A DNA stretch of 64,000 nt. Origin: Micavibrio sp. (GTDB lineage: Bacteria > Pseudomonadota > Alphaproteobacteria > Micavibrionales > Micavibrionaceae). The notes beneath the pieces were generated by a model. It had not been told where the DNA came from. It worked only from the letters and a program-made list of their open reading frames with translations, and did no database searches. Made by a program: the position numbers and the translations under genes. Within the stretch, counting starts at the first letter, position 1; each line of letters opens with the position of its first letter. Where the stretch lies: positions 498,355 through 562,354 of the forward strand of contig JBBAEN010000002.1 in NCBI GenBank assembly GCA_041655955.1. Reading direction: 5' to 3'. Shown here in pieces: positions 1 through 64,000 of the stretch.

Positions 1-678
1 GGCTCCGGCAAGGCCGGAAAACATCAATCCCCACCCGCCCTCATAGGCCGCCAGCTCGTCCCAGTTGACGAGGATGTCATAGATAACGGCGCAGAACATG
101 ACCGGCATGGCGAGGAAGAAGGAAAATTCCGTTGCCGCCTTGCGGGAAAGGCCCAGCCCCAGCGACCCCATAATGGTCGCCCCCGACCTTGAAATGCCGG
201 GAATGAGGGCGATCGACTGGCACAGGCCGATGAGAAGCGCCTGTTTTATGGAGATGTCGTCCACCGTTTCGGTTTTCGGGTTCGTGAATTTCTTTTCAAA
301 CAGCAAGATGAAAATCCCGCCGATGATGAGCGTCGCCGCAATGATGAGCGGGTTATAGAGCGTCCCCTTGATAAAACCGTGGAGCAGCGCGCCGAAGAAC
401 AGGGCGGGGATTGTCCCGATTGCGATATTGGCGGCAAACCGGCGGGAAGTGCTGTCTTTATGCAAGGTGCAAACTGTATGGATGATTTTCGCGCGGTAAA
501 GCACCATTACGGCGGCAATCGCGCCAATCTGGATAAAAACCTCGAACACCCTGCCGGGCGGCGCATCGAATCCAATCCCCTCGATCAGGAGTACAAGATG
601 CCCCGTCGATGAAACGGGAATGAATTCCGTCAGGCCTTCGACAAAGCCGAGGAAAAAAGCTGTGAGATAATCAATCAT
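1..678 (-). CDS. uppP: Undecaprenyl-diphosphate phosphatase (UppP/BacA); 3' end lies beyond the window edge
   Basis: Not in the ORF track because it is open at the window edge. My minus-strand translation from the ATG at 678 reads MIDYLTAFFLGFVEGLTEFIPVSSTGHLVLLIEG... and later ...QSIALIPGISRSGATIMGSLGLGLSRKAATEFSFFLAMP. These are the two UppP signature blocks. ATGA start/stop overlap with the upstream permease gene. Confidence 0.85.
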   Translation of the reverse strand, partial: MIDYLTAFFLGFVEGLTEFIPVSSTGHLVLLIEGIGFDAPPGRVFEVFIQIGAIAAVMVLYRAKIIHTVCTLHKDSTSRRFAANIAIGTIPALFFGALLHGFIKGTLYNPLIIAATLIIGGIFILLFEKKFTNPKTETVDDISIKQALLIGLCQSIALIPGISRSGATIMGSLGLGLSRKAATEFSFFLAMPVMFCAVIYDILVNWDELAAYEGGWGLMFSGLAGA

Positions 679-2081
679 TTGGCCAGTTTGCTATGCCTGA
701 TTCCATAGCCGAAGTAAATGACCAATCCCGCCGCCAGCCAGAGCAGGAAGCGCAGATGGGTTTCAAGCGGCAGGAAGGCGATCAGCGCGCCGCAGGACAG
801 GACGCCGCAAACCGGGAGCAGGATGCCGAACGGCGCCTGGAACGGGCGCGGCATGGCGGGATAGCGTTTGCGCATGAAAATGACGCCGCCGCAGACCATG
901 ACAAAGGCGGCCAGCGTGCCGATATTGACCAATTCCGCCAAGGCTCCAAGCGGCATGAACCCTGCCATCACCGCCATGGCGGCGCCGCACAGAACCGTGG
1001 TGCGCACCGGCGTTTGGGTTTTGCCGTTCACCTTGGAGAAAAATTCCGGGATAAGGCCGTCGCGGGAAATCGCGAAAATAATCCGCGTCAGCCCGTAATA
1101 AAGGACGAGCATGACGGTGGTAAGCCCCGTTATAACGCCGGTCGCCACGAGGGCCGAGGCCCAGTTGATGCCGATGGCTTGCAGCGCATAGGCGACGGGG
1201 GATGATACGTTCAGCTCCGGATAAGGCAGGATGCCCGTCAGCAGGCCCGACACGATGACATAGATAAGGGTGCAGAAAATAAGCGAGGAGATAATCCCGA
1301 TGGGAATGTCGCGTTTGGGATTTTTGGCTTCCTCGACCGCCGTGGAAACGGCGTCGAAGCCGACATAGGCGAAAAAGACGAGCGACGCGCCGGCCAAGAC
1401 GCCGATGGGCTTGCCCAGCTCGTCATGGGAAAACCAGCCGAACGGCATGAAAGGCGACCAGTTTTCAGGGTTCACATGGAACAGCGCCGCGGCGATGAAG
1501 ACGAAGATGGTCAAAAGCTTGATGAAAACCATCGCGGCGTTGAGCTTGGCGCTCTCGCTCACCCCGCGGATGAGGAGCAGCATCAGGATGAGAATGATCA
1601 GGACGGCGGGAAGATTGACGATGCCCGGCTCCGCCGCGAACGGGCCGGCGGTCAGGGAAGGCGGCAGGCCAAAACCAACGGCGGTCAGGGCATTGTTGAA
1701 ATAACCCGACCAGCCATTCGCGACGGCGGCGACGGCGACGCCATATTCAAGGATAAGATCCCAGCCGATAATCCATGCGAGGAATTCCCCGAAAGCCGCA
1801 TAGGAATAGCCATAGGCGGAACCGCACCCCCCGACGCTGGAGGCCAGCTCAGAATAGGCGAGGGCCGCGAACGTGCAGGCCGTGCCGGCGACGATGAAGG
1901 AGAGGACGACCGCCGGCCCCGCCTGTGTCGCGGCGGCCACGCCCGTAAGGACGAAGATTCCCGTCCCGATGATGGCGCCGATGCCGAGAAGGAATAAATC
2001 GAACGCCGACAGGCACCGTTTCAGGCCCGTGTCGCCGCCATCCGCATTGGCGATTTTCCGTCTGAACAGGCTGGCAAGCAT
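675..2081 (-). CDS. Amino acid permease, APC superfamily (cationic amino-acid transporter-like)
   Basis: 468-aa ORF with about 12 hydrophobic segments. N-terminal block LKRCLSAFDLFLLGIGAIIGTGIFVLTG...AGPAVVLSFIVAG is typical of APC/CAT permeases. Confidence 0.85.
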   Translation of the reverse strand: MLASLFRRKIANADGGDTGLKRCLSAFDLFLLGIGAIIGTGIFVLTGVAAATQAGPAVVLSFIVAGTACTFAALAYSELASSVGGCGSAYGYSYAAFGEFLAWIIGWDLILEYGVAVAAVANGWSGYFNNALTAVGFGLPPSLTAGPFAAEPGIVNLPAVLIILILMLLLIRGVSESAKLNAAMVFIKLLTIFVFIAAALFHVNPENWSPFMPFGWFSHDELGKPIGVLAGASLVFFAYVGFDAVSTAVEEAKNPKRDIPIGIISSLIFCTLIYVIVSGLLTGILPYPELNVSSPVAYALQAIGINWASALVATGVITGLTTVMLVLYYGLTRIIFAISRDGLIPEFFSKVNGKTQTPVRTTVLCGAAMAVMAGFMPLGALAELVNIGTLAAFVMVCGGVIFMRKRYPAMPRPFQAPFGILLPVCGVLSCGALIAFLPLETHLRFLLWLAAGLVIYFGYGIRHSKLAK

Positions 2082-2150
2082 GAGATACCCCTTTTGATAT
2101 GTTCCCCTTTTCTCCGGCAGGTGCGGCTGGCAGGGGCCTGAAGAAAAAGT

Positions 2151-2891
2151 CTATTTTGCTTTTGTGATCTTCTCAAGCCTGATAACGACCCGGCGGTTCT
2201 GGGCCTGGTTATCCGGTAAGGGGTTCCCGTCCGCGTCGCGGTTGGGCAGTTTGGGGGAAACTTCGCCGAAACCGACGGCGCGCAGCCTTTCGGCAGGAAG
2301 GCCGAGATCGATGAGCATGCGCACGACGCTGGCGGCGCGCGCGGTGGATAACTCCCAGTTCGAGGGGAATTGGGGCGTATTGATGGGGGAATCGTCCGTA
2401 TAGCCTTCGACGGAGATGGTGTAATCCTCATATTCCTTCGCCATCAGGGCCGGGGCGATTTCGGCGAGGATTTTTGCGCCGTCCTCGCTAAGGCTGGCCG
2501 CGCCCACGGGGAAGAACGGGGCGCTGTTCATCTCTATGGTTGTGATGCGGTCGCTCTTGTCGGTTTCAATCTCCGGCGGCGGCGCGTTATCGTCATAGCG
2601 GTCGATGATCGAAGGCAGGGCCTTGAAAAGCACGTCGGAGGATGGCGGCGTATCAAGCTCTGCCGGGGGCAGGGGATGCATCCCTTTTAAGAAATCCTGC
2701 GGGCCGCTTTTGAATTGTTCGGTGACTTTTTCCCGCGCCGCTTCGAATTTTTCCTGATCGGGGATGGCGATGGCGATGAAAACGGCGAAAAAGCAAAGCA
2801 GGAGCGTAATCATGTCCGCATAGGTCATCAGCCAGTCATCGACCTGCCGCTCCGTATCGATCCTTTGTTTGCGCTTACTCCAATAATTCAC
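2151..2891 (-). CDS. motB: MotB-type stator subunit (OmpA/MotB peptidoglycan-binding C-terminus)
   Basis: 246 aa. Single N-terminal TM with the conserved Asp context (WLMTYADMITLLLCFF). C-terminal block GYTDDSPINT..FPSNWELSTARAASVVRML...NRRVVI. 4-nt overlap with motA. Confidence 0.75.
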   Translation of the reverse strand: MNYWSKRKQRIDTERQVDDWLMTYADMITLLLCFFAVFIAIAIPDQEKFEAAREKVTEQFKSGPQDFLKGMHPLPPAELDTPPSSDVLFKALPSIIDRYDDNAPPPEIETDKSDRITTIEMNSAPFFPVGAASLSEDGAKILAEIAPALMAKEYEDYTISVEGYTDDSPINTPQFPSNWELSTARAASVVRMLIDLGLPAERLRAVGFGEVSPKLPNRDADGNPLPDNQAQNRRVVIRLEKITKAK

Positions 2892-3703
2892 AGCGTGATC
2901 TCTTTATAGGCAAGCCCGTCAATATCGTAATGGCTTTCAAAACGCAGGAAGGAGTTGAGCCTGTCCTGAATATAGCGCGGCGATTTGTTGGCGACGAGAA
3001 GGGCCAGCCCTTCGGTGATAAGCTGGTTGCGGAAGCGCAGTTCCTCTTCCTTTTGCAACAGCTTGGCGGCGGCGGGCATATAGATCATCCGCGCCGTGAC
3101 GACGCCGTATAATGTGGCGAGCAGGGAAATGGCAAGGCCCGCGCCGATGCCGGACATATCCCCCCCCAGATCGGCAAGCATGATGACCATCCCGACGAGC
3201 GTTCCGACCATGCCGAAGGCGGGGGCGTGGCTCGCCATGGCGGTCAGGACGCGCACGGGGACGGTGGAGCGCTCGAACGCCGCGTCGGCGGCGGTTTCCA
3301 TCATGGTGCGGACTTCTTCGGGGGAATAGTTGGAAACGACCATGTCGATCCCGTATTTGACGAACGGATCGGCGATGCCTTTCCTGCCGGTTTCGTTTTC
3401 GAGGCCCATCAGGCCGCGTTCCTTGACGATCCGCGCCCAGGCGATAATTTCGATAAGATCTTTTTGCAGGTTGTTATGGGTCGTTTCGGCGCGGCGGAAC
3501 ATCAGGCCGATGGAGCGCAGGGCCTCGACCACATAATTGGCCTCGAAACTCATAAAAGCGACCGCCAGCGTGCCGCCAATGACGATCATCAGCCCTTCGA
3601 GGCTGAAAAACCCGCCAATATCCCGCGTGCCGATGATAATGGCGGCGAGGATAAAGAAAAACCCGACGGCGGCTCCGGCGATGGATGTCCTGGAATATTG
3701 CAT
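2888..3703 (-). CDS. motA: MotA/PomA-type proton-channel stator subunit (MotA/TolQ/ExbB family)
   Basis: 271 aa with four TM segments. C-terminal channel block GMVGTLVGMVIML...GAGLAISLLATLYGVVTARMIYMPAAAKL. Confidence 0.75.
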   Translation of the reverse strand: MQYSRTSIAGAAVGFFFILAAIIIGTRDIGGFFSLEGLMIVIGGTLAVAFMSFEANYVVEALRSIGLMFRRAETTHNNLQKDLIEIIAWARIVKERGLMGLENETGRKGIADPFVKYGIDMVVSNYSPEEVRTMMETAADAAFERSTVPVRVLTAMASHAPAFGMVGTLVGMVIMLADLGGDMSGIGAGLAISLLATLYGVVTARMIYMPAAAKLLQKEEELRFRNQLITEGLALLVANKSPRYIQDRLNSFLRFESHYDIDGLAYKEITL

Positions 3704-3913
3704 AATATACCTTGGTGAAGCGTGTAAGAGGCTGTTTTCCCTTTCGGGGGAGGTCTTGCAAAGACCATACCATTGCTTTCATGCCGATATAAAGACGCAA
3801 ATCCGGATTTCTTGCCCGCAGGGCCTGAAAACGGATTTTTAAGAAGAAGGGGCGGGCCGTTATCAAGAGGATGCGGCTTGGCGGCGGCGAAGGGTTTCCT
3901 TATAGTGGCGCGC

Positions 3914-4864
3914 ATGAGTGAAGACGAGTCGGACAGGGAAGAAGAAAAGGCGCGCAAGGTCGAACCTTTCTACGGGGCTTTCGCCTTTATATGGGCGCTG
4001 GCGACGGTGGCCGCGCTTATCTGTATCAAGGGCTATGCCTATTGGCTGACCGGTTCTGCCGCGATTCTGGCGACTCTGACCGATTCCTTTACCGACGCCG
4101 CCCTGTCTTTTGTCATGCTGCTCGCTTTCCGCTATTCGCTGCGCCCCGCCGACAATTCCCACCGCCACGGCCACGGGAAAATGGAAGGGATCGGCGCTCT
4201 CTTTCAGGCCGCCTGTCTGAGCGCGGCGGGGCTTTTCCTGCTCTTTGAAGGGCTTCAGCGCTTCGCCGTCCCGATGGAGGTGAGCCACCATATAGCGGGC
4301 GTCTGGGTTGCGGGCATCGCCATGGCGCTTTCCGTCATTCTCGTCGCCGTCCAGCGCTATTGCCTCTCCCGCGCCCCTTCGCTCGCGGTGGAATCGGATC
4401 AGGCGCATTATACGACCGACATCGCCCTGAACGGCAGCGTGATGGCGGCCCTGCTGGCCGGTTATTACGGCGGGCCGGACTGGATCGATCCGCTTTGCGC
4501 CATTGCGGTCGCCGTTTATTACGGTATCGCCGCGCGGAAAATCGCCCTGAAAGCCACGGATATGCTGATGGACAGGGAGCTTCCCGCCGCCGTGCGTGAA
4601 CGGATTAAAGGGATTATCCAGCGCCATCCCGATATTCTCGGCTTCCATGATTTACGCACCCGTAAAAGCGGCATGGTCATTCATATTTCCTTTGACGTCG
4701 AAATCGATCCGGAATTCACCCTGAAACAGGCCCATGACATTACAAGGGCGCTGGAACACGATATCATCGCCGATTACCCCTATGCGGAGATCATCATCCA
4801 TAAAGACCCTTACGGCGACCCGCACGATACGCGCCATAACGCGCCGGGGATTATAGCGTCATGA
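3914..4864 (+). CDS. Cation diffusion facilitator (CDF) family metal transporter
   Basis: The track ORF 3773..4864 is probably too long. I start at internal ATG 3914 (MSEDESDREEE...). Six TM segments, HRHGHGKMEG loop, C-terminal cytoplasmic domain (FHDLRTRKSGMVIHISFDVEI). Confidence 0.8.
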   Translation: MSEDESDREEEKARKVEPFYGAFAFIWALATVAALICIKGYAYWLTGSAAILATLTDSFTDAALSFVMLLAFRYSLRPADNSHRHGHGKMEGIGALFQAACLSAAGLFLLFEGLQRFAVPMEVSHHIAGVWVAGIAMALSVILVAVQRYCLSRAPSLAVESDQAHYTTDIALNGSVMAALLAGYYGGPDWIDPLCAIAVAVYYGIAARKIALKATDMLMDRELPAAVRERIKGIIQRHPDILGFHDLRTRKSGMVIHISFDVEIDPEFTLKQAHDITRALEHDIIADYPYAEIIIHKDPYGDPHDTRHNAPGIIAS

Positions 4865-5826
4865 CCAAAACCGTGATTGTTGCCGATATTGGCGGGACGC
4901 ATACGAGGCTTGGCCTGTGGGAAGACGGCGCGCTCCGCGCCCCCGAAAAATTAAAGACGGCTTCCTGCGAGCATTTATCCGAGCTTGTAACGGCTTATCG
5001 CGACCGGCACGGGCTTCCTTTGGAAACCCCTTTCGCCTTTGCGACGGCGGCAAACCCCTTTGCCGACGGGACATGGCGTTTTACCAATCTCGAAGGGCGG
5101 AGCTTTACCCTGTCCGATTTCGGGAAGTGCGGCCTGAAGGTGCTTGTGGCCGAAGATGATTTTGCGGCGACGGCCTATGGCTGTATCGCCAAAAAAGACA
5201 GGGAAGGCGTTATCGCGCTTCGCGCCGGAAACCCTGTTGCCGATGCGCCGAAAATCGTTCTGGGGCCGGGAACGGGGCTTGGCATGGGCTATGGCTTTAC
5301 CCGCTTTGGGAAAATCATGGTGCAGAAAACCTATGGCGGCCACATGCTCTTTACGCCCGTGACGGAACGGCATGGCGAGGTCGCGCGCGCCATTGCCTCG
5401 CTGCGCGCGCTGGAACGCCCCGTTATTTTTGAAGATATCGCATGCGGCTCCGCCTTCCCGTGGCTTTTCCGCGCCTGTGCCGCCATTGGCGGCCATGCGG
5501 ACGCGGCCATGGAGGCGGACGATATTTTCGGCGCGCCTTCCCATCCGGCCTTTATCATGGCGCTTGATGTTTTTCACGAAGCGCTGGGGCTGTTCGCCCA
5601 TACATGCGCGATAACGCTGCATGGTTTCGGCGGCATTGTCATGAATGGCGGCTTTCTCGACGCGCTGATCGAACGTGAGCTCTGGAGCGCGGACAAATTC
5701 CTTGCGGGGTTTGGGCAAAAAGGCGTTCCGGTCGTGGCCGAAAGCCTTGCCGTGATGCCGGTTTCCATCGTTCAGGACACCTATATCTCCTTGCTGGGGC
5801 TGGGGGCCATGCTTGATGGCGCGTAA
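4861..5826 (+). CDS. glk: Glucokinase
   Basis: 321 aa. N-terminal ATP-binding block IVADIGGTHTRLGLW. ATGA overlap with the preceding gene. Confidence 0.8.
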   Translation: MTKTVIVADIGGTHTRLGLWEDGALRAPEKLKTASCEHLSELVTAYRDRHGLPLETPFAFATAANPFADGTWRFTNLEGRSFTLSDFGKCGLKVLVAEDDFAATAYGCIAKKDREGVIALRAGNPVADAPKIVLGPGTGLGMGYGFTRFGKIMVQKTYGGHMLFTPVTERHGEVARAIASLRALERPVIFEDIACGSAFPWLFRACAAIGGHADAAMEADDIFGAPSHPAFIMALDVFHEALGLFAHTCAITLHGFGGIVMNGGFLDALIERELWSADKFLAGFGQKGVPVVAESLAVMPVSIVQDTYISLLGLGAMLDGA

Positions 5827-6607
5827 AGCCTATCTGACGATCGACGATTCGCCCTCGGACAGGATGGACGATCTCGCCGCCCGTCTTTTTCAAAAATCCA
5901 TTCCGGCGATTTTTTATTGCCGCGGCGATATGCTGGAGCGCAACCTCGGCAGCGCGGCGCGGGCGGCGGCAAAAGGCTTTGTCCTTGCCAACCACACCTA
6001 TTCCCACCGCCGCAGCAGCGAAGAAGACACTGACTGGATCATCGCGGATATAGAGCGCTGCGAACGCCTCATCGAACGGGCCTATCAAAGCGCCGGCGTC
6101 CGGCAGGGCGGGAAATATTTCCGCTTTCCGCATATGGACAGGGGAACGGGGGGCTGGATTGTCGATTACGATTCCTACCCGCCGGAAGAGCGCGCGGCCT
6201 TGCTGGAGATTTTCGCGGGCGGGCTGAATATCGCATCGCTTGAAAAACCCGCCGCCGCCGCGCTTGAAAAAAAAGAAAAGCTTCAGGCCTATTTGAAGGC
6301 AGAGGGCTATAGCCAGCCCTTCCGCAATGTCACGGCGCCATGGTACGGGCGCGGCGAAATCGCGCAGGCGCGGGATTCCTTTTATACTTTCTCCAATTGC
6401 GACTGGATGGTGACGGAGCGCCACCGCGGCAAATGGCCTTATAAAACGGCGGAGGATTTGAAGAACAGGGCGCGTTCCGACGCTTCCTTGTCCGCCGGGG
6501 ACGGCGTCAACGTCATTCTGGCCCATGATCAGGCGGAAATTGTTGACATAACGATGGAATTGATAGAAGACTTGGCCGAAAATGGCATGGAGTTTTTAAC
6601 GGTATAA
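5813..6607 (+). CDS. Polysaccharide deacetylase family protein
   Basis: 264 aa. Motifs YLTIDDSP (TFDD-like) and LANHTYSH (metal-binding His pair) of NodB-type deacetylases. Confidence 0.7.
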   Translation: MMARKAYLTIDDSPSDRMDDLAARLFQKSIPAIFYCRGDMLERNLGSAARAAAKGFVLANHTYSHRRSSEEDTDWIIADIERCERLIERAYQSAGVRQGGKYFRFPHMDRGTGGWIVDYDSYPPEERAALLEIFAGGLNIASLEKPAAAALEKKEKLQAYLKAEGYSQPFRNVTAPWYGRGEIAQARDSFYTFSNCDWMVTERHRGKWPYKTAEDLKNRARSDASLSAGDGVNVILAHDQAEIVDITMELIEDLAENGMEFLTV

Positions 6608-6645
6608 ATTCCGGTCAATAACACAGACTATCAAGAGGGTATGGA

Positions 6646-7458
6646 ATGAAGGATTTCCTTTTATATGTGATTGCCGATTACGGCGATTTGCACGATCTGG
6701 CTTTTGCGGAAGTAACGCAAAGGCTTCAATATGAATTGCGTGATTTGAATGTCGAAACGCGCGCCTATGCGGTTCCGGCCTTTGATACGGTCGCAACGGG
6801 CTTTGCGCTGGCGCAAACGGCGATCAATTCAAAGCTCGGCACGGGCCATAAATTCTACGTGAACACCGCGCCCCGCAAGGATGACCTCGCGCCCCGCGTC
6901 GCGAATGCCGGTGAAGGGCTTGCCTATGTAAAGCTTTATAACGGTGTCGAGATCGTCGCCGTGAATTCCGGCTATTCGCTGTCCTTCGTAAAGGATGCGG
7001 CGGTCGAGATGCGCGAAATCCATTGTGACAGGCACGGCTCGCAATTCCGCTCCCGCGATATCTTCCCGCCGGCCTTCGGCCTGATTGCCCATGGCGATTA
7101 TTCGCGGCTGGGCGACGATATCCGCGCCGCCGTTCCCGATTATCCGAAAAATGCCGTTTGCTATACGGACGGGTACGGCAACATGAAATGTTCGGTCGCT
7201 CCGGCTGATCTTGACGCCATCAGCGGCAGGCATGTGACGCTGGACGTCAATGGCCGCGCCATGGCGGCGCGCGTCGCCGAAGGAATCTTCGGCGTGGCGG
7301 ACGGCGAGTTCTGCCTGTCCAAAGGCTCGTCCGGCTGGACGCTGGAAGACGGGACGAAGGTCGAATTTTCCGAGATCGTCATGCGCGGCGGCAATGCCGC
7401 CAAGGCCTTCGGCAAACCGCCGGGCGGCATCGAAATCAACTGGCGCAAGATTGACTGA
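6646..7458 (+). CDS. SAM hydrolase / SAM-dependent halogenase family (DUF62)-like protein
   Basis: 270 aa. N-terminal VIADYGDLHDLAFAEV resembles the DUF62 TDFG..D.YV block. SQFRSRDIFPPAFG resembles FHGRDIFAPVAA. CYTDGYGNMKCSV resembles the C-terminal IDrFGN block. Assigned by motif resemblance only. Confidence 0.55.
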   Translation: MKDFLLYVIADYGDLHDLAFAEVTQRLQYELRDLNVETRAYAVPAFDTVATGFALAQTAINSKLGTGHKFYVNTAPRKDDLAPRVANAGEGLAYVKLYNGVEIVAVNSGYSLSFVKDAAVEMREIHCDRHGSQFRSRDIFPPAFGLIAHGDYSRLGDDIRAAVPDYPKNAVCYTDGYGNMKCSVAPADLDAISGRHVTLDVNGRAMAARVAEGIFGVADGEFCLSKGSSGWTLEDGTKVEFSEIVMRGGNAAKAFGKPPGGIEINWRKID

Positions 7459-7492
7459 CCGGCATGATGCAATCATAACAGGAATGAACAGG

Positions 7493-7521
7493 CCCGATCA
7501 TCCGCGATCGGGTCTTTCCTT
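7493..7521 (+). terminator. Rho-independent terminator after the DUF62-like gene
   Basis: cccgatc-atccgc-gatcggg hairpin followed by tctttcctt. Confidence 0.4.
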
Positions 7522-7593
7522 ATGGGCTATACGGCGCCATCGCAGGCGCATAAGCCGCGCCCGTTCTGGGAGATAGGGTGGTTTTAGGAAAAA

Positions 7594-7668
7594 TGGTGCC
7601 GTTGAGAGGAATTGAACCTCCGACCCACGCATTACGAATGCGTTGCTCTACCCCTGAGCTACAACGGC
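7594..7668 (-). tRNA. tRNA-Thr (anticodon CGU), CCA encoded
   Basis: Reverse complement folds as a cloverleaf: acceptor GCCGTTG/CAACGGC, D arm GCTC-AGGGGTA-GAGC, anticodon arm ACGCA-TTCGTAA-TGCGT (CGT at 34-36), T arm GGAGG-TTCAATT-CCTCT, then A-CCA. Confidence 0.9.
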
Positions 7669-7810
7669 GCTTTAAAAGAGGCTGGATGCCTTGAACGCGC
7701 TATTCAGTTACCTGTTTTCAAAACGGATTGCAACACCTGAAAACAGCCTTGAGGCTACGAGTTAATTATACATAACGATGGTGTGGCGGGGGATAAGCAG
7801 GATCGGGAAA

Positions 7811-7846
7811 GAGAAAACGCCGCTCTAAAGCGGCGCCTCTTTTTGA
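7811..7846. terminator. Bidirectional intrinsic terminator downstream of the fibre-like gene
   Basis: 7-bp stem CGCCGCT-ctaa-AGCGGCG flanked by an A-run (gagaaaa) and a T-run (cctcttttt). On the minus strand it follows the stop at 7886. Confidence 0.55.
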
Positions 7847-7885
7847 TAGGGCCGGGCAGGATGCCCCAGTCTGGCCGGAAGAATC

Positions 7886-10800
7886 CTACTTCTTATCCTG
7901 CAGGAGTTTTTTGATTTCCTCAATTTCGCCCCGCAGCTTTTCATTGTCGGCTTTCAATGTTTCGATGTCCGTGGCCATCTGCACATTTTCCTGCTGAAGC
8001 TTGCCGGTGATGTCGAAGAGTTGCAGAACTTTCGCGGCAAGGTCGTCGAACATGGTTTTCAGGCTCTTGACCGCCTCGACAAGCGGGGCAATCAGCTGGT
8101 CATATTCGACCGTCAAGAAGCCTTTGCCGTTGCGGCTAACTGCTTCGGGCATGACAGCCTCTACATCCTGCGCGATAACGCCGTAGGCGGCCTCCCCACC
8201 ATCCTTCCATTTATAGTGCTTGCCCGTGATGCCGTTCAACAGGGCGAACGGGTCGGCAAGGTCGGTAATCTCTTCCTTCAGGTTGCGGTCGGAGGTGTGG
8301 AAGAAGGAGGTTGCATAAACACTGCTTCCAAACTGTGCCGCTCCATTATGATTGAGGAACAGCGCGCTTCCGCCAAGTCCGACGTTGCCGTTTGTGGCAC
8401 TAATAGTTATTGGGCGCAATGCGTTAAAGCTTCCGAAGCGATCCCCGCTGTTCGTGAGCAAAAAAGCTACGTTAGTTCCATCATTACGAATAATGAAACC
8501 TGCATGGCTTGCTCCGTTCACAACGCGGAACTGCTGGTTGGTGCCTGTAAGGGCTGCGTTTGCAACAAGCTCTCCTGTAAAGGTCGAGCGCGTATTATCA
8601 ATGGTCAATCTATTCCCTCCAGCCGTAGAGAATCCTATCTGGTTTGCGCCGGGCCTCCACATACCGGTATTTGTATTCCCGATAAATGTGAACCCAGGTT
8701 GACCGACCAGACCTTCACTGGTGGTGACTCTGTTCATCGCAGTAAGGGTGCTACCGGTAATAGTTCCATTAGATGTAGAAATATCTCCGTTGAAGGCGCT
8801 AATGCCTGCGGTACCATTTAAATTTATGGTACCCGTCATGGTTCCGCCCGCGAGCGGGAGGTAGCTGCCGACAATGCCTGAAATAGGCTGCCATGTATTA
8901 TCACCGCGCAGATAGGTTGTTGTATTCCGCGTGCCTGATGCTCCAAGCCTTGCAACATCCACGGTTCCTGTTGCAAGGTTGGTTGCGTTGAGGTTGGTGA
9001 GGCCCGATCCGTTTCCTGTGAAGGTGGCTGTCCCGATATTGATGTTGCCGAAAGTGGATGTAATCGAACCTGCTGCCAAAGCGCCAACACCTGTGATGCC
9101 GGTATAGGAGCCTGACATACGGGCAGCGGGAACGGTGCCTGTCGTCAGATTGGAGGCGTTGAGGTTGGTGAGGCCCGATCCGTTTCCTGTGAAGGTGGCC
9201 GTCCCGATATTGATGTTGCCGAAAGTGGATGTAATCGAACCTGCTGCCAAAGCGCCGACACCTGTGATGCCGGTATAGGAGCCTGACATACGGGCAGCGG
9301 GAACGGTGCCTGTCGTCAGATTGGAAGCGTTAAGATTCGTAAGGCCCGATCCTGAACCTGAGATAGCCGCGCCATGAACCGTTCCTGCGAAAAATCCGTC
9401 TTTCCAGCGTAGGGCCGTTGTGCCGAAATCAATTGTATTGTTGGCGTTGGGCTGGATTATGCCCGTCATGGTTCCGCCCGCGAGCGGGAGATAGACGCCG
9501 TTACCGATAGCGGAGAGGGGCTGCCATGTATTGTCACCGCGCAGGTAGGTCGTGCTGTTACGCGTTCCCGACGTTCCAAGCCTTGCGACATTGACTGTCC
9601 CCGCCGTGAGGTTGGTTGCGTTGAGGTTGGTAAGCGATGCGCCCGATCCGTTGAACAGGCCGCCGAAAACCGTTCCGGCGAAATAGCCGTCCTTCCAGCG
9701 CCGTCCTGTGGCGCCGAAATCAATGGTGTTGGTGGCGTTGGGCTGGATAAGGCCCGTCATCGTGCCTCCGACGAGCGGGAGGAACTTGCCGTCCCCTGCG
9801 GTCGAGATAGCGGCATCGACATAGGATTTGTTGGTGGCGTCGCTGGCTTGTGAAGGGGACTGCACGCCACGCACGAAGTTGGTGTTCATGTTGAGCAGGC
9901 CGGCGATAGAGGCGCCGCCGCTGGCGACGGTCAGGCCGGAATTGACCGTCGTGCCGCCGTTGAGCGTGACGGGGCCGCCAATACGCGTCCCGCCCGTATA
10001 TTCGCTGCTATGGTTGATGGAAAGATAATCGCCGCTGATAACGCCGAGCATTGCGAGGTTGCGCGCTTCACCGCTTGTGGCTGCTCCCCCTTGAATCCAG
10101 ACATCATAGGACGATCCATGCGCCATGCGTGTGGTTCCGCCGATTGTCAGATTGTGGGACGGTGCGGTGTTGACGCCGACGCCTGTGGCGTTGATCGTCA
10201 CGCGGTTTGCGCCGCCCGTTGCAATGCCGATCGTATCGGCGGCGGGGCTGTAGATCCCCGTATTCGGGTCGCCGTTAAAGCCATAGGCCGGAAGGGCCGC
10301 CGTGCCGAGCGCGGGCAGGATCTGGTTCGAGAAGATCGCGTTGCCGCCGCTGACATGGAAGCGGGCAAGCGGCGATGTGCCGATCCCGACGGAACCATCG
10401 CCAATCAACTGCAATATGCCGGCTGTCGATACGGCGCCGGTGCTGGCGTTTACGTAGTCGAAAATAAGGCTGCCGGACGGGTTCGCCGTACCTTGCGTGT
10501 AAAGCTTGAAAGCGTTCGCATTGTTTTGATCGAACAGGATACCGCCGGCTCCGGCTAAGGAGGAGCTGCTTTGGAAGCGGGCCGTGAAGCTGTTCAGGGC
10601 GTTGCCCGCCGAGGCAACCGTCAGGCGGGCGCTGGGCGCGGAACCGATACCGACGCCTGTGGCGTTGACCGTGACTCGGTTCGCGCCGCCCGTCGTAATG
10701 CCGACCGTATCGGCGGCGGGGCTGTATATCCCCGTATTCGGGTCGCCGTTAAAGCCATAGGCCGGAAGGGCCGCGGTGCCGAGCGCGGGCAAAAGCTGGT

Positions 10801-11668
10801 TCGAGAAGATCGCGTTGCCCCCGGCGACGTGCAGTCTTCCGCCCGGCGCCGTCGTGCCGATGCCGACATTGGCATTATCGACATACATATTGGACAGGAA
10901 TGTTACGCCGGTAACGCTTGCGCTCAATTTCTGGATATAGTCCACCTTGACCGAAGGCCTGTTGGGGTCGCTTGTCGAATCGACGCCGAAGACCATTTTT
11001 TCCGTACCGGCGACAAGGTCGCGTTTCCAGACTTCAAGGTCGCGCTTGATCTCGGCGATATCATCGCCCTTCGGCTGCCACAGGCCAAGGCCGAGAGCCT
11101 CGCCGTAAGTGTACTCCATAACGACGTCATCGCTGCCCGCAGGTTTGGTGACATAGGCCGGATGCGCGCCGCAGGTTGTCTGGAAGATGCGGTCGGGGCC
11201 GGATGAAATAATCGCGATAACCGTATTGGTCGAATCCGGGCCGACAGCGTTTGCTCCCGCAAGACGGCGCTGCGCCGTGCCGCCGCAGCCTGCATCGTTG
11301 ATTTTGCTTCCGTGATCCCAGACGCAATAGCCGTACATATTGCCCCATGGATCTTGTTTGGCCGCCCCGATGCCGTTCGGGATCAGTCCCCCGCCGGCGG
11401 GGTGGGGGTTGGAGCCGGGAGCGAGCCATTCCACCGGCTCGTTGGTAAAGTCGTTGTCGCAATCGTCCGACGCCGCCATGATGGACAGCCGTCCCGCGGC
11501 AACCATCGCGTTTTCGGCGACGGTCTGCTTTGTCACCGCCTGCATGCTGCGCACCGGCCCCTTCATGATCGACATGGTCGCCGAACCTATGACGCCGACA
11601 AGGGCGACGGCCCCGAACAAGGCGAAAAAAACATTCCCGGAAATTTTGCTGCGGTTTCTATATGTCAT
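7886..11668 (-). CDS. Tail-fibre-like surface protein with pseudopilin-like N-terminus and C-terminal peptidase S74 intramolecular chaperone domain
   Basis: 1260-aa ORF. Residues 1-11 are basic, 12-34 form one hydrophobic helix, and residues 106-114 read DPWGNMYGY (the GspG/PulG pseudopilin signature is DPWGN.Y). The centre is built from reiterated modules typical of phage tail fibres: LPL(A/V)GGTMTG, LTNLNA(S/T)NL..GTV, YLRGDNTWQP and FNGDPNTGIYSPAADT. The C-terminus (7889..8293) begins with SDRNLK (Ser1126/Lys1131, the S-x4-K dyad spacing of endosialidase-type chaperone domains) and ends in a coiled-coil tail. Confidence 0.85.
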   Translation of the reverse strand: MTYRNRSKISGNVFFALFGAVALVGVIGSATMSIMKGPVRSMQAVTKQTVAENAMVAAGRLSIMAASDDCDNDFTNEPVEWLAPGSNPHPAGGGLIPNGIGAAKQDPWGNMYGYCVWDHGSKINDAGCGGTAQRRLAGANAVGPDSTNTVIAIISSGPDRIFQTTCGAHPAYVTKPAGSDDVVMEYTYGEALGLGLWQPKGDDIAEIKRDLEVWKRDLVAGTEKMVFGVDSTSDPNRPSVKVDYIQKLSASVTGVTFLSNMYVDNANVGIGTTAPGGRLHVAGGNAIFSNQLLPALGTAALPAYGFNGDPNTGIYSPAADTVGITTGGANRVTVNATGVGIGSAPSARLTVASAGNALNSFTARFQSSSSLAGAGGILFDQNNANAFKLYTQGTANPSGSLIFDYVNASTGAVSTAGILQLIGDGSVGIGTSPLARFHVSGGNAIFSNQILPALGTAALPAYGFNGDPNTGIYSPAADTIGIATGGANRVTINATGVGVNTAPSHNLTIGGTTRMAHGSSYDVWIQGGAATSGEARNLAMLGVISGDYLSINHSSEYTGGTRIGGPVTLNGGTTVNSGLTVASGGASIAGLLNMNTNFVRGVQSPSQASDATNKSYVDAAISTAGDGKFLPLVGGTMTGLIQPNATNTIDFGATGRRWKDGYFAGTVFGGLFNGSGASLTNLNATNLTAGTVNVARLGTSGTRNSTTYLRGDNTWQPLSAIGNGVYLPLAGGTMTGIIQPNANNTIDFGTTALRWKDGFFAGTVHGAAISGSGSGLTNLNASNLTTGTVPAARMSGSYTGITGVGALAAGSITSTFGNINIGTATFTGNGSGLTNLNASNLTTGTVPAARMSGSYTGITGVGALAAGSITSTFGNINIGTATFTGNGSGLTNLNATNLATGTVDVARLGASGTRNTTTYLRGDNTWQPISGIVGSYLPLAGGTMTGTINLNGTAGISAFNGDISTSNGTITGSTLTAMNRVTTSEGLVGQPGFTFIGNTNTGMWRPGANQIGFSTAGGNRLTIDNTRSTFTGELVANAALTGTNQQFRVVNGASHAGFIIRNDGTNVAFLLTNSGDRFGSFNALRPITISATNGNVGLGGSALFLNHNGAAQFGSSVYATSFFHTSDRNLKEEITDLADPFALLNGITGKHYKWKDGGEAAYGVIAQDVEAVMPEAVSRNGKGFLTVEYDQLIAPLVEAVKSLKTMFDDLAAKVLQLFDITGKLQQENVQMATDIETLKADNEKLRGEIEEIKKLLQDKK
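8981..9322 (-). repeat. Tandem 171-bp x2 duplication inside the fibre-like gene
   Basis: 8981..9151 and 9152..9322 differ at only two positions by my alignment (ggtggCtg vs ggtggCcg context, and gcgccAac vs gcgccGac). Both copies encode the identical 57-aa unit LTNLNASNLTTGTVPAARMSGSYTGITGVGALAAGSITSTFGNINIGTATFTGNGSG. A decayed third copy starts at 9323. Confidence 0.9.
10176..10346 (-). repeat. 171-bp repeat module, copy B (pairs with 10650..10820)
   Basis: Aligns with 10650..10820 at a constant 474-nt offset with about a dozen mismatches by my count. Encodes NAIFSNQ(I/L)LPALGTAALPAYGFNGDPNTGIYSPAADT(I/V)GI(A/T)TGGANRVT(I/V)NATGVG. Confidence 0.85.
10650..10820 (-). repeat. 171-bp repeat module, copy A (pairs with 10176..10346)
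   Basis: See 10176..10346. Confidence 0.85.
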
Positions 11669-12080
11669 GGCGTTTGACTGTCCTTGAGCAGGGCATAAAG
11701 GCGGGCTGGAAGCGCGCCTGAATAATAAATCGGGTTAAAAAATCTTGCATGAGGCGCAAAAACTTTGAGCTGGACGAATGATCCTGCCAAGAGAATACAT
11801 GAATATGGCTGTCAGTGGAATATATGTGCGGTTTTTTGCCAGTATCGGCTCTGGCCGGAAAAAGCCCCGCTCTCTTGTACGATAATTCCATTTCGTCCCC
11901 TTTTTCAATGGCTTAACATAGTTTTACGTTGCTGCCATACCCTTCTTCTTATTCTGTGGCTATGGGAAACAGGCCATAGCTTCCGGTTCTTCTGCCGATT
12001 CTTACCCATTTTCGCATAAATTTCGTTTATTTTTGGTAACTATTACGAAAATAATCACCGGGCGAGCAGGGACGCAAGGC

Positions 12081-12102
12081 GATTTATATTAAAATCAATA
12101 GG
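12081..12102. promoter_or_regulatory. AT-rich shared motif, copy C (candidate operator)
   Basis: The reverse complement cctattgatTTTAatataaatc equals 58412..58429 (cctattgatatataaatc) with a 4-nt insertion. It lies in the gap between the fibre-like gene and ORF 12225. Confidence 0.35.
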
Positions 12103-12224
12103 TTAGGGATACTGTGGGTAAGCCGTTCCACAGGCTGTTGCGGTTCGGAAAGAGTTTGTAGAATAAAGCCTGATGTATTATTACAATCAGGCTGTACATA
12201 ATGTCAGTCAAAGGGGGATTGGAA

Positions 12225-12686
12225 ATGTTTATTTCAGGCGGGCAGCAAAAGCTTCTTCTTGCCAATTTATTGTTAAACGCTTTTCAAAAGGCGGGCGGTT
12301 TTATCGCGAGCGAAGTCCCGGCAACGGCCAGAAATCTGGCGGGAATCTATTTTTCGGCCCTTGAAAAATACCCGGGGCCGATTGTCGGGATGGGGTTTTT
12401 AGGGCCGCATATCTCGTTGCCCCCCGCCATATGGAAGGCTCAGCCGGCCGAAACTGCCCCTGACAAGGACTTTGTCGAGGTGAGGGGCGCCCGGGTTCCG
12501 GCGCCCCGTCCGGGCGTCAATGTCTATGATTTGCGTGCCGAACAGGAAGAAGTGTACGGAGAAATCGTTCCAACCTATGCGGACGGGGAAGTCCGTTACG
12601 GGCATATAAAATCTCCTTATAAACACAGGGCCAGAAGCCTGAACGAAGGGCTTGCCATGCAAGAACAGGCGCGCATGACGCCCTAA
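12225..12686 (+). CDS. Hypothetical protein (orphan)
   Basis: Track ORF 12201..12686. The ATG at 12225 is preceded by agggggatt (SD-like). I recognise no motif. It may be non-coding. Confidence 0.4.
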   Translation: MFISGGQQKLLLANLLLNAFQKAGGFIASEVPATARNLAGIYFSALEKYPGPIVGMGFLGPHISLPPAIWKAQPAETAPDKDFVEVRGARVPAPRPGVNVYDLRAEQEEVYGEIVPTYADGEVRYGHIKSPYKHRARSLNEGLAMQEQARMTP

Positions 12687-12732
12687 GGCCCGATAATCGC
12701 TTGCCTTTGGGGGGAGGGGAGGCTAAATCTCT

Positions 12733-12836
12733 CCCCCGGAAGGTCGGCGCGGGCGGGGCTTCGCCCAATCCGGTCAGGGCCGAGAGGCAGCAGCCGCAAG
12801 CGTATTTTGCACCGGGTCGCGTCCGGCCTTCCACTT
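12733..12836 (+). ncRNA. ffs: Signal recognition particle RNA (small bacterial SRP / 4.5S-like), approximate ends
   Basis: ccGGTCAGGGCC-GAGA-GGCAGCAGCCGCAAG matches the universally conserved SRP domain IV (GGUCAGGUCC-GGAA-GGAAGCAGCC in E. coli) with a GNRA tetraloop. Flanking ggaaggtcggcgcg / cgcgtccggccttcc can close the helix. The position immediately upstream of dnaX is the usual ffs location. Ends not determined. Confidence 0.55.
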
Positions 12837-12951
12837 TTCTCCCTCTCTTCCCTTACAGGCTTTTTATTTTTCGCGTTTTATCCCCGCTATCCATGGCCGA
12901 TCTCCCGCGGGAAGATTGCCTTCAATCCGGAATCGCTCTAGGTAATAGGGC

Positions 12952-14637
12952 ATGTCCGATGCACAAGCTGAATACCGCGTTCTGGCGCGGAAATACCGCC
13001 CGAAAAATTTCGACGATCTGATAGGGCAGGATGCGCTGGTGCGCACACTGCGCAATGCGATCGAGAGCGGGCGCATCGCCCACGCCTTTATGCTGACCGG
13101 CATTCGCGGGGTCGGGAAGACGACGACGGCACGGATTATCGCCAAGGCGCTCAATTACACGGGAGCCGACGGGACGGCGGGGCCGACCACGGGGCCGACC
13201 GACGATTGCGAAATCTGCCGCGCCATTACCGAAGACCGCCACCCCGACGTGATGGAGATGGACGCGGCATCGCGCACCGGCGTCGATGACATCCGCGAAA
13301 TTCTCGACGGCGTCCGCTATGCGCCCGTTTCCGCGCGTTATAAAATCTACATCATCGACGAAGTCCACATGCTGTCCAAGAACGCGTTCAACGCGCTTTT
13401 GAAAACGCTGGAAGAACCGCCGCCCCATGTGAAATTCATCTTCGCGACGACGGAGATCAGGAAGGTTCCGGTGACTGTTCTCTCGCGCTGTCAGCGTTTC
13501 GACCTGCGCCGGATAGAGGCCGATACGCTCGCCGCCTATTACAAGACAATCTGCGAAAAAGAGGGCGTGACCGCGGACGGCGAAGCGCTCGACCTCATCG
13601 CGCGCGCGGCGGACGGCTCCGCGCGGGACGGGCTTTCGATGCTCGATCAGGCGATTGCGCTCAGCCAGGGCGAGATTACCGCGCAAAAGGTCAAGGACAT
13701 GCTCGGCCTTGCCGACCGCACGCTTATCTTGAACCTGCTCGATAACGCCGTGCGCGGCGAATGCGAAGCGGCTCTTTCCGTCATGGACGATCTCTACCGC
13801 AAGGGCGCCGATCCGTCCGTCATTATCGGCGACATGCTGGATCTGGCGCATCTGCTTACCAAGCTGCGTGCCGTTCCCGCGCTGCGGGATTCAACGCAAG
13901 CCATGGCGAAGGAAGAGATGAACCGCGCCGCCGATCTCGCGGCAAAGCTTTCCATGCCTGCCTTGGGACGGATCTGGCAGATTTTGCTCAAAGGGCTGAG
14001 CGAAGTGAATTACGCGCCTGTCCCGCAAAAGGCGGCGGAGATGGTTCTCATCCGTCTGGCCTATTCCGCGGATCTTCCGGACCCCGCCGATCTGATTAAA
14101 AAAATCAGGGAAGGCGGCATCGCCCCTTCCGCCGCCGCGCCTGCGCCCCTCCCGCAAGGCCCGTCCGGCGGCGGCGGCCATGCCGCGATCAATCAGGCGG
14201 CGGGCGGCGGCGGCGCGGTCACGGCGCTCGCGGTGCAACCGGCCATGGAAAACGCCCCGGCCCCTGTCACGGAAATCGCCTGCCTTGCCGATATGCAGGC
14301 CGTGCTGCGCCAGTCGGGTCATATGATGCTGGCTTCGCAAGTTTATCTTTATGTGCATCCGGTCAAGCTGGAAAAAGAGCGGTTCGAGTTCCGCCCCGCC
14401 GAACAGGCTTCGCCGTCGCTGGCGCAGGAATTGACGCAGGCGCTCAAAGCCGCGACCGGCAAGCGCTGGATGGTCAGCGTTTCGACCGCGCAGGGCGGGC
14501 CGACACTGGCGCAGGCCGCGCGCGCGGAAGAAGAGGCGCGCTTTACCGCTCTCCGCGCCGATCCGCTGGTCGCGCAAGTTTTGGAAATTTTCCCCGATGC
14601 GGAATTAAAAGCCATTCATATGAAAGAGGACGAATAG
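12952..14637 (+). CDS. dnaX: DNA polymerase III subunit gamma/tau
   Basis: 561 aa. YRVLARKYRPKNFDDLIGQD..., Walker A GIRGVGKTTTARI, and the zinc-module region (DDCEICRAI). Confidence 0.95.
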   Translation: MSDAQAEYRVLARKYRPKNFDDLIGQDALVRTLRNAIESGRIAHAFMLTGIRGVGKTTTARIIAKALNYTGADGTAGPTTGPTDDCEICRAITEDRHPDVMEMDAASRTGVDDIREILDGVRYAPVSARYKIYIIDEVHMLSKNAFNALLKTLEEPPPHVKFIFATTEIRKVPVTVLSRCQRFDLRRIEADTLAAYYKTICEKEGVTADGEALDLIARAADGSARDGLSMLDQAIALSQGEITAQKVKDMLGLADRTLILNLLDNAVRGECEAALSVMDDLYRKGADPSVIIGDMLDLAHLLTKLRAVPALRDSTQAMAKEEMNRAADLAAKLSMPALGRIWQILLKGLSEVNYAPVPQKAAEMVLIRLAYSADLPDPADLIKKIREGGIAPSAAAPAPLPQGPSGGGGHAAINQAAGGGGAVTALAVQPAMENAPAPVTEIACLADMQAVLRQSGHMMLASQVYLYVHPVKLEKERFEFRPAEQASPSLAQELTQALKAATGKRWMVSVSTAQGGPTLAQAARAEEEARFTALRADPLVAQVLEIFPDAELKAIHMKEDE

Positions 14638-14638
14638 A

Positions 14639-14974
14639 ATGAACATCGCAAAAATGATGCAGCAAGCCAAAGCCATGCAAGAGAAAATGCAAACCCTGCA
14701 AACCCATATGGAGGGCCTGACGGTCGAGGGAAGCGCAGGCGGCGGGCTGGTGCGCGTCGTCATGACCTGCAAGGGAAGCTGCCAGTCTATCTCCATCGAT
14801 CCCTCCTTATTGAAGGAAGATGAAAAAGAAATCGCCGAAGATTTGCTGAAAGCCGCCATCAATGACGCCAAGGGCAAGGCCGACGTTAAAATGGCCGAGG
14901 AAACGCAAAAAATGATGGCGGATCTCGGCCTGCCTCCCGGCATGCTGGGCGCAGGCGGCGGCCTGCCGTTTTAA
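14639..14974 (+). CDS. ybaB: YbaB/EbfC family nucleoid-associated protein
   Basis: 111 aa, MNIAKMMQQAKAMQEKMQ...GGGLVRVVMTCKG. Conserved position after dnaX. Confidence 0.9.
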   Translation: MNIAKMMQQAKAMQEKMQTLQTHMEGLTVEGSAGGGLVRVVMTCKGSCQSISIDPSLLKEDEKEIAEDLLKAAINDAKGKADVKMAEETQKMMADLGLPPGMLGAGGGLPF

Positions 14975-14993
14975 CGCAGGGGGGGCCTTCGCC

Positions 14994-15782
14994 ATGAAAA
15001 TCGTTACGTGGAACATCAACTCCGTCCGCCTGCGCGCGCCCATCATTCTCGATATGATGGCGCGGCTTCAGCCCGATATCGTCTGTTTGCAGGAAACCAA
15101 AACGCCGGACGAATTTTTCCCGCGCGATGTGTTCGAGGCGGCGGGCTATAAGCACATCCACGCGCACGGCATGAAATCCTATAACGGCGTTGCGATCCTT
15201 TCAAAACAACCCTTTGAATCGTTCGATATCCATCACCGCTGTGATAAGCAGGATTGCCGCCATATTGCGGTTAAGGTGAACGGTTTCCATCTCCATAATC
15301 TTTACATACCCGCGGGCGGCGACGAGCCGGATCCTGTTATCAACGATAAATATAAACACAAGCTCGATTTCGTCGATGAGATGGCGGGCTGGTTCAAAAA
15401 GAATTACAAGGCGGATGACAGGCTCGTCACGCTCGGCGATTTCAATATCGCGCCGCTGGAGCATGATGTCTGGTCGTCGAAGCAGCTCCGCAACGTCGTG
15501 TCGCATACGGAGCCGGAAATTACGCGCCTTGCGAAGATGCAGGACTCGCTGGGCTGGCACGACGCCATCCGCCATTTCGTGCCGGAGGAAGAGAAATGCT
15601 ATACGTGGTGGAGCTACCGCAACCGCGACTGGAGAAAATCCAACAGGGGCCGCAGGCTGGATCATATCTGGGTGACGAAGCCGCTCGCGCCCGCGCTCAA
15701 ACGCCACGAAATATTGATTGATGCGCGCGACTGGGAAAAGCCCTCCGATCACGTTCCCGTGATGGTGGAGCTTGCGGCGTAG
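14994..15782 (+). CDS. xthA: Exodeoxyribonuclease III
   Basis: 262 aa. MKIVTWNINSVRLR...DIVCLQETK...SDHVPV C-terminal motif. Confidence 0.9.
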   Translation: MKIVTWNINSVRLRAPIILDMMARLQPDIVCLQETKTPDEFFPRDVFEAAGYKHIHAHGMKSYNGVAILSKQPFESFDIHHRCDKQDCRHIAVKVNGFHLHNLYIPAGGDEPDPVINDKYKHKLDFVDEMAGWFKKNYKADDRLVTLGDFNIAPLEHDVWSSKQLRNVVSHTEPEITRLAKMQDSLGWHDAIRHFVPEEEKCYTWWSYRNRDWRKSNRGRRLDHIWVTKPLAPALKRHEILIDARDWEKPSDHVPVMVELAA

Positions 15783-16954
15783 CGCCTGCCGTTCCGCCCC
15801 CACAGCCACAGGCCGATCCCGCCAAGGACGAGAAGCTGCCCGCCAATCCATAAAAGAGCGTCACCGATGGCGCCCCGTTCCGAAATAAGGCCGACGATAA
15901 GGCTGGCCGGGATGAACAGGAAATGCACCATCAGGTTCGCCGTTGAAAGAACCGTCGCGCGGCGTTCCGGCCCGATGCGGGTATTGATGCCCTCGTTGAT
16001 GCGCGGCTGGGCCATGGCGTAAACGAGCGTCCCGCTCAAAAACAGGATAATGCCGAACCATATGGACGTCACCGCCGCAAGCGCGAAGCAGCACAGCACG
16101 AGGAGCACGCCCATGCCGCCGAGCGCCGCGCGGTTGCTGCCGCAGCGATCGATACGGTGGCTGAACTGCCCCGCCACACCGCCGATGATAAAGCTTGCCG
16201 TCATGATGACGCCGAACCATATGACGGGAAGCCCCGCCGCCATGTAATAAGGCTGCTGCGTCCAGAGCATCAATTTGGTCGTACACATGATGACGGTTGA
16301 AACCAGAATGATGCCGGTGATTTCCGGATGGCCGGTCAGGGCGTATTTCATCGTCTTGAAAACATCGTAAAAGACGTGCTTTTCGGCGCTCTTTTGGAAC
16401 CGTTTGGGTTCGCGCACGCATGCAATCGCGATCATCGCGCCGAGCAGGGCTGCCATGTCAAAGACAAGCGGCAGCTTTGGATGGACGAAGAACAGGAATC
16501 CCCCCGCAAGACAGGACAGGGCCGTTCCGTAAAAAGTGGCCCCGTGCCGCTGCCCGTCAAGGCGGCGATAGTCGTCTTCGCGCCCCTCTTCATGCAAACG
16601 GTCGTAAAGAAGCGCCGTATTCGTTCCAGAGTTCAGGGCGACGGCGATGCCGATAACGGCCTGCGCCGAGGTCGCCATCCAAAATCCTTCGGCGAGCATC
16701 AGCATGGCGTAACCGCACAGCCCGAAAAACCCGCCAAGGACGAGGGTGGAGCGGCGTTTCCACATATCCGAAATCCACCCTGAAGGCACTTCGGAAAGCA
16801 GGACGACGGCGGAAAAAACCGCTTCGCCTATCAAAAAGTCGCGGAAGGTCAGCCCGATCGAGTTGTAATAAGGAAAGATAACGGGCAAAAGGAACAGCAT
16901 ATGCGTGAATATGCCGTGCGCGTTGACAAGCCTTATATCGCGTTTCAGGGACAT
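15749..16954 (-). CDS. MFS transporter
   Basis: About 12 TM segments. I prefer the ATG at 16954 (MSLKRD...) because GGAGG sits 5 nt upstream. The track start is 16966. It overlaps the stop of the upstream GNAT gene. Confidence 0.8.
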   Translation of the reverse strand: MSLKRDIRLVNAHGIFTHMLFLLPVIFPYYNSIGLTFRDFLIGEAVFSAVVLLSEVPSGWISDMWKRRSTLVLGGFFGLCGYAMLMLAEGFWMATSAQAVIGIAVALNSGTNTALLYDRLHEEGREDDYRRLDGQRHGATFYGTALSCLAGGFLFFVHPKLPLVFDMAALLGAMIAIACVREPKRFQKSAEKHVFYDVFKTMKYALTGHPEITGIILVSTVIMCTTKLMLWTQQPYYMAAGLPVIWFGVIMTASFIIGGVAGQFSHRIDRCGSNRAALGGMGVLLVLCCFALAAVTSIWFGIILFLSGTLVYAMAQPRINEGINTRIGPERRATVLSTANLMVHFLFIPASLIVGLISERGAIGDALLWIGGQLLVLGGIGLWLWGRNGRRYAASSTITGT

Positions 16955-17526
16955 CGCAGCCTCCATTCCACCTGCAATGCGGGCAGGATGGCGGGATCGG
17001 TCATGGCGTAATGATGTTCGCCCAGCATCGCCCCGTCACTGCATCTTGCGTGGGATTCGGGCGTGTAGCCTGTTTTCGCAAAGCCCAGTTTTTCAATGAT
17101 GCGGCGGCTTTTATCATTCCCCTCAAAATAATTGATCAGGATTTTTTGCGCATCCAAGCCACTGAAGCCGTAATGGATTGTGGCATTGGTCGCCTCGGTC
17201 GCAAGCCCCTTGCCGAGGAAATCTTTCGCAGCCCAATAGCCCGTTTCATAAATTCCGTCGCTCTTTTTGGTAAGGCCCGTGGACAGCGCAAAGCGCCCGC
17301 TCTTGCGGCAAAGCGCTATCAGGGGAAGGCTCCCGTCCTGCGCCGCCACCTCTATATAGGCGCGGGTCGCCTCAAGCGTGTTGAACCCTTCATAGGCCCA
17401 CGACATCCAGAGCTGGAGATCCTCCCAGACCTCGTTCATCGCCCGGTTGATTTCCACGGCGTCATCTTGTGTAGGGAGGCGCAGGACGAGGCGCTCCGTT
17501 AAGATTTCAACAGTGTTCATGCTCAT
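16945..17526 (-). CDS. GNAT family N-acetyltransferase (RimJ/RimL-like)
   Basis: TERLVLRLPTQDD...ETGYWAAKDFLGKGLATEA...FEGNDKSRRIIEKLGF. The ATG at 17526 forms an ATGA overlap with the stop of the upstream paralog. The track start is 17538. Confidence 0.8.
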   Translation of the reverse strand: MSMNTVEILTERLVLRLPTQDDAVEINRAMNEVWEDLQLWMSWAYEGFNTLEATRAYIEVAAQDGSLPLIALCRKSGRFALSTGLTKKSDGIYETGYWAAKDFLGKGLATEATNATIHYGFSGLDAQKILINYFEGNDKSRRIIEKLGFAKTGYTPESHARCSDGAMLGEHHYAMTDPAILPALQVEWRLRCP

Positions 17527-18140
17527 TCTTTCCCCCATGTAACATGTAATTCAGGCAGGTTTTCCGTGTCATAACGCGCATACCAGTGCCGCGCGGCGGC
17601 TGTGCCGTCATTGAGCCGCTCGCTGTCTTCCAGAACGCCCTTCTTTTCAAAGCCGAGTTTTTCAATGACTCGCTGGCTGGCGATATTGCCGCCTGCGTGG
17701 CATATGCCGACTTTCTTTGCGCCGAGTGCGCCAAAGGCATAGCGGAGCAGGGCATTGGTGCTTTCGCCGGCATAGCCCTTTCCCGTTTCCGACGTGCGCA
17801 CCCAATAGCCGATCTCGAAATAGCCGCCGTGCCAGTCCATACGGTGCAGGCCCGTGCCGATAATGAGCTTGCCGGTGGATTTTTCAAAACCGAGCATCAT
17901 CACGTCCTTGCGTAAAATGAATTCGGCATGGCTTTCCCGTGCGACGATTTCCATTTTTTCGGCGCTGTTCGGCTCCTTTGCCCAATCCATCCATTTATTC
18001 AGCTCCGCAAAGCTTTCCTCTTGCGCTTCCGCCATCGCCGCCCCGTCGCCCGGCAGGACGTTCCTCAAAATCAGGCGCGGCGTTTCGATCGGCATGGGAA
18101 TGTCGATGAGGATGGGGTTTTTCTTTTCTGTCGTCGTCAT
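17523..18140 (-). CDS. GNAT family N-acetyltransferase (RimJ/RimL-like), paralog
   Basis: TPRLILRNVLPGD...EIGYWVRTSETGKGYAGEST...HAGGNIASQRVIEKLGF. Same architecture as the downstream gene. Confidence 0.8.
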   Translation of the reverse strand: MTTTEKKNPILIDIPMPIETPRLILRNVLPGDGAAMAEAQEESFAELNKWMDWAKEPNSAEKMEIVARESHAEFILRKDVMMLGFEKSTGKLIIGTGLHRMDWHGGYFEIGYWVRTSETGKGYAGESTNALLRYAFGALGAKKVGICHAGGNIASQRVIEKLGFEKKGVLEDSERLNDGTAAARHWYARYDTENLPELHVTWGKE

Positions 18141-18634
18141 GCGAGCCTCACTTCATAATGGTGTAAAAAGGATTTTTGGCCGTCGCCGAAAACACGTTCT
18201 TCTTTTCCGGTGGGCTTGAACCCGAAGGCCTGGTTGGCGCGGCGGGACGCTTCGTTGCCTTCGCGGTGGCCGACAAGGATACGGCCGAAAAAGCCGCTTT
18301 CGGCGGCCCATTGCATCCGGCTTTCATAAAGAAGCCGTGAATAGCCTTGGCCGCGGTAAGCTTCGCGGATATAGGCCATGGCCAGAAAAGCCGTCTTGCC
18401 GGAAGGATCGTCCCCGTCGCCAAAAACCGCGCCGATGCCGACAAGGGTTCCCGCGTCGAACAGGCCGAAACAGCGCTGGCGCTCGCCGGAAAGAATTTCC
18501 TGCCAGTCCGCGTCCGCCCATAGTGCCTCGCTTTCCAGCCTTCCCGTATATCTATCGGGATGAAGGCGCAGTGCCTCCAGCCGGATGGCCTTGAATATGG
18601 CCCAATCGTTTTTATCCAATGCTCTGACAAACAT
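18137..18634 (-). CDS. GNAT family N-acetyltransferase
   Basis: Track ORF 18137..18820 trimmed to ATG 18634 (MFVRALDKNDWAIFKAIRLEAL...), which is preceded by aaaggagag. Acetyl-CoA block YIREAYRGQGYSRLL. ATGA overlap with the next GNAT gene. Confidence 0.75.
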   Translation of the reverse strand: MFVRALDKNDWAIFKAIRLEALRLHPDRYTGRLESEALWADADWQEILSGERQRCFGLFDAGTLVGIGAVFGDGDDPSGKTAFLAMAYIREAYRGQGYSRLLYESRMQWAAESGFFGRILVGHREGNEASRRANQAFGFKPTGKEERVFGDGQKSFLHHYEVRLA

Positions 18635-19178
18635 GACGATGCTCTCCTTTCGTTTCTGAAAGGCGGGCTGGAAATTAACTCTGATCGATAAAGGGAAAAT
18701 ATCCTGCCAGCCTTTTGGTAAGTCGCTGGCAAAATAAAGAAAAAACCTATGCCAGCATGTAAAACGGCGTTGCTTTGCCGCCGGAAGCGAGTTCCGGTGC
18801 ACATGCATTATTCGCCGCAATGTTCATCTGGCAGGTCATCATGAAACCATGGAACCATGAAAACTTGCATGGTGGCAAGTAAAATTTATAGCGCTGGTGC
18901 TATTTTTTGTTCAAAGGGCGGAAAAAAGCCTTTTTCGTATTTCCTTGACATTCTCCCCCGCTTTATGAGAGAAGAAGCCTGCCTTAGGTTTTGGGTGTTC
19001 GATAACAAGTTGAAAACAAATAAAAAACGAACAATCCCGTTGGTACAGAAACCCTTCCCCGTCATATCAGGGAATATCCAAGTGGTTGTCAGTATCAAGC
19101 CCGATGCTGTAACCGCGGATAATCCGCATGCTGCGCTTCATGGTGAGGCGGGCATTGATTGATGACGAAAGAACCAAA

Positions 19179-20960
19179 ATGACCACAAGCTTTAAAGAGT
19201 TTGCGCTGCATCCCGCTTTGCAAACAGCCCTCGACGCAATGAAATTCGACACGCCGACGCCGGTTCAGGCGATGGCCATCCCGCCCGCGCTGGAGGGGCG
19301 CGACGTTATCGGCTCCGCCCAGACGGGAACCGGAAAGACGGGCGCTTTTTGCGTCCCCATGCTGAACTACCTGATGGATAACCAGACGGCGCACGCCCTT
19401 GTCATGCTGCCGACCCGCGAGCTTGCGGCGCAGGTGCATGTTGTCGCCCGCCAGATGATCGGCGAACAGGCGAAAGGCCCGCAAGGGATCAAAACCGCGC
19501 TCCTCATCGGCGGGGAGCCGATCGGCAAGCAATATGCGCAGCTCGACCGCCGCCCGCGCCTGATTGTCGGCACGCCGGGCCGCATCAACGACCATTTGCG
19601 CGGCAACCCCGATCTTGTTGACCGTGTATCCTTTGTCGTTCTTGACGAAGCCGACCGCATGCTCGATATGGGCTTTGCGCCGCAAATCGACTCCATCCTT
19701 TCGGAAACGGCGCTGGAGCGCCAGACACTGATGTTCTCGGCGACCTTCCCCGATTCCATCGTGAAATTTACCAAGCAATATCTGAACGACCCCGTCCGCA
19801 TCAGCATCGGCCGCGAATCGAAGCCGGGCGAGAATATCGAACAGACCTCCTTGCATGTCGCGCACGAACAAAAATATGACGAGCTTCTTGTCCAGCTCGA
19901 ACAGCGCGAAGGTTCGATCGTTGTCTTTGCGAGAACCCAGCACAGCGCCGAAAAAATCGCGGACAAGCTGAACCGCGACGAGCATAAGGCCGAAGCCATT
20001 CATGGCGGCCTGCGCCAGCGCCAGCGCGACAAGGTCATTTCCCTGTTTCGCAAGGGCACGGTGCGCATCCTTGTGGCGACGGATGTTGCCGCACGCGGCC
20101 TCGATGTGCCGCATGTGGGGCATGTTATCAACTATGACCTGCCGCAAGTCGCCGAAGATTATATCCACCGCATCGGCCGCACCGCCCGTGCGGGTGCGAA
20201 AGGGCAGGCCGTATCCTTTATCTCGCCGTCCGAAAAACATTTATGGCGCGATATCGAACGTATCCTGAATCCGGACGCCGCGAACAGCGATGTCCGTGAA
20301 GGCGGCCGCGGCGGTTTCAAAAAAACCGGCAAAAAGCCCTTTGCGGGCAAGCCGTTCGGTAAAAAGAAATTCGGCCAGAGCCCGTTTGAAGGCCGTAATG
20401 GCGAGCGCAAACCGTTTAAACGCCGCGAAGAAGGCGAAGACCGTCCGTTCCGCGGCGGCGCGGCGCGCAAGCCGAAATGGAATCCTGACGGTGATTTCGC
20501 CCGCAGCGATCGTCCCCGGCATGACCGCGCCGAGGGCGGTTTCAAGAAGCGCGATGATAATTTCGCCGCCAATCCCGACGCCTATAAGAAAACCCGCTTT
20601 GAAGGCGAGAATAAGAAGCCTTTCAAAAAGAAATTCTTTGGCGAGAATGAAGGACGCGGTGAAGGAAGCTCTTTCAAGAAGCCGTTTGTTCGCGGCGATC
20701 GCGACGGCAACCGTTCCGAACGCTCCGGCGAAGGCCGCCCGTTCCGCAAGGAAGGCGTACGCAGGGAAGAGGGCGGGTTTAAGAAACCCTTCAAAACCGA
20801 CGGCGCCAAGAAAAAATCTTTCGGTGCCAAAGGCCCGCGCAATGACAACAGGAATGAAGCAGGCCGGACTGGCGGCGGCGCTGGCGGGCAATTCCGCAAA
20901 GGTAGCGGCGCCCGTTCCGAAGGCCCCGCCCAGCGCAGCCAGAAAAGACGCGCGAATTAG
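19179..20960 (+). CDS. rhlE: DEAD-box ATP-dependent RNA helicase (RhlE-like) with R/G/K/F-rich C-terminal tail
   Basis: Start at ATG 19179 (MTTSFKEFALHPAL...). Q motif, AQTGTGKT, DEAD (VLDEADRM), SAT, HRIGRTARAG. The last ~190 aa are low-complexity and basic. Confidence 0.9.
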   Translation: MTTSFKEFALHPALQTALDAMKFDTPTPVQAMAIPPALEGRDVIGSAQTGTGKTGAFCVPMLNYLMDNQTAHALVMLPTRELAAQVHVVARQMIGEQAKGPQGIKTALLIGGEPIGKQYAQLDRRPRLIVGTPGRINDHLRGNPDLVDRVSFVVLDEADRMLDMGFAPQIDSILSETALERQTLMFSATFPDSIVKFTKQYLNDPVRISIGRESKPGENIEQTSLHVAHEQKYDELLVQLEQREGSIVVFARTQHSAEKIADKLNRDEHKAEAIHGGLRQRQRDKVISLFRKGTVRILVATDVAARGLDVPHVGHVINYDLPQVAEDYIHRIGRTARAGAKGQAVSFISPSEKHLWRDIERILNPDAANSDVREGGRGGFKKTGKKPFAGKPFGKKKFGQSPFEGRNGERKPFKRREEGEDRPFRGGAARKPKWNPDGDFARSDRPRHDRAEGGFKKRDDNFAANPDAYKKTRFEGENKKPFKKKFFGENEGRGEGSSFKKPFVRGDRDGNRSERSGEGRPFRKEGVRREEGGFKKPFKTDGAKKKSFGAKGPRNDNRNEAGRTGGGAGGQFRKGSGARSEGPAQRSQKRRAN

Positions 20961-20985
20961 CCGCGGCTCTTGAAATAGAACAGAT

Positions 20986-21015
20986 AAAAACCCCGCCGGT
21001 GGAGCGGGGTTTTTT
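20986..21015 (+). terminator. Rho-independent terminator of the helicase gene
   Basis: aaaaa-ccccgc-cggtgga-gcgggg-tttttt. Confidence 0.7.
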
Positions 21016-21041
21016 ATTGATATATCAATATATTGTATAAT
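21016..21041. promoter_or_regulatory. AT-rich shared motif, copy A (contains the 12-bp perfect palindrome TTGATATATCAA)
   Basis: attgatatatcaatatattgtataat aligns with 58415..58440 (attgatatataaatcatattgtattc): 23 identical positions with one 1-nt gap. It sits ~45 nt upstream of the HAD-like ORF. Confidence 0.35.
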
Positions 21042-21084
21042 ATTATAGACTTCGGGGCGGCAGGCTGGTATTCATTATGAAAAT

Positions 21085-22023
21085 ATGGGGGTAGGAGTTC
21101 TAGTGCTAACCAGCATTCATAGCATTTTTCAGTCAGGCGCAATAAGGGCCGTTCTTTTGGATCACGCTGGCGTTCTCGTCGATATCGAGAACCTGCACGG
21201 CCAGGCGCGCGCCCGTTTGTTCAATCAGTTCGGCTGTAATCTCACGCCTGCCGATGGCAAAAGCATGATGGGTTTCGGTGAGAAAAAGCTCTTTGAATAT
21301 ATGCAGGCGGGGATCGTGGAACCATCTATTCTTGGCAGGCATTTGCCCTTGCTGGAAGATTTCAAGCGCGTTGTCGAAGGGTTCGACGGCGACTGGCAGG
21401 CTTTTAAAAACGGCCACGAAAAAATGTACGAAACCCTGTATGCGCAGATTGACGATCCGCGCAGCCTTGTCACGGCGGGCCTGACAGAATTCCATATGGC
21501 GGCCTATGAGCGCGGCATCCCTGAAGGCATCGTATCAAATTCTGCCAGGGCCCATGTCATGGCCGATGCGGCTTTGAATATTCAGCGCTTCAATCAATTG
21601 TGTTTTGCCAAGGGGAAGACAGAAGTCGAACATGGCGATCTGTTCAGGGTTACCCTGACGGCTGATGACATGAAGGAAATGGGTGTTCCGACCAAACCGT
21701 CTATGGCGCCCTATCTCATCGGCGCAGCCAGGATGCAAGCCGTGCAGGGCCTTGAGAATATGCGCATGAGCGAGATATTATGCGTTGAAGATTCCAAAAT
21801 CGGCGTGGCCTCCGCCGAAGCGGCGGGGCTTCTGGTGATAGAACGCATATATGATACGGAGCCCGGTAGTAATGCCTCTATCCGGAATGCAAAGGCTTTT
21901 GGCTGGGTCGATGAATATGGGCGGATGGATCAGATTGAGCTTAATCCCGCGCATCCCGTTGCTAAAAGAATCATGGATGGGGCTTACGCAAGGCCCGCGG
22001 CGATGGCCCTGCAACCGTTATAG
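21085..22023 (+). CDS. HAD superfamily hydrolase-like protein
   Basis: 312 aa. Motif I reads AVLLDHAGVLVD and motif IV reads CVEDSKIGVASAEAAGL. Alternative GTG start at 21103 behind aggag. Visibly AT-richer than its neighbours. Confidence 0.65.
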   Translation: MGVGVLVLTSIHSIFQSGAIRAVLLDHAGVLVDIENLHGQARARLFNQFGCNLTPADGKSMMGFGEKKLFEYMQAGIVEPSILGRHLPLLEDFKRVVEGFDGDWQAFKNGHEKMYETLYAQIDDPRSLVTAGLTEFHMAAYERGIPEGIVSNSARAHVMADAALNIQRFNQLCFAKGKTEVEHGDLFRVTLTADDMKEMGVPTKPSMAPYLIGAARMQAVQGLENMRMSEILCVEDSKIGVASAEAAGLLVIERIYDTEPGSNASIRNAKAFGWVDEYGRMDQIELNPAHPVAKRIMDGAYARPAAMALQPL

Positions 22024-22129
22024 GATGCCGTAGCACCTAACCGGCATTAAAAATCCCGCCATCACAGGCGGGATTTTCGTATCCGGTATGTCCGCGGCGC
22101 GGCGCCTTGCCGGCATTTTCATGCCTGTA

Positions 22130-23986
22130 TTATGCGCCCATGGCCTCCGCATCTTTCTTTGCGCGTTTCTTGGCGATGTCCCGCTCGTTTTGCGTCAGGT
22201 AGCGCTTGCGCAGGCGCAAGGATTGGGGTGTGACTTCGACCAGCTCGTCGTCATTGATATATGACATCATTTGTTCCAGGCTCATCTTTTTCGGCGGCAC
22301 GAGGATAACGGCGTCATCCGTCCCGCTGGCCCGCACGTTGGTGAGTTTTTTGCCCTTCAGCACGTTGATGTCGAGATCGTTCTCGCGGGAATGCTCGCCG
22401 ACGATCATGCCTTCATAGACCTTGTCGCCATGGCCGATAAACATGATGCCGCGATCCTGAAGGTTGAAGATCGCATAGGCGACGGCTTCGCCCTTGTCCG
22501 TGGAGATAAGTGCGCCGTTGCGGCGGGCGGGGATGTCGCCCTTATAGGGGCCGTAGGAATCGAACAGGCGGTTCATCAATCCCGTGCCGCGCGTGTCGGT
22601 CAGGAATTGCGACTGATAGCCGATAAGGCCGCGGGAAGGGGCGAGGAAGGTAATGCGGGTTTTCCCGGCGCCGCTTGGGCGCATATCGCGCAGTTCGGCC
22701 TTGCGCTGCGTCATTTTTTCAACGACTGCGCCGGAATATTGCTCATCGACGTCGCAGATGACTTCTTCATACGGTTCCATCAAATGACCGTTTTCGTCTT
22801 TTTTCAAAAGGACGCGCGGGCGGGACACGGATAGCTCGAATCCCTCGCGGCGCATGGTTTCGATAAGGACGCCCAGCTGAAGCTCGCCGCGCCCCGCCAG
22901 TTCAAACGCGTCTTTTCCGGCTGTTTCCGCGACGCGGATTGCGACGTTGGTTTCGGCTTCGGCCATCAAGCGGTCGCGGATCATGGTGGAGGTCAGTTTT
23001 TTGCCTTCCGTTCCCGCATAGGGCGAATCGTTGACCGTTATCGTCACCGCCATTGTCGGCGGATCGATTGGTTGCGTCGGTACGGGCGCGGTTACGGATG
23101 GTTCGCATATCGTGTCGGCGACGGATGTTTTATTCATGCCCGCAATAATGATGATATCGCCGGCCACAGCCTCGTCAACCGGCACTTTTTCAATGCCGCG
23201 ATAGGCAAAAAGTTTTGTTAAGCGGAAATTCTCGACCGTTTTCCCGTCAAGACTCATGGATTTTACGGTCATATTGGCTTTTGGCTTGCCGGAATAAACC
23301 TTGCCGGTCAGGACGCGGCCAAGAAACGGATCGGCAGAAAGCAGGGTCGCCAGCATGGAGAAAGGCGCGTCGGCATCGACTTTCGGCGCCGGAACATGCC
23401 TCATGACTAGATTCAAAAGCGGGTGCAGGTTTTCACGCGGCGCATCGAGGCTCTCCGCACACCATCCATCACGGCCCGAAGCATAAAGCACGGGGAAGTC
23501 GAGCTGTTCGTCGCTTGCGTCAAGGGATACGAAAAGATCGAAAATCTCGTCCAGAACCTCGTCGGGGCGGGCGTCGGAACGGTCGATTTTGTTGATGAGG
23601 ACGATCGGGCGGATGCCGAGATTCAAAGCCTTGCCAAGGACGAATTTCGTCTGCGGCAGCGGCCCTTCGGCTGAATCGGTCAAAAGAATAACGCCGTCGC
23701 ACATGGTCAGGACGCGCTCCACCTCGCCGCCGAAATCCGCGTGGCCCGGCGTGTCGATGACGTTGATGCGCGCGCCCTCCCAATCAATGGCCGTGCATTT
23801 TGCAAGGATGGTAATGCCGCGCTCTTTCTCGATATCGCCGGAATCCATCATGCGCTCTTCCGTATGCTCGTTCTCGCGGAACGTGCCGGATTGTTTCAGG
23901 ATGCTGTCAATCAGCGTTGTTTTTCCGTGGTCAACGTGCGCGATGATGGCGATGTTGCGGATTTTGGACGGGTCATTTGCGGCCAT
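22130..23986 (-). CDS. typA: Translational GTPase TypA/BipA
   Basis: 618 aa. IRNIAIIAHVDHGKTTL, DTPGHADFGGEV, NKIDR. Confidence 0.95.
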   Translation of the reverse strand: MAANDPSKIRNIAIIAHVDHGKTTLIDSILKQSGTFRENEHTEERMMDSGDIEKERGITILAKCTAIDWEGARINVIDTPGHADFGGEVERVLTMCDGVILLTDSAEGPLPQTKFVLGKALNLGIRPIVLINKIDRSDARPDEVLDEIFDLFVSLDASDEQLDFPVLYASGRDGWCAESLDAPRENLHPLLNLVMRHVPAPKVDADAPFSMLATLLSADPFLGRVLTGKVYSGKPKANMTVKSMSLDGKTVENFRLTKLFAYRGIEKVPVDEAVAGDIIIIAGMNKTSVADTICEPSVTAPVPTQPIDPPTMAVTITVNDSPYAGTEGKKLTSTMIRDRLMAEAETNVAIRVAETAGKDAFELAGRGELQLGVLIETMRREGFELSVSRPRVLLKKDENGHLMEPYEEVICDVDEQYSGAVVEKMTQRKAELRDMRPSGAGKTRITFLAPSRGLIGYQSQFLTDTRGTGLMNRLFDSYGPYKGDIPARRNGALISTDKGEAVAYAIFNLQDRGIMFIGHGDKVYEGMIVGEHSRENDLDINVLKGKKLTNVRASGTDDAVILVPPKKMSLEQMMSYINDDELVEVTPQSLRLRKRYLTQNERDIAKKRAKKDAEAMGA

Positions 23987-24409
23987 GGTCTGGTCTTTCG
24001 TGTAAATCTCTATGTTTCAATTGCAGTTTCTTGGAAGAAGGGCCGTCCTGCGCGCAAGGGCGCAGGGCCGGTATAATGGCGCTATGCCATGTCCGGAGGC
24101 CTGATGCGGCAGCGGCGCAGGAAATAATCGGGAATTTTTGCTTCCATGGCGCGGCTTTTACAGGGATTTGACGGAAAAGGCCAGTAAAATCATGCTATTT
24201 GCCAAGGCGGCCATGCTTGTTTTCCCGCCCCTGCTCAATAAAGGGCGCATTGCGCCGCCATTCAGGCTGGAGGACGTATCCTTTAAGTCCGGCGATTTTG
24301 GCGGGCAGTGGGACGCCGGTTTTGCAGGCCGCAAGCACGGGTGCGGAGCGTGTGGGCGGGGCCTTATCGGGCAGGCGGGGCATTATAGAGAATGCACCCG
24401 CCCGGGGCT

Positions 24410-24553
24410 TTAAAAATCAATGCATCTTCCGTCTTTTTCCCAATCGCCGTAGCGGACGGGGTCGGGGCCGTCCCGGCCACCTGTTTCCGCCGGTTTTTGC
24501 GGAGATGCGGGTGCTTTTTCGCCTTTAGGGGCTTTATCTGCGTCTTTGGTCAT
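24410..24553 (-). CDS. DUF1674 family small protein (SDHAF4-like)
   Basis: The C-terminal ...PVRYGDWEKDGRCIDF is the family hallmark. I start at internal ATG 24553 (MTKDADKAPKG...). Confidence 0.6.
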   Translation of the reverse strand: MTKDADKAPKGEKAPASPQKPAETGGRDGPDPVRYGDWEKDGRCIDF

Positions 24554-24593
24554 GGCAAAGACTATATATCGGTAACCTTCACCTGGAAAGACC

Positions 24594-24884
24594 ATGCAGA
24601 TACTTGCCCCTTACCGCGCCCGCATTGACGCTTTGGATGACCGGATAATCGATCTTCTGGCCGAGAGGACGGGGATTATCCGCGAGGTTGCGGCCGTGAA
24701 AAAGGAGCATAACATCCCTTCCGTCCTGCCCGATCGCGTAGAAGAGGTTATCGGGCGCTGCGCCGCCCGTGCGGCGGCCAAAGGAATGGAGGCGGATCTG
24801 GCGCGCGTGCTTTATGCCGAGATCGTGCGGCGGGCCTGCGCGCTTGAAGACGCCATCATGGAAAAAGAAGCGGGGGAATCATGA
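24594..24884 (+). CDS. Chorismate mutase (AroQ class)
   Basis: 96 aa. LAPYRARIDALDDRIIDLLAERTGIIREVAAVKKEHNIP. Confidence 0.8.
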   Translation: MQILAPYRARIDALDDRIIDLLAERTGIIREVAAVKKEHNIPSVLPDRVEEVIGRCAARAAAKGMEADLARVLYAEIVRRACALEDAIMEKEAGES

Positions 24885-26215
24885 CGCCGCAGCTTGATTT
24901 GCTGGCAAGCGACCTGCCGGACGGCCTCGCCCCGCGGGAAGCGGCGCTTTCCATTCTGGAGCAGGTTCTGCGGCAGAAGAAAATGCTCGATATGGTTCTG
25001 GAGCGCGATGAAAAATTTAAGGCGCTTGACCCCCGCGATCGCGCCCTTGCCCGCATGATGGCGGCGACCGCCCTGCGCCGCAAGGGCCAGCTTGACGATT
25101 TGATTGCCCGCGCTATCGACAAGGAAGCGCCGCGCCCCGAAAAGCTCAAATGGATTCTCTATCTCGGTATCACCCAGATCCTTTTTATGGATGTGCCGAA
25201 CCACGCCGCCGTCGATACGGCGGTCAAGCTGACCGCGCAGGAAGGCATGGAGGGGAAAAAAGCTTTCATCAACGCGATCCTCCGCCGCATGACCAATGAA
25301 GGCCGCGCATGGCTTGACGCGCAGGACGAAGCGGCGCTGAACATCCCCCAATGGATTTACAGGCAATGGATGGAAGATTACGGGCTGGTGCGCGCAAAAG
25401 ACATTGCGAAAGCGTCGCTGGCGGAGGCGGCGCTGGATATAACGCTCAAAGACCCCTCAACCGTCAAAACATGGGCCGCGCGGCTGGAGGCGGAAATTCT
25501 TTCCACCGGTTCGCTCCGCCGCGCCGGCGGCGGCCATGTCCGCGCCCTTGACGGGTATGAAGACGGCGCATGGTGGATTCAGGATGCGTCCAGCGCGCTG
25601 CCCGTCAAACTGATGGGCGATCTCACGGGGAAGAAAGTCCTCGATCTGTGCGCCGCGCCCGGCGGCAAAACGATGCAGCTCGCGGCGGCGGGGGCGCAGG
25701 TCACGGCGCTTGACCGCTCCGCCGCCCGCATGGCCCAGCTTGCGGAAAATCTTCGCCGCATCGGTCTCGAAGACAGGGTGCAGACGATTATCGAAGACGG
25801 CACGGTGTGGACGCCCCGCGGGCTTTTCGACATTGTCCTCCTCGATGCGCCGTGCAGTGCGACGGGGACGATCCGCCGCCATCCCGATTTGCTGCATTTA
25901 AAGGCGGAAAAGGATCAGGCGGGGCTGATGGGGGTGCAGGAAAGGCTTCTCGCCCACGCGCCGGATTTGCTGGAGGCCGGCGGCATGCTCGTTTACTGCA
26001 CCTGTTCCCTGCAAAAGGCCGAAGGGGAGCGGCAGGTGGACAAATTCCTTGCCGGCCGCCCTGATTTCAAACGCGTTCCCGTCCGCCGCGAGGAATTTGG
26101 CGGGACGGACGGTTTCGTGAACGGCGCGGGCGATGTCCGCATCTTCCCCTACCTGCTGAAGGAACAGGGCGGCATGGATGGATTTTTTATCAGCCGGCTG
26201 CGCAAAACGGCGTGA
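24881..26215 (+). CDS. rsmB: 16S rRNA (cytosine-C5)-methyltransferase RsmB/Sun family
   Basis: 444 aa. NusB-like N-terminal domain, SAM block VLDLCAAPGGKT, catalytic DAPCSATGTIRRHPD and YCTCS. Confidence 0.85.
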   Translation: MTPQLDLLASDLPDGLAPREAALSILEQVLRQKKMLDMVLERDEKFKALDPRDRALARMMAATALRRKGQLDDLIARAIDKEAPRPEKLKWILYLGITQILFMDVPNHAAVDTAVKLTAQEGMEGKKAFINAILRRMTNEGRAWLDAQDEAALNIPQWIYRQWMEDYGLVRAKDIAKASLAEAALDITLKDPSTVKTWAARLEAEILSTGSLRRAGGGHVRALDGYEDGAWWIQDASSALPVKLMGDLTGKKVLDLCAAPGGKTMQLAAAGAQVTALDRSAARMAQLAENLRRIGLEDRVQTIIEDGTVWTPRGLFDIVLLDAPCSATGTIRRHPDLLHLKAEKDQAGLMGVQERLLAHAPDLLEAGGMLVYCTCSLQKAEGERQVDKFLAGRPDFKRVPVRREEFGGTDGFVNGAGDVRIFPYLLKEQGGMDGFFISRLRKTA

Positions 26216-26534
26216 CGGGCGCCGGGCGCGGCGCGCGCATGAAGGAGTGCGTATGGCGTGATGCCGCTATGCGCCGCGCGTGGCACGATAGGAGCGCCAC
26301 GCCGATAGCGGCTTTGCGCGGCCTTTTCCGCCTTTCCCTCGTAATCAAGACCTGTTAGGCTTTTCCCGTGCATCCGTTTGGATGCGCCGGGCCTTCAAAA
26401 ACCCGCTATCATCGGTGACGTAACCGGATTTTACGTCGCTTCTCGGCCCAAGGCCGGGGGGCGGCGGCGTATGTCCAAGGCTTCACGGCTTAAAGGCCGT
26501 CGCGGTCGTATGATAGCGGCTTTTGAACTCCCGG

Positions 26535-26566
26535 CCACCAGAGGATTCCTCTGGTGGTTTTTCTTT
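26535..26566 (+). terminator. Strong intrinsic terminator 28 nt upstream of the next start codon
   Basis: Perfect 10-bp stem ccaccagagg-att-cctctggtgg followed by tttttctttgggctttttt. Confidence 0.7.
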
Positions 26567-26593
26567 GGGCTTTTTTGCAAAGGGGAGGAAACC

Positions 26594-27316
26594 ATGCGCC
26601 GATTGTCCGAACGCTATCCAGCCGATTGCGGCGGCGTCCTTGTCTGGATATTGATCGCCGTCGCCCTGTTCGCCGCCTTGTCCTACGCCATGATGCGGGA
26701 CGGCGGCACGGGAAGCGCCACCGGCATAATGGGCGAGGCGCAGGCAAAGCTCTACGCGGCGGAAATCATCGCGCACCACGATGCGGTGCGGTCGGCGGTG
26801 CAGCGTCTTCGCATACGCGGCTGTAGCGACACGGATATCAGTTTTCAAAACGCGATACAGGGGTGGACCAACCCCACCGCGCCGCAGGATAAATCCTGTC
26901 ATGTCTATGAACCCTCCGGAGGCGGCCTGACCTATGCGCTGTTTCCGCCGGAAGGGGCGCTGGATGCCTCTAAAAAGACGGGAAGCATGTATCAAAAACC
27001 TTATCCCAATGCGGGGTATCAATTCTATCAGGTGGGAACCGATCTGAACGACCTGGCCTTTCAGAATAACTGGATCCGGCGCGAGGTCTGTATCCAGATC
27101 AACCAGATGCTGGGCATAGATAATCCGGGCGGGGAGCCGCCGCGGGAAATAAACGATGCTGCCGCCCTTATTTTTGTCGGAGTGTACGGCCCGAATGTCG
27201 CCGACACGATCGGCGACGATGCGGGGAGCGGGCTTGCGGGCAAAAGGGCTTTTTGCCGCTGGAGCGGGGCAGAAGTAAGTAATTATCAATACAACCAGAT
27301 TTTGATCGCCCGCTGA
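26594..27316 (+). CDS. Hypothetical secreted/anchored protein with pilin-like N-terminal helix
   Basis: Track ORF 26378..27316 trimmed to ATG 26594, which is preceded by aggggagga; the longer version would read through the terminator hairpin. MRRLSERYPADCGG-VLVWILIAVALFAALSYAMM... is followed by an amphipathic stretch (EAQAKLYAAEIIAHHDAVRSAVQRL) and 4 Cys. Confidence 0.65.
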   Translation: MRRLSERYPADCGGVLVWILIAVALFAALSYAMMRDGGTGSATGIMGEAQAKLYAAEIIAHHDAVRSAVQRLRIRGCSDTDISFQNAIQGWTNPTAPQDKSCHVYEPSGGGLTYALFPPEGALDASKKTGSMYQKPYPNAGYQFYQVGTDLNDLAFQNNWIRREVCIQINQMLGIDNPGGEPPREINDAAALIFVGVYGPNVADTIGDDAGSGLAGKRAFCRWSGAEVSNYQYNQILIAR

Positions 27317-27443
27317 CGTCCTTTTTGAGAAATTATCAAAAAAGAGGCCCCCTCTCATTGCCCTGTGGATAAATCGTCGGTAGAATATTGATTCGGGGAA
27401 CGCCTCCCTACCTCTCGCCCTTTTAAAATCAAAGCTTTAGAAG

Positions 27444-28106
27444 ATGTCCCGCACACTTAAAATTGCGCCCTCCATCCTGTCGTCCGATTTTTCGAAACTC
27501 GGTGCGGAGATTGCCGCCATCGACGCGGCGGGGGCGGATTATATCCATCTCGACGTGATGGACGGGCATTTCGTCCCCAATATCACTTTCGGCCCGCCGG
27601 TGGTAAAGACCGTGCGCGGGGCCTCCAAGAAGATTTTCGATTGTCATTTGATGATCGCCCCGTGCGATCCGTATCTGGAGGCCTTTGCCGAAGCCGGCGC
27701 GGACATCATCACCATCCACGCGGAAAGCGGCCCGCATTATCACCGCTCGCTTCAGGCCATCAAGGCGCTCGGCAAAAAAGCGGGGCTTGCGCTCAATCCG
27801 GCGACGCCGGTGGAGGTGCTGGATCATGTGATGGATATTGTCGATCTCGTCCTTGTCATGACCGTCAATCCGGGTTTCGGCGGGCAAGCCTATATTCCGC
27901 TGGAAGATAAAATCCGCGCCGTGCGCGCGCGCATTGACGCGGCGGGCCGCCCCATAGATCTCGAAGTCGATGGCGGGATTACACCCGCAACGGCGGGGCA
28001 GGTTATCGCGGCGGGCGCGGATGTCCTCGTCGCCGGAACCGCCGTCTTTAAAAACGGCCCCGATCATTATGCGGCAAGCATTGCAGCTTTGAGAGGCGCG
28101 GGATGA
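27444..28106 (+). CDS. rpe: Ribulose-phosphate 3-epimerase
   Basis: 220 aa. [17 protein letters not shown]...[12 protein letters not shown]...VNPGFGGQ. Confidence 0.95.
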
Positions 28107-29752
28107 GCAATTATCTTTTGCAATCCGTCCGCAAAAAAATGCGCCGCGGTGTGCATGCCATAGCCTGCAGCAAAATCGTCGATAAATGGAAGCTTGCGGG
28201 GACGATCCCCGAAAGGCTCGTCATGTGCCCGCCCGATCCGTGGAAAGGGTCGGCGGAACGCGCACGCTGGCTTATCCATGGCGGTATTTTCACGCTCGAA
28301 GGCGCGCAGCTCGAACTGCACAACGCCAACTGGAGCCCCGAAGGCGTCGATGAAAGCTGGATAAAATATATCCACGGGTTCGAATGGCTGCGCGATCTTA
28401 AAACCCTTGGCGGGGATAAGGGGCGGCTGGCGGCACGGGCGATGATCTCCAACTGGATGGAACAGCATCCGCATTTCGATGAAACCTGTTGGCGCGCCGA
28501 TATTCTGGGCCTGCGCCTGTCCAACTGGCTTTCTTCATTCACCTTTTTCGGCGAATCCGCGTCCGAAGAATTTCAGGAATGTTTTTATATCAGCCTCGCG
28601 CGGCAGGTGCGGCATTTGGCGCGGGCGACGCCGGGCAATCTTTCCGGCATAGCCTTGCTGCAGGCCATACGCGGCCTTGCCTATGCCGGCCTTGCGATGG
28701 AGGGGCGCGAGCCTTTGCTGGAACAGGCGCTGACGTTGCTCCATAAGGAAATCGGCAGGCAAATCCTTTCCGACGGCGGCCATGTATCGCGCAGCCCGCA
28801 GCAATTGCTCGAAGCCATTGTCATCCTTATCGACATCCGCGCCGCCTTGCGCCATGGCGGCTATCCTTGCCCGGAGCGGATTCAGCATGCGCTGGATCGC
28901 GCCGTGCCCGCGCTTCGTTTTTTCCGCCATACGGATCGCGGCCTCGCGCTTTTCAACGGCGCGCAGGAAGGCAAAGAGGATCTGATGAAACAGGTCTTGA
29001 TGCAGGCCGGAAGCCGCGCCCGCACGCTTAATTCCCTGCCGCATACGGGCTATGAGCGCATCGCCGTTGGCCGCGCTCTCATCCTGATGGATACGGGCAA
29101 GCCGCCCAAATGGCCGCATGACGTGACCTCGCACGCGGCGCCGCTGGCGTTCGAGATGAGCTATGGGCGCGAGCGCATCATCGTCAATTGCGGCACGCAT
29201 CCCGCGAATGCGGACTGGCAGGATATGTTGCGCTTTACCGCGGCCCATTCGACCGCCGTCATCGACGACCGCAACGCGTGCGAGATCCATAAGGACGGGA
29301 CGCTTTCGCGCAAGCCTAAAAAAGTCACCTGCGACCGTGAAGACAAGATAGATATGGTTCTGGTGGACGCGTCCCATGACGGTTACGTTCCGGTCAACGG
29401 CATCACCCATCGCCGCCGCCTCTATCTCGCCGATCAGGGCAATGATTTGCGCGGCGAGGATACGCTGACCTGCACGACGGGCCTCAACAGGCCGCATAGG
29501 ATTGCGGTGCGGTTCCACCTCCACCCGAAAGTGGGCGTGTCGCTTATCAAGGAAGATCAGGAAGCGATCCTTATCCTTCCCGGCGGCACGGGCTGGCGCT
29601 TCACCGCGTCCGGCGCGACGCTGGAGCTGGAGGAAAGCGTTTATCTCGGCGAAGGCATCCGCCCGCGCAAATCCAAACAGCTCGTCATCATGGCGCGGAT
29701 GGACAGCGACATGGTGCAGATCAAATGGGCCTTGCAGCGCGAGCTGCTTTAG
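28103..29752 (+). CDS. Heparinase II/III family protein
   Basis: 549 aa. General similarity to the alphaproteobacterial heparinase II/III-like proteins (WLRDL, ...GHVSRSP, LAFEMS... blocks). Assigned from memory of the family. Confidence 0.6.
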
Positions 29753-30189
29753 CGCCGCTTTTCATTGACAGGATCCGCCATATCTATAGACTGATCCCGA
29801 AGCCGGAAAAAGCGGCTTCGGGGCCTAAGAAACCTCTCTCATAGCGGTGTGTGAGCCGTCACATCACTCCCTCGATCTCCGGTCGGGGAGGTGACAGCGT
29901 ATGTCCAGTCCGCTCCGGCGGATAAAGGCTGGCACGGCCTTCTATGAGAGGCTTTCTTACTCCCCGATCATCAGAGAAGGGGGGGGCGTGAAAATTTCCA
30001 TCCATACCGCGCCGGAAACAAGTATGGTTTCTGATATGGATGGCGTTTTTCATGGGAAAGGAACACCATGCGCTAATAATGCTACGCAAGCAGCGCTACA
30101 TGGATAACTGGTTTTTCCAAGTCTTGATCGCGCGCTAAAAAGCGATTTCCGACTTGGCGCGGGACGTATAGCGGCCTAATATCGCCCCT

Positions 30190-30873
30190 ATGACGCAATC
30201 CGCAATCAAACTTGAAAAAGACTGGCTTGAATTACTGGAGCCGGAATTTGCGCAGCCTTACATGGCGCGCCTTAAGGAATTCCTTGAGGCCGAAAGAACC
30301 GCAGGCAAAATTATTTTTCCAAAGGGTGCGGATATTTTTAACGCGCTCAACACCACGCGCCTTACGGATGTGCGCGTCGTCATTATCGGGCAGGATCCCT
30401 ATCACGGGCCGGGGCAGGCGCACGGGCTTTCCTTTTCCGTGCCGAAAGGCATCCCGCTTCCGCCTTCCTTGCAGAATATCTATAAGGAAATAGAGGCCGA
30501 ATACGGCGTGAAAATGCCGCGCACGGGCGATCTGACGGGCTGGGCGGAACAGGGCGTCCTGCTTTTGAACGCGACCCTGACCGTGCAAAGCGGGATGGCG
30601 GGGTCGCACCAGAAAAAGGGCTGGGAAGAATTCACCGACGCCGTTATCCGCGCCGTGAACGAACGCTGCGAACATGTCGTGTTCCTCTTATGGGGCGCCT
30701 ATGCGCAAAAAAAAGGCGCGATTATCGACCGCGCGCGTCATTATGTGCTGCAATCACCGCACCCTTCGCCGCTTTCGGCCCATCGCGGCTTTCTGGGCAA
30801 CGGCCATTTCAAAAAGGCCAATGCGTATTTGGCGGCTCATGGCAAGAGTCCCGTGGACTGGCGGGCGGTTTAG
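30190..30873 (+). CDS. ung: Uracil-DNA glycosylase
   Basis: 227 aa. [22 protein letters not shown], ...[16 protein letters not shown]. Confidence 0.95.
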
Positions 30874-30876
30874 TTG

Positions 30877-31173
30877 TTATTTCAGCCCGATTTCCATGCA
30901 GGCATTCACCGCCGCCTGACGTGTCCCTAGCGGTGTCGCCTTGTCTTGTCCAATCGCCACAAATTCGTGCCCGGCGGAATCTTCGAGCGGCACGATCTGA
31001 ACGCTTTCCCCGTTGCTGGAGCAGGTGATGTGATTGACCTTGCCGTTGAAGAAATCATTTATATGAGTATCCGTTAGGACAGGATCGGCCATGACGGGCG
31101 CTGGCGCGGCTTGTGCGCCGGGGATGGTTGAAAGCCCGGTAGCGGCTGCAAGGTACAATGTGGTCAGTTTCAT
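30877..31173 (-). CDS. Small secreted hypothetical protein
   Basis: 98 aa with a signal peptide (MKLTTLYLAAATGLSTIPGAQA-AP) and two Cys. Confidence 0.5.
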   Translation of the reverse strand: MKLTTLYLAAATGLSTIPGAQAAPAPVMADPVLTDTHINDFFNGKVNHITCSSNGESVQIVPLEDSAGHEFVAIGQDKATPLGTRQAAVNACMEIGLK

Positions 31174-31374
31174 AGCGATCCCCGTTTCAATTTATCTTGG
31201 CTCATCCTATCGTAATTATGGATATGAGTGCAAATTAAGGCATAAAGCCTCGCTAAATGTTCTTTCTTTGTTCTCAAGTTGATGCTATAGGTTATTTTAG
31301 TAAGCGGCGGAGCCTTGCCCGCGTCTGATCGCCAGAATTTTAACTATCTATTTGAAAATAAAGTAAGAAATCCC

Positions 31375-32778
31375 ATGGCCAAAGCAACAAAAAGCTATGT
31401 CTGCCAGTCCTGCGGTTCCATTGCCTCGAAATGGGGCGGGAAGTGCGAGGCGTGCGGCGAATGGAACACGATGGCCGAGGAAATCGCCCAGAGCGCGCCA
31501 AAGGGGCTTGGCGTGACCAAGAAAGGGCGGGCGCTTGAACTTGTGTCCCTCAAAGGCGAAAGCAATGTGGCGGTTCCGCGCCACCGCTCCGGCATCGGGG
31601 AATTCGACCGCGTGACGGGCGGCGGCGTTGTGCCGGGGTCGGCCATTCTTATCGGCGGCGATCCGGGGATCGGGAAATCCACCTTGTTGCTTCAGGTCGT
31701 GTGCAAGCTGGCGGCGGCTGGCAAGACCTGCCTTTACGTATCGGGCGAGGAAGCCGTCGATCAGGTGCGGCTTCGCGCCCGGCGGCTGGGGCTTGAGGGC
31801 GCGCCCGTCGCACTGGCCTCGGCGACCAGCGTGCGCGACATCGTGGCCTCGATGGAATCCGACCAAATGGATTTGATCGTGATCGACTCCATTCAAACAA
31901 TGTATGTGGATACGGTTGATTCCGCGCCCGGAACGGTCACGCAGGTGCGGAGCTGTACGCAGGAGCTTATCCGCGTCGCGAAAAAGCGCGGCATCGCGAT
32001 TTTCTTCGTCGGCCACGTCACAAAGGAAGGGCAGATTGCCGGCCCGCGCGTCCTCGAACATATGGTCGATGCCGTCCTTTATTTCGAAGGGGACAGGGGC
32101 CACCAGTTCCGCATATTGCGCACCGTCAAAAACCGTTTCGGCCCGACCGATGAAATCGGCGTTTTTGAAATGGCGAATGAGGGGCTGGTCGAAGTGCCGA
32201 ACCCGTCCGCCCTGTTTCTGGCGCAGCGGCAAAACGATGTCGCGGGGAGCGCCGTCCTTGCGGGGCTGGAAGGGACGCGGCCCGTCCTTGTGGAGGTGCA
32301 GGCGCTTGTCGCCCCCTCGCCGCTCGGCACGCCGCGCCGCGCCGTGATCGGCTGGGATTCCAACAGGCTTGCCATGGTGCTGGCGGTGCTGGAGGCGCGC
32401 TGCGGCATTACCCTTTCATCCTCCGATATTTTCCTCAATATTGCGGGCGGCATCCGCATTTCCGAACCCGCCGCCGATCTGGCGGTGGCGGCGGCGCTTT
32501 TATCCTCGCAATCGAACATCCCCGTTCCCGGTAACACGGTCTTTTTCGGGGAGGTGGGGTTGGCGGGGGAAATCCGCAGCGTGTCCCAGCCCGACGTGCG
32601 GTTGAAGGAGGCGGCCAAGCTCGGTTTCGACCGCGCGGTCATCCCGCAGCGCCCGTCGAAAAAAGGCAAAGGCCCCGCCCCCGCCGCGATAGAGGGGCTG
32701 CGCATTGAAGAGATAACGCATCTGGAAGATCTGGCGCGGCAATTTGCGGGGCGCCAGCCCTATAAATCCTATGGCTGA
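31375..32778 (+). CDS. radA: DNA repair protein RadA
   Basis: Start at ATG 31375 (MAKATKSYVCQSCGSIASKWGGKCEACGEWNTM zinc finger). Walker A GGDPGIGKSTLLLQ, KNRFG motif, Lon-like C-terminal domain. Confidence 0.95.
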   Translation: MAKATKSYVCQSCGSIASKWGGKCEACGEWNTMAEEIAQSAPKGLGVTKKGRALELVSLKGESNVAVPRHRSGIGEFDRVTGGGVVPGSAILIGGDPGIGKSTLLLQVVCKLAAAGKTCLYVSGEEAVDQVRLRARRLGLEGAPVALASATSVRDIVASMESDQMDLIVIDSIQTMYVDTVDSAPGTVTQVRSCTQELIRVAKKRGIAIFFVGHVTKEGQIAGPRVLEHMVDAVLYFEGDRGHQFRILRTVKNRFGPTDEIGVFEMANEGLVEVPNPSALFLAQRQNDVAGSAVLAGLEGTRPVLVEVQALVAPSPLGTPRRAVIGWDSNRLAMVLAVLEARCGITLSSSDIFLNIAGGIRISEPAADLAVAAALLSSQSNIPVPGNTVFFGEVGLAGEIRSVSQPDVRLKEAAKLGFDRAVIPQRPSKKGKGPAPAAIEGLRIEEITHLEDLARQFAGRQPYKSYG

Positions 32779-32900
32779 AATGCCGCGTCCGGCGGGCGGC
32801 GGCAGGCAGGGCGGCGCGGGCCGGAAAAAGGCTGGATTTTGCGGGATGAGGGTGAATGAAGCCCTTGCTTTTTGGCGGGGCTTTCCCTATCAATCAACCC

Positions 32901-33641
32901 ATGATTATAGACATTATTGTCGGTATTATTGTTCTGGCCTCCGCCCTGATTGCCTTCATGCGGGGCTTTATCCGGGAAATCCTGACCATCGCGGGTGTCG
33001 TCGGCGGTATCCTCGCAGCCATCTTTTTCGGCCCCGCCCTTGCGCCCACGGTGCGCGGCTGGTTCGGCGCGGGGGAGGGCAGGAAGCTTTTCGACATCAT
33101 ACCGGTAGAGATCGCCGCCGACGCCACGACCTACGGTGTTATTTTTATCGCCGTCGTCATCCTGATTTCGGTCGTCAGCCATTTTACGGCAGGGGCGGCA
33201 AAGGCCATCGGGCTAGGCCCCATCGACCGGACGCTCGGCGTTATTTTCGGCGTTATCCGCGCGCTGGTACTGCTCGGCCTCGTTTACCTGCCCTTCCATT
33301 TGCTGATGAACGAAAGCCGCAAGGAAGAATTTTTTTCCGGCAGCGCGACCCATTATTATATTGAAAAAATCGCCGGCGCGATGGCGTCCTATCTTCCGGA
33401 TTCCGAAGAGGTGGAAGATAAAACCGGGGATGCCATCAAGAAAAAGCTGGAAGAACAAAACCTGCTTGGCGGCGGCCGCGCAAAATCCCCGCCCGCAGGC
33501 GAGGCCCCGAAGGAAGAGGGCTATAAGGAAGAACAGCGCGAAAAACTCGAAGAGCTTTTCAACGATCCTGCTTTCGACGAAGAGGCCCCGCCCATGCCGT
33601 CCGTGCAGCCATCTTCCCACATTCCTGCAGGGAACACATAA
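32901..33641 (+). CDS. cvpA: CvpA family membrane protein
   Basis: MIIDIIVGIIVLASALIAFMRGFIREILTIAG matches the usual CvpA N-terminus. Alternative upstream ATG at 32856. Acidic/Lys-rich C-terminal tail. Confidence 0.75.
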   Translation: MIIDIIVGIIVLASALIAFMRGFIREILTIAGVVGGILAAIFFGPALAPTVRGWFGAGEGRKLFDIIPVEIAADATTYGVIFIAVVILISVVSHFTAGAAKAIGLGPIDRTLGVIFGVIRALVLLGLVYLPFHLLMNESRKEEFFSGSATHYYIEKIAGAMASYLPDSEEVEDKTGDAIKKKLEEQNLLGGGRAKSPPAGEAPKEEGYKEEQREKLEELFNDPAFDEEAPPMPSVQPSSHIPAGNT

Positions 33642-35134
33642 TGCTTAAAGCGGCCATTCCTTTTGATGACGACAAGCTTCATGAGGAATGCGGGGTTTTT
33701 GGCATATACGGCCATCCCGAATCCTCCGCCATGACGGCGCTGGGGCTCCATGCCCTCCAGCACAGGGGGCAGGAAGCCGCGGGGATTGTTTCCCATGACG
33801 GGGAACAATTCTACACGCATAAAGCCATGGGGCTTGTCGATGCGGCCTTTTCCAAGGCGAGCGTCATCGAAAAGCTCAAAGGCCATGCGGCGATAGGCCA
33901 TAACCGTTATTCCACGGCGGGCGAGGCGTCGCTCAGGAACGTCCAGCCGATTTACGCTGATTTGGCGCTCGGCGGTTTCGCCGTGGCGCATAACGGCAAC
34001 CTGACCAATGCCGCCACGCTCCGGCAGGAGCTGGTGGAACGCGGCTCCCTGTTCCAGTCTTCGTCGGACACAGAGGTCATCGTCCATCTGATGGCGGTAT
34101 CGCCCAAAAAAGACGCGATCGGCAAACTCATGGACGCGGTGAACGCGATTAAGGGGGCATACTCCCTCGTGGCGCTCACGCATGACATGATGGTGGGGCT
34201 GCGCGATCCGTACGGCATCCGCCCGCTTTGCCTCGGCAAGCTCGGCGGGGCCTATATCCTTGCTTCGGAAACCTGCGCCTTTGACATTATCGGCGCGGAC
34301 TATGTGCGCGACATCCGCCCCGGTGAAATGGTCGTGATCGACGCGCAGGGACTTCGCAGCCTCGATCCTTTCGCAAAGACCTCGTCGCGTTTTTGCATTT
34401 TCGAATATGTTTATTTCGCGCGGCCCGATTCCATGGTCGATGGCCATTCCGTTTATGAAATGCGCAAGAATATCGGCGCGGAACTGGCGCGGGAATCGCA
34501 GGTACAGGGGGCGGACGTCGTCGTACCCGTTCCCGATTCCGGCGTGCCGGGCGCCATCGGTTACAGCCAGCAAAGCGGCGTGCCGTTCGAACTCGGCATT
34601 ATCCGCAACCATTATGTGGGCCGCACTTTTATCGAGCCGACGGAGCAAATCCGCCATCTTGGCGTCAAGCTCAAACACAATGCCAACCGCGACGTTCTGA
34701 AAGACAAAATCGTCGTCCTTATCGACGATTCCATCGTCCGCGGCACGACGTCGAAGAAGATTGTCGAGATGGTGCGCGCGGCGGGCGCGAAAGAAGTCCA
34801 TATGCGCATTGCCTCGCCGCCGACGGCCCATAGCTGTTTTTACGGCATCGACACGCCCGAAACCGAAGATTTGATGGCGCATAAACACACTGTCAAAGAG
34901 ATCGAGAAAAGCATCGGCGTGGATTCCCTCGCCTATATATCGATCGACGGGCTTTACCGCGCGGTTGGCGAGGCGGGCCGGAACAATCAATCGCCGCAAT
35001 ATTGCGATGCCTGCTTTACCGGGGATTATCCGGTGGAGCTGGTGGATAAAAACGCAGGCCGCGGCACCGCCGGATGCGGGCCTTTGAAAACGGCGTCATC
35101 CGGCGCGCTCATTGCAGGCGGAAATAATGGATAA
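33641..35134 (+). CDS. purF: Amidophosphoribosyltransferase
   Basis: 497 aa. ...HEECGVFGIYGH (N-terminal Cys nucleophile after propeptide), PRPP loop VVLIDDSIVRGTTS. Confidence 0.95.
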   Translation: MLKAAIPFDDDKLHEECGVFGIYGHPESSAMTALGLHALQHRGQEAAGIVSHDGEQFYTHKAMGLVDAAFSKASVIEKLKGHAAIGHNRYSTAGEASLRNVQPIYADLALGGFAVAHNGNLTNAATLRQELVERGSLFQSSSDTEVIVHLMAVSPKKDAIGKLMDAVNAIKGAYSLVALTHDMMVGLRDPYGIRPLCLGKLGGAYILASETCAFDIIGADYVRDIRPGEMVVIDAQGLRSLDPFAKTSSRFCIFEYVYFARPDSMVDGHSVYEMRKNIGAELARESQVQGADVVVPVPDSGVPGAIGYSQQSGVPFELGIIRNHYVGRTFIEPTEQIRHLGVKLKHNANRDVLKDKIVVLIDDSIVRGTTSKKIVEMVRAAGAKEVHMRIASPPTAHSCFYGIDTPETEDLMAHKHTVKEIEKSIGVDSLAYISIDGLYRAVGEAGRNNQSPQYCDACFTGDYPVELVDKNAGRGTAGCGPLKTASSGALIAGGNNG

Positions 35135-35846
35135 AAAAATGCTGGAAGGAAAAACGGCGCTCGTCACGGGCGCATCGCGCGGTATCGGCGCGGCGGCGGC
35201 GAAGGCCCTGGCCCGCGAAGGCGCGCATGTCATTCTGGTCGCCCGCACCGTCGGCGGGCTGGAGGCGCTGGACGATGAAATCCGCGCCTTCGGCGGCAAG
35301 GCGACATTGATGCCGCTCGATCTGTTCGAACTGGACGCGCTCGACGCGCTCGGCCCGACGCTCTACCAGCATTTTCCGGCGCTCGATATTTTTATCGGCA
35401 ATGCGGCGATGCTGGGAACGCTGGCGCCGCTGGGTCATATCAAGCCGGATGAATTCCAGCGTGTGATGGATTTGAACGTGATGGCGAATTACCGCCTTAT
35501 CCGCACGCTCGATCCGCTGTTAAAGGCTTCGGACGCTGGGCGTGTTGTCTTTGTGACCTCCGGCGCCGTGCAAACGCCAAGGGCCTATTGGGGCGAGTAT
35601 GCGGTCAGCAAGGCGGCGCTTGAAATGTTGGCGAAAATCTATGCCGCCGAATGCGAAGCCACGAATGTCAGGGTCAATATCCTCGATCCGGGCCGTGTCC
35701 GCACGGCGATGCGGGCGCAGGCCTATCCGGGCGAAGATCCGGCCATCCGCCCGCATCCCGATGAAATCGCCCCTTATTTCCTGAAATTGGCCGGCGCGGA
35801 TTGCACCATGAACGGCGAAACGCTCGCCGTTCCTTCGGTGAAGTAA
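35127..35846 (+). CDS. SDR family oxidoreductase
   Basis: KTALVTGASRGIGAA (TGxxxGIG) and YAVSKAAL (YxxxK). Confidence 0.8.
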   Translation: MDKKMLEGKTALVTGASRGIGAAAAKALAREGAHVILVARTVGGLEALDDEIRAFGGKATLMPLDLFELDALDALGPTLYQHFPALDIFIGNAAMLGTLAPLGHIKPDEFQRVMDLNVMANYRLIRTLDPLLKASDAGRVVFVTSGAVQTPRAYWGEYAVSKAALEMLAKIYAAECEATNVRVNILDPGRVRTAMRAQAYPGEDPAIRPHPDEIAPYFLKLAGADCTMNGETLAVPSVK

Positions 35847-35853
35847 GAGCGGC

Positions 35854-36780
35854 TTATTCCGCGCCCGCGTCCGGCGTGATATTGATCTGGCGCGTCGTCA
35901 ACGGCAAGGTGATGCCGGCTTTTTCAAGCCCGGTTTTGACCGCGCGGATCATATCCCAGCGCAGAGTCCAGTAATCATTGGTCGATGACCAGAAACGGAT
36001 GATGAGATCCGTTCCGTAATCCCCGATCCTGTCCGTGACGATGACGGGCGTTTTGCCCTCTTGCGTCAGGATGCGCGGATCGTTTTTCAGAACGCGTTCG
36101 ATCGCGGCGAAGGCCGCCGCCAGATCGTCGCCGAACTTGATAGTGACGACAATATCCTGCCGCCTTTGCAGGTTGCGGGAATAGTTGCGGATTTCCGTAC
36201 CCCAGATTTTCGAATTGGGGGCGAAGACAAAGACATTGTCTGAGCGCGCAAGCTCCGTCCCGAACAGGCCGAGGGAGCGCACCGTGCCGCCCTCGTTGCC
36301 GAACTCGATATAATCGCCGACATTAAAGGGGCGCAGGACGAGCAGCATGACGCCGCTCGCGACATTGGAAAGGGTTCCTTGCAGGGCAAGGCCGATGGCA
36401 AGGCCCGCCGCGCCGAGGACGGCCAGAAGCGAGGCAAGCGGAATGCCGAACAGGCCGATGACGGTTACAACGGCGACGATCGTGACCGTATATTGCGCGA
36501 CGCGGCCGAGGAAATCTTTCAGCGTCGGGTCGAAACGGCGGTAACGGTTGATGCGGCGCCTTGCCCAGCTCCCGATCGTCCAGCCGATAATAAGGATAAG
36601 GATGGCCGTGACGAGGCGCATGCCCCAATCGATGCTGGCGTCAAGGAGAAATTCTTCAAGCCGTGAAAGATTGGTCACGATGTCGGCGCTCGTTATCTTA
36701 TCAAGATCGGGAAGGTGGGGGGCGTCCAAATCGGAAAGGGCGGGGTCTGCCGTCATGATCGTCTTGCCGTTATTCGTCAA
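35854..36780 (-). CDS. Mechanosensitive ion channel (MscS family)
   Basis: 308 aa. TM3/beta-domain block LQGTLSNVASGVMLLVLRPFNVGDYIE. Confidence 0.85.
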   Translation of the reverse strand: MTNNGKTIMTADPALSDLDAPHLPDLDKITSADIVTNLSRLEEFLLDASIDWGMRLVTAILILIIGWTIGSWARRRINRYRRFDPTLKDFLGRVAQYTVTIVAVVTVIGLFGIPLASLLAVLGAAGLAIGLALQGTLSNVASGVMLLVLRPFNVGDYIEFGNEGGTVRSLGLFGTELARSDNVFVFAPNSKIWGTEIRNYSRNLQRRQDIVVTIKFGDDLAAAFAAIERVLKNDPRILTQEGKTPVIVTDRIGDYGTDLIIRFWSSTNDYWTLRWDMIRAVKTGLEKAGITLPLTTRQINITPDAGAE

Positions 36781-38194
36781 AAGGGTTTTTGCTGGATCGG
36801 ATCAATAGCCGCACCGGAACGCCGTCAAGATCGAAATCCTTGCGCAGGGCGTTCACGAGATAACGCTTGTAAGTATCGGGAAGTTCCGGCGCCTGCGATA
36901 CCCAAAGGGCGAAAGTCGGCGGGCGGATATTGATCTGGGTGATGTATTTGAGCCTGTTGGAGCGCCCGGAGATAAGCGGCGCTGGGTTCTGGCTTTCGCG
37001 CGCCGCGAGCCAGCGGTTCATTTTCGCCGTCGAAATGCGCTTCGTCCATGTGTCATAGGTCGCAAATATCGCCCCCATCAGCGCGTCCAGCCCTTTTTCA
37101 CGCAAGGCGGAAATGGTGACGACAGGCAGGTTTTTCACCTGCGACAGGCCGGTGTCGAGCTTATATTGCAAATCGTCCAGGGCTTTCTTTTTATCCTGCA
37201 CCGTGTCCCATTTGTTCAGGGCGATGATAAGGGCGCGGCCTTCGTCAAGGACATGGGCCGCGATTTGCTGATCCTGCTTTTCAAACATGGTGCCCGGCTC
37301 TACCAGCATGACGACGACCTGCGCAAGGCGGATGGCGCGCATCGTATCATCGACGGCCATTTTCTCGATCTTGTCCTGTACCCGCGTCTTGCGGCGCAAG
37401 CCCGCCGTATCGACGAGCTTTATCTTCCGCCCGTCATACTCCCAGTCGATGGCGATGGCGTCGCGCGTGATGCCGGCTTCCGGCCCCGTCATGACGCGGG
37501 AATCGCCGAGCAGCGCGTTGACGAGCGTGGACTTGCCCGCATTCGGGCGGCCCACGATGGCGATTTTCAATGGTTTTTGCGCGATTTCTTCATCGGTGAC
37601 GAGTTCCGCGAAATCAAACGCTTCGTCGCCTTCCAGATCGTCGATGGCGGCGGGATCGATATAATGGGTTGTTTCATCTTCCTCGATCGCTTCGTTAAGC
37701 TCCGGCATATGCGGCAGAAGGGAGAGGTAGAGATCATGGATACCGTGGCCGTGGGCGGCGGAAACGGGAACGGGCTCGCCAAAGCCCAGACTGTATGATT
37801 CGGCAAGGCCCGCCATGGCGGCTTTTTCATTCTCGCATTTATTGACCGCAAGAATGACGGGTTTTTTCTGTTTGCGCAGCCATTGCGCGAAATGGCGATC
37901 GGCGGGCGTCAGCCCCGTCCGCCCGTCAATGACGAAGATGACCGCGTCGGCACGGGAAAGAGCTTCTTCGGTTTGCTTGCGCATCCGCCCTTCGATGGAT
38001 GCATCGATCCTGTCTTCCAGCCCCGCCGTGTCCACAAGTTTGACTGTACGGTCGTAAAAGAACGCTTCGGTTTCACGCCAGTCGCGCGTCAGGCCCGGCG
38101 TATTGTCGACGAGAGCCAGCTGCTTTCCCGCAATGCAGTTGAACAGGGTCGATTTGCCGACATTCGGGCGGCCTATGATGGCGATGGAAAACAT
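36770..38194 (-). CDS. der: Ribosome biogenesis GTPase Der (EngA)
   Basis: 474 aa with two G domains (IIGRPNVGKSTLFN and IVGRPNAGKSTLVN) plus a KH-like C-terminus. Confidence 0.95.
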   Translation of the reverse strand: MFSIAIIGRPNVGKSTLFNCIAGKQLALVDNTPGLTRDWRETEAFFYDRTVKLVDTAGLEDRIDASIEGRMRKQTEEALSRADAVIFVIDGRTGLTPADRHFAQWLRKQKKPVILAVNKCENEKAAMAGLAESYSLGFGEPVPVSAAHGHGIHDLYLSLLPHMPELNEAIEEDETTHYIDPAAIDDLEGDEAFDFAELVTDEEIAQKPLKIAIVGRPNAGKSTLVNALLGDSRVMTGPEAGITRDAIAIDWEYDGRKIKLVDTAGLRRKTRVQDKIEKMAVDDTMRAIRLAQVVVMLVEPGTMFEKQDQQIAAHVLDEGRALIIALNKWDTVQDKKKALDDLQYKLDTGLSQVKNLPVVTISALREKGLDALMGAIFATYDTWTKRISTAKMNRWLAARESQNPAPLISGRSNRLKYITQINIRPPTFALWVSQAPELPDTYKRYLVNALRKDFDLDGVPVRLLIRSSKNPFDE

Positions 38195-38237
38195 GCCCCT
38201 CTCTTAGAGCCTATCGTCCGGATATTCCACAAAAAAC

Positions 38238-39572
38238 TTATCTATAGGCGGTCAGCTCGCCGTCATTGGACAGGATATAGAGCGTTTCGCCCGCAAGAAC
38301 CGGTGGGATCATCACGTTTTTGCCCGTTCTCCATTCCCGCACCAATGTTCCGGCTTCGGGGCTGATTTCCGCCGCGCGGCCATCGGAACTGAAGGCGAGG
38401 AGGCGGCCTCCGGCCAGGACGGGGCCGTTCCAGACGATTGGCCCTTCGCTGTTTTGGGGGTTTTGAAAACGGGCGAGCTGCGATACCCACAACACGGCGC
38501 CGCCGGCTTTATCGAGGGCGATGATCTGATTATCGGCAGAGATCACGAAAATCCTCTTGCCCGCAACCCATGGTGTTTTCGAGCCGCTTATATCCTTGAC
38601 CCAGATGCGCGCGCCCGTCACGAGGTCGATGGCCGCCATGCGCCCGCCGTAAGAGATGGCATAAACCACATTGTCAACGACGACGGGAAGGCCGCGTATA
38701 TCGGAAAGGGCGCTAATCCCGCCAAGGCGCGTCGTCCCGGCCAGAGTGTCAGACCATGCAACCGAGCCGTTCCCCGCCCGCAAGGCATAGATCTCGCCGG
38801 AAGAAAAAGCGGGAATGACCATGTCGCCGGCCACGGCGGGGCTGGCGGCGCCGATAAGGCCGGTATTTTGCCCAAGCCCCGTAAAGTCCCACAGTACGGC
38901 GCCGGTGGCGGCATCAAGGGCAAGGAAATTGTTTGAAAGGGTCGTCACATAAACCCGCCCGCCCGCGACGGTCGGCGCGGCGCGCGAGGGGGAGGGAAGG
39001 GGGCTGCGCCATTTTATTTCGCCCGTTTGCGCGTCGGCGGCGAGGATTTCGTTATAGCCGGAAGCGATATAGACAAGCCCGTTATCATAGGCGATGCCGC
39101 CGCTGATGACGCTGCCGCGCTCTTCAGGGTTGGCGACATCGACGCTCCAGCGGCGCTTGCCGGTGGCTGTGTCATAGGATGAAAGCTTCGAATCCGTATC
39201 GAGGGCAAAAATGCTCTGCCCCGCAACGACAGGCTGGGCCGTGAGCGGCAGGTTCTTGCGCGCGCCTTGCCCGATGCCCGAAGACCATATTTTTTGCGGC
39301 TGTTTTTCCGTGAAGGCGAGATGCTGCATGGCATGGGACGGAATGCCGCCCGCGCCTTGCCACGCGCTGTTTGCAACCATCGCAGGCGCTGTAAAAGGCT
39401 CCGCCTTCCCGGCATCCGGTTCGGGGCGCAGTGCGCTGTCATGGGAGAGGACGGAAATGCGCTCTCCTTGCAGCGGGGCTTTCTTGGGCTTGTCGCCGAG
39501 CCAGTCGGCAACGCCGCAGGCGGAAAGCAGGAAGGAAGCCGCGAGAACCGAGCAAAGAGGCAGTTTTTTCAT
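38238..39572 (-). CDS. bamB: Outer membrane protein assembly factor BamB (PQQ-like beta-propeller lipoprotein)
   Basis: Start at ATG 39572 gives lipoprotein signal MKKLPLCSVLAASFLLSAC-G. Repeated ...G.V(Y/F)v....g.l.AlD..tG...W blades. Conserved yfgM-bamB-der order. Confidence 0.85.
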   Translation of the reverse strand: MKKLPLCSVLAASFLLSACGVADWLGDKPKKAPLQGERISVLSHDSALRPEPDAGKAEPFTAPAMVANSAWQGAGGIPSHAMQHLAFTEKQPQKIWSSGIGQGARKNLPLTAQPVVAGQSIFALDTDSKLSSYDTATGKRRWSVDVANPEERGSVISGGIAYDNGLVYIASGYNEILAADAQTGEIKWRSPLPSPSRAAPTVAGGRVYVTTLSNNFLALDAATGAVLWDFTGLGQNTGLIGAASPAVAGDMVIPAFSSGEIYALRAGNGSVAWSDTLAGTTRLGGISALSDIRGLPVVVDNVVYAISYGGRMAAIDLVTGARIWVKDISGSKTPWVAGKRIFVISADNQIIALDKAGGAVLWVSQLARFQNPQNSEGPIVWNGPVLAGGRLLAFSSDGRAAEISPEAGTLVREWRTGKNVMIPPVLAGETLYILSNDGELTAYR

Positions 39573-39576
39573 GGTT

Positions 39577-40278
39577 TTATTCCTGCCCGCCGCTGTTTTC
39601 TTGTTGCCGTGCGCGCTCATATTCATAGACATGAACGAGGGCCTCCGCTTTTTCCAGCAATGAGTCCGGTGTATTGTCCGCCGCCTTTGCGGCGGTAAAA
39701 GGCTTTAAAAGATCCAGCGCCCGCCCGTAATCCTTTAAGCCCTCGCCATAAAGGGCGGCGGCGTCGAGGCCGGCCTGCATGGCAAAGGCGCTGTTCTTTT
39801 TCCGGGCGACGGGTTCCAGCTTTTTCGCAAGCTCCTCATGGGCGGCTTCGTTTCCTGTCGTCTGGGCCTGCATCAGGGCGGCGCGGACGGACAAGATCAC
39901 GGCAAGATCCTTTAAGGTGGAGGGCGCGCGTGATTGCGCCGCGGCATCCTCATACAGCTCTGCCGCACGCGCGAAATCGGCGTCCGCCGCGGCCTTATGG
40001 GCGGCGTTCAAATAGGCGACGGCGGCATGTGCGCCGGTGGTGTCCCGGGCGGCCTCCTCCATTGCCTGTGTGAAGTCCTCTTCATTGGCGGCGGTGATGA
40101 GGCGGGCTGTTTGCGACTGGTTGCGGGACGTGTCCCAATAGCGGTAAGCGGTGGTTATGGCCGTGCTTCCGACAAGGACGATGGCGGCCAGCATCAGGGT
40201 CGGGCCATAGGACTTCCAGAAGGCCGCGGCTTTTTCCCGTTGCAGGGCTTCATCGACTTCGCGAAATATATCGGACAT
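39577..40278 (-). CDS. YfgM-like TPR membrane protein (ancillary SecYEG subunit family)
   Basis: 233 aa. MSDIFREVDEALQREKAAAFWKSYGPTLMLAAIVLVG then an Ala-rich TPR-like domain. Position upstream of bamB. Confidence 0.7.
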   Translation of the reverse strand: MSDIFREVDEALQREKAAAFWKSYGPTLMLAAIVLVGSTAITTAYRYWDTSRNQSQTARLITAANEEDFTQAMEEAARDTTGAHAAVAYLNAAHKAAADADFARAAELYEDAAAQSRAPSTLKDLAVILSVRAALMQAQTTGNEAAHEELAKKLEPVARKKNSAFAMQAGLDAAALYGEGLKDYGRALDLLKPFTAAKAADNTPDSLLEKAEALVHVYEYERARQQENSGGQE

Positions 40279-40364
40279 GGGTTTGCTTCTCCTTAAAAAC
40301 GGATGCCATCATAGGAAAATCGGGGCTTTTCGCAAACCCCCTATTTTATGCTATACTGGCTTTT

Positions 40365-40733
40365 ATGAGCGTTATGACCGGAGCCGGCAGGATCGGCTAT
40401 TCCCGCTATGAATTTGGTAAAATCTTCCAGATCTACAGCCAGAATGTCTATTCCGGCCTGTTCCGCGATTTTTCCTTTACCGAGGCGGACGGGCGTTATT
40501 TCATCTCTTTCCGCGAAGAGGCGGGCAAAATCCCGTTAATTACCATCGAAAAACGGCGGATCGGGCCGGAGCGGGCGCTTTTTGTAGCGACAACGCCGGG
40601 GCCGAAGGGCGAGCCCGTCGAAATCGTCCGCAGCGAGAAGATCGAAATTTTTGCGGCACGCGTGAAGGAAGAGATTAACGCTTTGCGCGAATCCGCCAAA
40701 ATCCGCGCGGGTTCCCTCAGGATTGTGACTTAA
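40365..40733 (+). CDS. Hypothetical protein
   Basis: 122-aa ORF with no competing ORF, no recognised motif and no clear SD. Confidence 0.45.
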   Translation: MSVMTGAGRIGYSRYEFGKIFQIYSQNVYSGLFRDFSFTEADGRYFISFREEAGKIPLITIEKRRIGPERALFVATTPGPKGEPVEIVRSEKIEIFAARVKEEINALRESAKIRAGSLRIVT

Positions 40734-40805
40734 TCCCATAAAATTATTGACAGGCCCGGCATATTTCCGCAATGCTTTGCCATAAGGCAAAAATCATTAT
40801 CAGGC

Positions 40806-41240
40806 GTGTTCGATATGTTCTGTCAGGTTCTTCCTGGAGTGCGTTACGCATTCACCGAAAAAGCACAGCTCCCTTCCATAGATTGCGATAATCACAAGCC
40901 TGCCTCGCGCATGGTCTTCACCCCCGAAGAACTGGGCGATTTAAAGGGCGTTTTCGCGCCCTATATCATCCAAAGGCGCGTGACGCCGCCTGTTTACAGA
41001 AAAGGCGAGGATCTGAGCTGCGTCGTGTTCAGCAAGGGCGAGAGTACGGCCACGATGTTCGTTGTGGTGAAACAGCTTATGCCCGGTACGGTGCCGAGCT
41101 ATACAATCAATTACGGCCTTGGCTACGAGCCGGGCTTCACACAGAATTTCGACGAGGTCTTGCGGCTGGGGCGCATGCATATCGACCGTGTCTTTTCTGC
41201 ACCGGAAGAGGCTTTGCAGTCCGGCTACGGGTTGACTTAA
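40806..41240 (+). CDS. Hypothetical protein
   Basis: 144-aa ORF. Start uncertain (GTG 40806 or ATG 40815). No recognised motif. Confidence 0.45.
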
Positions 41241-41289
41241 GACCGCTCCCTGCCCATCTTTAAAGGGCTGGATTCAAAGGAGAGCGGGC

Positions 41290-42501
41290 ATGGCCAAAAT
41301 CAAGGTGGATAATCCTGTCGTCGAAATAGACGGCGATGAGATGACACGCATCATCTGGGCGATGATCAAGGAAAAATTTATCCATCCTTATCTGGATATC
41401 GATCTCAAATATTTCGATCTGGGCATTGAAAACCGCGACGCCACCGACGATCAGGTGACGATCGACGCGGCCAACGCCATCAAACAATACCGCGTGGGCG
41501 TGAAATGCGCGACGATTACACCGGACGAGGCGCGGGTCGAGGAATTCGGCCTCAAGAAAATGTGGAAATCGCCGAACGGCACGATCCGCAACATCCTTGA
41601 CGGCACTGTGTTCCGCGAACCCATCGTTTGTAAAAACGTCCCGCGCTATGTACCCGGCTGGACCCAGCCGATGGTGGTTGGCCGCCATGCGTTCGGCGAT
41701 CAGTATAAGGCGACCGATCTGAAAATCCCGGGGCCGGGTAAATTGAAACTGGTCTATGAGCCGGAAGGCGGCACCGCGGAAGAATTCGAGATCTTCACCT
41801 TCAAAGGCCCCGGTGTCGCGATGGGCATGTATAACGTCGATGAAAGCATCAAGGGCTTCGCCCGCGCCTGTTTCAATTACGGGCTGGCCCGCGGCTATCC
41901 GGTCTATCTTTCGACGAAGAACACGATTTTGAAGGCCTATGACGGTAAATTCATGGATATTTTCGCCGCTATTTACGAGGAAGAATTCAAGGCGGCGTTC
42001 GAGGCGAAGAAACTCTGGTACGAACACAGGCTGATCGACGATATGGTCGCGTTCGCGGTCAAATCGAGCGGCGGGTTCGTCTGGGCCTGTAAAAACTATG
42101 ACGGGGACGTGCAATCGGACGTGGTGGCACAAGGCTACGGCTCGCTGGGCCTGATGACCTCCGTCCTCCTGACGCCGGACGGGCAGGTCGTCGAAGCCGA
42201 AGCCGCCCACGGCACGGTCACGCGCCATTACCGCGAACACCAGAAGGGCAGGGAAACTTCGACCAACCCCATCGCCTCGATCTACGCCTGGACGCAAGGG
42301 CTGAAATATCGCGGGCGGTTCGACGGGAACGAACCCCTCATCAATTTTGCCACAATGTTGGAGCAATCCTGCGTCGAAACGGTCGAATCCGGCTCTATGA
42401 CCAAGGATCTCGCCTTGCTGGTCGGGCCGCAGCAGGCTTTCTTGACAACGGGGCAGTTTATGGACAAGGTCGCGCAAAATCTGGAAGCAAAGCTCTCCTG
42501 A
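41290..42501 (+). CDS. icd: NADP-dependent isocitrate dehydrogenase (homodimeric, eukaryote-like type)
   Basis: 403 aa. [23 protein letters not shown]...[11 protein letters not shown]...NYDGDVQSD. Confidence 0.95.
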
Positions 42502-42533
42502 CTGGCCCAACTTAGGTAGGAATAATAAAGAAT

Positions 42534-43703
42534 ATGGTATCAAGCTCTGTTTTCACCACGGCCGCCGCCATGGCGGTGACGCTCCTTCTGGTGGCCATGC
42601 CCGTATCTGCGGGCGCGCAAACCTATCAAAAGGATTATATCGGCAAGGCGCAGACCTATCGCGCGAAGTTCGAGGATACGCTCGTCCATCTGGCGCGGGA
42701 ACATAATCTGGGCTTTGTCGAAATGCGCGCTGCGAACCCGCGCCTCGATCCGTGGCTGCCGGGAGAGGGGGCCAAAGTTATCCTGCCGACCCGGCATATT
42801 CTTCCCGACGCGCCGCGCGAGGGAATCGTCATCAACCTTGCGGAAATGCGCCTTTATTATTTCCCTGCCGGTACGGCGGCGGAGCCGCCCAGCTATCCGA
42901 TAAGCCCCGGCCGCGAGGGGCTTAGGACGCCCGTCGGCACGACCACGATCCAGCGCAAGGTGGTAGGCCCGACATGGCGCCCGACCGCCCGTATGCGCAG
43001 CGAGGACCCTACCCTGCCGGCGGTTTTCCCGCCGGGGCCGGACAATCCGCTCGGCACGCATGCCCTTTATCTCGGCTGGCCGGAATATCTTATCCACGGC
43101 ACCAACAAGCCCTATGCAATCGGCAGGATGGCGTCATCGGGCTGTATCCGCATGTATCCGGAGAGCGTGCGCGATCTCTATCCGCGCGTTCCCAACGGCA
43201 CACGGGTGACGGTCGTCGATCAGCCTGTGAAAGTGGGCTGGATTGACGACAAGATGTATGTCGAGGTATCGCCGACGCAAGAACAGTCAAAGCTCATTGA
43301 AAATCTTGGCGAACTTAGCTCCTACGAAATCACGGCGGATGATATGAAGCGCATCACGGCAAAAGCAGGCGGGCTGGCGGACAATATCGACTGGGATGCG
43401 GTGCGCAAGGCGGTGCGCGAGCATCGCGGCTATCCCGTGCCCGTTCTGGAGCGGGGCGGCGTTAAGGGCGCAAAGGTCATTGATGAAATGGACGATGAAG
43501 CGCCGCAGGAAGTGAGCGCAGCCCATAACGGCAAGGCCGCACAGGCCGTACAAGAAGCCGGGCCTGCGGAAAGAAATGCGCCGCAGGATGCCGGAGATGC
43601 GAAAGCGGGTGCGAAAGAGCAAAAACGGCCAGACGCGCCGGTTGCGAAAAAAATGTCTGAAGAGGCTCCCGCGCCGCGCCGCGCTATCACGCTCAATCCA
43701 TAA
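42534..43703 (+). CDS. L,D-transpeptidase family protein (YkuD domain)
   Basis: Signal peptide. Catalytic block IHGTNKPYAIGRMASSGCIRM. Low-complexity basic/acidic C-terminal tail. Confidence 0.85.
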   Translation: MVSSSVFTTAAAMAVTLLLVAMPVSAGAQTYQKDYIGKAQTYRAKFEDTLVHLAREHNLGFVEMRAANPRLDPWLPGEGAKVILPTRHILPDAPREGIVINLAEMRLYYFPAGTAAEPPSYPISPGREGLRTPVGTTTIQRKVVGPTWRPTARMRSEDPTLPAVFPPGPDNPLGTHALYLGWPEYLIHGTNKPYAIGRMASSGCIRMYPESVRDLYPRVPNGTRVTVVDQPVKVGWIDDKMYVEVSPTQEQSKLIENLGELSSYEITADDMKRITAKAGGLADNIDWDAVRKAVREHRGYPVPVLERGGVKGAKVIDEMDDEAPQEVSAAHNGKAAQAVQEAGPAERNAPQDAGDAKAGAKEQKRPDAPVAKKMSEEAPAPRRAITLNP

Positions 43704-43732
43704 CCGGTTGAAATATTGCTGACAGGAATAAA

Positions 43733-43768
43733 AGAAAAAACCCCGCCATGGCTTTGCGGGGTTTTTTC
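43733..43768 (+). terminator. Rho-independent terminator
   Basis: aaaaaa-ccccgc-catggcttt-gcgggg-ttttttc. Confidence 0.65.
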
Positions 43769-44034
43769 TTTGCGGGATCTTTATGGCCCGCTCGCGGCGG
43801 AAGCGTGCCGGAAGCTGCGCCGGAAGCATGCCCGCCTCTGGAGGCAAAAAAGGATGGATACTCCCCCAAGATGGATACTCCCAAGGGGGGCACTCCCAAG
43901 CTGGGCACAAAAAAATAGGGCATGGCAGGATTTTTAAGGTGTTTCCCAGCCGAAAAATATATTGGCATCCGCAAATTTCAAAAGGGCCTTTAGAATCAGT
44001 GCGTGGTTCTGGCCGGGCGGTTCTTGCGGGGGAT

Positions 44035-44334
44035 TTAATAGCGGACGATCATATAGGTCAGCGCAAACAGGACGGGGGCGTAAAGCGGCGCGAAGTAAAA
44101 CAGCTTGCCCCAGTTCCGGCGGATAAAAATTCCGGCGAAACCGATTGGCAGGCATCCTGTCCAGACGAAAACGGAACGCAGGATGACTTCATTTCCCCTG
44201 CCGCTTTCCGCCAGTTCCGCAGGGATCGCGTTTATCAGGATCAGGAGGTTGAAGGCAATGGCGAAGGCGGGCATGGCCGCAATCGCAATCAGAATAAAAC
44301 CCGCCAAGCGTATCAGAAAATCTTTCCAGCTCAT
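44035..44334 (-). CDS. Small integral membrane protein (hypothetical)
   Basis: Track ORF 44035..44382 trimmed to ATG 44334 (MSWKDFLIRLAGF...), because the first ATG lies inside the terminator hairpin of the upstream gene. Three hydrophobic segments. Confidence 0.5.
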   Translation of the reverse strand: MSWKDFLIRLAGFILIAIAAMPAFAIAFNLLILINAIPAELAESGRGNEVILRSVFVWTGCLPIGFAGIFIRRNWGKLFYFAPLYAPVLFALTYMIVRY

Positions 44335-44361
44335 GCGGCCAAGTATTGCGCTTTTTTCGCC

Positions 44362-44396
44362 AAAAGAAAAGGCTGCCTGCAATAATGCAGACAGCC
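44362..44396 (-). terminator. Rho-independent terminator of the small lipoprotein gene
   Basis: Minus strand: ggctgtctgca-ttat-tgcaggcagcc followed by ttttctttt. Confidence 0.6.
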
Positions 44397-44426
44397 TTGA
44401 AATTCATAACCCCTTAGGGCGTGAAA

Positions 44427-44624
44427 TTACTTAACCTGGCGTGTTTCAAAAACAGGCTCGGCGGAGCGAACCGTCGTTTGTGCGGGTGCATGGCCAACCG
44501 TGCGCTCTTCGGAATAAGGAGCTTGCGTCAGTGTGTTGTCCGTGTAGCCCGTGCCCGTGGAAGAGCAAGCGGCAACGCCGGCAACGGAACCAAGAACCAG
44601 TACATTCATCAGAAGTTTTTTCAT
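44427..44624 (-). CDS. Small lipoprotein (hypothetical)
   Basis: 65 aa. MKKLLMNVLVLGSVAGVAAC-S lipobox. Confidence 0.55.
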   Translation of the reverse strand: MKKLLMNVLVLGSVAGVAACSSTGTGYTDNTLTQAPYSEERTVGHAPAQTTVRSAEPVFETRQVK

Positions 44625-44852
44625 TGTCGTATCCTCTTGTGCTTAAGTGGAAGGTGCTAAATAAACGAGTTGACCATCGAGGAAAGCGTTGTAAGTCTTC
44701 CCGTCATTGGTAAATCCATGCCTTTATACAACGATAAGCCCGCCTCTCCAACCCCCCTTTTGCGAAAATTCAAAAGTTTTTCAATTGCTTTGGCATTTTA
44801 GCCACAGCCGGGGCGCATAAAAGGCGGGAGAGGGAACCATCAGGCAGGCTGG

Positions 44853-46211
44853 TTAGTTCTGGTTGTTTTTATGTATTTTCGCAAAATAGGCGTCTATGGC
44901 GTCAACCATGGAAGACGTGATTTTCCGTCTATAGGCGGGGGTGTTCAGCTTTTCCGCCTCGCCCTTGTTAGACATAAACCCCATTTCAAACAGAACGGAC
45001 GGAATGTCGGGGGCCTTTAAAACCGCAAAGCCGGCATAGCGGTGTGGGCGTTCCAAAAGCCGGATACCTTGCCTTTGTGCCTGGGTTACGACCGTATTCG
45101 CAAAGAATTTGGACTGGTTCATCGTATCGCGCATGGCCAGATCGATAAGGATATCCGCGACTTCCTTGTCTTCATGCGAGAGATCGATGCCTGCAATAAG
45201 GTCGGCGCGGTTTTCGCGGGCGGCGAGCTTGGCCGTCTGGGCGTCGGAAGCGGTGTTGGACAGCGTATAGATGGAAGCGCCGCTCACGGCGGCCTTGTCA
45301 ATCGAGTCCGCGTGAAGGGAAATAAACAGGTCGGCCCCGTGCTTGCGGCCAATCGCGACCCTGTCCTGCAATCTTATGAAACGGTCGTTGGTGCGGGTCA
45401 TATGGACGGTATAGCGCCCTGTTTTTTCAAGCTGCTGTTTTAATTCCAGCCCTGCGGCCAGCGTTATGCGCTTTTCCTGCAAGCCGCCGGGGCCGATAGC
45501 GCCCGGATCCTGCCCGCCATGGCCGGGATCGATGACCACGATATGTTTTTTAGGGGGGCTGCCCCGTTTCGGTGGCGCGGGCGCCGGGGGCGGGGTTGGG
45601 AGCTGGAGCGTCCCCGCCGCCGCCGGGGAAGGCGCGCCCTGCTGCGGCTTTTTCGGGGGTAGCTGGAGCGTTCCGGTCGCTGAAGACGTGGGTTGAGGCG
45701 GCGGGGCCTGTGCCGCGCCCTTGCCGCTGACGGGGTTAAGCTGTAATTGCGGGGCGTCGGAGTTGAGGGAGCCGAAAATCCGCTCCTGCGCCGGATTCCA
45801 GCCGGAGGGCGGCTTTGCAATATCCATTACGATACGGTCTGAAATAGCGTCGCTGCGCGGCAGGAAAAAAGCGCTTTTAAGGGTGACATTCTGCTCTAGC
45901 TCGATAACGACCCGCGCTATGCCGGGCTGGAGCATGCCGTGGCGGACGCCCTTGACCATCGAGGCCGGCGCGTTTTGGGGCTGTCCCGCGCGCCAGTCCA
46001 GCGCCGGCAGGTCGAGAACCAGCCTTGGAGGATTCTGTAAAGTAAAAGCACGGAATTGCGTATGGCGGGAAAGATCGACCACGATGCGGGTTTTGTCCGG
46101 ATGGGTTCCGATACGCACCGAATTAACGGAAAGCGCTTCCTGCGCCATGGTTTTTGCGGGCAGGGCGGCAGCACAGAGCAGGGCTGTCAGGATAATGATA
46201 AAAACGCGCAC
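44853..46211 (-). CDS. amiC: N-acetylmuramoyl-L-alanine amidase (AmiC-like, AMIN domain + Pro-rich linker + amidase_3)
   Basis: IVVIDPGHGGQDPGAIG...SLHADS...GFMSN. Start uncertain. I prefer GTG 46211 (VRVFIIILTALLCAAALPAKTMA signal) over the track ATG at 46388. Confidence 0.8.
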   Translation of the reverse strand: MRVFIIILTALLCAAALPAKTMAQEALSVNSVRIGTHPDKTRIVVDLSRHTQFRAFTLQNPPRLVLDLPALDWRAGQPQNAPASMVKGVRHGMLQPGIARVVIELEQNVTLKSAFFLPRSDAISDRIVMDIAKPPSGWNPAQERIFGSLNSDAPQLQLNPVSGKGAAQAPPPQPTSSATGTLQLPPKKPQQGAPSPAAAGTLQLPTPPPAPAPPKRGSPPKKHIVVIDPGHGGQDPGAIGPGGLQEKRITLAAGLELKQQLEKTGRYTVHMTRTNDRFIRLQDRVAIGRKHGADLFISLHADSIDKAAVSGASIYTLSNTASDAQTAKLAARENRADLIAGIDLSHEDKEVADILIDLAMRDTMNQSKFFANTVVTQAQRQGIRLLERPHRYAGFAVLKAPDIPSVLFEMGFMSNKGEAEKLNTPAYRRKITSSMVDAIDAYFAKIHKNNQN

Positions 46212-46388
46212 GAGAAAGAGATTCCGTAAACTGAGCTTCGGGTAAATCAGAATACAAACATATGATGGATTTGCAAAGTTTTTAGAGGAAAGAAGCCACG
46301 GCAATTTGCAACAAAGCGAAAGCTTTTTGAAAACGGTTTTGATGGTATGCATTTCACAGGGAAGGGCGCGAAAACTTTGCCTGACCAT

Positions 46389-46832
46389 TTTTAACCTGCC
46401 CGGTTAATCTCCTGCTCTTAAAACCCTGCCCAAAGCCCTGCCTCGATTATTTTCATCCCGCCGGTTGCTTGCCATAACGCATGACTTGCGGGGCCGGAAC
46501 TTTTACATTGTATCTTAACCCTCATCTGTGTATTGTTTTTTTCAAGCGACCCGTTGCGGCCATGCAGTTGTTACTAATTATCTGATTTTAAAAGGTTTCG
46601 CTGGCTGTTACGGACAAAGATAGGCTCTCCCCGCCCGGAAAATCCGGCGCGATGCGCGAAGATGAAAGAGCCGACCTGATAAACGGTTGGTGTCTTTTAA
46701 AAAGACCGTAGCAGCTCCAATGGCTCTGGCCGGGGCCGTCTATCTTCCCTGATTGAATTTTTTGGCGCGGAGCGCCTTATCCTTCCTCGTCGCTTGAAGG
46801 TATGCGGGCCGCTCGCGCTGGAGGAATTATCC
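46389..46832 (+). promoter_or_regulatory. Long untranslated region upstream of rne (probable rne leader)
   Basis: ~440 nt with no credible ORF, ending at ggagga-N6-ATG. RNase E genes are known to carry long autoregulatory 5' UTRs. The promoter is not located. Confidence 0.4.
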
Positions 46833-49670
46833 ATGCCTAAAACCATGCTTATCGACGCAACGCATGCCGAAGAAACGCGCGTTGCCGTCGTCGATGGACA
46901 CCGCCTTGTTGAATATGATTATGAAAGCAAGGTCAGAAAACAACTTAAAGGTTCCGTCTTCCTGGCCAAAGTCACACGGGTCGAACCGTCCCTGCAGGCC
47001 GCTTTCGTCAATTTCGGCGGCAACCGCCACGGCTTTTTGCCTTTTTCCGAAATCCATCCCGATTATTTCCGCATTCCCATTGCCGACCGCGAGGCGCTGA
47101 TTGCCGCCCAGCAGGCCGAGCTTGAAGAGCATGACGAGGAAATGGAACAGGCTGAAGCCGCTATCGAACAGCAAGCCACCGAAGGGGACGGCTCTGAGGA
47201 GGGCGAAGAAGAAGAGGACGAATTGGAGCCTGTCGTCGAAGTCGGCGGCGATGACCAGCCTTTTGACGAGGAAGGCGAGGAAGAAGCAGGCGAGGACGGG
47301 GAAGCGCAAGGCGCAGCCAAAGCCAAAGCCCCCGCTGCCCGCGCTGACGCAAAGGCGCCTGTCGCGGCGAACGGAGCCGGCACTGAAGATAGTGCCGAAA
47401 ATGGCGCCGAAGAGGGGGAGGACAGTGAAGAGGCGTCCGGCGCCGCAATCGCGATGCGCGCATCCTCCGATATTATACAAGGGCCTGCTGCGGAAGAAGA
47501 TGACGCAGAAGGGGATCATGATTTCTCCGGGGACGACCATGGCGACGAAGATGCCGATATGGAAGGCTCCGCTGAGGACGCAGAGGCCGGAGATTCGGAT
47601 GAAGGCGAGGGTGAAGGGGAAGGCGATAATGCCCGCTCTTTCCGCCGTGACAGGAACCGTGGCCGTAACAATAGCCGCGGCGGACGCGGTGGACGGGGCC
47701 GCCGTTTCGGCGGCCGCCACAGCAGCGCCGATCGCGACGACCGCTCGGTCGATACGCTGGGCGGCGACGGGGTCGATGGTGACCGCCCGTTCCGTTATAA
47801 TTTGCGCAAATCCTATAAAATCCAGGAAGTCATCAAGCGCGGCCAGATCATGCTGATTCAGGTCAGCAAGGAAGAGCGCGGCAATAAAGGCGCCGCCGTC
47901 ACGACGTATCTTTCCATGCCGGGCCGTTATTGCGTCCTGATGCCGAATTCCCCGCGCGGCGGCGGCGTTTCGCGTAAAATTGCGGCCTTCAAGGATCGTA
48001 AGCGCATGAAGGAAATCCTGGACGATCTGTCCGTGCCGGAAGGCATGTCGGTCATCCTGCGCACAGCCGGTGTTGCGCGCACGAAAGTCGAAATCAAACG
48101 CGACCTCGACTATCTCACGCGGCTTTGGAACACGATCCGCGAACACACGCTGCAATCGACCGCGCCCGCGCTTATTTACGAGGAAGGTAACCTTATCAAG
48201 CGCGCCATCCGCGACCTGTATTCGCGCGACATCGAAGATGTCCATGTATCGGGTGAGGGCGGGTATAAGGCCGCCAAGGAATTTATGAAGATGCTGATGC
48301 CTTCGCACGCGAAGAAGGTGCAGGAATATAAAGATCAGCGCGTACCGATGTTCTATAAATTCGGCGTTGAAAACCAGATTGCCGATATTGGCGAACCCGT
48401 CGTTAATTTGAAATCCGGCGGTTATCTCGTCATCAACCCGACCGAAGCGCTGGTTTCGGTTGACGTGAACTCAGGCCGCGCGACGAAAGAGCGGCATATC
48501 GAGGAAACCGCCCTGAAAACCAACCTTGAAGCGGCGGACGAGGTCGCACGGCAATTGCGCCTGCGCGATCTTGGCGGGCTCGTGGTGGTGGACTTCATCG
48601 ACATGGAAGACCGCCGCAACAACCGCAAGGTCGAACAGCGTTTGCGCGACGCGCTTTCCAACGACCGCGCGCGTATTCAGGTCGGGCGTATTTCGTCCTT
48701 CGGCCTGCTCGAACTCTCGCGCCAGCGCCTCAACCCGTCGCTGGCCGAAGCGCAGCAGGAAATCTGCCCGCATTGCGCCGGAACGGGCCGCGTGAAAACG
48801 CTCGATTTCTCGGCCATTACCATCGTCCGCGCTCTCGAAGCCGAAGGCGTCAAGGGCAAGAACAACGACATTATCGTGACATTGGCCCCGTCCGTCGCCA
48901 TGTATGTGCTGAACAATAAGCGCGGCCTTTTGGCGGATATTGAATCGCGTTACGGATTCACCGTGCGTTTTGAAACGGATGAAACGCTTTCGACATCGCA
49001 ATTCACGCTGGAGGCTTGCGCCCGCGCGGCGGCGAAGGTCAGCAACGGCATTACGTCGGTCGCCGTCGATGATTATCCCGATGACGATTCCGAAGATGAG
49101 GCGGATAGATCCGCGGGCGGTGATGAGGATAACGAGGATAATAACGAGCAGCGGGACAGAAGCCGCCGCCGTGGCCGCCGCGGCGGACGCGGGCGTGGCC
49201 GTGGCCGCGAGCGTGACGGCCAACAGTCCTCCGCAGACGATAACGGCAATGACGGCGCGGCGCGCGGCGACGATGAAAGCGGCGATTCTGCCGGCAACCG
49301 TTCCGAAGCGGCAGAGGATGATGCGGACGACGATCGCGGCAACCGCGCCCCCCGTGAAGAAAACGGGGAAGGCGAAGGACGCAGCCGCCGTGGCGGCCGC
49401 AACCGCCGCGAGGGGCGCAGCCGTAATCAAGGGGGCCGCAGCCGCGAAGATGGCGGTCAAGCGGATGAGGGAGCGGAACGCGCCGCCCCTGCCGCGCGGC
49501 CGCAACCGTCCAATGCGGCATCCCCCCTTCAAACGATTGCTGCAAGGGCTTCCAACGATACGGAATCAGCGCCGGTAGCGGCGGGGGCCGAGCCGTCCCG
49601 CGACTATGAAACCGTCAATCAGGCGCCGGAGAAAAAAAAACGCGGCTGGTGGAACAAGCTGATTGAATAG
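46833..49670 (+). CDS. rne: Ribonuclease E
   Basis: Start at ATG 46833 (MPKTMLIDATHAEETRVAVV...). S1 domain interrupted by a long acidic insert, catalytic core (...VVVDFIDM...), CPHCAGTG zinc link, Arg/Asp-rich C-terminal scaffold. Confidence 0.95.
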   Translation: MPKTMLIDATHAEETRVAVVDGHRLVEYDYESKVRKQLKGSVFLAKVTRVEPSLQAAFVNFGGNRHGFLPFSEIHPDYFRIPIADREALIAAQQAELEEHDEEMEQAEAAIEQQATEGDGSEEGEEEEDELEPVVEVGGDDQPFDEEGEEEAGEDGEAQGAAKAKAPAARADAKAPVAANGAGTEDSAENGAEEGEDSEEASGAAIAMRASSDIIQGPAAEEDDAEGDHDFSGDDHGDEDADMEGSAEDAEAGDSDEGEGEGEGDNARSFRRDRNRGRNNSRGGRGGRGRRFGGRHSSADRDDRSVDTLGGDGVDGDRPFRYNLRKSYKIQEVIKRGQIMLIQVSKEERGNKGAAVTTYLSMPGRYCVLMPNSPRGGGVSRKIAAFKDRKRMKEILDDLSVPEGMSVILRTAGVARTKVEIKRDLDYLTRLWNTIREHTLQSTAPALIYEEGNLIKRAIRDLYSRDIEDVHVSGEGGYKAAKEFMKMLMPSHAKKVQEYKDQRVPMFYKFGVENQIADIGEPVVNLKSGGYLVINPTEALVSVDVNSGRATKERHIEETALKTNLEAADEVARQLRLRDLGGLVVVDFIDMEDRRNNRKVEQRLRDALSNDRARIQVGRISSFGLLELSRQRLNPSLAEAQQEICPHCAGTGRVKTLDFSAITIVRALEAEGVKGKNNDIIVTLAPSVAMYVLNNKRGLLADIESRYGFTVRFETDETLSTSQFTLEACARAAAKVSNGITSVAVDDYPDDDSEDEADRSAGGDEDNEDNNEQRDRSRRRGRRGGRGRGRGRERDGQQSSADDNGNDGAARGDDESGDSAGNRSEAAEDDADDDRGNRAPREENGEGEGRSRRGGRNRREGRSRNQGGRSREDGGQADEGAERAAPAARPQPSNAASPLQTIAARASNDTESAPVAAGAEPSRDYETVNQAPEKKKRGWWNKLIE

Positions 49671-49708
49671 GAGAAGGGCAAGCCCCTGATTCTTGAGAAA
49701 TTTGAAAA

Positions 49709-49737
49709 GGCAGCGGAGGGTTCCGCTGTCTTTTTTC
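49709..49737 (+). terminator. Rho-independent terminator of rne
   Basis: ggcagcgga-gggt-tccgctgtc followed by tttttt. Confidence 0.65.
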
Positions 49738-50159
49738 ATGGGGCGTGAGCGGCAAAAAGAAAAGAGCCGCCGGAATAGATAAAATGCTTCCTATTTTTTA
49801 TCCGGCCTTAATTCTTTTAAATTAACATAAGTAATAAGCGATGCTGGACAGGGTTTTTAAAAAGCTCCGGATGTAATAAAAATGCGCTCCCTCCTTAAGG
49901 GAGCCATATTCTCCGGCGCTTTTAAGCATGCGCTTTACGGGTTTCCGTCTTGTTGGTTCCCGTCTGCTTGTCTGGGTTTTTCGGGAGTTTTGCCCCCGCA
50001 TTCTCCCTGCTCCCGAAGGCCATTTCAAGGGCAGGCAGGCGTTTTCGTCCCCTTGGCCGCTGGAAGAAATTCCAGCGGCTCTTTTTTGCGCGTGGCATCC
50101 TTTGTGTTACCGTGTAATCTCCTCTTGTTGGAAATACGCCCCCCTTAAAAATGGAATGA

Positions 50160-50987
50160 TTGATGAAACGCTTTCTTTTTCTTCTCCCTTTTCTCGCTTT
50201 GACGCTTGCGGCTTTCGCCCCGCCCGCCTGGGCGCAGGGCAAGGAGGCGGCGGCGGATAAAAAACAAGCTTCCGCGCAAGCGGAACCGGCGGAAAAGGGT
50301 GCCGCCGCCGAAGTCCCGGCGAAGAAAGAAGCCGCCAAAAACGAGCCGGCCCCGAAAGAAGCTGTAAAGAAAGAAGCTGTAAAGAAAGAAGCGGCAAAAA
50401 AAGAGCAAAAGGAAAAAGCCCCGGCTGCGGGGCTGGAAGACAAGAAGGCCGGGAAAACGGCCTTGGAGCCTGAAAAAACCGCAAAGCCTGTGAGCAGCCC
50501 GCTTACCAAATGGCGCGATGCAGAAAATGCGTTGATTGATCCGCTTTCGCCGGAAGAACAGGAAAGCTTTTTCATCCTGCGCAACAAACATTCCATCATC
50601 CGCGTCATCCGCGTGGTCGAGCGCGATATTGGCGAGGCCGTGAAGTCCTGCGCGCAGAATAATGCCGATATGAAGGAACAGATGACTACGCGCTTCAAGC
50701 AATGGAAGGCCGCCGTCAATCCCATCATCGATACGGCGCAAAAACAGCTCGACAAGGATATTTCCGCGCTGAAAATCGTTTCGACCAAAGAGGCCCGCCG
50801 CGTGCTGAAACTGAATGACGCGGCTTTCGAACATGGCGAAAAACAAATCGTCAAAAAACCCGTATCGACCAAGGGCGCCTGTCAGGATTTGCTCAAAAGC
50901 ATGGACAGGACGGAAGACGATATGATCGCCCTGTTGCAGCAATCGCTTTTGACCGAAAGCGTTATCCGCGAACGGGCGAAGCGCTAG
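50160..50987 (+). CDS. Secreted hypothetical protein with Lys/Ala/Glu-rich repeat region
   Basis: Signal peptide MMKRFLFLLPFLALTLAAFAPPAWA-Q, then (KKEA[AV]) repeats, then a ~160-aa helical domain with 2 Cys. Confidence 0.65.
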   Translation: MMKRFLFLLPFLALTLAAFAPPAWAQGKEAAADKKQASAQAEPAEKGAAAEVPAKKEAAKNEPAPKEAVKKEAVKKEAAKKEQKEKAPAAGLEDKKAGKTALEPEKTAKPVSSPLTKWRDAENALIDPLSPEEQESFFILRNKHSIIRVIRVVERDIGEAVKSCAQNNADMKEQMTTRFKQWKAAVNPIIDTAQKQLDKDISALKIVSTKEARRVLKLNDAAFEHGEKQIVKKPVSTKGACQDLLKSMDRTEDDMIALLQQSLLTESVIRERAKR

Positions 50988-51272
50988 GTTTGCCTGAAGG
51001 GATATTATAGAAGGGTGCGATAAGGCACGCTAAGGCCGGCAAGGGCGCTCTTGAAAGTGCCGGATAAGAGTGCCGGAAAAAATAAAGCCGCCCTTCGCCC
51101 TTAATGGGGGCGGATTCATGCGCGGCCCCGGCTTGTTGCCGCAGCGGGCGTCAATTGCTGGAAAATTCTTTCCAGACATAGTCATCAGCAAAAAACTGTT
51201 CTTGGGGAAGACAGTAAAACCATAAAGGCGGGCGCCGTCTCTATGGCTCCGTACCTTTGCGCTTGCGTGCCC

Positions 51273-52298
51273 TTACGCTTGTGTGGCGCGTGTGCCGTGA
51301 TCTTTTGCGGCGCTTTCTTTATTCCAGTGCATGGCGTGAAGCCGGCGCGTCATCAGGGCGAGCAGGATCATCGCGCCTGCCTGATGTGTGGCGGCAATAT
51401 GGATGTGCGATTGCATCAGGACGGTGCCGATACCAAGCCCCACTTGCGCGAACGCCATGAGGAGGAGCGGGGCGTCTTTTTGACGAAGGCCGAAAGAGGC
51501 GATGGCGAGAAGGGCGAGAATTGCAAGCCAGCGATGGACGAACTGCACGCCGCCCGCTTCGTCGAGGAAGCCGCGCGGGAGGAAAAATTCCGGCGGCGCC
51601 CAATGCGCATCCATTTTCGGCCATGTATTATAAAGAAGCCCGCCATCAAGCCCCGCCGTAAACGCGCCCCAGATGATGGTGGCGGTCAGGAGCGCCATGG
51701 CAATCCAGCCATGCCGCAGGCGGCAAAAACCAGTCGCTACCTGTTGCTTCACCTTGTTGAAATCAAAGGCAAGCCACAACACGGCGCAGAAAATCAGCAT
51801 GGCAAGGACAAGATGGGCGCAAAGCCGGTAATGGCTGACCGACGGGCGGTCGACAAGGCCGCTCATCACCATGAACCAGCCCATAAAACCTTGCGCGGCG
51901 CCGAGCAGGAGGACGAAGAGGAATTTCCCCTTATAGCCTTCGGGAATTTGCCCCTTTATCCAGAAAACGGCGAGCGGTAGGGCATAAACAATGCCGATAA
52001 GCCGCCCCCAAAGCCTGTGAAACCATTCCCAGAAGAAAATATTCTTGAAATCGTCCAGCTCCATCCAGCTATGTTTATGGCGGTATTCCGGCGTTTCCTG
52101 ATAGAGGGTGAAGACGCGTTCCCATTCCGCTTGCGATAATGGCGGGAGGGTGCCGATCAGCGGCTTCCATTCGACCATGGAAAGGCCGGATTCCGTAAGC
52201 CGGGTGACGGCCCCGATCACCGCCATGGCAAAAACCATAAAGGCCGTGGCATAAAGCCATATTTGAATGTTTTTCGTGGTGCGAGTTGACAAATCCAT
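51273..52298 (-). CDS. ctaA: Heme A synthase (COX15/CtaA)
   Basis: 341 aa with 8 TM segments. AVTRLTESGLSMVEWKP..., HR..G and paired His-containing helices. Confidence 0.9.
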   Translation of the reverse strand: MDLSTRTTKNIQIWLYATAFMVFAMAVIGAVTRLTESGLSMVEWKPLIGTLPPLSQAEWERVFTLYQETPEYRHKHSWMELDDFKNIFFWEWFHRLWGRLIGIVYALPLAVFWIKGQIPEGYKGKFLFVLLLGAAQGFMGWFMVMSGLVDRPSVSHYRLCAHLVLAMLIFCAVLWLAFDFNKVKQQVATGFCRLRHGWIAMALLTATIIWGAFTAGLDGGLLYNTWPKMDAHWAPPEFFLPRGFLDEAGGVQFVHRWLAILALLAIASFGLRQKDAPLLLMAFAQVGLGIGTVLMQSHIHIAATHQAGAMILLALMTRRLHAMHWNKESAAKDHGTRATQA

Positions 52299-52316
52299 GA
52301 TGATTGAGATTTATAA

Positions 52317-53378
<1,062 letters not shown>

Positions 53379-53390
53379 ACTGTGCCCGCC

Positions 53391-54218
53391 ATGTCTTTTT
53401 CCGAAACCATCACCGCGGCATCCCGCGCCTACCAGACAGGCTGGATGGCCCGATCCTATATTATGCGGCTTGCGATGGTTCCCGTGATCCTGAAGCTTTT
53501 CTGTTTCGCGCTCGCCATTACCTATGGTTCGGGCGAGGGGCCGGAAACCTATTTGCGCTTCATGCTGATCATGCTGCCCGCCATCCTGGCCGAAGGATGG
53601 ATGCTTTCGCATTATGTGCGCTTCCTCGTGCTGGGCCAGACATGGCCGTTCCGCCCGTCCGGCGACATGGAGGCTGACTTGCAAATCCTGACCATCCGCG
53701 CGCGCGGCGTCCTTTCGGGCATGATCGTCTTTGCGCTTATCAGCGTCGTAAGCTCCATTTTAATGTACGGGATGATTGTCATGGTATCGCCCTATCTGCC
53801 GGCGGATCCGGCGGCGGCGCGCGAGGCATCCGCCCAGTTGCCGGCGCATATCGCCCTGACATTTCTCGTGGCCATTCCCGCCCTTTTATGGGGCTTTCGC
53901 CTGATGTGGCTTTATGTGCCTTTCGCGTTGAACATTATCCCTGCGAATTACCTCGGCAAGCTGCGCGGTTATGCGTCTTCCCTCCATTTGATCCTCGTAT
54001 GGGTCTTGTGCGTTTCGCCGTTCCTTTTACTGATGCGCGCGGGAAGCGTCATTGTGATCGAACCTCTTTCCGGCGTGATGGGGGAACAGGCGGGGGCCTT
54101 CCTGCTGGTTGTCATGAGCGTTCTTGTCGATACGGCAAAGGCCGTGATCTGCACGGGCGGGATTACCTATGTGGTGCAGGCTTTTTATGAACGCGGCAAA
54201 GGGCGGGGGGCCGTATGA
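53391..54218 (+). CDS. Integral membrane hypothetical protein
   Basis: About 6 TM segments. Start is ATG 53391 or GTG 53382. 4-nt overlap with the ferredoxin gene. Confidence 0.6.
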   Translation: MSFSETITAASRAYQTGWMARSYIMRLAMVPVILKLFCFALAITYGSGEGPETYLRFMLIMLPAILAEGWMLSHYVRFLVLGQTWPFRPSGDMEADLQILTIRARGVLSGMIVFALISVVSSILMYGMIVMVSPYLPADPAAAREASAQLPAHIALTFLVAIPALLWGFRLMWLYVPFALNIIPANYLGKLRGYASSLHLILVWVLCVSPFLLLMRAGSVIVIEPLSGVMGEQAGAFLLVVMSVLVDTAKAVICTGGITYVVQAFYERGKGRGAV

Positions 54219-54541
54219 GCGCGCTTCATATCCTCGTCACCGATCAGGACGGCGCCGAACACAGGCTGGAGGCGCTCGAAGGCTGGCGCATCATGGAAAT
54301 CATCCGCGATCACGGGCTGCCCATCAAGGCCGAATGCGGCGGCTGCGCCGCCTGCGCGACCTGCCATGTCTATATTGACGATGAATGGGTAGCGAAACTG
54401 CACCCGCCGCTGGATGAAGAGCTGGACTTGCTCGACACCGCGCCGGACATCCTCGATAATTCGCGGCTTTCCTGCCAGATATTGATGAGCGAGGAACTGG
54501 ACGGGTTGAGACTCACGCTGGCGCCGGGGTCGGAACCGTAA
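54215..54541 (+). CDS. 2Fe-2S ferredoxin (adrenodoxin/putidaredoxin type)
   Basis: 108 aa. CGGCAACATCHV...SRLSCQI cysteine pattern. Confidence 0.9.
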   Translation: MSALHILVTDQDGAEHRLEALEGWRIMEIIRDHGLPIKAECGGCAACATCHVYIDDEWVAKLHPPLDEELDLLDTAPDILDNSRLSCQILMSEELDGLRLTLAPGSEP

Positions 54542-54566
54542 GTCTGGTTTGTCAGGCGGTTTCGCT

Positions 54567-54971
54567 TTATGCGCGGCTTTCGCGTTTTTCCCTGGAAAGC
54601 TTGAACCCATGCATGCCCATGCGCCATTGCAGGGCGACGATAGCGCCTTTGACCGGCTGGAGCAGTAAAAGCGACAGGGCGATGGTAAGCGGAATAATCG
54701 TCACCACATGCACCCATAGGGGCGGCGAAAAATTCCGCTCCATTTCAAGGGCGAGCGGAACCATCATATGCCCGACGAGAAGAATGACCAGATAGGCGGG
54801 AAGATCGTCGGCGCGGTGATGATGGAATTCTTCACCGCAAGAAGAACAGGCATCATTCACTTTAAGCCATTTGCGAAACAGCTTCCCTTCGCCGCAATGC
54901 GGGCATTTGCAGGAGAAACCGCGCGAGAGATCGTGCGTCATGGATCTTTGTGCAGGGGGATGATGTTCCAT
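54567..54971 (-). CDS. DUF983 domain-containing protein
   Basis: CPHCGEGKLFRKWLKVNDACSSCGEEF zinc-ribbon followed by two TM segments. Confidence 0.75.
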   Translation of the reverse strand: MEHHPPAQRSMTHDLSRGFSCKCPHCGEGKLFRKWLKVNDACSSCGEEFHHHRADDLPAYLVILLVGHMMVPLALEMERNFSPPLWVHVVTIIPLTIALSLLLLQPVKGAIVALQWRMGMHGFKLSREKRESRA

Positions 54972-55016
54972 GGCGCTCCTTATAGGCGGTTACAGGATGG
55001 AAATCCACGGCTTTGT

Positions 55017-55283
55017 CTATTGCACCGTGACGTCGAATTCAATGAAACGCGCCTCTGCGTCCGTAATGATTTTATGGTGGGCGACATAGACCGAATGGAG
55101 CCTGCCCTCTATTTCCTCGACCCAGAAATCAAGGAAGCCGCGCAGGGCCGGGAATTTCGGGGCGAGATCGTAATCCTGCCAGATGAATTCCTGCAAAAAT
55201 TTCGGGTAATCGGGCAGGTGATAGTAAATCTGCGCCGTCGTCAGCCGGTAGTGATCCGTAAATTGCCTTTCAAAATCCGCCAT
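55017..55283 (-). CDS. Usg family protein
   Basis: 88 aa. YRLTTAQIYYHLPDYPKFLQEFIWQDYDLAPKFPALRGFLDFW...LHSVYVAH. Confidence 0.8.
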   Translation of the reverse strand: MADFERQFTDHYRLTTAQIYYHLPDYPKFLQEFIWQDYDLAPKFPALRGFLDFWVEEIEGRLHSVYVAHHKIITDAEARFIEFDVTVQ

Positions 55284-55387
55284 GCGTAAAACTCCTGTTT
55301 TCCATCCGGGCCTTCTGGCCTCTCTTAACCATTTCAGGATACCACAAAGCCCGTGGCCAATTCATTAATGCGAAAGGCGCGGGAGAT

Positions 55388-55417
55388 CTTGAATTTGCCG
55401 CGCGGACTCGCTATATG
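55388..55417 (+). promoter_or_regulatory. groESL promoter candidate (CTTGAA-N17-CTATAT)
   Basis: cttgaa-tttgccgcgcggactcg-ctatat fits the alphaproteobacterial heat-shock/housekeeping promoter pattern. It lies directly upstream of CIRCE. Confidence 0.4.
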
Positions 55418-55418
55418 T

Positions 55419-55445
55419 TTGGCACTCCTTATAAGGGAGTGCTAA
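55419..55445 (+). promoter_or_regulatory. CIRCE operator (HrcA binding site)
   Basis: TTGGCACTC-cttataagg-GAGTGCTAA versus consensus TTAGCACTC-N9-GAGTGCTAA. It sits ~60 nt upstream of groES. Confidence 0.85.
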
Positions 55446-55503
55446 CAGGCCCATGGTGGGATGTTGGCAACTGTTTTAAAACAAAGGTTTAGGAGAATAG
55501 ACC

Positions 55504-55821
55504 ATGAAATTTCGTCCTTTGCACGACCGTGTTCTCTTGAAGCGGATTGAAACCGAAGGCAAGACTGCCGGCGGGATTATCATCCCCGACACGGCCAAAG
55601 AAAAACCCATGGAAGCCGAAGTCATCGCTGTCGGCCCCGGCGCCTATAACGAAGACGGCGACGAGCGCATGAAGCTCGACGTCAAGGAAGGCGACATCGT
55701 TCTCGTATCCAAATGGGGCGGAACGGAAATCACGATTGACGGCCAGGAGCTTCTGGTTGTGAAAGAATCCGACATTATGGGCATTATCGAAGGCGCGTCC
55801 GCGTCCAAGAAAGCCGCGTAA
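55504..55821 (+). CDS. groES: Co-chaperonin GroES
   Basis: 105 aa. [16 protein letters not shown]...[13 protein letters not shown]. Confidence 0.97.
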
Positions 55822-55887
55822 CTTATACCTGCCATCGTCCCCATGCCTAAAGCGGCGGAGGCGGTGGCCAACAAAAACTTGATTTAA

Positions 55888-57555
<1,668 letters not shown>

Positions 57556-57629
57556 AAAGCCCCCGCCGCCCCGGCGCTTTGCTTGCAAGGCGGCTGGCGG
57601 CGGCGGGAGCGCCCGACCCAAAGGACAAA

Positions 57630-57662
57630 AAGAAAGGCCGGATTATTTCCGGCCTTTTTTCT
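57630..57662. terminator. Bidirectional terminator shared by groEL and the convergent XRE gene
   Basis: aaaaagaaa-ggccgg-attattt-ccggcc-ttttttc. The stop codon of the minus-strand XRE gene (57643..57645) lies in the loop. Confidence 0.7.
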
Positions 57663-58386
57663 TTGCGGTTTTATTTGATTTCATGGCTTTAACCGGCGGG
57701 AATTTTTCCTTGTCCGGCGCTGTCGATTTTTTCGGCATGGGCAATTGCGACCATAGGAGATCGAATAGGTTCCTGTGAATCCGCGCGGTGCCTTCATCGT
57801 TAATAAGGATGATTTCATCGGGTTTTTCCGAATTCACATTGCCGAGGCAGATAGCATATTTATCGCCATACACGGCCGTAACATTGTTCAGGTAATATTC
57901 GGACGGAATGTAACGATATTCTTCGATCCCGGCCAGAAGATAGGTATTTCCTTCCTCTGTAAGCTTTCTATAGCGTATCCCGCTCTCCCGCATTTTTTTG
58001 TAAAGTTTGTTGATTGCGGGGGGAGAGATGCGATCATCCCCGCAAAAAATAAGAACCTCCCTCTTTTCCTCATCCTCGATATTGGTCAGGGTGTAGAGCA
58101 TGTCCTCTACCAGAGAGATGTAGATATTATCGTCCTCGTCTTTCTTCAGGAGGTTGATAAATTTGCTTTTCTCATCCTTCTTTTCGACGCCGCGTTCCGT
58201 GAAATCAACACCGCCAAGGGTAAAGGCGTCGATAATCTTCTCGATCGTATTCTTCCCCGGCATCTGCTTGCCAAGCTCGATATTGGCGATGGTGGGGACG
58301 GCAAGGCCGGTGCGCTCCGCCAGATCGGTCTGGCTCCAGTTTTTTAGCGCGCGCGCGGCGCGAATCTGGTCGGCGGTGATGAGCAT
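57643..58386 (-). CDS. XRE-family helix-turn-helix regulator with an uncharacterised ~180-aa C-terminal domain
   Basis: Start at ATG 58386, preceded by ggaggg 5 nt upstream. MLITADQIRAARALKNWSQTDLAERTGLAVPTIANIELGKQ is a classic HTH_XRE. I cannot place the rest (..VLIFCGDDRISPP..YRYIPSEYY..). Visibly AT-richer than the flanking genes. Confidence 0.75.
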   Translation of the reverse strand: MLITADQIRAARALKNWSQTDLAERTGLAVPTIANIELGKQMPGKNTIEKIIDAFTLGGVDFTERGVEKKDEKSKFINLLKKDEDDNIYISLVEDMLYTLTNIEDEEKREVLIFCGDDRISPPAINKLYKKMRESGIRYRKLTEEGNTYLLAGIEEYRYIPSEYYLNNVTAVYGDKYAICLGNVNSEKPDEIILINDEGTARIHRNLFDLLWSQLPMPKKSTAPDKEKFPPVKAMKSNKTAKKKGRK

Positions 58387-58411
58387 GTAGCCCTCCATAA
58401 GATTGATTTAT

Positions 58412-58440
58412 CCTATTGATATATAAATCATATTGTATTC
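58412..58440. promoter_or_regulatory. AT-rich shared motif, copy B (candidate operator), overlapping the XRE promoter
   Basis: cctattgatatataaatcatattgtattc. It is related to 21016..21041 and to the reverse complement of 12081..12102. A second degenerate copy (ttgataatatataaaaa) lies at 58475..58491. Confidence 0.4.
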
Positions 58441-58448
58441 CAGACAAG
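58420..58448 (-). promoter_or_regulatory. Candidate sigma-70-type promoter of the XRE gene
   Basis: Minus strand: CTTGTC-N17-TATATA, ~30 nt upstream of the start codon. Confidence 0.35.
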
Positions 58449-58503
58449 ATGCTCGCAAGCGATATAAAAAACTCTTGATAATATATAAAAAATATAGTCA
58501 TAT

Positions 58504-58917
58504 ATGCTTATGGTAGAAAATGCCGGAGCAAGCAAGAATCTGTGGTTGTCCCCGCCTGGAAAAGATTCGGGACGGCAAGGAGGCCGGAAAACAGGCATCC
58601 GCATCGCGGATAACGGCATTTTGCTGGGCGATGAGATTGAAAAGATGCTTGCATCACCCGTGCCGGATGAAGCAGGCGGCCATCTTCACGGTTCGATGAG
58701 CGGGGAAAGCTGGCGGGCTTTCTTAAAGACCGTACGGGACGAGGCCGTGCAGCGGCTGCACAGCTACAGGCTCGAGAGCGACGAACAGCGCGGATTCCGC
58801 GCCTCGACGCTGGCGCCTTACCATGAACGGCGGCTGAAAATGGAGCGGGATTATTTGCGCGGTCTGGTGGATCTCTATAATTCCGCCGAGCGCGCCTATA
58901 AAACACTATCCGGATAA
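58504..58917 (+). CDS. Hypothetical protein (orphan), divergent from the XRE gene
   Basis: 137-aa ORF followed by its own terminator. No recognised motif, and the start codon is uncertain. Confidence 0.45.
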   Translation: MLMVENAGASKNLWLSPPGKDSGRQGGRKTGIRIADNGILLGDEIEKMLASPVPDEAGGHLHGSMSGESWRAFLKTVRDEAVQRLHSYRLESDEQRGFRASTLAPYHERRLKMERDYLRGLVDLYNSAERAYKTLSG

Positions 58918-59000
58918 ACGGAAAGGGAAAAAGAGGGTTAAAAATATAAGCTAAAAGGTATTTTATAAAAAATAAACACTCCACACACCTCCTTTAAAAG

Positions 59001-59040
59001 GGCCGCGCTTTCTTGATTTTGGAAAGGCGGCCTTTCTTTT
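59001..59040 (+). terminator. Rho-independent terminator
   Basis: ggccgcgctttc-ttgattttg-gaaaggcggcc (one bulge) followed by tttctttt. Confidence 0.55.
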
Positions 59041-59068
59041 ACCCGCTTTTTTGCGCATACTGGAGGGT

Positions 59069-59851
59069 ATGAACGAGCCACGTAAGCCGCCACCGTTGAC
59101 CGCCCCGCGGCCGCCACAGGCGCGCAGGAAAAAAAGGCGGGCGGCGGCGTCCGCCCCACCGCGGCAGTTCTTGCATGATAACCCGCAGCTTGTCGGCTAT
59201 GCCGTTCTGGCCATTGGCGTAAGTCTGGTGCTTGGGGTTATCTATCTTGCGTTTTTTGCCGGCGGCTCTGCCGTAAGACAGGCCCCCATGCCGGACGGGC
59301 AAATGGCGCAGGCTCTGGTTTCCGACTTGCCCGCGCTGCCCCGGCAACAAGGAACGGGAGCGGGAGCCGCAATCCCGCAAGGCTCCACCACCCGGATTTC
59401 GCCGCCTGCGCCCGTGCGGCCACAATCGCAGCTTGCCATCCGCCGGCAATCCGGCATCGACGCGGCCCAGATGAAGGGCGCGTGGCAAGGCATGATTGGC
59501 CGCTTTACAGCCGTTCTCCAACTGGACGGCGTTGTCTATCAGGTCATTCTGGCCTCGGCGGATCCGAATGCCAGCAGGATTTATTCCTCCGGAACCTATA
59601 AAATCATGGATGATATTATCACGCTGACCCCCCGTTCCGACTGGCCGGAACCCGTATCGGGGGCCGGGGCGCGGGTTTCCTATGACAAGCTGACGCGGGC
59701 GCCTTTTTCCCTGATTGCGGGCTTCCAGCAAGGGCGCATGGTCTGGCAGAATGTGCCGGAGGGTGAAAAACGCGTGCTGACGACCCGCACTTCGCCGCTT
59801 TTCAGGAGCGAAAACGTAAATTATGTGGTCTGGCAGCGCGTGGTGCGCTAA
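59069..59851 (+). CDS. Membrane-anchored hypothetical protein
   Basis: ATG 59069 behind ggaggg (track start is TTG 59051). Pro/Arg-rich N-terminus, one TM (VGYAVLAIGVSLVLGVIYLAFFA), ~170-aa extracytoplasmic domain. Confidence 0.55.
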   Translation: MNEPRKPPPLTAPRPPQARRKKRRAAASAPPRQFLHDNPQLVGYAVLAIGVSLVLGVIYLAFFAGGSAVRQAPMPDGQMAQALVSDLPALPRQQGTGAGAAIPQGSTTRISPPAPVRPQSQLAIRRQSGIDAAQMKGAWQGMIGRFTAVLQLDGVVYQVILASADPNASRIYSSGTYKIMDDIITLTPRSDWPEPVSGAGARVSYDKLTRAPFSLIAGFQQGRMVWQNVPEGEKRVLTTRTSPLFRSENVNYVVWQRVVR

Positions 59852-59860
59852 GAAAAACCC

Positions 59861-60721
59861 ATGCCTGAATTACCCGAAGTTGAAACCGTCCGTAAAGGGC
59901 TGGAACCTGCCATGGCGGGCCGGATCGTCGAGAGCGTCTTGCTGCGCCGCGCGGATTTACGCATTCCTTTTCCCGAACGCTTGAAAGAGCGGCTTGAAGG
60001 CCGCCGCATCGCCCGGCTTGGCCGCCGCGCGAAATACCTGCTCGTCCATGTGGAGGGGGTGGGGGAACAGGAAGAAGACGTTCTTGTCATCCATCTCGGC
60101 ATGTCGGGGCAGATGCATGTGGTTGCGGATATGAAGGGCTATGTGCCGCAAAAGCATGACCATATGCTGATCCGCCTGTCCGGCGGGGGCGGCGTCGTTC
60201 TCAACGATGCGCGCCGTTTCGGTATGGTGATGCTGTATGCCGCCGCGGCCTATGAGGGGCAGCCAGCCTTCAGGGAAATGGGGCCGGAGCCGCTTGGCAA
60301 CGCGTTTTCAGGCTATGTTTTGCGGGAGCGGCTGCGCGGTAAATCCGTCCCCGTCAAACAGGCCCTGCTGGATCAGCGCGTCGTGGCGGGCGTTGGCAAT
60401 ATTTATGCGAGCGAAGCCCTTTATGAAGCGGGAATTTCCCCGCTTGCAAAGGCGGGCGGCCTAAGCGCCGCAAAGGCCGATGCTTTGGTGCAATCCATCC
60501 GCAATGTCCTGACCCGCGCCATTGAATCGGGCGGCAGTTCGCTTAAGGATTTTATCAAGGTGGACGGTACGCTCGGCTATTTTCAGCATTCTTTTGCCGT
60601 GTATGACAGGGAGGGGGCGGCTTGCCCGCGCTGCGCCGCCAATGGTAAAAAGAAAGCCGTCATTCTTAAAATCAACCAAGCGGGCCGGGCGACTTATTAT
60701 TGCCGCCAATGCCAGAAATAG
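59861..60721 (+). CDS. mutM: Formamidopyrimidine-DNA glycosylase
   Basis: MPELPEVETVRKGL..., H2TH, C-terminal zinc finger CPRC...YYCRQCQ. Confidence 0.95.
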   Translation: MPELPEVETVRKGLEPAMAGRIVESVLLRRADLRIPFPERLKERLEGRRIARLGRRAKYLLVHVEGVGEQEEDVLVIHLGMSGQMHVVADMKGYVPQKHDHMLIRLSGGGGVVLNDARRFGMVMLYAAAAYEGQPAFREMGPEPLGNAFSGYVLRERLRGKSVPVKQALLDQRVVAGVGNIYASEALYEAGISPLAKAGGLSAAKADALVQSIRNVLTRAIESGGSSLKDFIKVDGTLGYFQHSFAVYDREGAACPRCAANGKKKAVILKINQAGRATYYCRQCQK

Positions 60722-60728
60722 GGGCTTT

Positions 60729-61106
60729 ATGCGTAGCGCGTTGTTATCCATCGTCTTTTCCTCCTGCTTCTTGCTTGCCGCCGCCATTATGCCCGCCAAA
60801 GCCGCAGGCCAGCGCTTTTTCGAGGCGCTTTACGATGTGCCGGTCATGGCGGGGCTGGAGGAAGTTCCGGCGGAAGCCATGCTCTTCGACAAGCCGGACG
60901 GGCGGATAGCATCGGTCGTGGCGGGGTCAAAAACCTTGAAGCCCGTCGCTATCCGCGCTTTCTACGCCGAAACGCTGGCGCAGCTGGGATGGAAAAAGCT
61001 GGATGAAAATCAGTATGTTAGGGGCGGCGATCAGTTGGATTTGGAAATTACGGGCGCGGCGCCCTTAACCCTTGTCCGCTTTACGCTCTCACCCGTCCGG
61101 CCATAG
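60729..61106 (+). CDS. Small secreted hypothetical protein
   Basis: Track ORF 60522..61106 trimmed to ATG 60729. Signal peptide MRSALLSIVFSSCFLLAAAIMPAKA-AG. Confidence 0.5.
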   Translation: MRSALLSIVFSSCFLLAAAIMPAKAAGQRFFEALYDVPVMAGLEEVPAEAMLFDKPDGRIASVVAGSKTLKPVAIRAFYAETLAQLGWKKLDENQYVRGGDQLDLEITGAAPLTLVRFTLSPVRP

Positions 61107-61249
61107 GGTTTTGCGGTTTTAATCTTTAACTTGACAATAAGGCCCGCGGACGCGTAAAACAGCCGGACTTTCGCGCTTTTGAAGAGATGCGCAGCCCTTG
61201 GAAAAGGGAGTGAAAAACAACAATTTGGAATTTTTAGGACAAGAGAAAA

Positions 61250-61516
61250 ATGGCAAACCACGCTTCTGCAAAGAAAAGAATCCGCACCAACGCGCGCCGC
61301 AACGAAATCAACACGTCACGCAAAAGCCGCATCCGCACATGGGTGAAAAAAGTCGAGGCCGCAATCAACGGTGGTGACGCGAAAGCGGCAGCGGAAGCAT
61401 ACAAGGTCGCACAGCCCGAATTGATGCGCGGCGTAGCGAAAAACATCCTTTCCAAAAACACCGCCGCAAGGAAGATGTCGAGATTGTCGGCAAGAATTAA
61501 AGCCCTTGCGGAATAA
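61250..61516 (+). CDS. rpsT: 30S ribosomal protein S20
   Basis: 88 aa. [30 protein letters not shown]. Confidence 0.95.
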
Positions 61517-61523
61517 AAACCAA

Positions 61524-61549
61524 ATGGCCCTTCGGGGCCATATTTTTTT
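61524..61549 (+). terminator. Rho-independent terminator of rpsT
   Basis: atggccc-ttcg-gggccat followed by attttttt. Confidence 0.75.
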
Positions 61550-62044
61550 GCCTGTTTCCTGCCCATCGCGCAAAATAAAAAATAGATGGTAATTGGCAAC
61601 TAATGATAAGCGATTCTTTTGAATCCTGTCTGTCAATCGTTAAATTATTTCTTTTTTTAACGTTCCCGATTTTTCCCTGTTGCATACCCAAAAAAATCGT
61701 TCTAGGGTCTGTGCATAACCAAGCAAAAACTGTGGCAAACACAGGATAAGCCAAAGGCCGTTAGGCATTCGTAGAAAACGAAAGCGCAGAGCGGTCTTGG
61801 TGGTATCAGAGGACGTATACTACCCCAATAGGGATAAGAGTTGGAGTTAGGAAGGGTTTAAAGTCAGGGCATGCCGGCTTTCGAGCGGGCTGTGCCGTGA
61901 TTTGAAATCAACACCTGAATTTCGCCGTATGAATCGAACTGCAAATGCAACGATCCGTTGTTTTGCAGAAGGAGTTTTGCGCGCCTTGAAGATTCATCCG
62001 GTTTGTGGAGCAAACTGTTTTATATTAGTGGAGATAAAGAGAAC

Positions 62045-63463
62045 ATGTCAGACGTTACAGGCCAGCCAAGCAATATTTTCGCAACAGAATCTTTCGCCCC
62101 GACCCAAGAGGTGCTGGCCGCCTGGAATGCAGTCTATAAGGATTTGCGTAATGAGTTTGGCGAAGCCGTTTACCGCAGCTGGCTGAAGCCCCTTACGCTG
62201 CAGGCCTATTATCACGGCACGATCGAAGTTTCCGTCCCGACCCGTTTCATGCGCGACTGGATCCAGACGCACTATGCCAAACGCATCCTCGAAATGACCA
62301 GCGCGCGCACCGAGGACATCAAGCGGCTTGAGATTGTCGTCGTCCAGACAGCCCAGCTTACCGAAGCCGTCGCCGAAGACGCCCTGAAAGGCAATGACAA
62401 TAAACAGGCCGCTATCGCTATTCAGGATGATCCGTTCGATTTGGCCTCGCCGCTGGATGCGCGTTTCCGGTTTGAAAGCTTTGTCGTCGGCAAATCCAAC
62501 GCCCTCGCCCACGCCGCGGCCCGCCGCGTCGTCGAAAGCGCGAGCGTCCCGTTCAACCCGCTCTTTATCTATGGCGGCGTGGGGCTTGGCAAAACCCACC
62601 TGATGCACGCTATCGCCTGGGCGATGAAGGAACAGCATCCGCAAAAGCGCGTGATTTATCTTTCCGCCGAAAAATTCATGTACCAGTTCGTGCGCGCGAT
62701 CCGCTCCAACGACACGATGGCGTTCAAGGAATTTTTCCGCTCCGTCGACGTGCTGATGATTGACGACATCCAGTTTATTTCCGGCAAAGAGTCCACGCAG
62801 GAAGAGTTTTTCCATACCTTCAACGCGCTGGTCGATCAGAACAAGCAAATCATCATCTCCGCCGACAAGGCGCCGAGCGATCTGACGGGCATTGACGAGC
62901 GCCTGCGCTCCCGCCTCGCATGGGGCCTTGTTGCCGATATCCAGCCATCCACCTATGAGCTGCGGCTCGGTATCGTGCAGGCAAAGCGCGAACAGCTCGG
63001 CGCGAACGTGCCGGACGCGGTTCTTGAATTTCTCGCCCTCAAGGTTACGAGCAATATCCGCGAGCTGGAAGGCGCGCTGAACCGCATCGTCGCCCATGCC
63101 GACGTCGCCAAACAGGCGATCACGCTGGAATCGACGCAGGAAGTTTTGCAGGATTTGCTGCGTTCCCACGATCGCCGGATCACGATTGACGAAATCCAGC
63201 GCAAAGTCGCTGAGCATTACAATATCCGCCTCGCCGACATGCATTCCGCCCGCCGCTCCCGCAACGTGGCGCGCCCGCGTCAGGTCGCGATGTTCCTTGC
63301 AAAGCAACTGACCGCGCGTTCCTTGCCGGAAATAGGCCGCAAATTCGGGGGCCGCGATCACACGACCGTGATGCATGCCGTGCGCAAGGTCGAGGAGCTG
63401 GTCGGCGAGGACGTGTCCTTCGCGCAGGATGTCGAGGTTATCAAGCGCGCCCTGACGGGCTGA
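62045..63463 (+). CDS. dnaA: Chromosomal replication initiator protein DnaA
   Basis: Start at ATG 62045 (MSDVTGQPS...) behind ggagataaag. Walker A GGVGLGKTHL, sensor and box VII regions, C-terminal DNA-binding block GGRDHTTVMHA. Confidence 0.95.
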   Translation: MSDVTGQPSNIFATESFAPTQEVLAAWNAVYKDLRNEFGEAVYRSWLKPLTLQAYYHGTIEVSVPTRFMRDWIQTHYAKRILEMTSARTEDIKRLEIVVVQTAQLTEAVAEDALKGNDNKQAAIAIQDDPFDLASPLDARFRFESFVVGKSNALAHAAARRVVESASVPFNPLFIYGGVGLGKTHLMHAIAWAMKEQHPQKRVIYLSAEKFMYQFVRAIRSNDTMAFKEFFRSVDVLMIDDIQFISGKESTQEEFFHTFNALVDQNKQIIISADKAPSDLTGIDERLRSRLAWGLVADIQPSTYELRLGIVQAKREQLGANVPDAVLEFLALKVTSNIRELEGALNRIVAHADVAKQAITLESTQEVLQDLLRSHDRRITIDEIQRKVAEHYNIRLADMHSARRSRNVARPRQVAMFLAKQLTARSLPEIGRKFGGRDHTTVMHAVRKVEELVGEDVSFAQDVEVIKRALTG

Positions 63464-63480
63464 TGCCTTAGGGCGCTACG

Positions 63481-64000
63481 CTATAGCAGATCGAAATTAT
63501 AGTGAGTGGCCGCGGGAGCGGCCTCTTTCTTTGGGGCAATATGCGGCGTCAGGCCGGCATCGTTCAGGAAGCGCGTGAAGGCCGTGCCGTCAAGCTGCCC
63601 CGCCAGTCTTTCAAGCCGCAAGGCTTCGCCTTCGGAAAGAAAGCGCGCCTCGGCCCATCTGCCGATATTGCCCGCATTGATTTCGGGGTGGAACGAGAAA
63701 AGCGAAACGCGCCCTTGCCCGAATTTCGAACGGACGGCAAGCGGCGTCCCGTCGCTTTCAAGGAAGGCGAGCATCCTGCCGTCATGGGGGGCGAGGGATT
63801 CCGTCGGAATAATGGCGGGGCCGCCCCAGAAAAACGCATTATAGGCTTGATAATCCTGCGGGCTGCGCAGGCGGATAAGGGAAAGATTTTCCGGCCCGCC
63901 GCTAAAAGGCAGGGGGCTTACCGAACGGCACGGGCCGCTCGCCAGCCCGTTGAAAAGCGCAAGGCCCGTATTTTCAATCTTGATTGGCGGGCCGTGGGGC
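63481..64000 (-). CDS. Hypothetical protein, 5' end beyond the window edge
   Basis: The minus-strand frame stays open from the window edge to the stop at 63481 (my translation: ...PHGPPIKIENTGLALFNGLASGP...AFFWGGPAIIPTESLAPHDGRMLAFLESDG...SFHPEINAG...). The track shows only the last 97 aa. Function not assigned. Confidence 0.55.
   Translation of the reverse strand, partial: PHGPPIKIENTGLALFNGLASGPCRSVSPLPFSGGPENLSLIRLRSPQDYQAYNAFFWGGPAIIPTESLAPHDGRMLAFLESDGTPLAVRSKFGQGRVSLFSFHPEINAGNIGRWAEARFLSEGEALRLERLAGQLDGTAFTRFLNDAGLTPHIAPKKEAAPAATHYNFDLL

What the first reader, a model, noticed from the sequence alone, without database searches (positions are those of the whole stretch)
7886..11668. 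Lone chromosomal chimera: pseudopilin-like N-terminus + phage tail-fibre shaft + S74 self-cleaving chaperone domain
Seen directly in the 1260-aa ORF:
- It starts with a short basic leader ending in Gly (MTYRNRSKISG).
- A single hydrophobic helix follows (NVFFALFGAVALVGVIGSATMSIM).
- About 70 residues later comes DPWGNMYGY, the signature I know from GspG/PulG major pseudopilins (LPKDPWGN.Y).
- The next ~850 residues are reiterated tail-fibre modules.
- The last 135 residues begin with SDRNLK. This is the Ser-x4-Lys dyad spacing of the endosialidase/tail-spike intramolecular chaperone (peptidase S74), which cleaves itself off after trimerisation.

The helix lacks the canonical Phe1/Glu5 of assembled pilins. 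That absence is otherwise known from tip-located minor pseudopilins such as GspK.

The gene is monocistronic, with its own terminator at 7811..7846. Its neighbours are a tRNA, the SRP RNA candidate and dnaX, not capsid, baseplate or integrase genes.

Inference: this is a host-domesticated tail fibre, displayed from the envelope or from the tip of a pilus/pseudopilus as an adhesin or receptor-recognition fibre. I do not know of a described pilin-to-tail-fibre fusion of this kind.
Basis: partly seen in the sequence, partly recalled or inferred. Interest (0 to 1): 0.75.

Follow-up and report, generated by a model that had tools for sequence, protein, structure and literature searches.

The report
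Pilin-anchored tail-fibre adhesin of Micavibrio
A predatory bacterium (Micavibrio) carries a chromosomal gene for a phage-tail-fibre-like trimeric fibre on an uncharacterised, pilin-like N-terminal anchor; it is one of over a thousand such proteins, not a one-off, and probably a surface or pilus-tip adhesin for gripping prey.

Summary
The 1260-aa ORF, basic leader ending in Gly, hydrophobic helix, DPWGNMYGY motif, repeated fibre modules, C-terminal Peptidase_S74 domain with SDxxxK, terminator and housekeeping neighbours are all present.

- **Not lone.** The first ~225 residues form a conserved, unannotated domain. It heads at least 1092 protein clusters of 240-6785 aa, mostly in Micavibrio-like Alphaproteobacteria and often in tandem arrays. 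The C-termini are mosaic: S74, T4 gp34-like, PilV-shaft-like, C1q, BclA, RCC1.
- **Not detectably GspG-like.** Pfam, hhalign and Foldseek all fail on the head domain.
- **Pilin-like at the N-terminus.** The leader and helix are extremely conserved: (Q/E)(S/R/A)G|(N/S)(V/I)FF…G14, never Glu5. They align in register with prepilins.
- **Linked to a pilus machine.** The same leader type heads the pilins of a conserved operon (A24 prepilin peptidase, secretin, GspE-like ATPase, GspF-like platform) found in a Micavibrio sp. MAG. In one alphaproteobacterial genome that operon ends with an N-domain+S74 fibre gene. The window holds an orphan pilin of this family at 26594-27316.

The closest known parallels are R64 PilV, the trimeric tip pilin CofB and the Bdellovibrio MAT fibres. 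I judge it a new variant of a known kind.

The parts
7886..11668 (-). Whole gene, 1260 aa. NCBI names it 'tail fiber domain-containing protein [Micavibrio sp.]' (MFA5593288.1).
11636..11668 (-). Residues 1-11: basic leader MTYRNRSKISG ending in the invariant Gly. This is the putative prepilin-peptidase site G11|N12.
   Evidence: Leader logo from 264 unique N-termini: R(-6), Q/E(-3), S/R/A(-2), G(-1), N/S(+1). hhalign puts G11 on the G(-1) of PulG.
11564..11635 (-). Residues 12-35: hydrophobic helix NVFFALFGAVALVGVIGSATMSIM. It is alpha-1N-like, has Gly at +14 and no Glu at +5.
   Evidence: Near-invariant across the family. Predicted helical with pLDDT 85-94.
11477..11563 (-). Residues 36-64: amphipathic continuation of the helix (KGPVRSM…), alpha-1C-like.
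   Evidence: AlphaFold helix 12-64 and 7-35 of the truncated model.
11069..11476 (-). Residues 65-200: globular head. It has 4 conserved Cys, a DCDxD…EP loop, DPWGxxYGYCVWDHG, ISSGPDR and GSDD motifs. No relative is known by sequence or by fold.
   Evidence: Invariant columns. pLDDT about 90-97. No Pfam, NCBIfam or PDB hit.
11327..11353 (-).
   Evidence: Present and family-invariant (D106, W108, Y114). It is not alignable to GspG by profile.
10859..11068 (-). Residues 201-270: low-confidence linker or neck, with the conserved motif …KVDYIQKLS…VTFLS.
   Evidence: pLDDT 54-62. The motif is conserved in homologues.
8582..10858 (-). Residues 271-1029: reiterated tail-fibre shaft modules.
   Evidence: DNA repeats, PHROGs tail-fibre hits, weak phage hits.
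8961..9302 (-). Two tandem 57-aa shaft repeats (171 nt, 95% identical). A near-identical protein in another assembly has only one copy.
8294..8581 (-). Residues 1030-1125: T4 gp34-like trimerisation domain plus the distal end. This would be the exposed tip after S74 cleavage.
   Evidence: Pfam Gp34_trimer. PDB sequence hits to gp34 and Mu tail fibre S. GC3 drops to 0.46-0.50 over residues 900-1100.
8138..8293 (-). Residues 1126-1177: Peptidase_S74 intramolecular chaperone core. The SDRNLK dyad is S1126/K1131.
7886..8137 (-). Residues 1178-1260 plus the stop codon: the rest of the chaperone module and a C-terminal coiled coil.
   Evidence: Weak coiled-coil Pfam hits over residues 1205-1260. Alignment to 6f45 reaches residue ~1220.
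7808..7837 (-). Intrinsic terminator of the gene.
26594..27316 (+). Orphan pilin-like gene, 240 aa counted from the internal Met (leader MRRLSERYPADCGG|VLVWILIAVALFAALSYA). It belongs to the same family as the pilins of the A24-linked pilus operon of a Micavibrio sp. MAG. It is a probable partner subunit of the same filament system.
   Evidence: tblastn E=6e-5. Full-length alignment at 29% identity. No Pfam hit.

Best explanation
The gene encodes a trimeric surface fibre built from phage-tail-fibre modules and carried on a conserved ~225-residue N-terminal module of a new kind.

**Proposed mechanism**
1. The protein enters the inner membrane through its N-terminal helix (inferred).
2. The leader is removed after Gly11 by the short A24 prepilin peptidase found beside a conserved pilus operon in Micavibrio relatives (inferred).
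3. Three chains trimerise from the C-terminus, guided by the S74 chaperone. The chaperone then cuts itself off at Ser1126, releasing a ~15-kDa fragment and exposing the gp34-like tip. The domain and dyad are shown here. The cleavage is inferred from the S74 family.
4. The three pilin-like modules seat the fibre at the tip of that type-IV-filament machine (secretin, GspE-like ATPase, GspF-like platform, E5-less pilins). The ETEC tip pilin CofB is described as forming such a trimer. The fibre is then pushed out through the secretin (inferred).
5. On the cell surface the fibre binds a prey envelope glycan. It is one of several interchangeable paralogues that together set what the predator can attach to (inferred by analogy with PilV of R64 and the MAT fibres of Bdellovibrio).
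For: **Fibre and S74**
- Pfam gives S74 and Gp34_trimer above their cut-offs.
- The catalytic dyad aligns.
- The last 354 aa hit 984 phage records.

**Organism**
- NCBI names the protein as from Micavibrio sp..
- dnaX carries DUF3646.

**Family**
- There are 51 word-indexed homologues and 1092 representative clusters. The domain is always N-terminal.
- The genome scan confirmed 104 related stretches; 76 loci were kept. With the other loci fetched, 86 loci plus the window hold 112 N-domain ORFs, including tandem triplets.
- Tips are mosaic. Thirteen of 49 members have S74; others carry C1q, BclA_C, RCC1, Lcl_C or a Shufflon_N shaft.

**Pilin-like anchor**
- The leader and helix are far more conserved than a Sec signal. 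They include G(-1) and G(+14) in prepilin register.
- AlphaFold predicts a continuous 53-residue helix plus a three-stranded head at pLDDT 82-90.
- Four conserved Cys suggest an exported head domain (inference).

**Link to a machine**
- In L081 the N-domain+S74 gene is the last gene of an operon: secretin, ASH-domain protein, T2SSE, T2SSF, two unknowns, two pilins.
- On the Rhodoferax plasmid a homologue ends a similar operon and is followed by a 'tail fiber assembly protein' gene.
- In a Micavibrio sp. MAG the same operon sits beside a Peptidase_A24 gene. Its pilins start …ERG|NVLFLILIAVAL, matching the family's …SG|NVFFALFGAVAL.
- The window itself carries an orphan pilin of that family.

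**Literature**
- M. aeruginosavorus is reported to have dispersed pil genes and a 'T2SS' lacking GspC, G, H and K (PMC3189940).
- CofB is described as a trimeric modular tip pilin, and modular pilins including pilin-S74 architectures are catalogued (PMC8179133).
- MAT fibres of Bdellovibrio are surface-exposed, S74-processed and glycan-binding (PMC10769870; PMC12428579).
Against: - No canonical pilin signature is present. Glu5 is absent in all 264 N-termini. There is no N_methyl, T2SSG or TadE Pfam hit.
- The head has no detectable pilin fold. Foldseek's best E-value was 2.6 for the full model and 5 for the head-only model.
- hhalign against GspG (probability 45%) and against the operon's own pilins (probability 12%) is weak and essentially limited to the N-terminus.
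- Only 2 of about 86 loci put the gene next to the machine. The window locus is not one of them.
- The Rhodoferax homologue has an ordinary Sec-type signal instead of the pilin-like helix.
- The machine and the A24 peptidase were not seen in this genome, only in other Micavibrio-like genomes.
- The family also occurs in non-predators (Stappia, Stella, Hyphomicrobium, Devosia), often on mobile elements. Prey binding therefore cannot be its general function.
- Passage of a >1000-aa trimeric fibre through a secretin has not been shown.
Confidence: 0.5

Rival explanations
1. This is a MAT-like surface fibre that has nothing to do with a pilus. The N-terminal helix is a Sec signal or signal anchor. 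The conserved head binds a component of the predator's own envelope. The fibre crosses the outer membrane by another route, as proposed for the Bdellovibrio MAT proteins.
For: - No pilin signature or pilin fold was found.
- The Rhodoferax homologue carries a normal Sec signal ahead of the same head domain.
- Most loci, including the window, have no pilus genes nearby.
- The MAT N-domain likewise has no homologue in the PDB and is thought to bind a surface element (PMC10769870).
Against: - Sec signal peptides are not conserved residue by residue. Here +1 to +18 and the KGP at +25 to +27 are near-invariant across hundreds of clusters.
- The same leader type is used by the pilins of an A24-peptidase-linked operon in a Micavibrio sp. 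MAG.
- Two independent operons end with an N-domain gene.
Confidence: 0.3
2. This is a mating or cell-cell contact adhesin of a mobile element, equivalent to PilV. It would select recipient cells for conjugation, not prey.
For: - Homologues in Stappia, Stella vacuolata and a metagenomic contig sit next to serine recombinases, ArdC, a relaxase and ParB.
- The Rhodoferax copy is on a conjugative plasmid.
- Four of 49 family members match the PilV shaft part of Shufflon_N.
Against: - The window gene lies among housekeeping genes. dnaA is about 50 kb away.
- No recombinase, relaxase or invertible repeats are present.
- The protein has no Shufflon_N hit.
- Micavibrio-like genomes carry several chromosomal paralogues.
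Confidence: 0.08
3. This is a relic of a prophage, tailocin or gene-transfer agent: a tail-fibre gene left behind, or serving a particle encoded elsewhere.
For: Homology to T4-like distal and proximal long tail fibres and to many PHROGs tail-fibre families.
Against: - No phage gene was found among the genes annotated in the 64 kb.
- The N-domain has no match in 50,697 phage genomes or in BFVD structures.
- A conserved membrane helix and a disulfide-bonded head make no sense on a virion fibre.
- Identity to phage fibres is only 26-38%.
Confidence: 0.03

Closest known systems
PilV of the IncI1 plasmid R64 thin pilus (type IVb), the shufflon tip adhesin
   Same: - A pilin-type N-terminus carries a long shaft and variable C-terminal receptor-binding ends that recognise surface polysaccharide of a partner cell.
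- It is the last gene of a pilus operon, as in L081 and Rhodoferax.
- Some family members match the shaft part of Pfam Shufflon_N, positions ~202-305.
- PilV plus phage-tail-collar fusions have been described (PMC9881135).
   Different: - The window protein has no Shufflon_N hit, no recombinase and no invertible segments.
- Variation here comes from paralogues and module mosaics, not from DNA inversion.
- The N-domain is unrelated in sequence and lacks the canonical prepilin motif.
- An S74 chaperone is present.
CofB (ETEC CFA/III), described as a trimeric modular minor pilin exposed at the tip of a type IVb pilus; TcpB of V. cholerae, recalled from memory, is similar
   Same: A pilin module is followed by a C-terminal extension, and the protein is described as forming a trimer exposed on the filament (PMC8179133). 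This geometry would let a trimeric fibre sit on a filament.
   Different: - These are canonical pilins with Glu5.
- Their extensions are short beta-domains, not >1000-aa tail-fibre shafts.
- They have no S74 self-cleaving chaperone.
- No sequence or fold similarity was detected here.
Modular type IV pilins of architecture IPR012902-IPR030392 (pilin + S74), catalogued by Raynaud et al. 2021
   Same: [quoted passage not shown]
   Different: - Those proteins carry the canonical prepilin methylation motif. This family does not and so was invisible to that survey.
- The catalogued proteins were read as possible peptidases and were not studied.
MAT (mosaic adhesive trimer) fibres of Bdellovibrio bacteriovorus
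   Same: - Both occur in a predatory bacterium.
- Both form a multi-paralogue family of ~1000-aa trimeric fibres homologous to phage fibres.
- Both have a constant N-terminal anchoring domain with no homologue in the PDB.
- Both have tips that are either S74-processed or of other folds (PMC10769870; compare).
   Different: - MATs have a cleaved Sec signal and a ~130-aa beta-rich N-domain. Here there is a conserved membrane helix plus a helix/beta head.
- The phylum differs (Alphaproteobacteria).
- This family is also found in non-predators.
- I could not compare the sequences directly.
[quoted passage not shown]
   Same: - A leader ending (Q/R)xG.
- Gly at +14.
- A long alpha-1 helix.
- A DPWG…Y.Y motif before the first strand, then an S.G.D and a DD(I/V) motif before the later strands.
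   Different: - No T2SSG or N_methyl hit, and no Glu5.
- The head is twice the size and has two disulfides.
- hhalign and Foldseek do not connect the heads.

Membership tests
Peptidase S74 / endosialidase-type intramolecular chaperone domain | Profile match above the curated threshold | tested here: met
   PF13884: 50.7 bits against a cut-off of 22, E=2e-13, residues 1126-1177 covering profile positions 1-57 of 58.
Peptidase S74 / endosialidase-type intramolecular chaperone domain | Catalytic Ser-x4-Lys (SDxxxK) at the start of the domain | tested here: met
   S1126-D-R-N-L-K1131 aligns with SDRRIK of 6f45. It starts at profile position 1.
Peptidase S74 / endosialidase-type intramolecular chaperone domain | C-terminal position after a trimeric fibre or spike | tested here: met
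   It follows Gp34_trimer (residues 1030-1089) and tail-fibre repeats.
Peptidase S74 / endosialidase-type intramolecular chaperone domain | Autoproteolytic release after trimerisation | not testable with these tools
   Needs expression of wild type against S1126A.
Type IV pilin (class III signal peptide) | Short hydrophilic leader ending in Gly, then ~21 hydrophobic residues | tested here: met
   MTYRNRSKISG|NVFFALFGAVALVGVIGSATMSIM. G(-1) is invariant. It is in register with PulG by hhalign.
Type IV pilin (class III signal peptide) | Glu at +5 and the N-methylation motif (PF07963 / IPR012902) | tested here: not met
   +5 is A, T or M in 264 N-termini and never E. No N_methyl hit, while the PulG control hits at E=3e-10.
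Type IV pilin (class III signal peptide) | Long alpha-1 helix packed against an antiparallel beta-sheet head, recognisable as a pilin fold | tested here: inconclusive
   AlphaFold gives helix 12-64 plus strands 113-118, 149-155 and 182-187 at high confidence. Foldseek finds no pilin in the PDB.
Type IV pilin (class III signal peptide) | Encoded with, or dependent on, a type IV filament machine and an A24 prepilin peptidase | tested here: inconclusive
   Met for relatives: the L081 operon, the Rhodoferax operon, and the A24-linked operon in a Micavibrio sp. MAG. The window has only an orphan pilin gene at 26594-27316.
Type IV pilin (class III signal peptide) | Cleavage by the prepilin peptidase and incorporation into a filament | not testable with these tools
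   Experimental.
GspG/PulG major pseudopilin | T2SSG domain (PF08334), or profile or fold similarity of the head | tested here: not met
   No Pfam hit at E<=1. hhalign aligns 27 N-terminal columns only. A profile search of PDB sequences finds no pseudopilin. Foldseek finds none.
R64-type PilV shufflon adhesin | Shufflon_N constant region, and recombinase-driven switching of C-terminal segments | tested here: not met
   No PF04917 hit in this protein. No recombinase gene and no convincing inverted repeats at 6500-13000. Four of 49 relatives match only the shaft part of the profile.
Bdellovibrio MAT fibre family | Sec signal plus the conserved ~130-aa beta-rich MAT N-domain | not tested
   No MAT sequence was at hand. 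From the paper's description the N-terminal architecture differs (PMC10769870).
Bdellovibrio MAT fibre family | Paralogous trimeric fibres with a constant N-domain and mosaic S74 or non-S74 tips, in a predator | tested here: met
Prophage, tailocin or GTA tail fibre | Neighbouring virion, baseplate or integrase genes, or an N-terminal domain shared with virion fibres | tested here: not met
   Housekeeping genes throughout the parts of the 64 kb that I annotated. The N-domain is absent from 50,697 phage genomes and from BFVD.

The most novel reading that the evidence does not exclude
Micavibrio-like Alphaproteobacteria may have an undescribed class of type IV filament. Its features would be:
- a short A24 peptidase;
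- a secretin, an ASH-domain protein, a GspE-like ATPase and a GspF-like platform;
- pilins without Glu5 or the methylation motif.

The tip subunit would be chosen from a genome-wide repertoire of N-domain proteins. Each would be a homotrimeric, S74-matured, phage-tail-fibre-like receptor binder. The predator would then use a pilus with swappable phage-type 'host-range' fibres to select and hold prey. Relatives on plasmids and ICEs of non-predators would use the same device to choose mating partners.
Probability: 0.35. Interest if true: 0.8.

Novelty: new variant of a known kind. Interest (0 to 1): 0.6.

Why it matters
How epibiotic predators such as Micavibrio recognise and hold their prey is unknown. 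The only molecular lead in any predator is the MAT fibre family of Bdellovibrio, and how those fibres are anchored is itself unsolved.

This finding supplies three things:
- a concrete, testable candidate family of prey-recognition fibres in a second, unrelated predator lineage;
- a candidate mounting device, namely an uncharacterised pilus operon with its own prepilin peptidase;
- a sequence signature, (Q/E)xG|N(V/I)FF…GYCVWDHG, that retrieves over a thousand unannotated proteins.

It also shows that surveys of 'modular pilins' keyed on the canonical methylation motif miss a large family. If the pilus-tip model holds, it links phage receptor-binding modules, S74 chaperones and type IV filaments in one machine. 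It would also suggest a way to re-target predatory bacteria by swapping tips.

Tried and rejected
- **Sequence searches on the N-domain.** Pfam, NCBIfam and a profile search of PDB sequences gave nothing for residues 1-1000. The only PDB hits were to tail-fibre neck motifs in the homologues' C-termini.
- **Foldseek.** I ran the 264-residue model against the PDB and BFVD, and a head-only model (pLDDT 89.7) against the PDB. Nothing scored below E=0.8.
- **hhalign.** The N-domain against a GspG alignment matched only the leader and transmembrane segment. Four of the five GspG rows were checked against PDB sequences; the XcpT row was recalled from memory. The N-domain against the operon pilins aligned in register at 12% probability.
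- **Short N-terminal segments.** Family members and operon pilins gave no N_methyl, TadE or Tad hit. I had recalled a resemblance to TadG-type 'GN(V/I)A…FAL' N-termini from memory; that idea was not supported.
- **Prophage or mobile-element context.** The parts of the window I annotated are housekeeping genes and there are no invertible repeats.
- **Neighbouring unknown ORFs.** The 161-aa ORF at 12201-12686 and the 270-aa ORF at 6646-7458 have no counterpart beside other family members.
- **tblastn of machine proteins against all fetched loci.** Among the loci fetched for an N-domain gene, only L081 and the Rhodoferax plasmid locus L086 carry the operon next to that gene.
- **Finding the machine in this MAG.** I could not look for it. 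One look-up of a window protein at 31315-32778 found no record.

Full report
**1. The observation**

- It starts with an 11-residue basic leader ending in Gly.
- An uncharged 24-residue stretch follows.
- DPWGNMYGY lies at residues 106-114.
- A long Gly/Thr/Asn-rich region follows whose repeats are visible at the DNA level. A 171-nt tandem pair is 95% identical, a 197-nt pair is 88% identical, and there are two more pairs.
- The C-terminus begins SDRNLK.

Pfam places Peptidase_S74 at residues 1126-1177 (50.7 bits, cut-off 22) and the T4 gp34 trimerisation domain at residues 1030-1089. Twenty-two PHROGs families match; sixteen are tail-category, mostly tail fibre. Ser1126 and Lys1131 align with the SDRRIK of the phage S16 distal fibre. 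A good intrinsic terminator follows the stop codon.

The flanks are tRNA-Thr, SRP RNA, dnaX, ybaB, motAB, glucokinase and transporters. The rest of the window that I annotated is also housekeeping: bipA, rsmB, rpe, radA, purF, der, bamB, icd, RNase E, groESL, rpsT, dnaA. I found no phage, integrase, relaxase or pilus-machine gene.

**2. Whose gene it is**

The exact protein is in NCBI as 'tail fiber domain-containing protein [Micavibrio sp.]', on contigs of up to 890 kb. Micavibrio is an obligate epibiotic predator that attaches to other Gram-negative bacteria and feeds from outside. NCBI files it under Pseudobdellovibrionaceae. The genome paper places it by phylogenomics (PMC3189940), and from general knowledge it is an alphaproteobacterium; the dnaX DUF3646 domain is consistent with that.

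**3. The N-terminal 225 residues are a large, unannotated family, so the protein is not a lone chimera**

A word-indexed search with residues 1-271 found 51 proteins at 37-56% identity. Most are 400-475 aa and they have quite different C-termini. An exhaustive profile search of 1.84 billion cluster representatives gave these counts:

| E-value threshold | Clusters |
|---|---|
| ≤ 1e-3 | 1092 |
| ≤ 1e-10 | 905 |
| ≤ 1e-30 | 704 |

The domain always sits at the N-terminus, in proteins of 240 to 6785 aa.

In one genome per species, 104 stretches encode the domain and 76 loci were kept.
- Most are Micavibrio or Micavibrio-like MAGs, often with several copies per genome.
- Non-predators also carry it: Stappia, Stella vacuolata, Nitratireductor, Hyphomicrobium, Devosia, Mesorhizobium.

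Across the 86 loci fetched plus the window I counted 112 N-domain ORFs. Tandem pairs or triplets occur in at least a dozen loci.

A Pfam census of 49 members shows mosaic C-termini:

| Pfam family | Members of 49 |
|---|---|
| Peptidase_S74 | 13 |
| Gp34_trimer | 5 |
| Shufflon_N (shaft part of PilV) | 4 |
| Phage_T7_tail | 4 |

Gly-rich, Lcl_C, RCC1, EPTP, BclA_C, C1q, Gp10_C and Hint domains also occur. Several of these, from general knowledge, form trimers (C1q, BclA_C, gp34).

In one 203-kb contig three N-domain paralogues of ~330 aa are followed by a separate Sec-signal protein with fibre repeats and an S74 domain. That is a split version of the window's fusion.

**4. Is the N-domain a pseudopilin?**

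The specific claim of a GspG signature fails.
- There is no T2SSG or N_methyl hit, even on isolated N-terminal segments. A PulG control hits both.
- A family profile finds no pseudopilin among PDB sequences.
- hhalign against a GspG alignment aligns only 27 columns, the leader and transmembrane segment, at 45% probability.
- Two AlphaFold models were built: the full module (pLDDT 82) and the head with alpha-1C (pLDDT 89.7, pTM 0.84). Neither finds a pilin, nor anything else, in the PDB or BFVD.
- The head carries four conserved Cys, a DCDxD…EP loop and the GYCVWDHG motif. In practice it is a new domain.

The more general claim of a pilin-type N-terminus has real support.
- In 264 distinct N-termini the consensus is R(-6)…(Q/E)(-3)(S/R/A)(-2)G(-1)|(N/S)(V/I)F(F/L)(A/T/M)LF(G/A)AV(A/G)(L/M)VG(+14)V(L/I)GA…M(K/R)GP(+27).
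- That degree of residue-by-residue conservation is not seen in Sec signal peptides. It is typical of the alpha-1N segment of pilins.
- The Gly at -1 and the Gly at +14 are in register with PulG.
- AlphaFold draws one continuous helix from residue 12 to 64, with three strands packed after it.
- Glu5 is never present.

**5. A machine that uses the same kind of N-terminus**

The only plasmid hit is on Rhodoferax ferrireducens T118. It is the last gene of an operon with two secretins, a T2SS/T4P ATPase, a GspF-type platform and small proteins with KG|F… leaders. A 'tail fiber assembly protein' gene follows. That homologue itself has a Sec-type signal, which counts against the pilin reading.

Among the alphaproteobacterial loci, L081 (a 1.65-Mb chromosome) has a related operon. 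It runs response regulator, secretin, ASH/DUF1573 protein, T2SSE, T2SSF-like protein, two unknowns, then two pilin-like genes (…QENG|NALFLILIAVALFAG and …SESG|NVLIYIFVAVALLAG). An N-domain protein of 1138 aa ending in S74 comes next.

The first of those pilins has 1853 homologues. In a Micavibrio sp. MAG (L087) and in another assembly (L089/L090) the whole operon recurs. A short Peptidase_A24 (154-172 aa) is transcribed divergently from it. The pilins start …NERG|NVLFLILIAVALFAAL and …AERG|SALVYILIAIALLAAL.

Compared with the target's …KISG|NVFFALFGAVALVG, positions -1, +1, +2, +4 and +9 to +12 are identical.

The window itself holds an orphan member of this pilin family at 26594-27316. Its leader is …ADCGG|VLVWILIAVALFAALSYA, and it is 29% identical to the L087 pilin over its full length. 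This genome therefore does encode subunits of that system.

The ARL-13 genome paper reports dispersed pil genes, eight prepilin-type proteins, and a 'T2SS' in which GspC, G, H and K could not be found (PMC3189940). That fits this operon, but I did not verify the identity.

**6. Mechanism**

The most economical reading has five steps.
1. The N-terminal helix inserts in the inner membrane.
2. The A24 peptidase removes the leader.
3. The S74 domain drives trimerisation from the C-terminus and then cleaves at Ser1126, exposing the gp34-like end.
4. The three pilin-like modules cap the filament. CofB of type IVb pili is described as forming a trimer exposed on the filament (PMC8179133).
5. The fibre is displayed through the secretin.

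In a predator the obvious ligand is a prey surface glycan. The parallels are PilV of R64, which selects recipients through LPS (PMC9881135), and the Bdellovibrio MAT fibres. The MAT fibres are surface-exposed, S74-processed and glycan-binding, and they have a constant N-domain and mosaic tips (PMC10769870; PMC12428579).

What is shown: the domains, the dyad, the family, the conservation of the leader, and the operon linkage in relatives. Everything about processing, mounting and ligand is inference.

Two details fit modular evolution of the tip.
- GC3 falls from 0.7-0.8 in the first 700 codons to 0.46-0.50 in codons 900-1100.
- A near-identical protein from another assembly differs only by lacking one 57-aa shaft repeat.

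**7. Rivals**

- *(a) A MAT-like fibre anchored by its head to the predator's envelope, with the helix acting only as a signal or anchor (0.3).* This is favoured by the missing pilin signature and fold and by the Sec-type Rhodoferax homologue. It is disfavoured by the conservation of the helix and the shared leader.
- *(b) A PilV-like mating adhesin of a mobile element (0.08).* This is plausible for the Stappia, Stella and plasmid copies, which sit beside serine recombinases, ArdC, a relaxase and ParB. It does not fit this chromosomal locus.
- *(c) A phage, tailocin or GTA relic (0.03).* There are no phage genes nearby, and the N-domain is absent from 50,697 phage genomes.

**8. Novelty**

Pilin-plus-fibre adhesins and predator fibre families are both known. 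Pilin-S74 architectures have been listed (PMC8179133). This is therefore not categorically new.

What is new:
- the N-domain itself, which has no annotation and no structural relative;
- its non-canonical prepilin-like leader;
- its size as a family;
- its link to an uncharacterised A24-dependent filament operon in Micavibrio-like bacteria.

I rate it a new variant of a known kind, with interest 0.6.

Noticed in passing
window 26594-27316 (+): An orphan 240-aa gene with no Pfam hit. It belongs to the pilin family of the A24-linked pilus operon of Micavibrio-like genomes (leader …ADCGG|VLVWILIAVALFAALSYA). The mechanical ORF starts 72 codons upstream at a TTG.
   Followed up: yes
L087 1-11133; L089/L090 794-11467; L081 300-13381: A conserved, apparently undescribed type-IV-filament operon: a short Peptidase_A24 transcribed divergently, then response regulator, secretin, ASH/DUF1573 protein, T2SSE, T2SSF, two unknowns and two E5-less pilins. 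The pilin family has 1853 homologues.
   Followed up: partly
window 8961-9302: The 57-aa shaft repeat is present twice here but once in an otherwise near-identical protein from an ENA assembly (1203 against 1260 aa). This is either real copy-number variation or repeat collapse in assembly.
   Followed up: partly
window 8370-8970 (codons ~900-1100 of the gene): GC3 drops to 0.46-0.50, against 0.7-0.8 in the 5' half of the gene. This suggests the distal tip module was acquired from a lower-GC source.
   Followed up: partly
L006 8056-14206: Three tandem ~330-aa N-domain paralogues are followed by a separate 946-aa protein with a Sec signal, fibre repeats and S74. This is a split counterpart of the window's fusion. 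Tandem triplets of long N-domain genes recur in Micavibrio loci L058, L060 and L065.
   Followed up: partly
L012 8954-13108; L037 8361-15108; L003 2428-8750: In non-predatory Alphaproteobacteria and on a plasmid-like contig, the N-domain genes sit directly beside serine recombinase (Resolvase/HTH_7) genes, ArdC, a relaxase and ParB. This may indicate invertase-controlled or mobile-element-borne versions. I did not check these loci for invertible segments.
   Followed up: no
L086 18890-19582: On the Rhodoferax plasmid the N-domain fibre gene is followed by an annotated 'tail fiber assembly protein', then a sulfotransferase and an adenylyl-sulfate kinase. A tyrosine recombinase lies 7 kb downstream.
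   Followed up: no
window 12201-12686 (+): A 161-aa ORF divergent from the fibre gene. It has no family hit and no counterpart at other family loci, so its reality and function are unknown. The 530-bp intergenic region between it and the fibre gene is AT-rich (GC 0.49).
   Followed up: partly
window 16945-18820 (-): Three consecutive GNAT acetyltransferase genes next to an MFS transporter.
   Followed up: no
window 28103-29752 (+): A heparinase II/III-like protein (polysaccharide lyase family) in a predator genome. It could act on prey or biofilm polysaccharide.
   Followed up: no
window ~61958-63463 (+): dnaA lies near the right end of the window (seen through locus L009). The fibre gene is therefore about 50 kb from dnaA.
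   Followed up: partly
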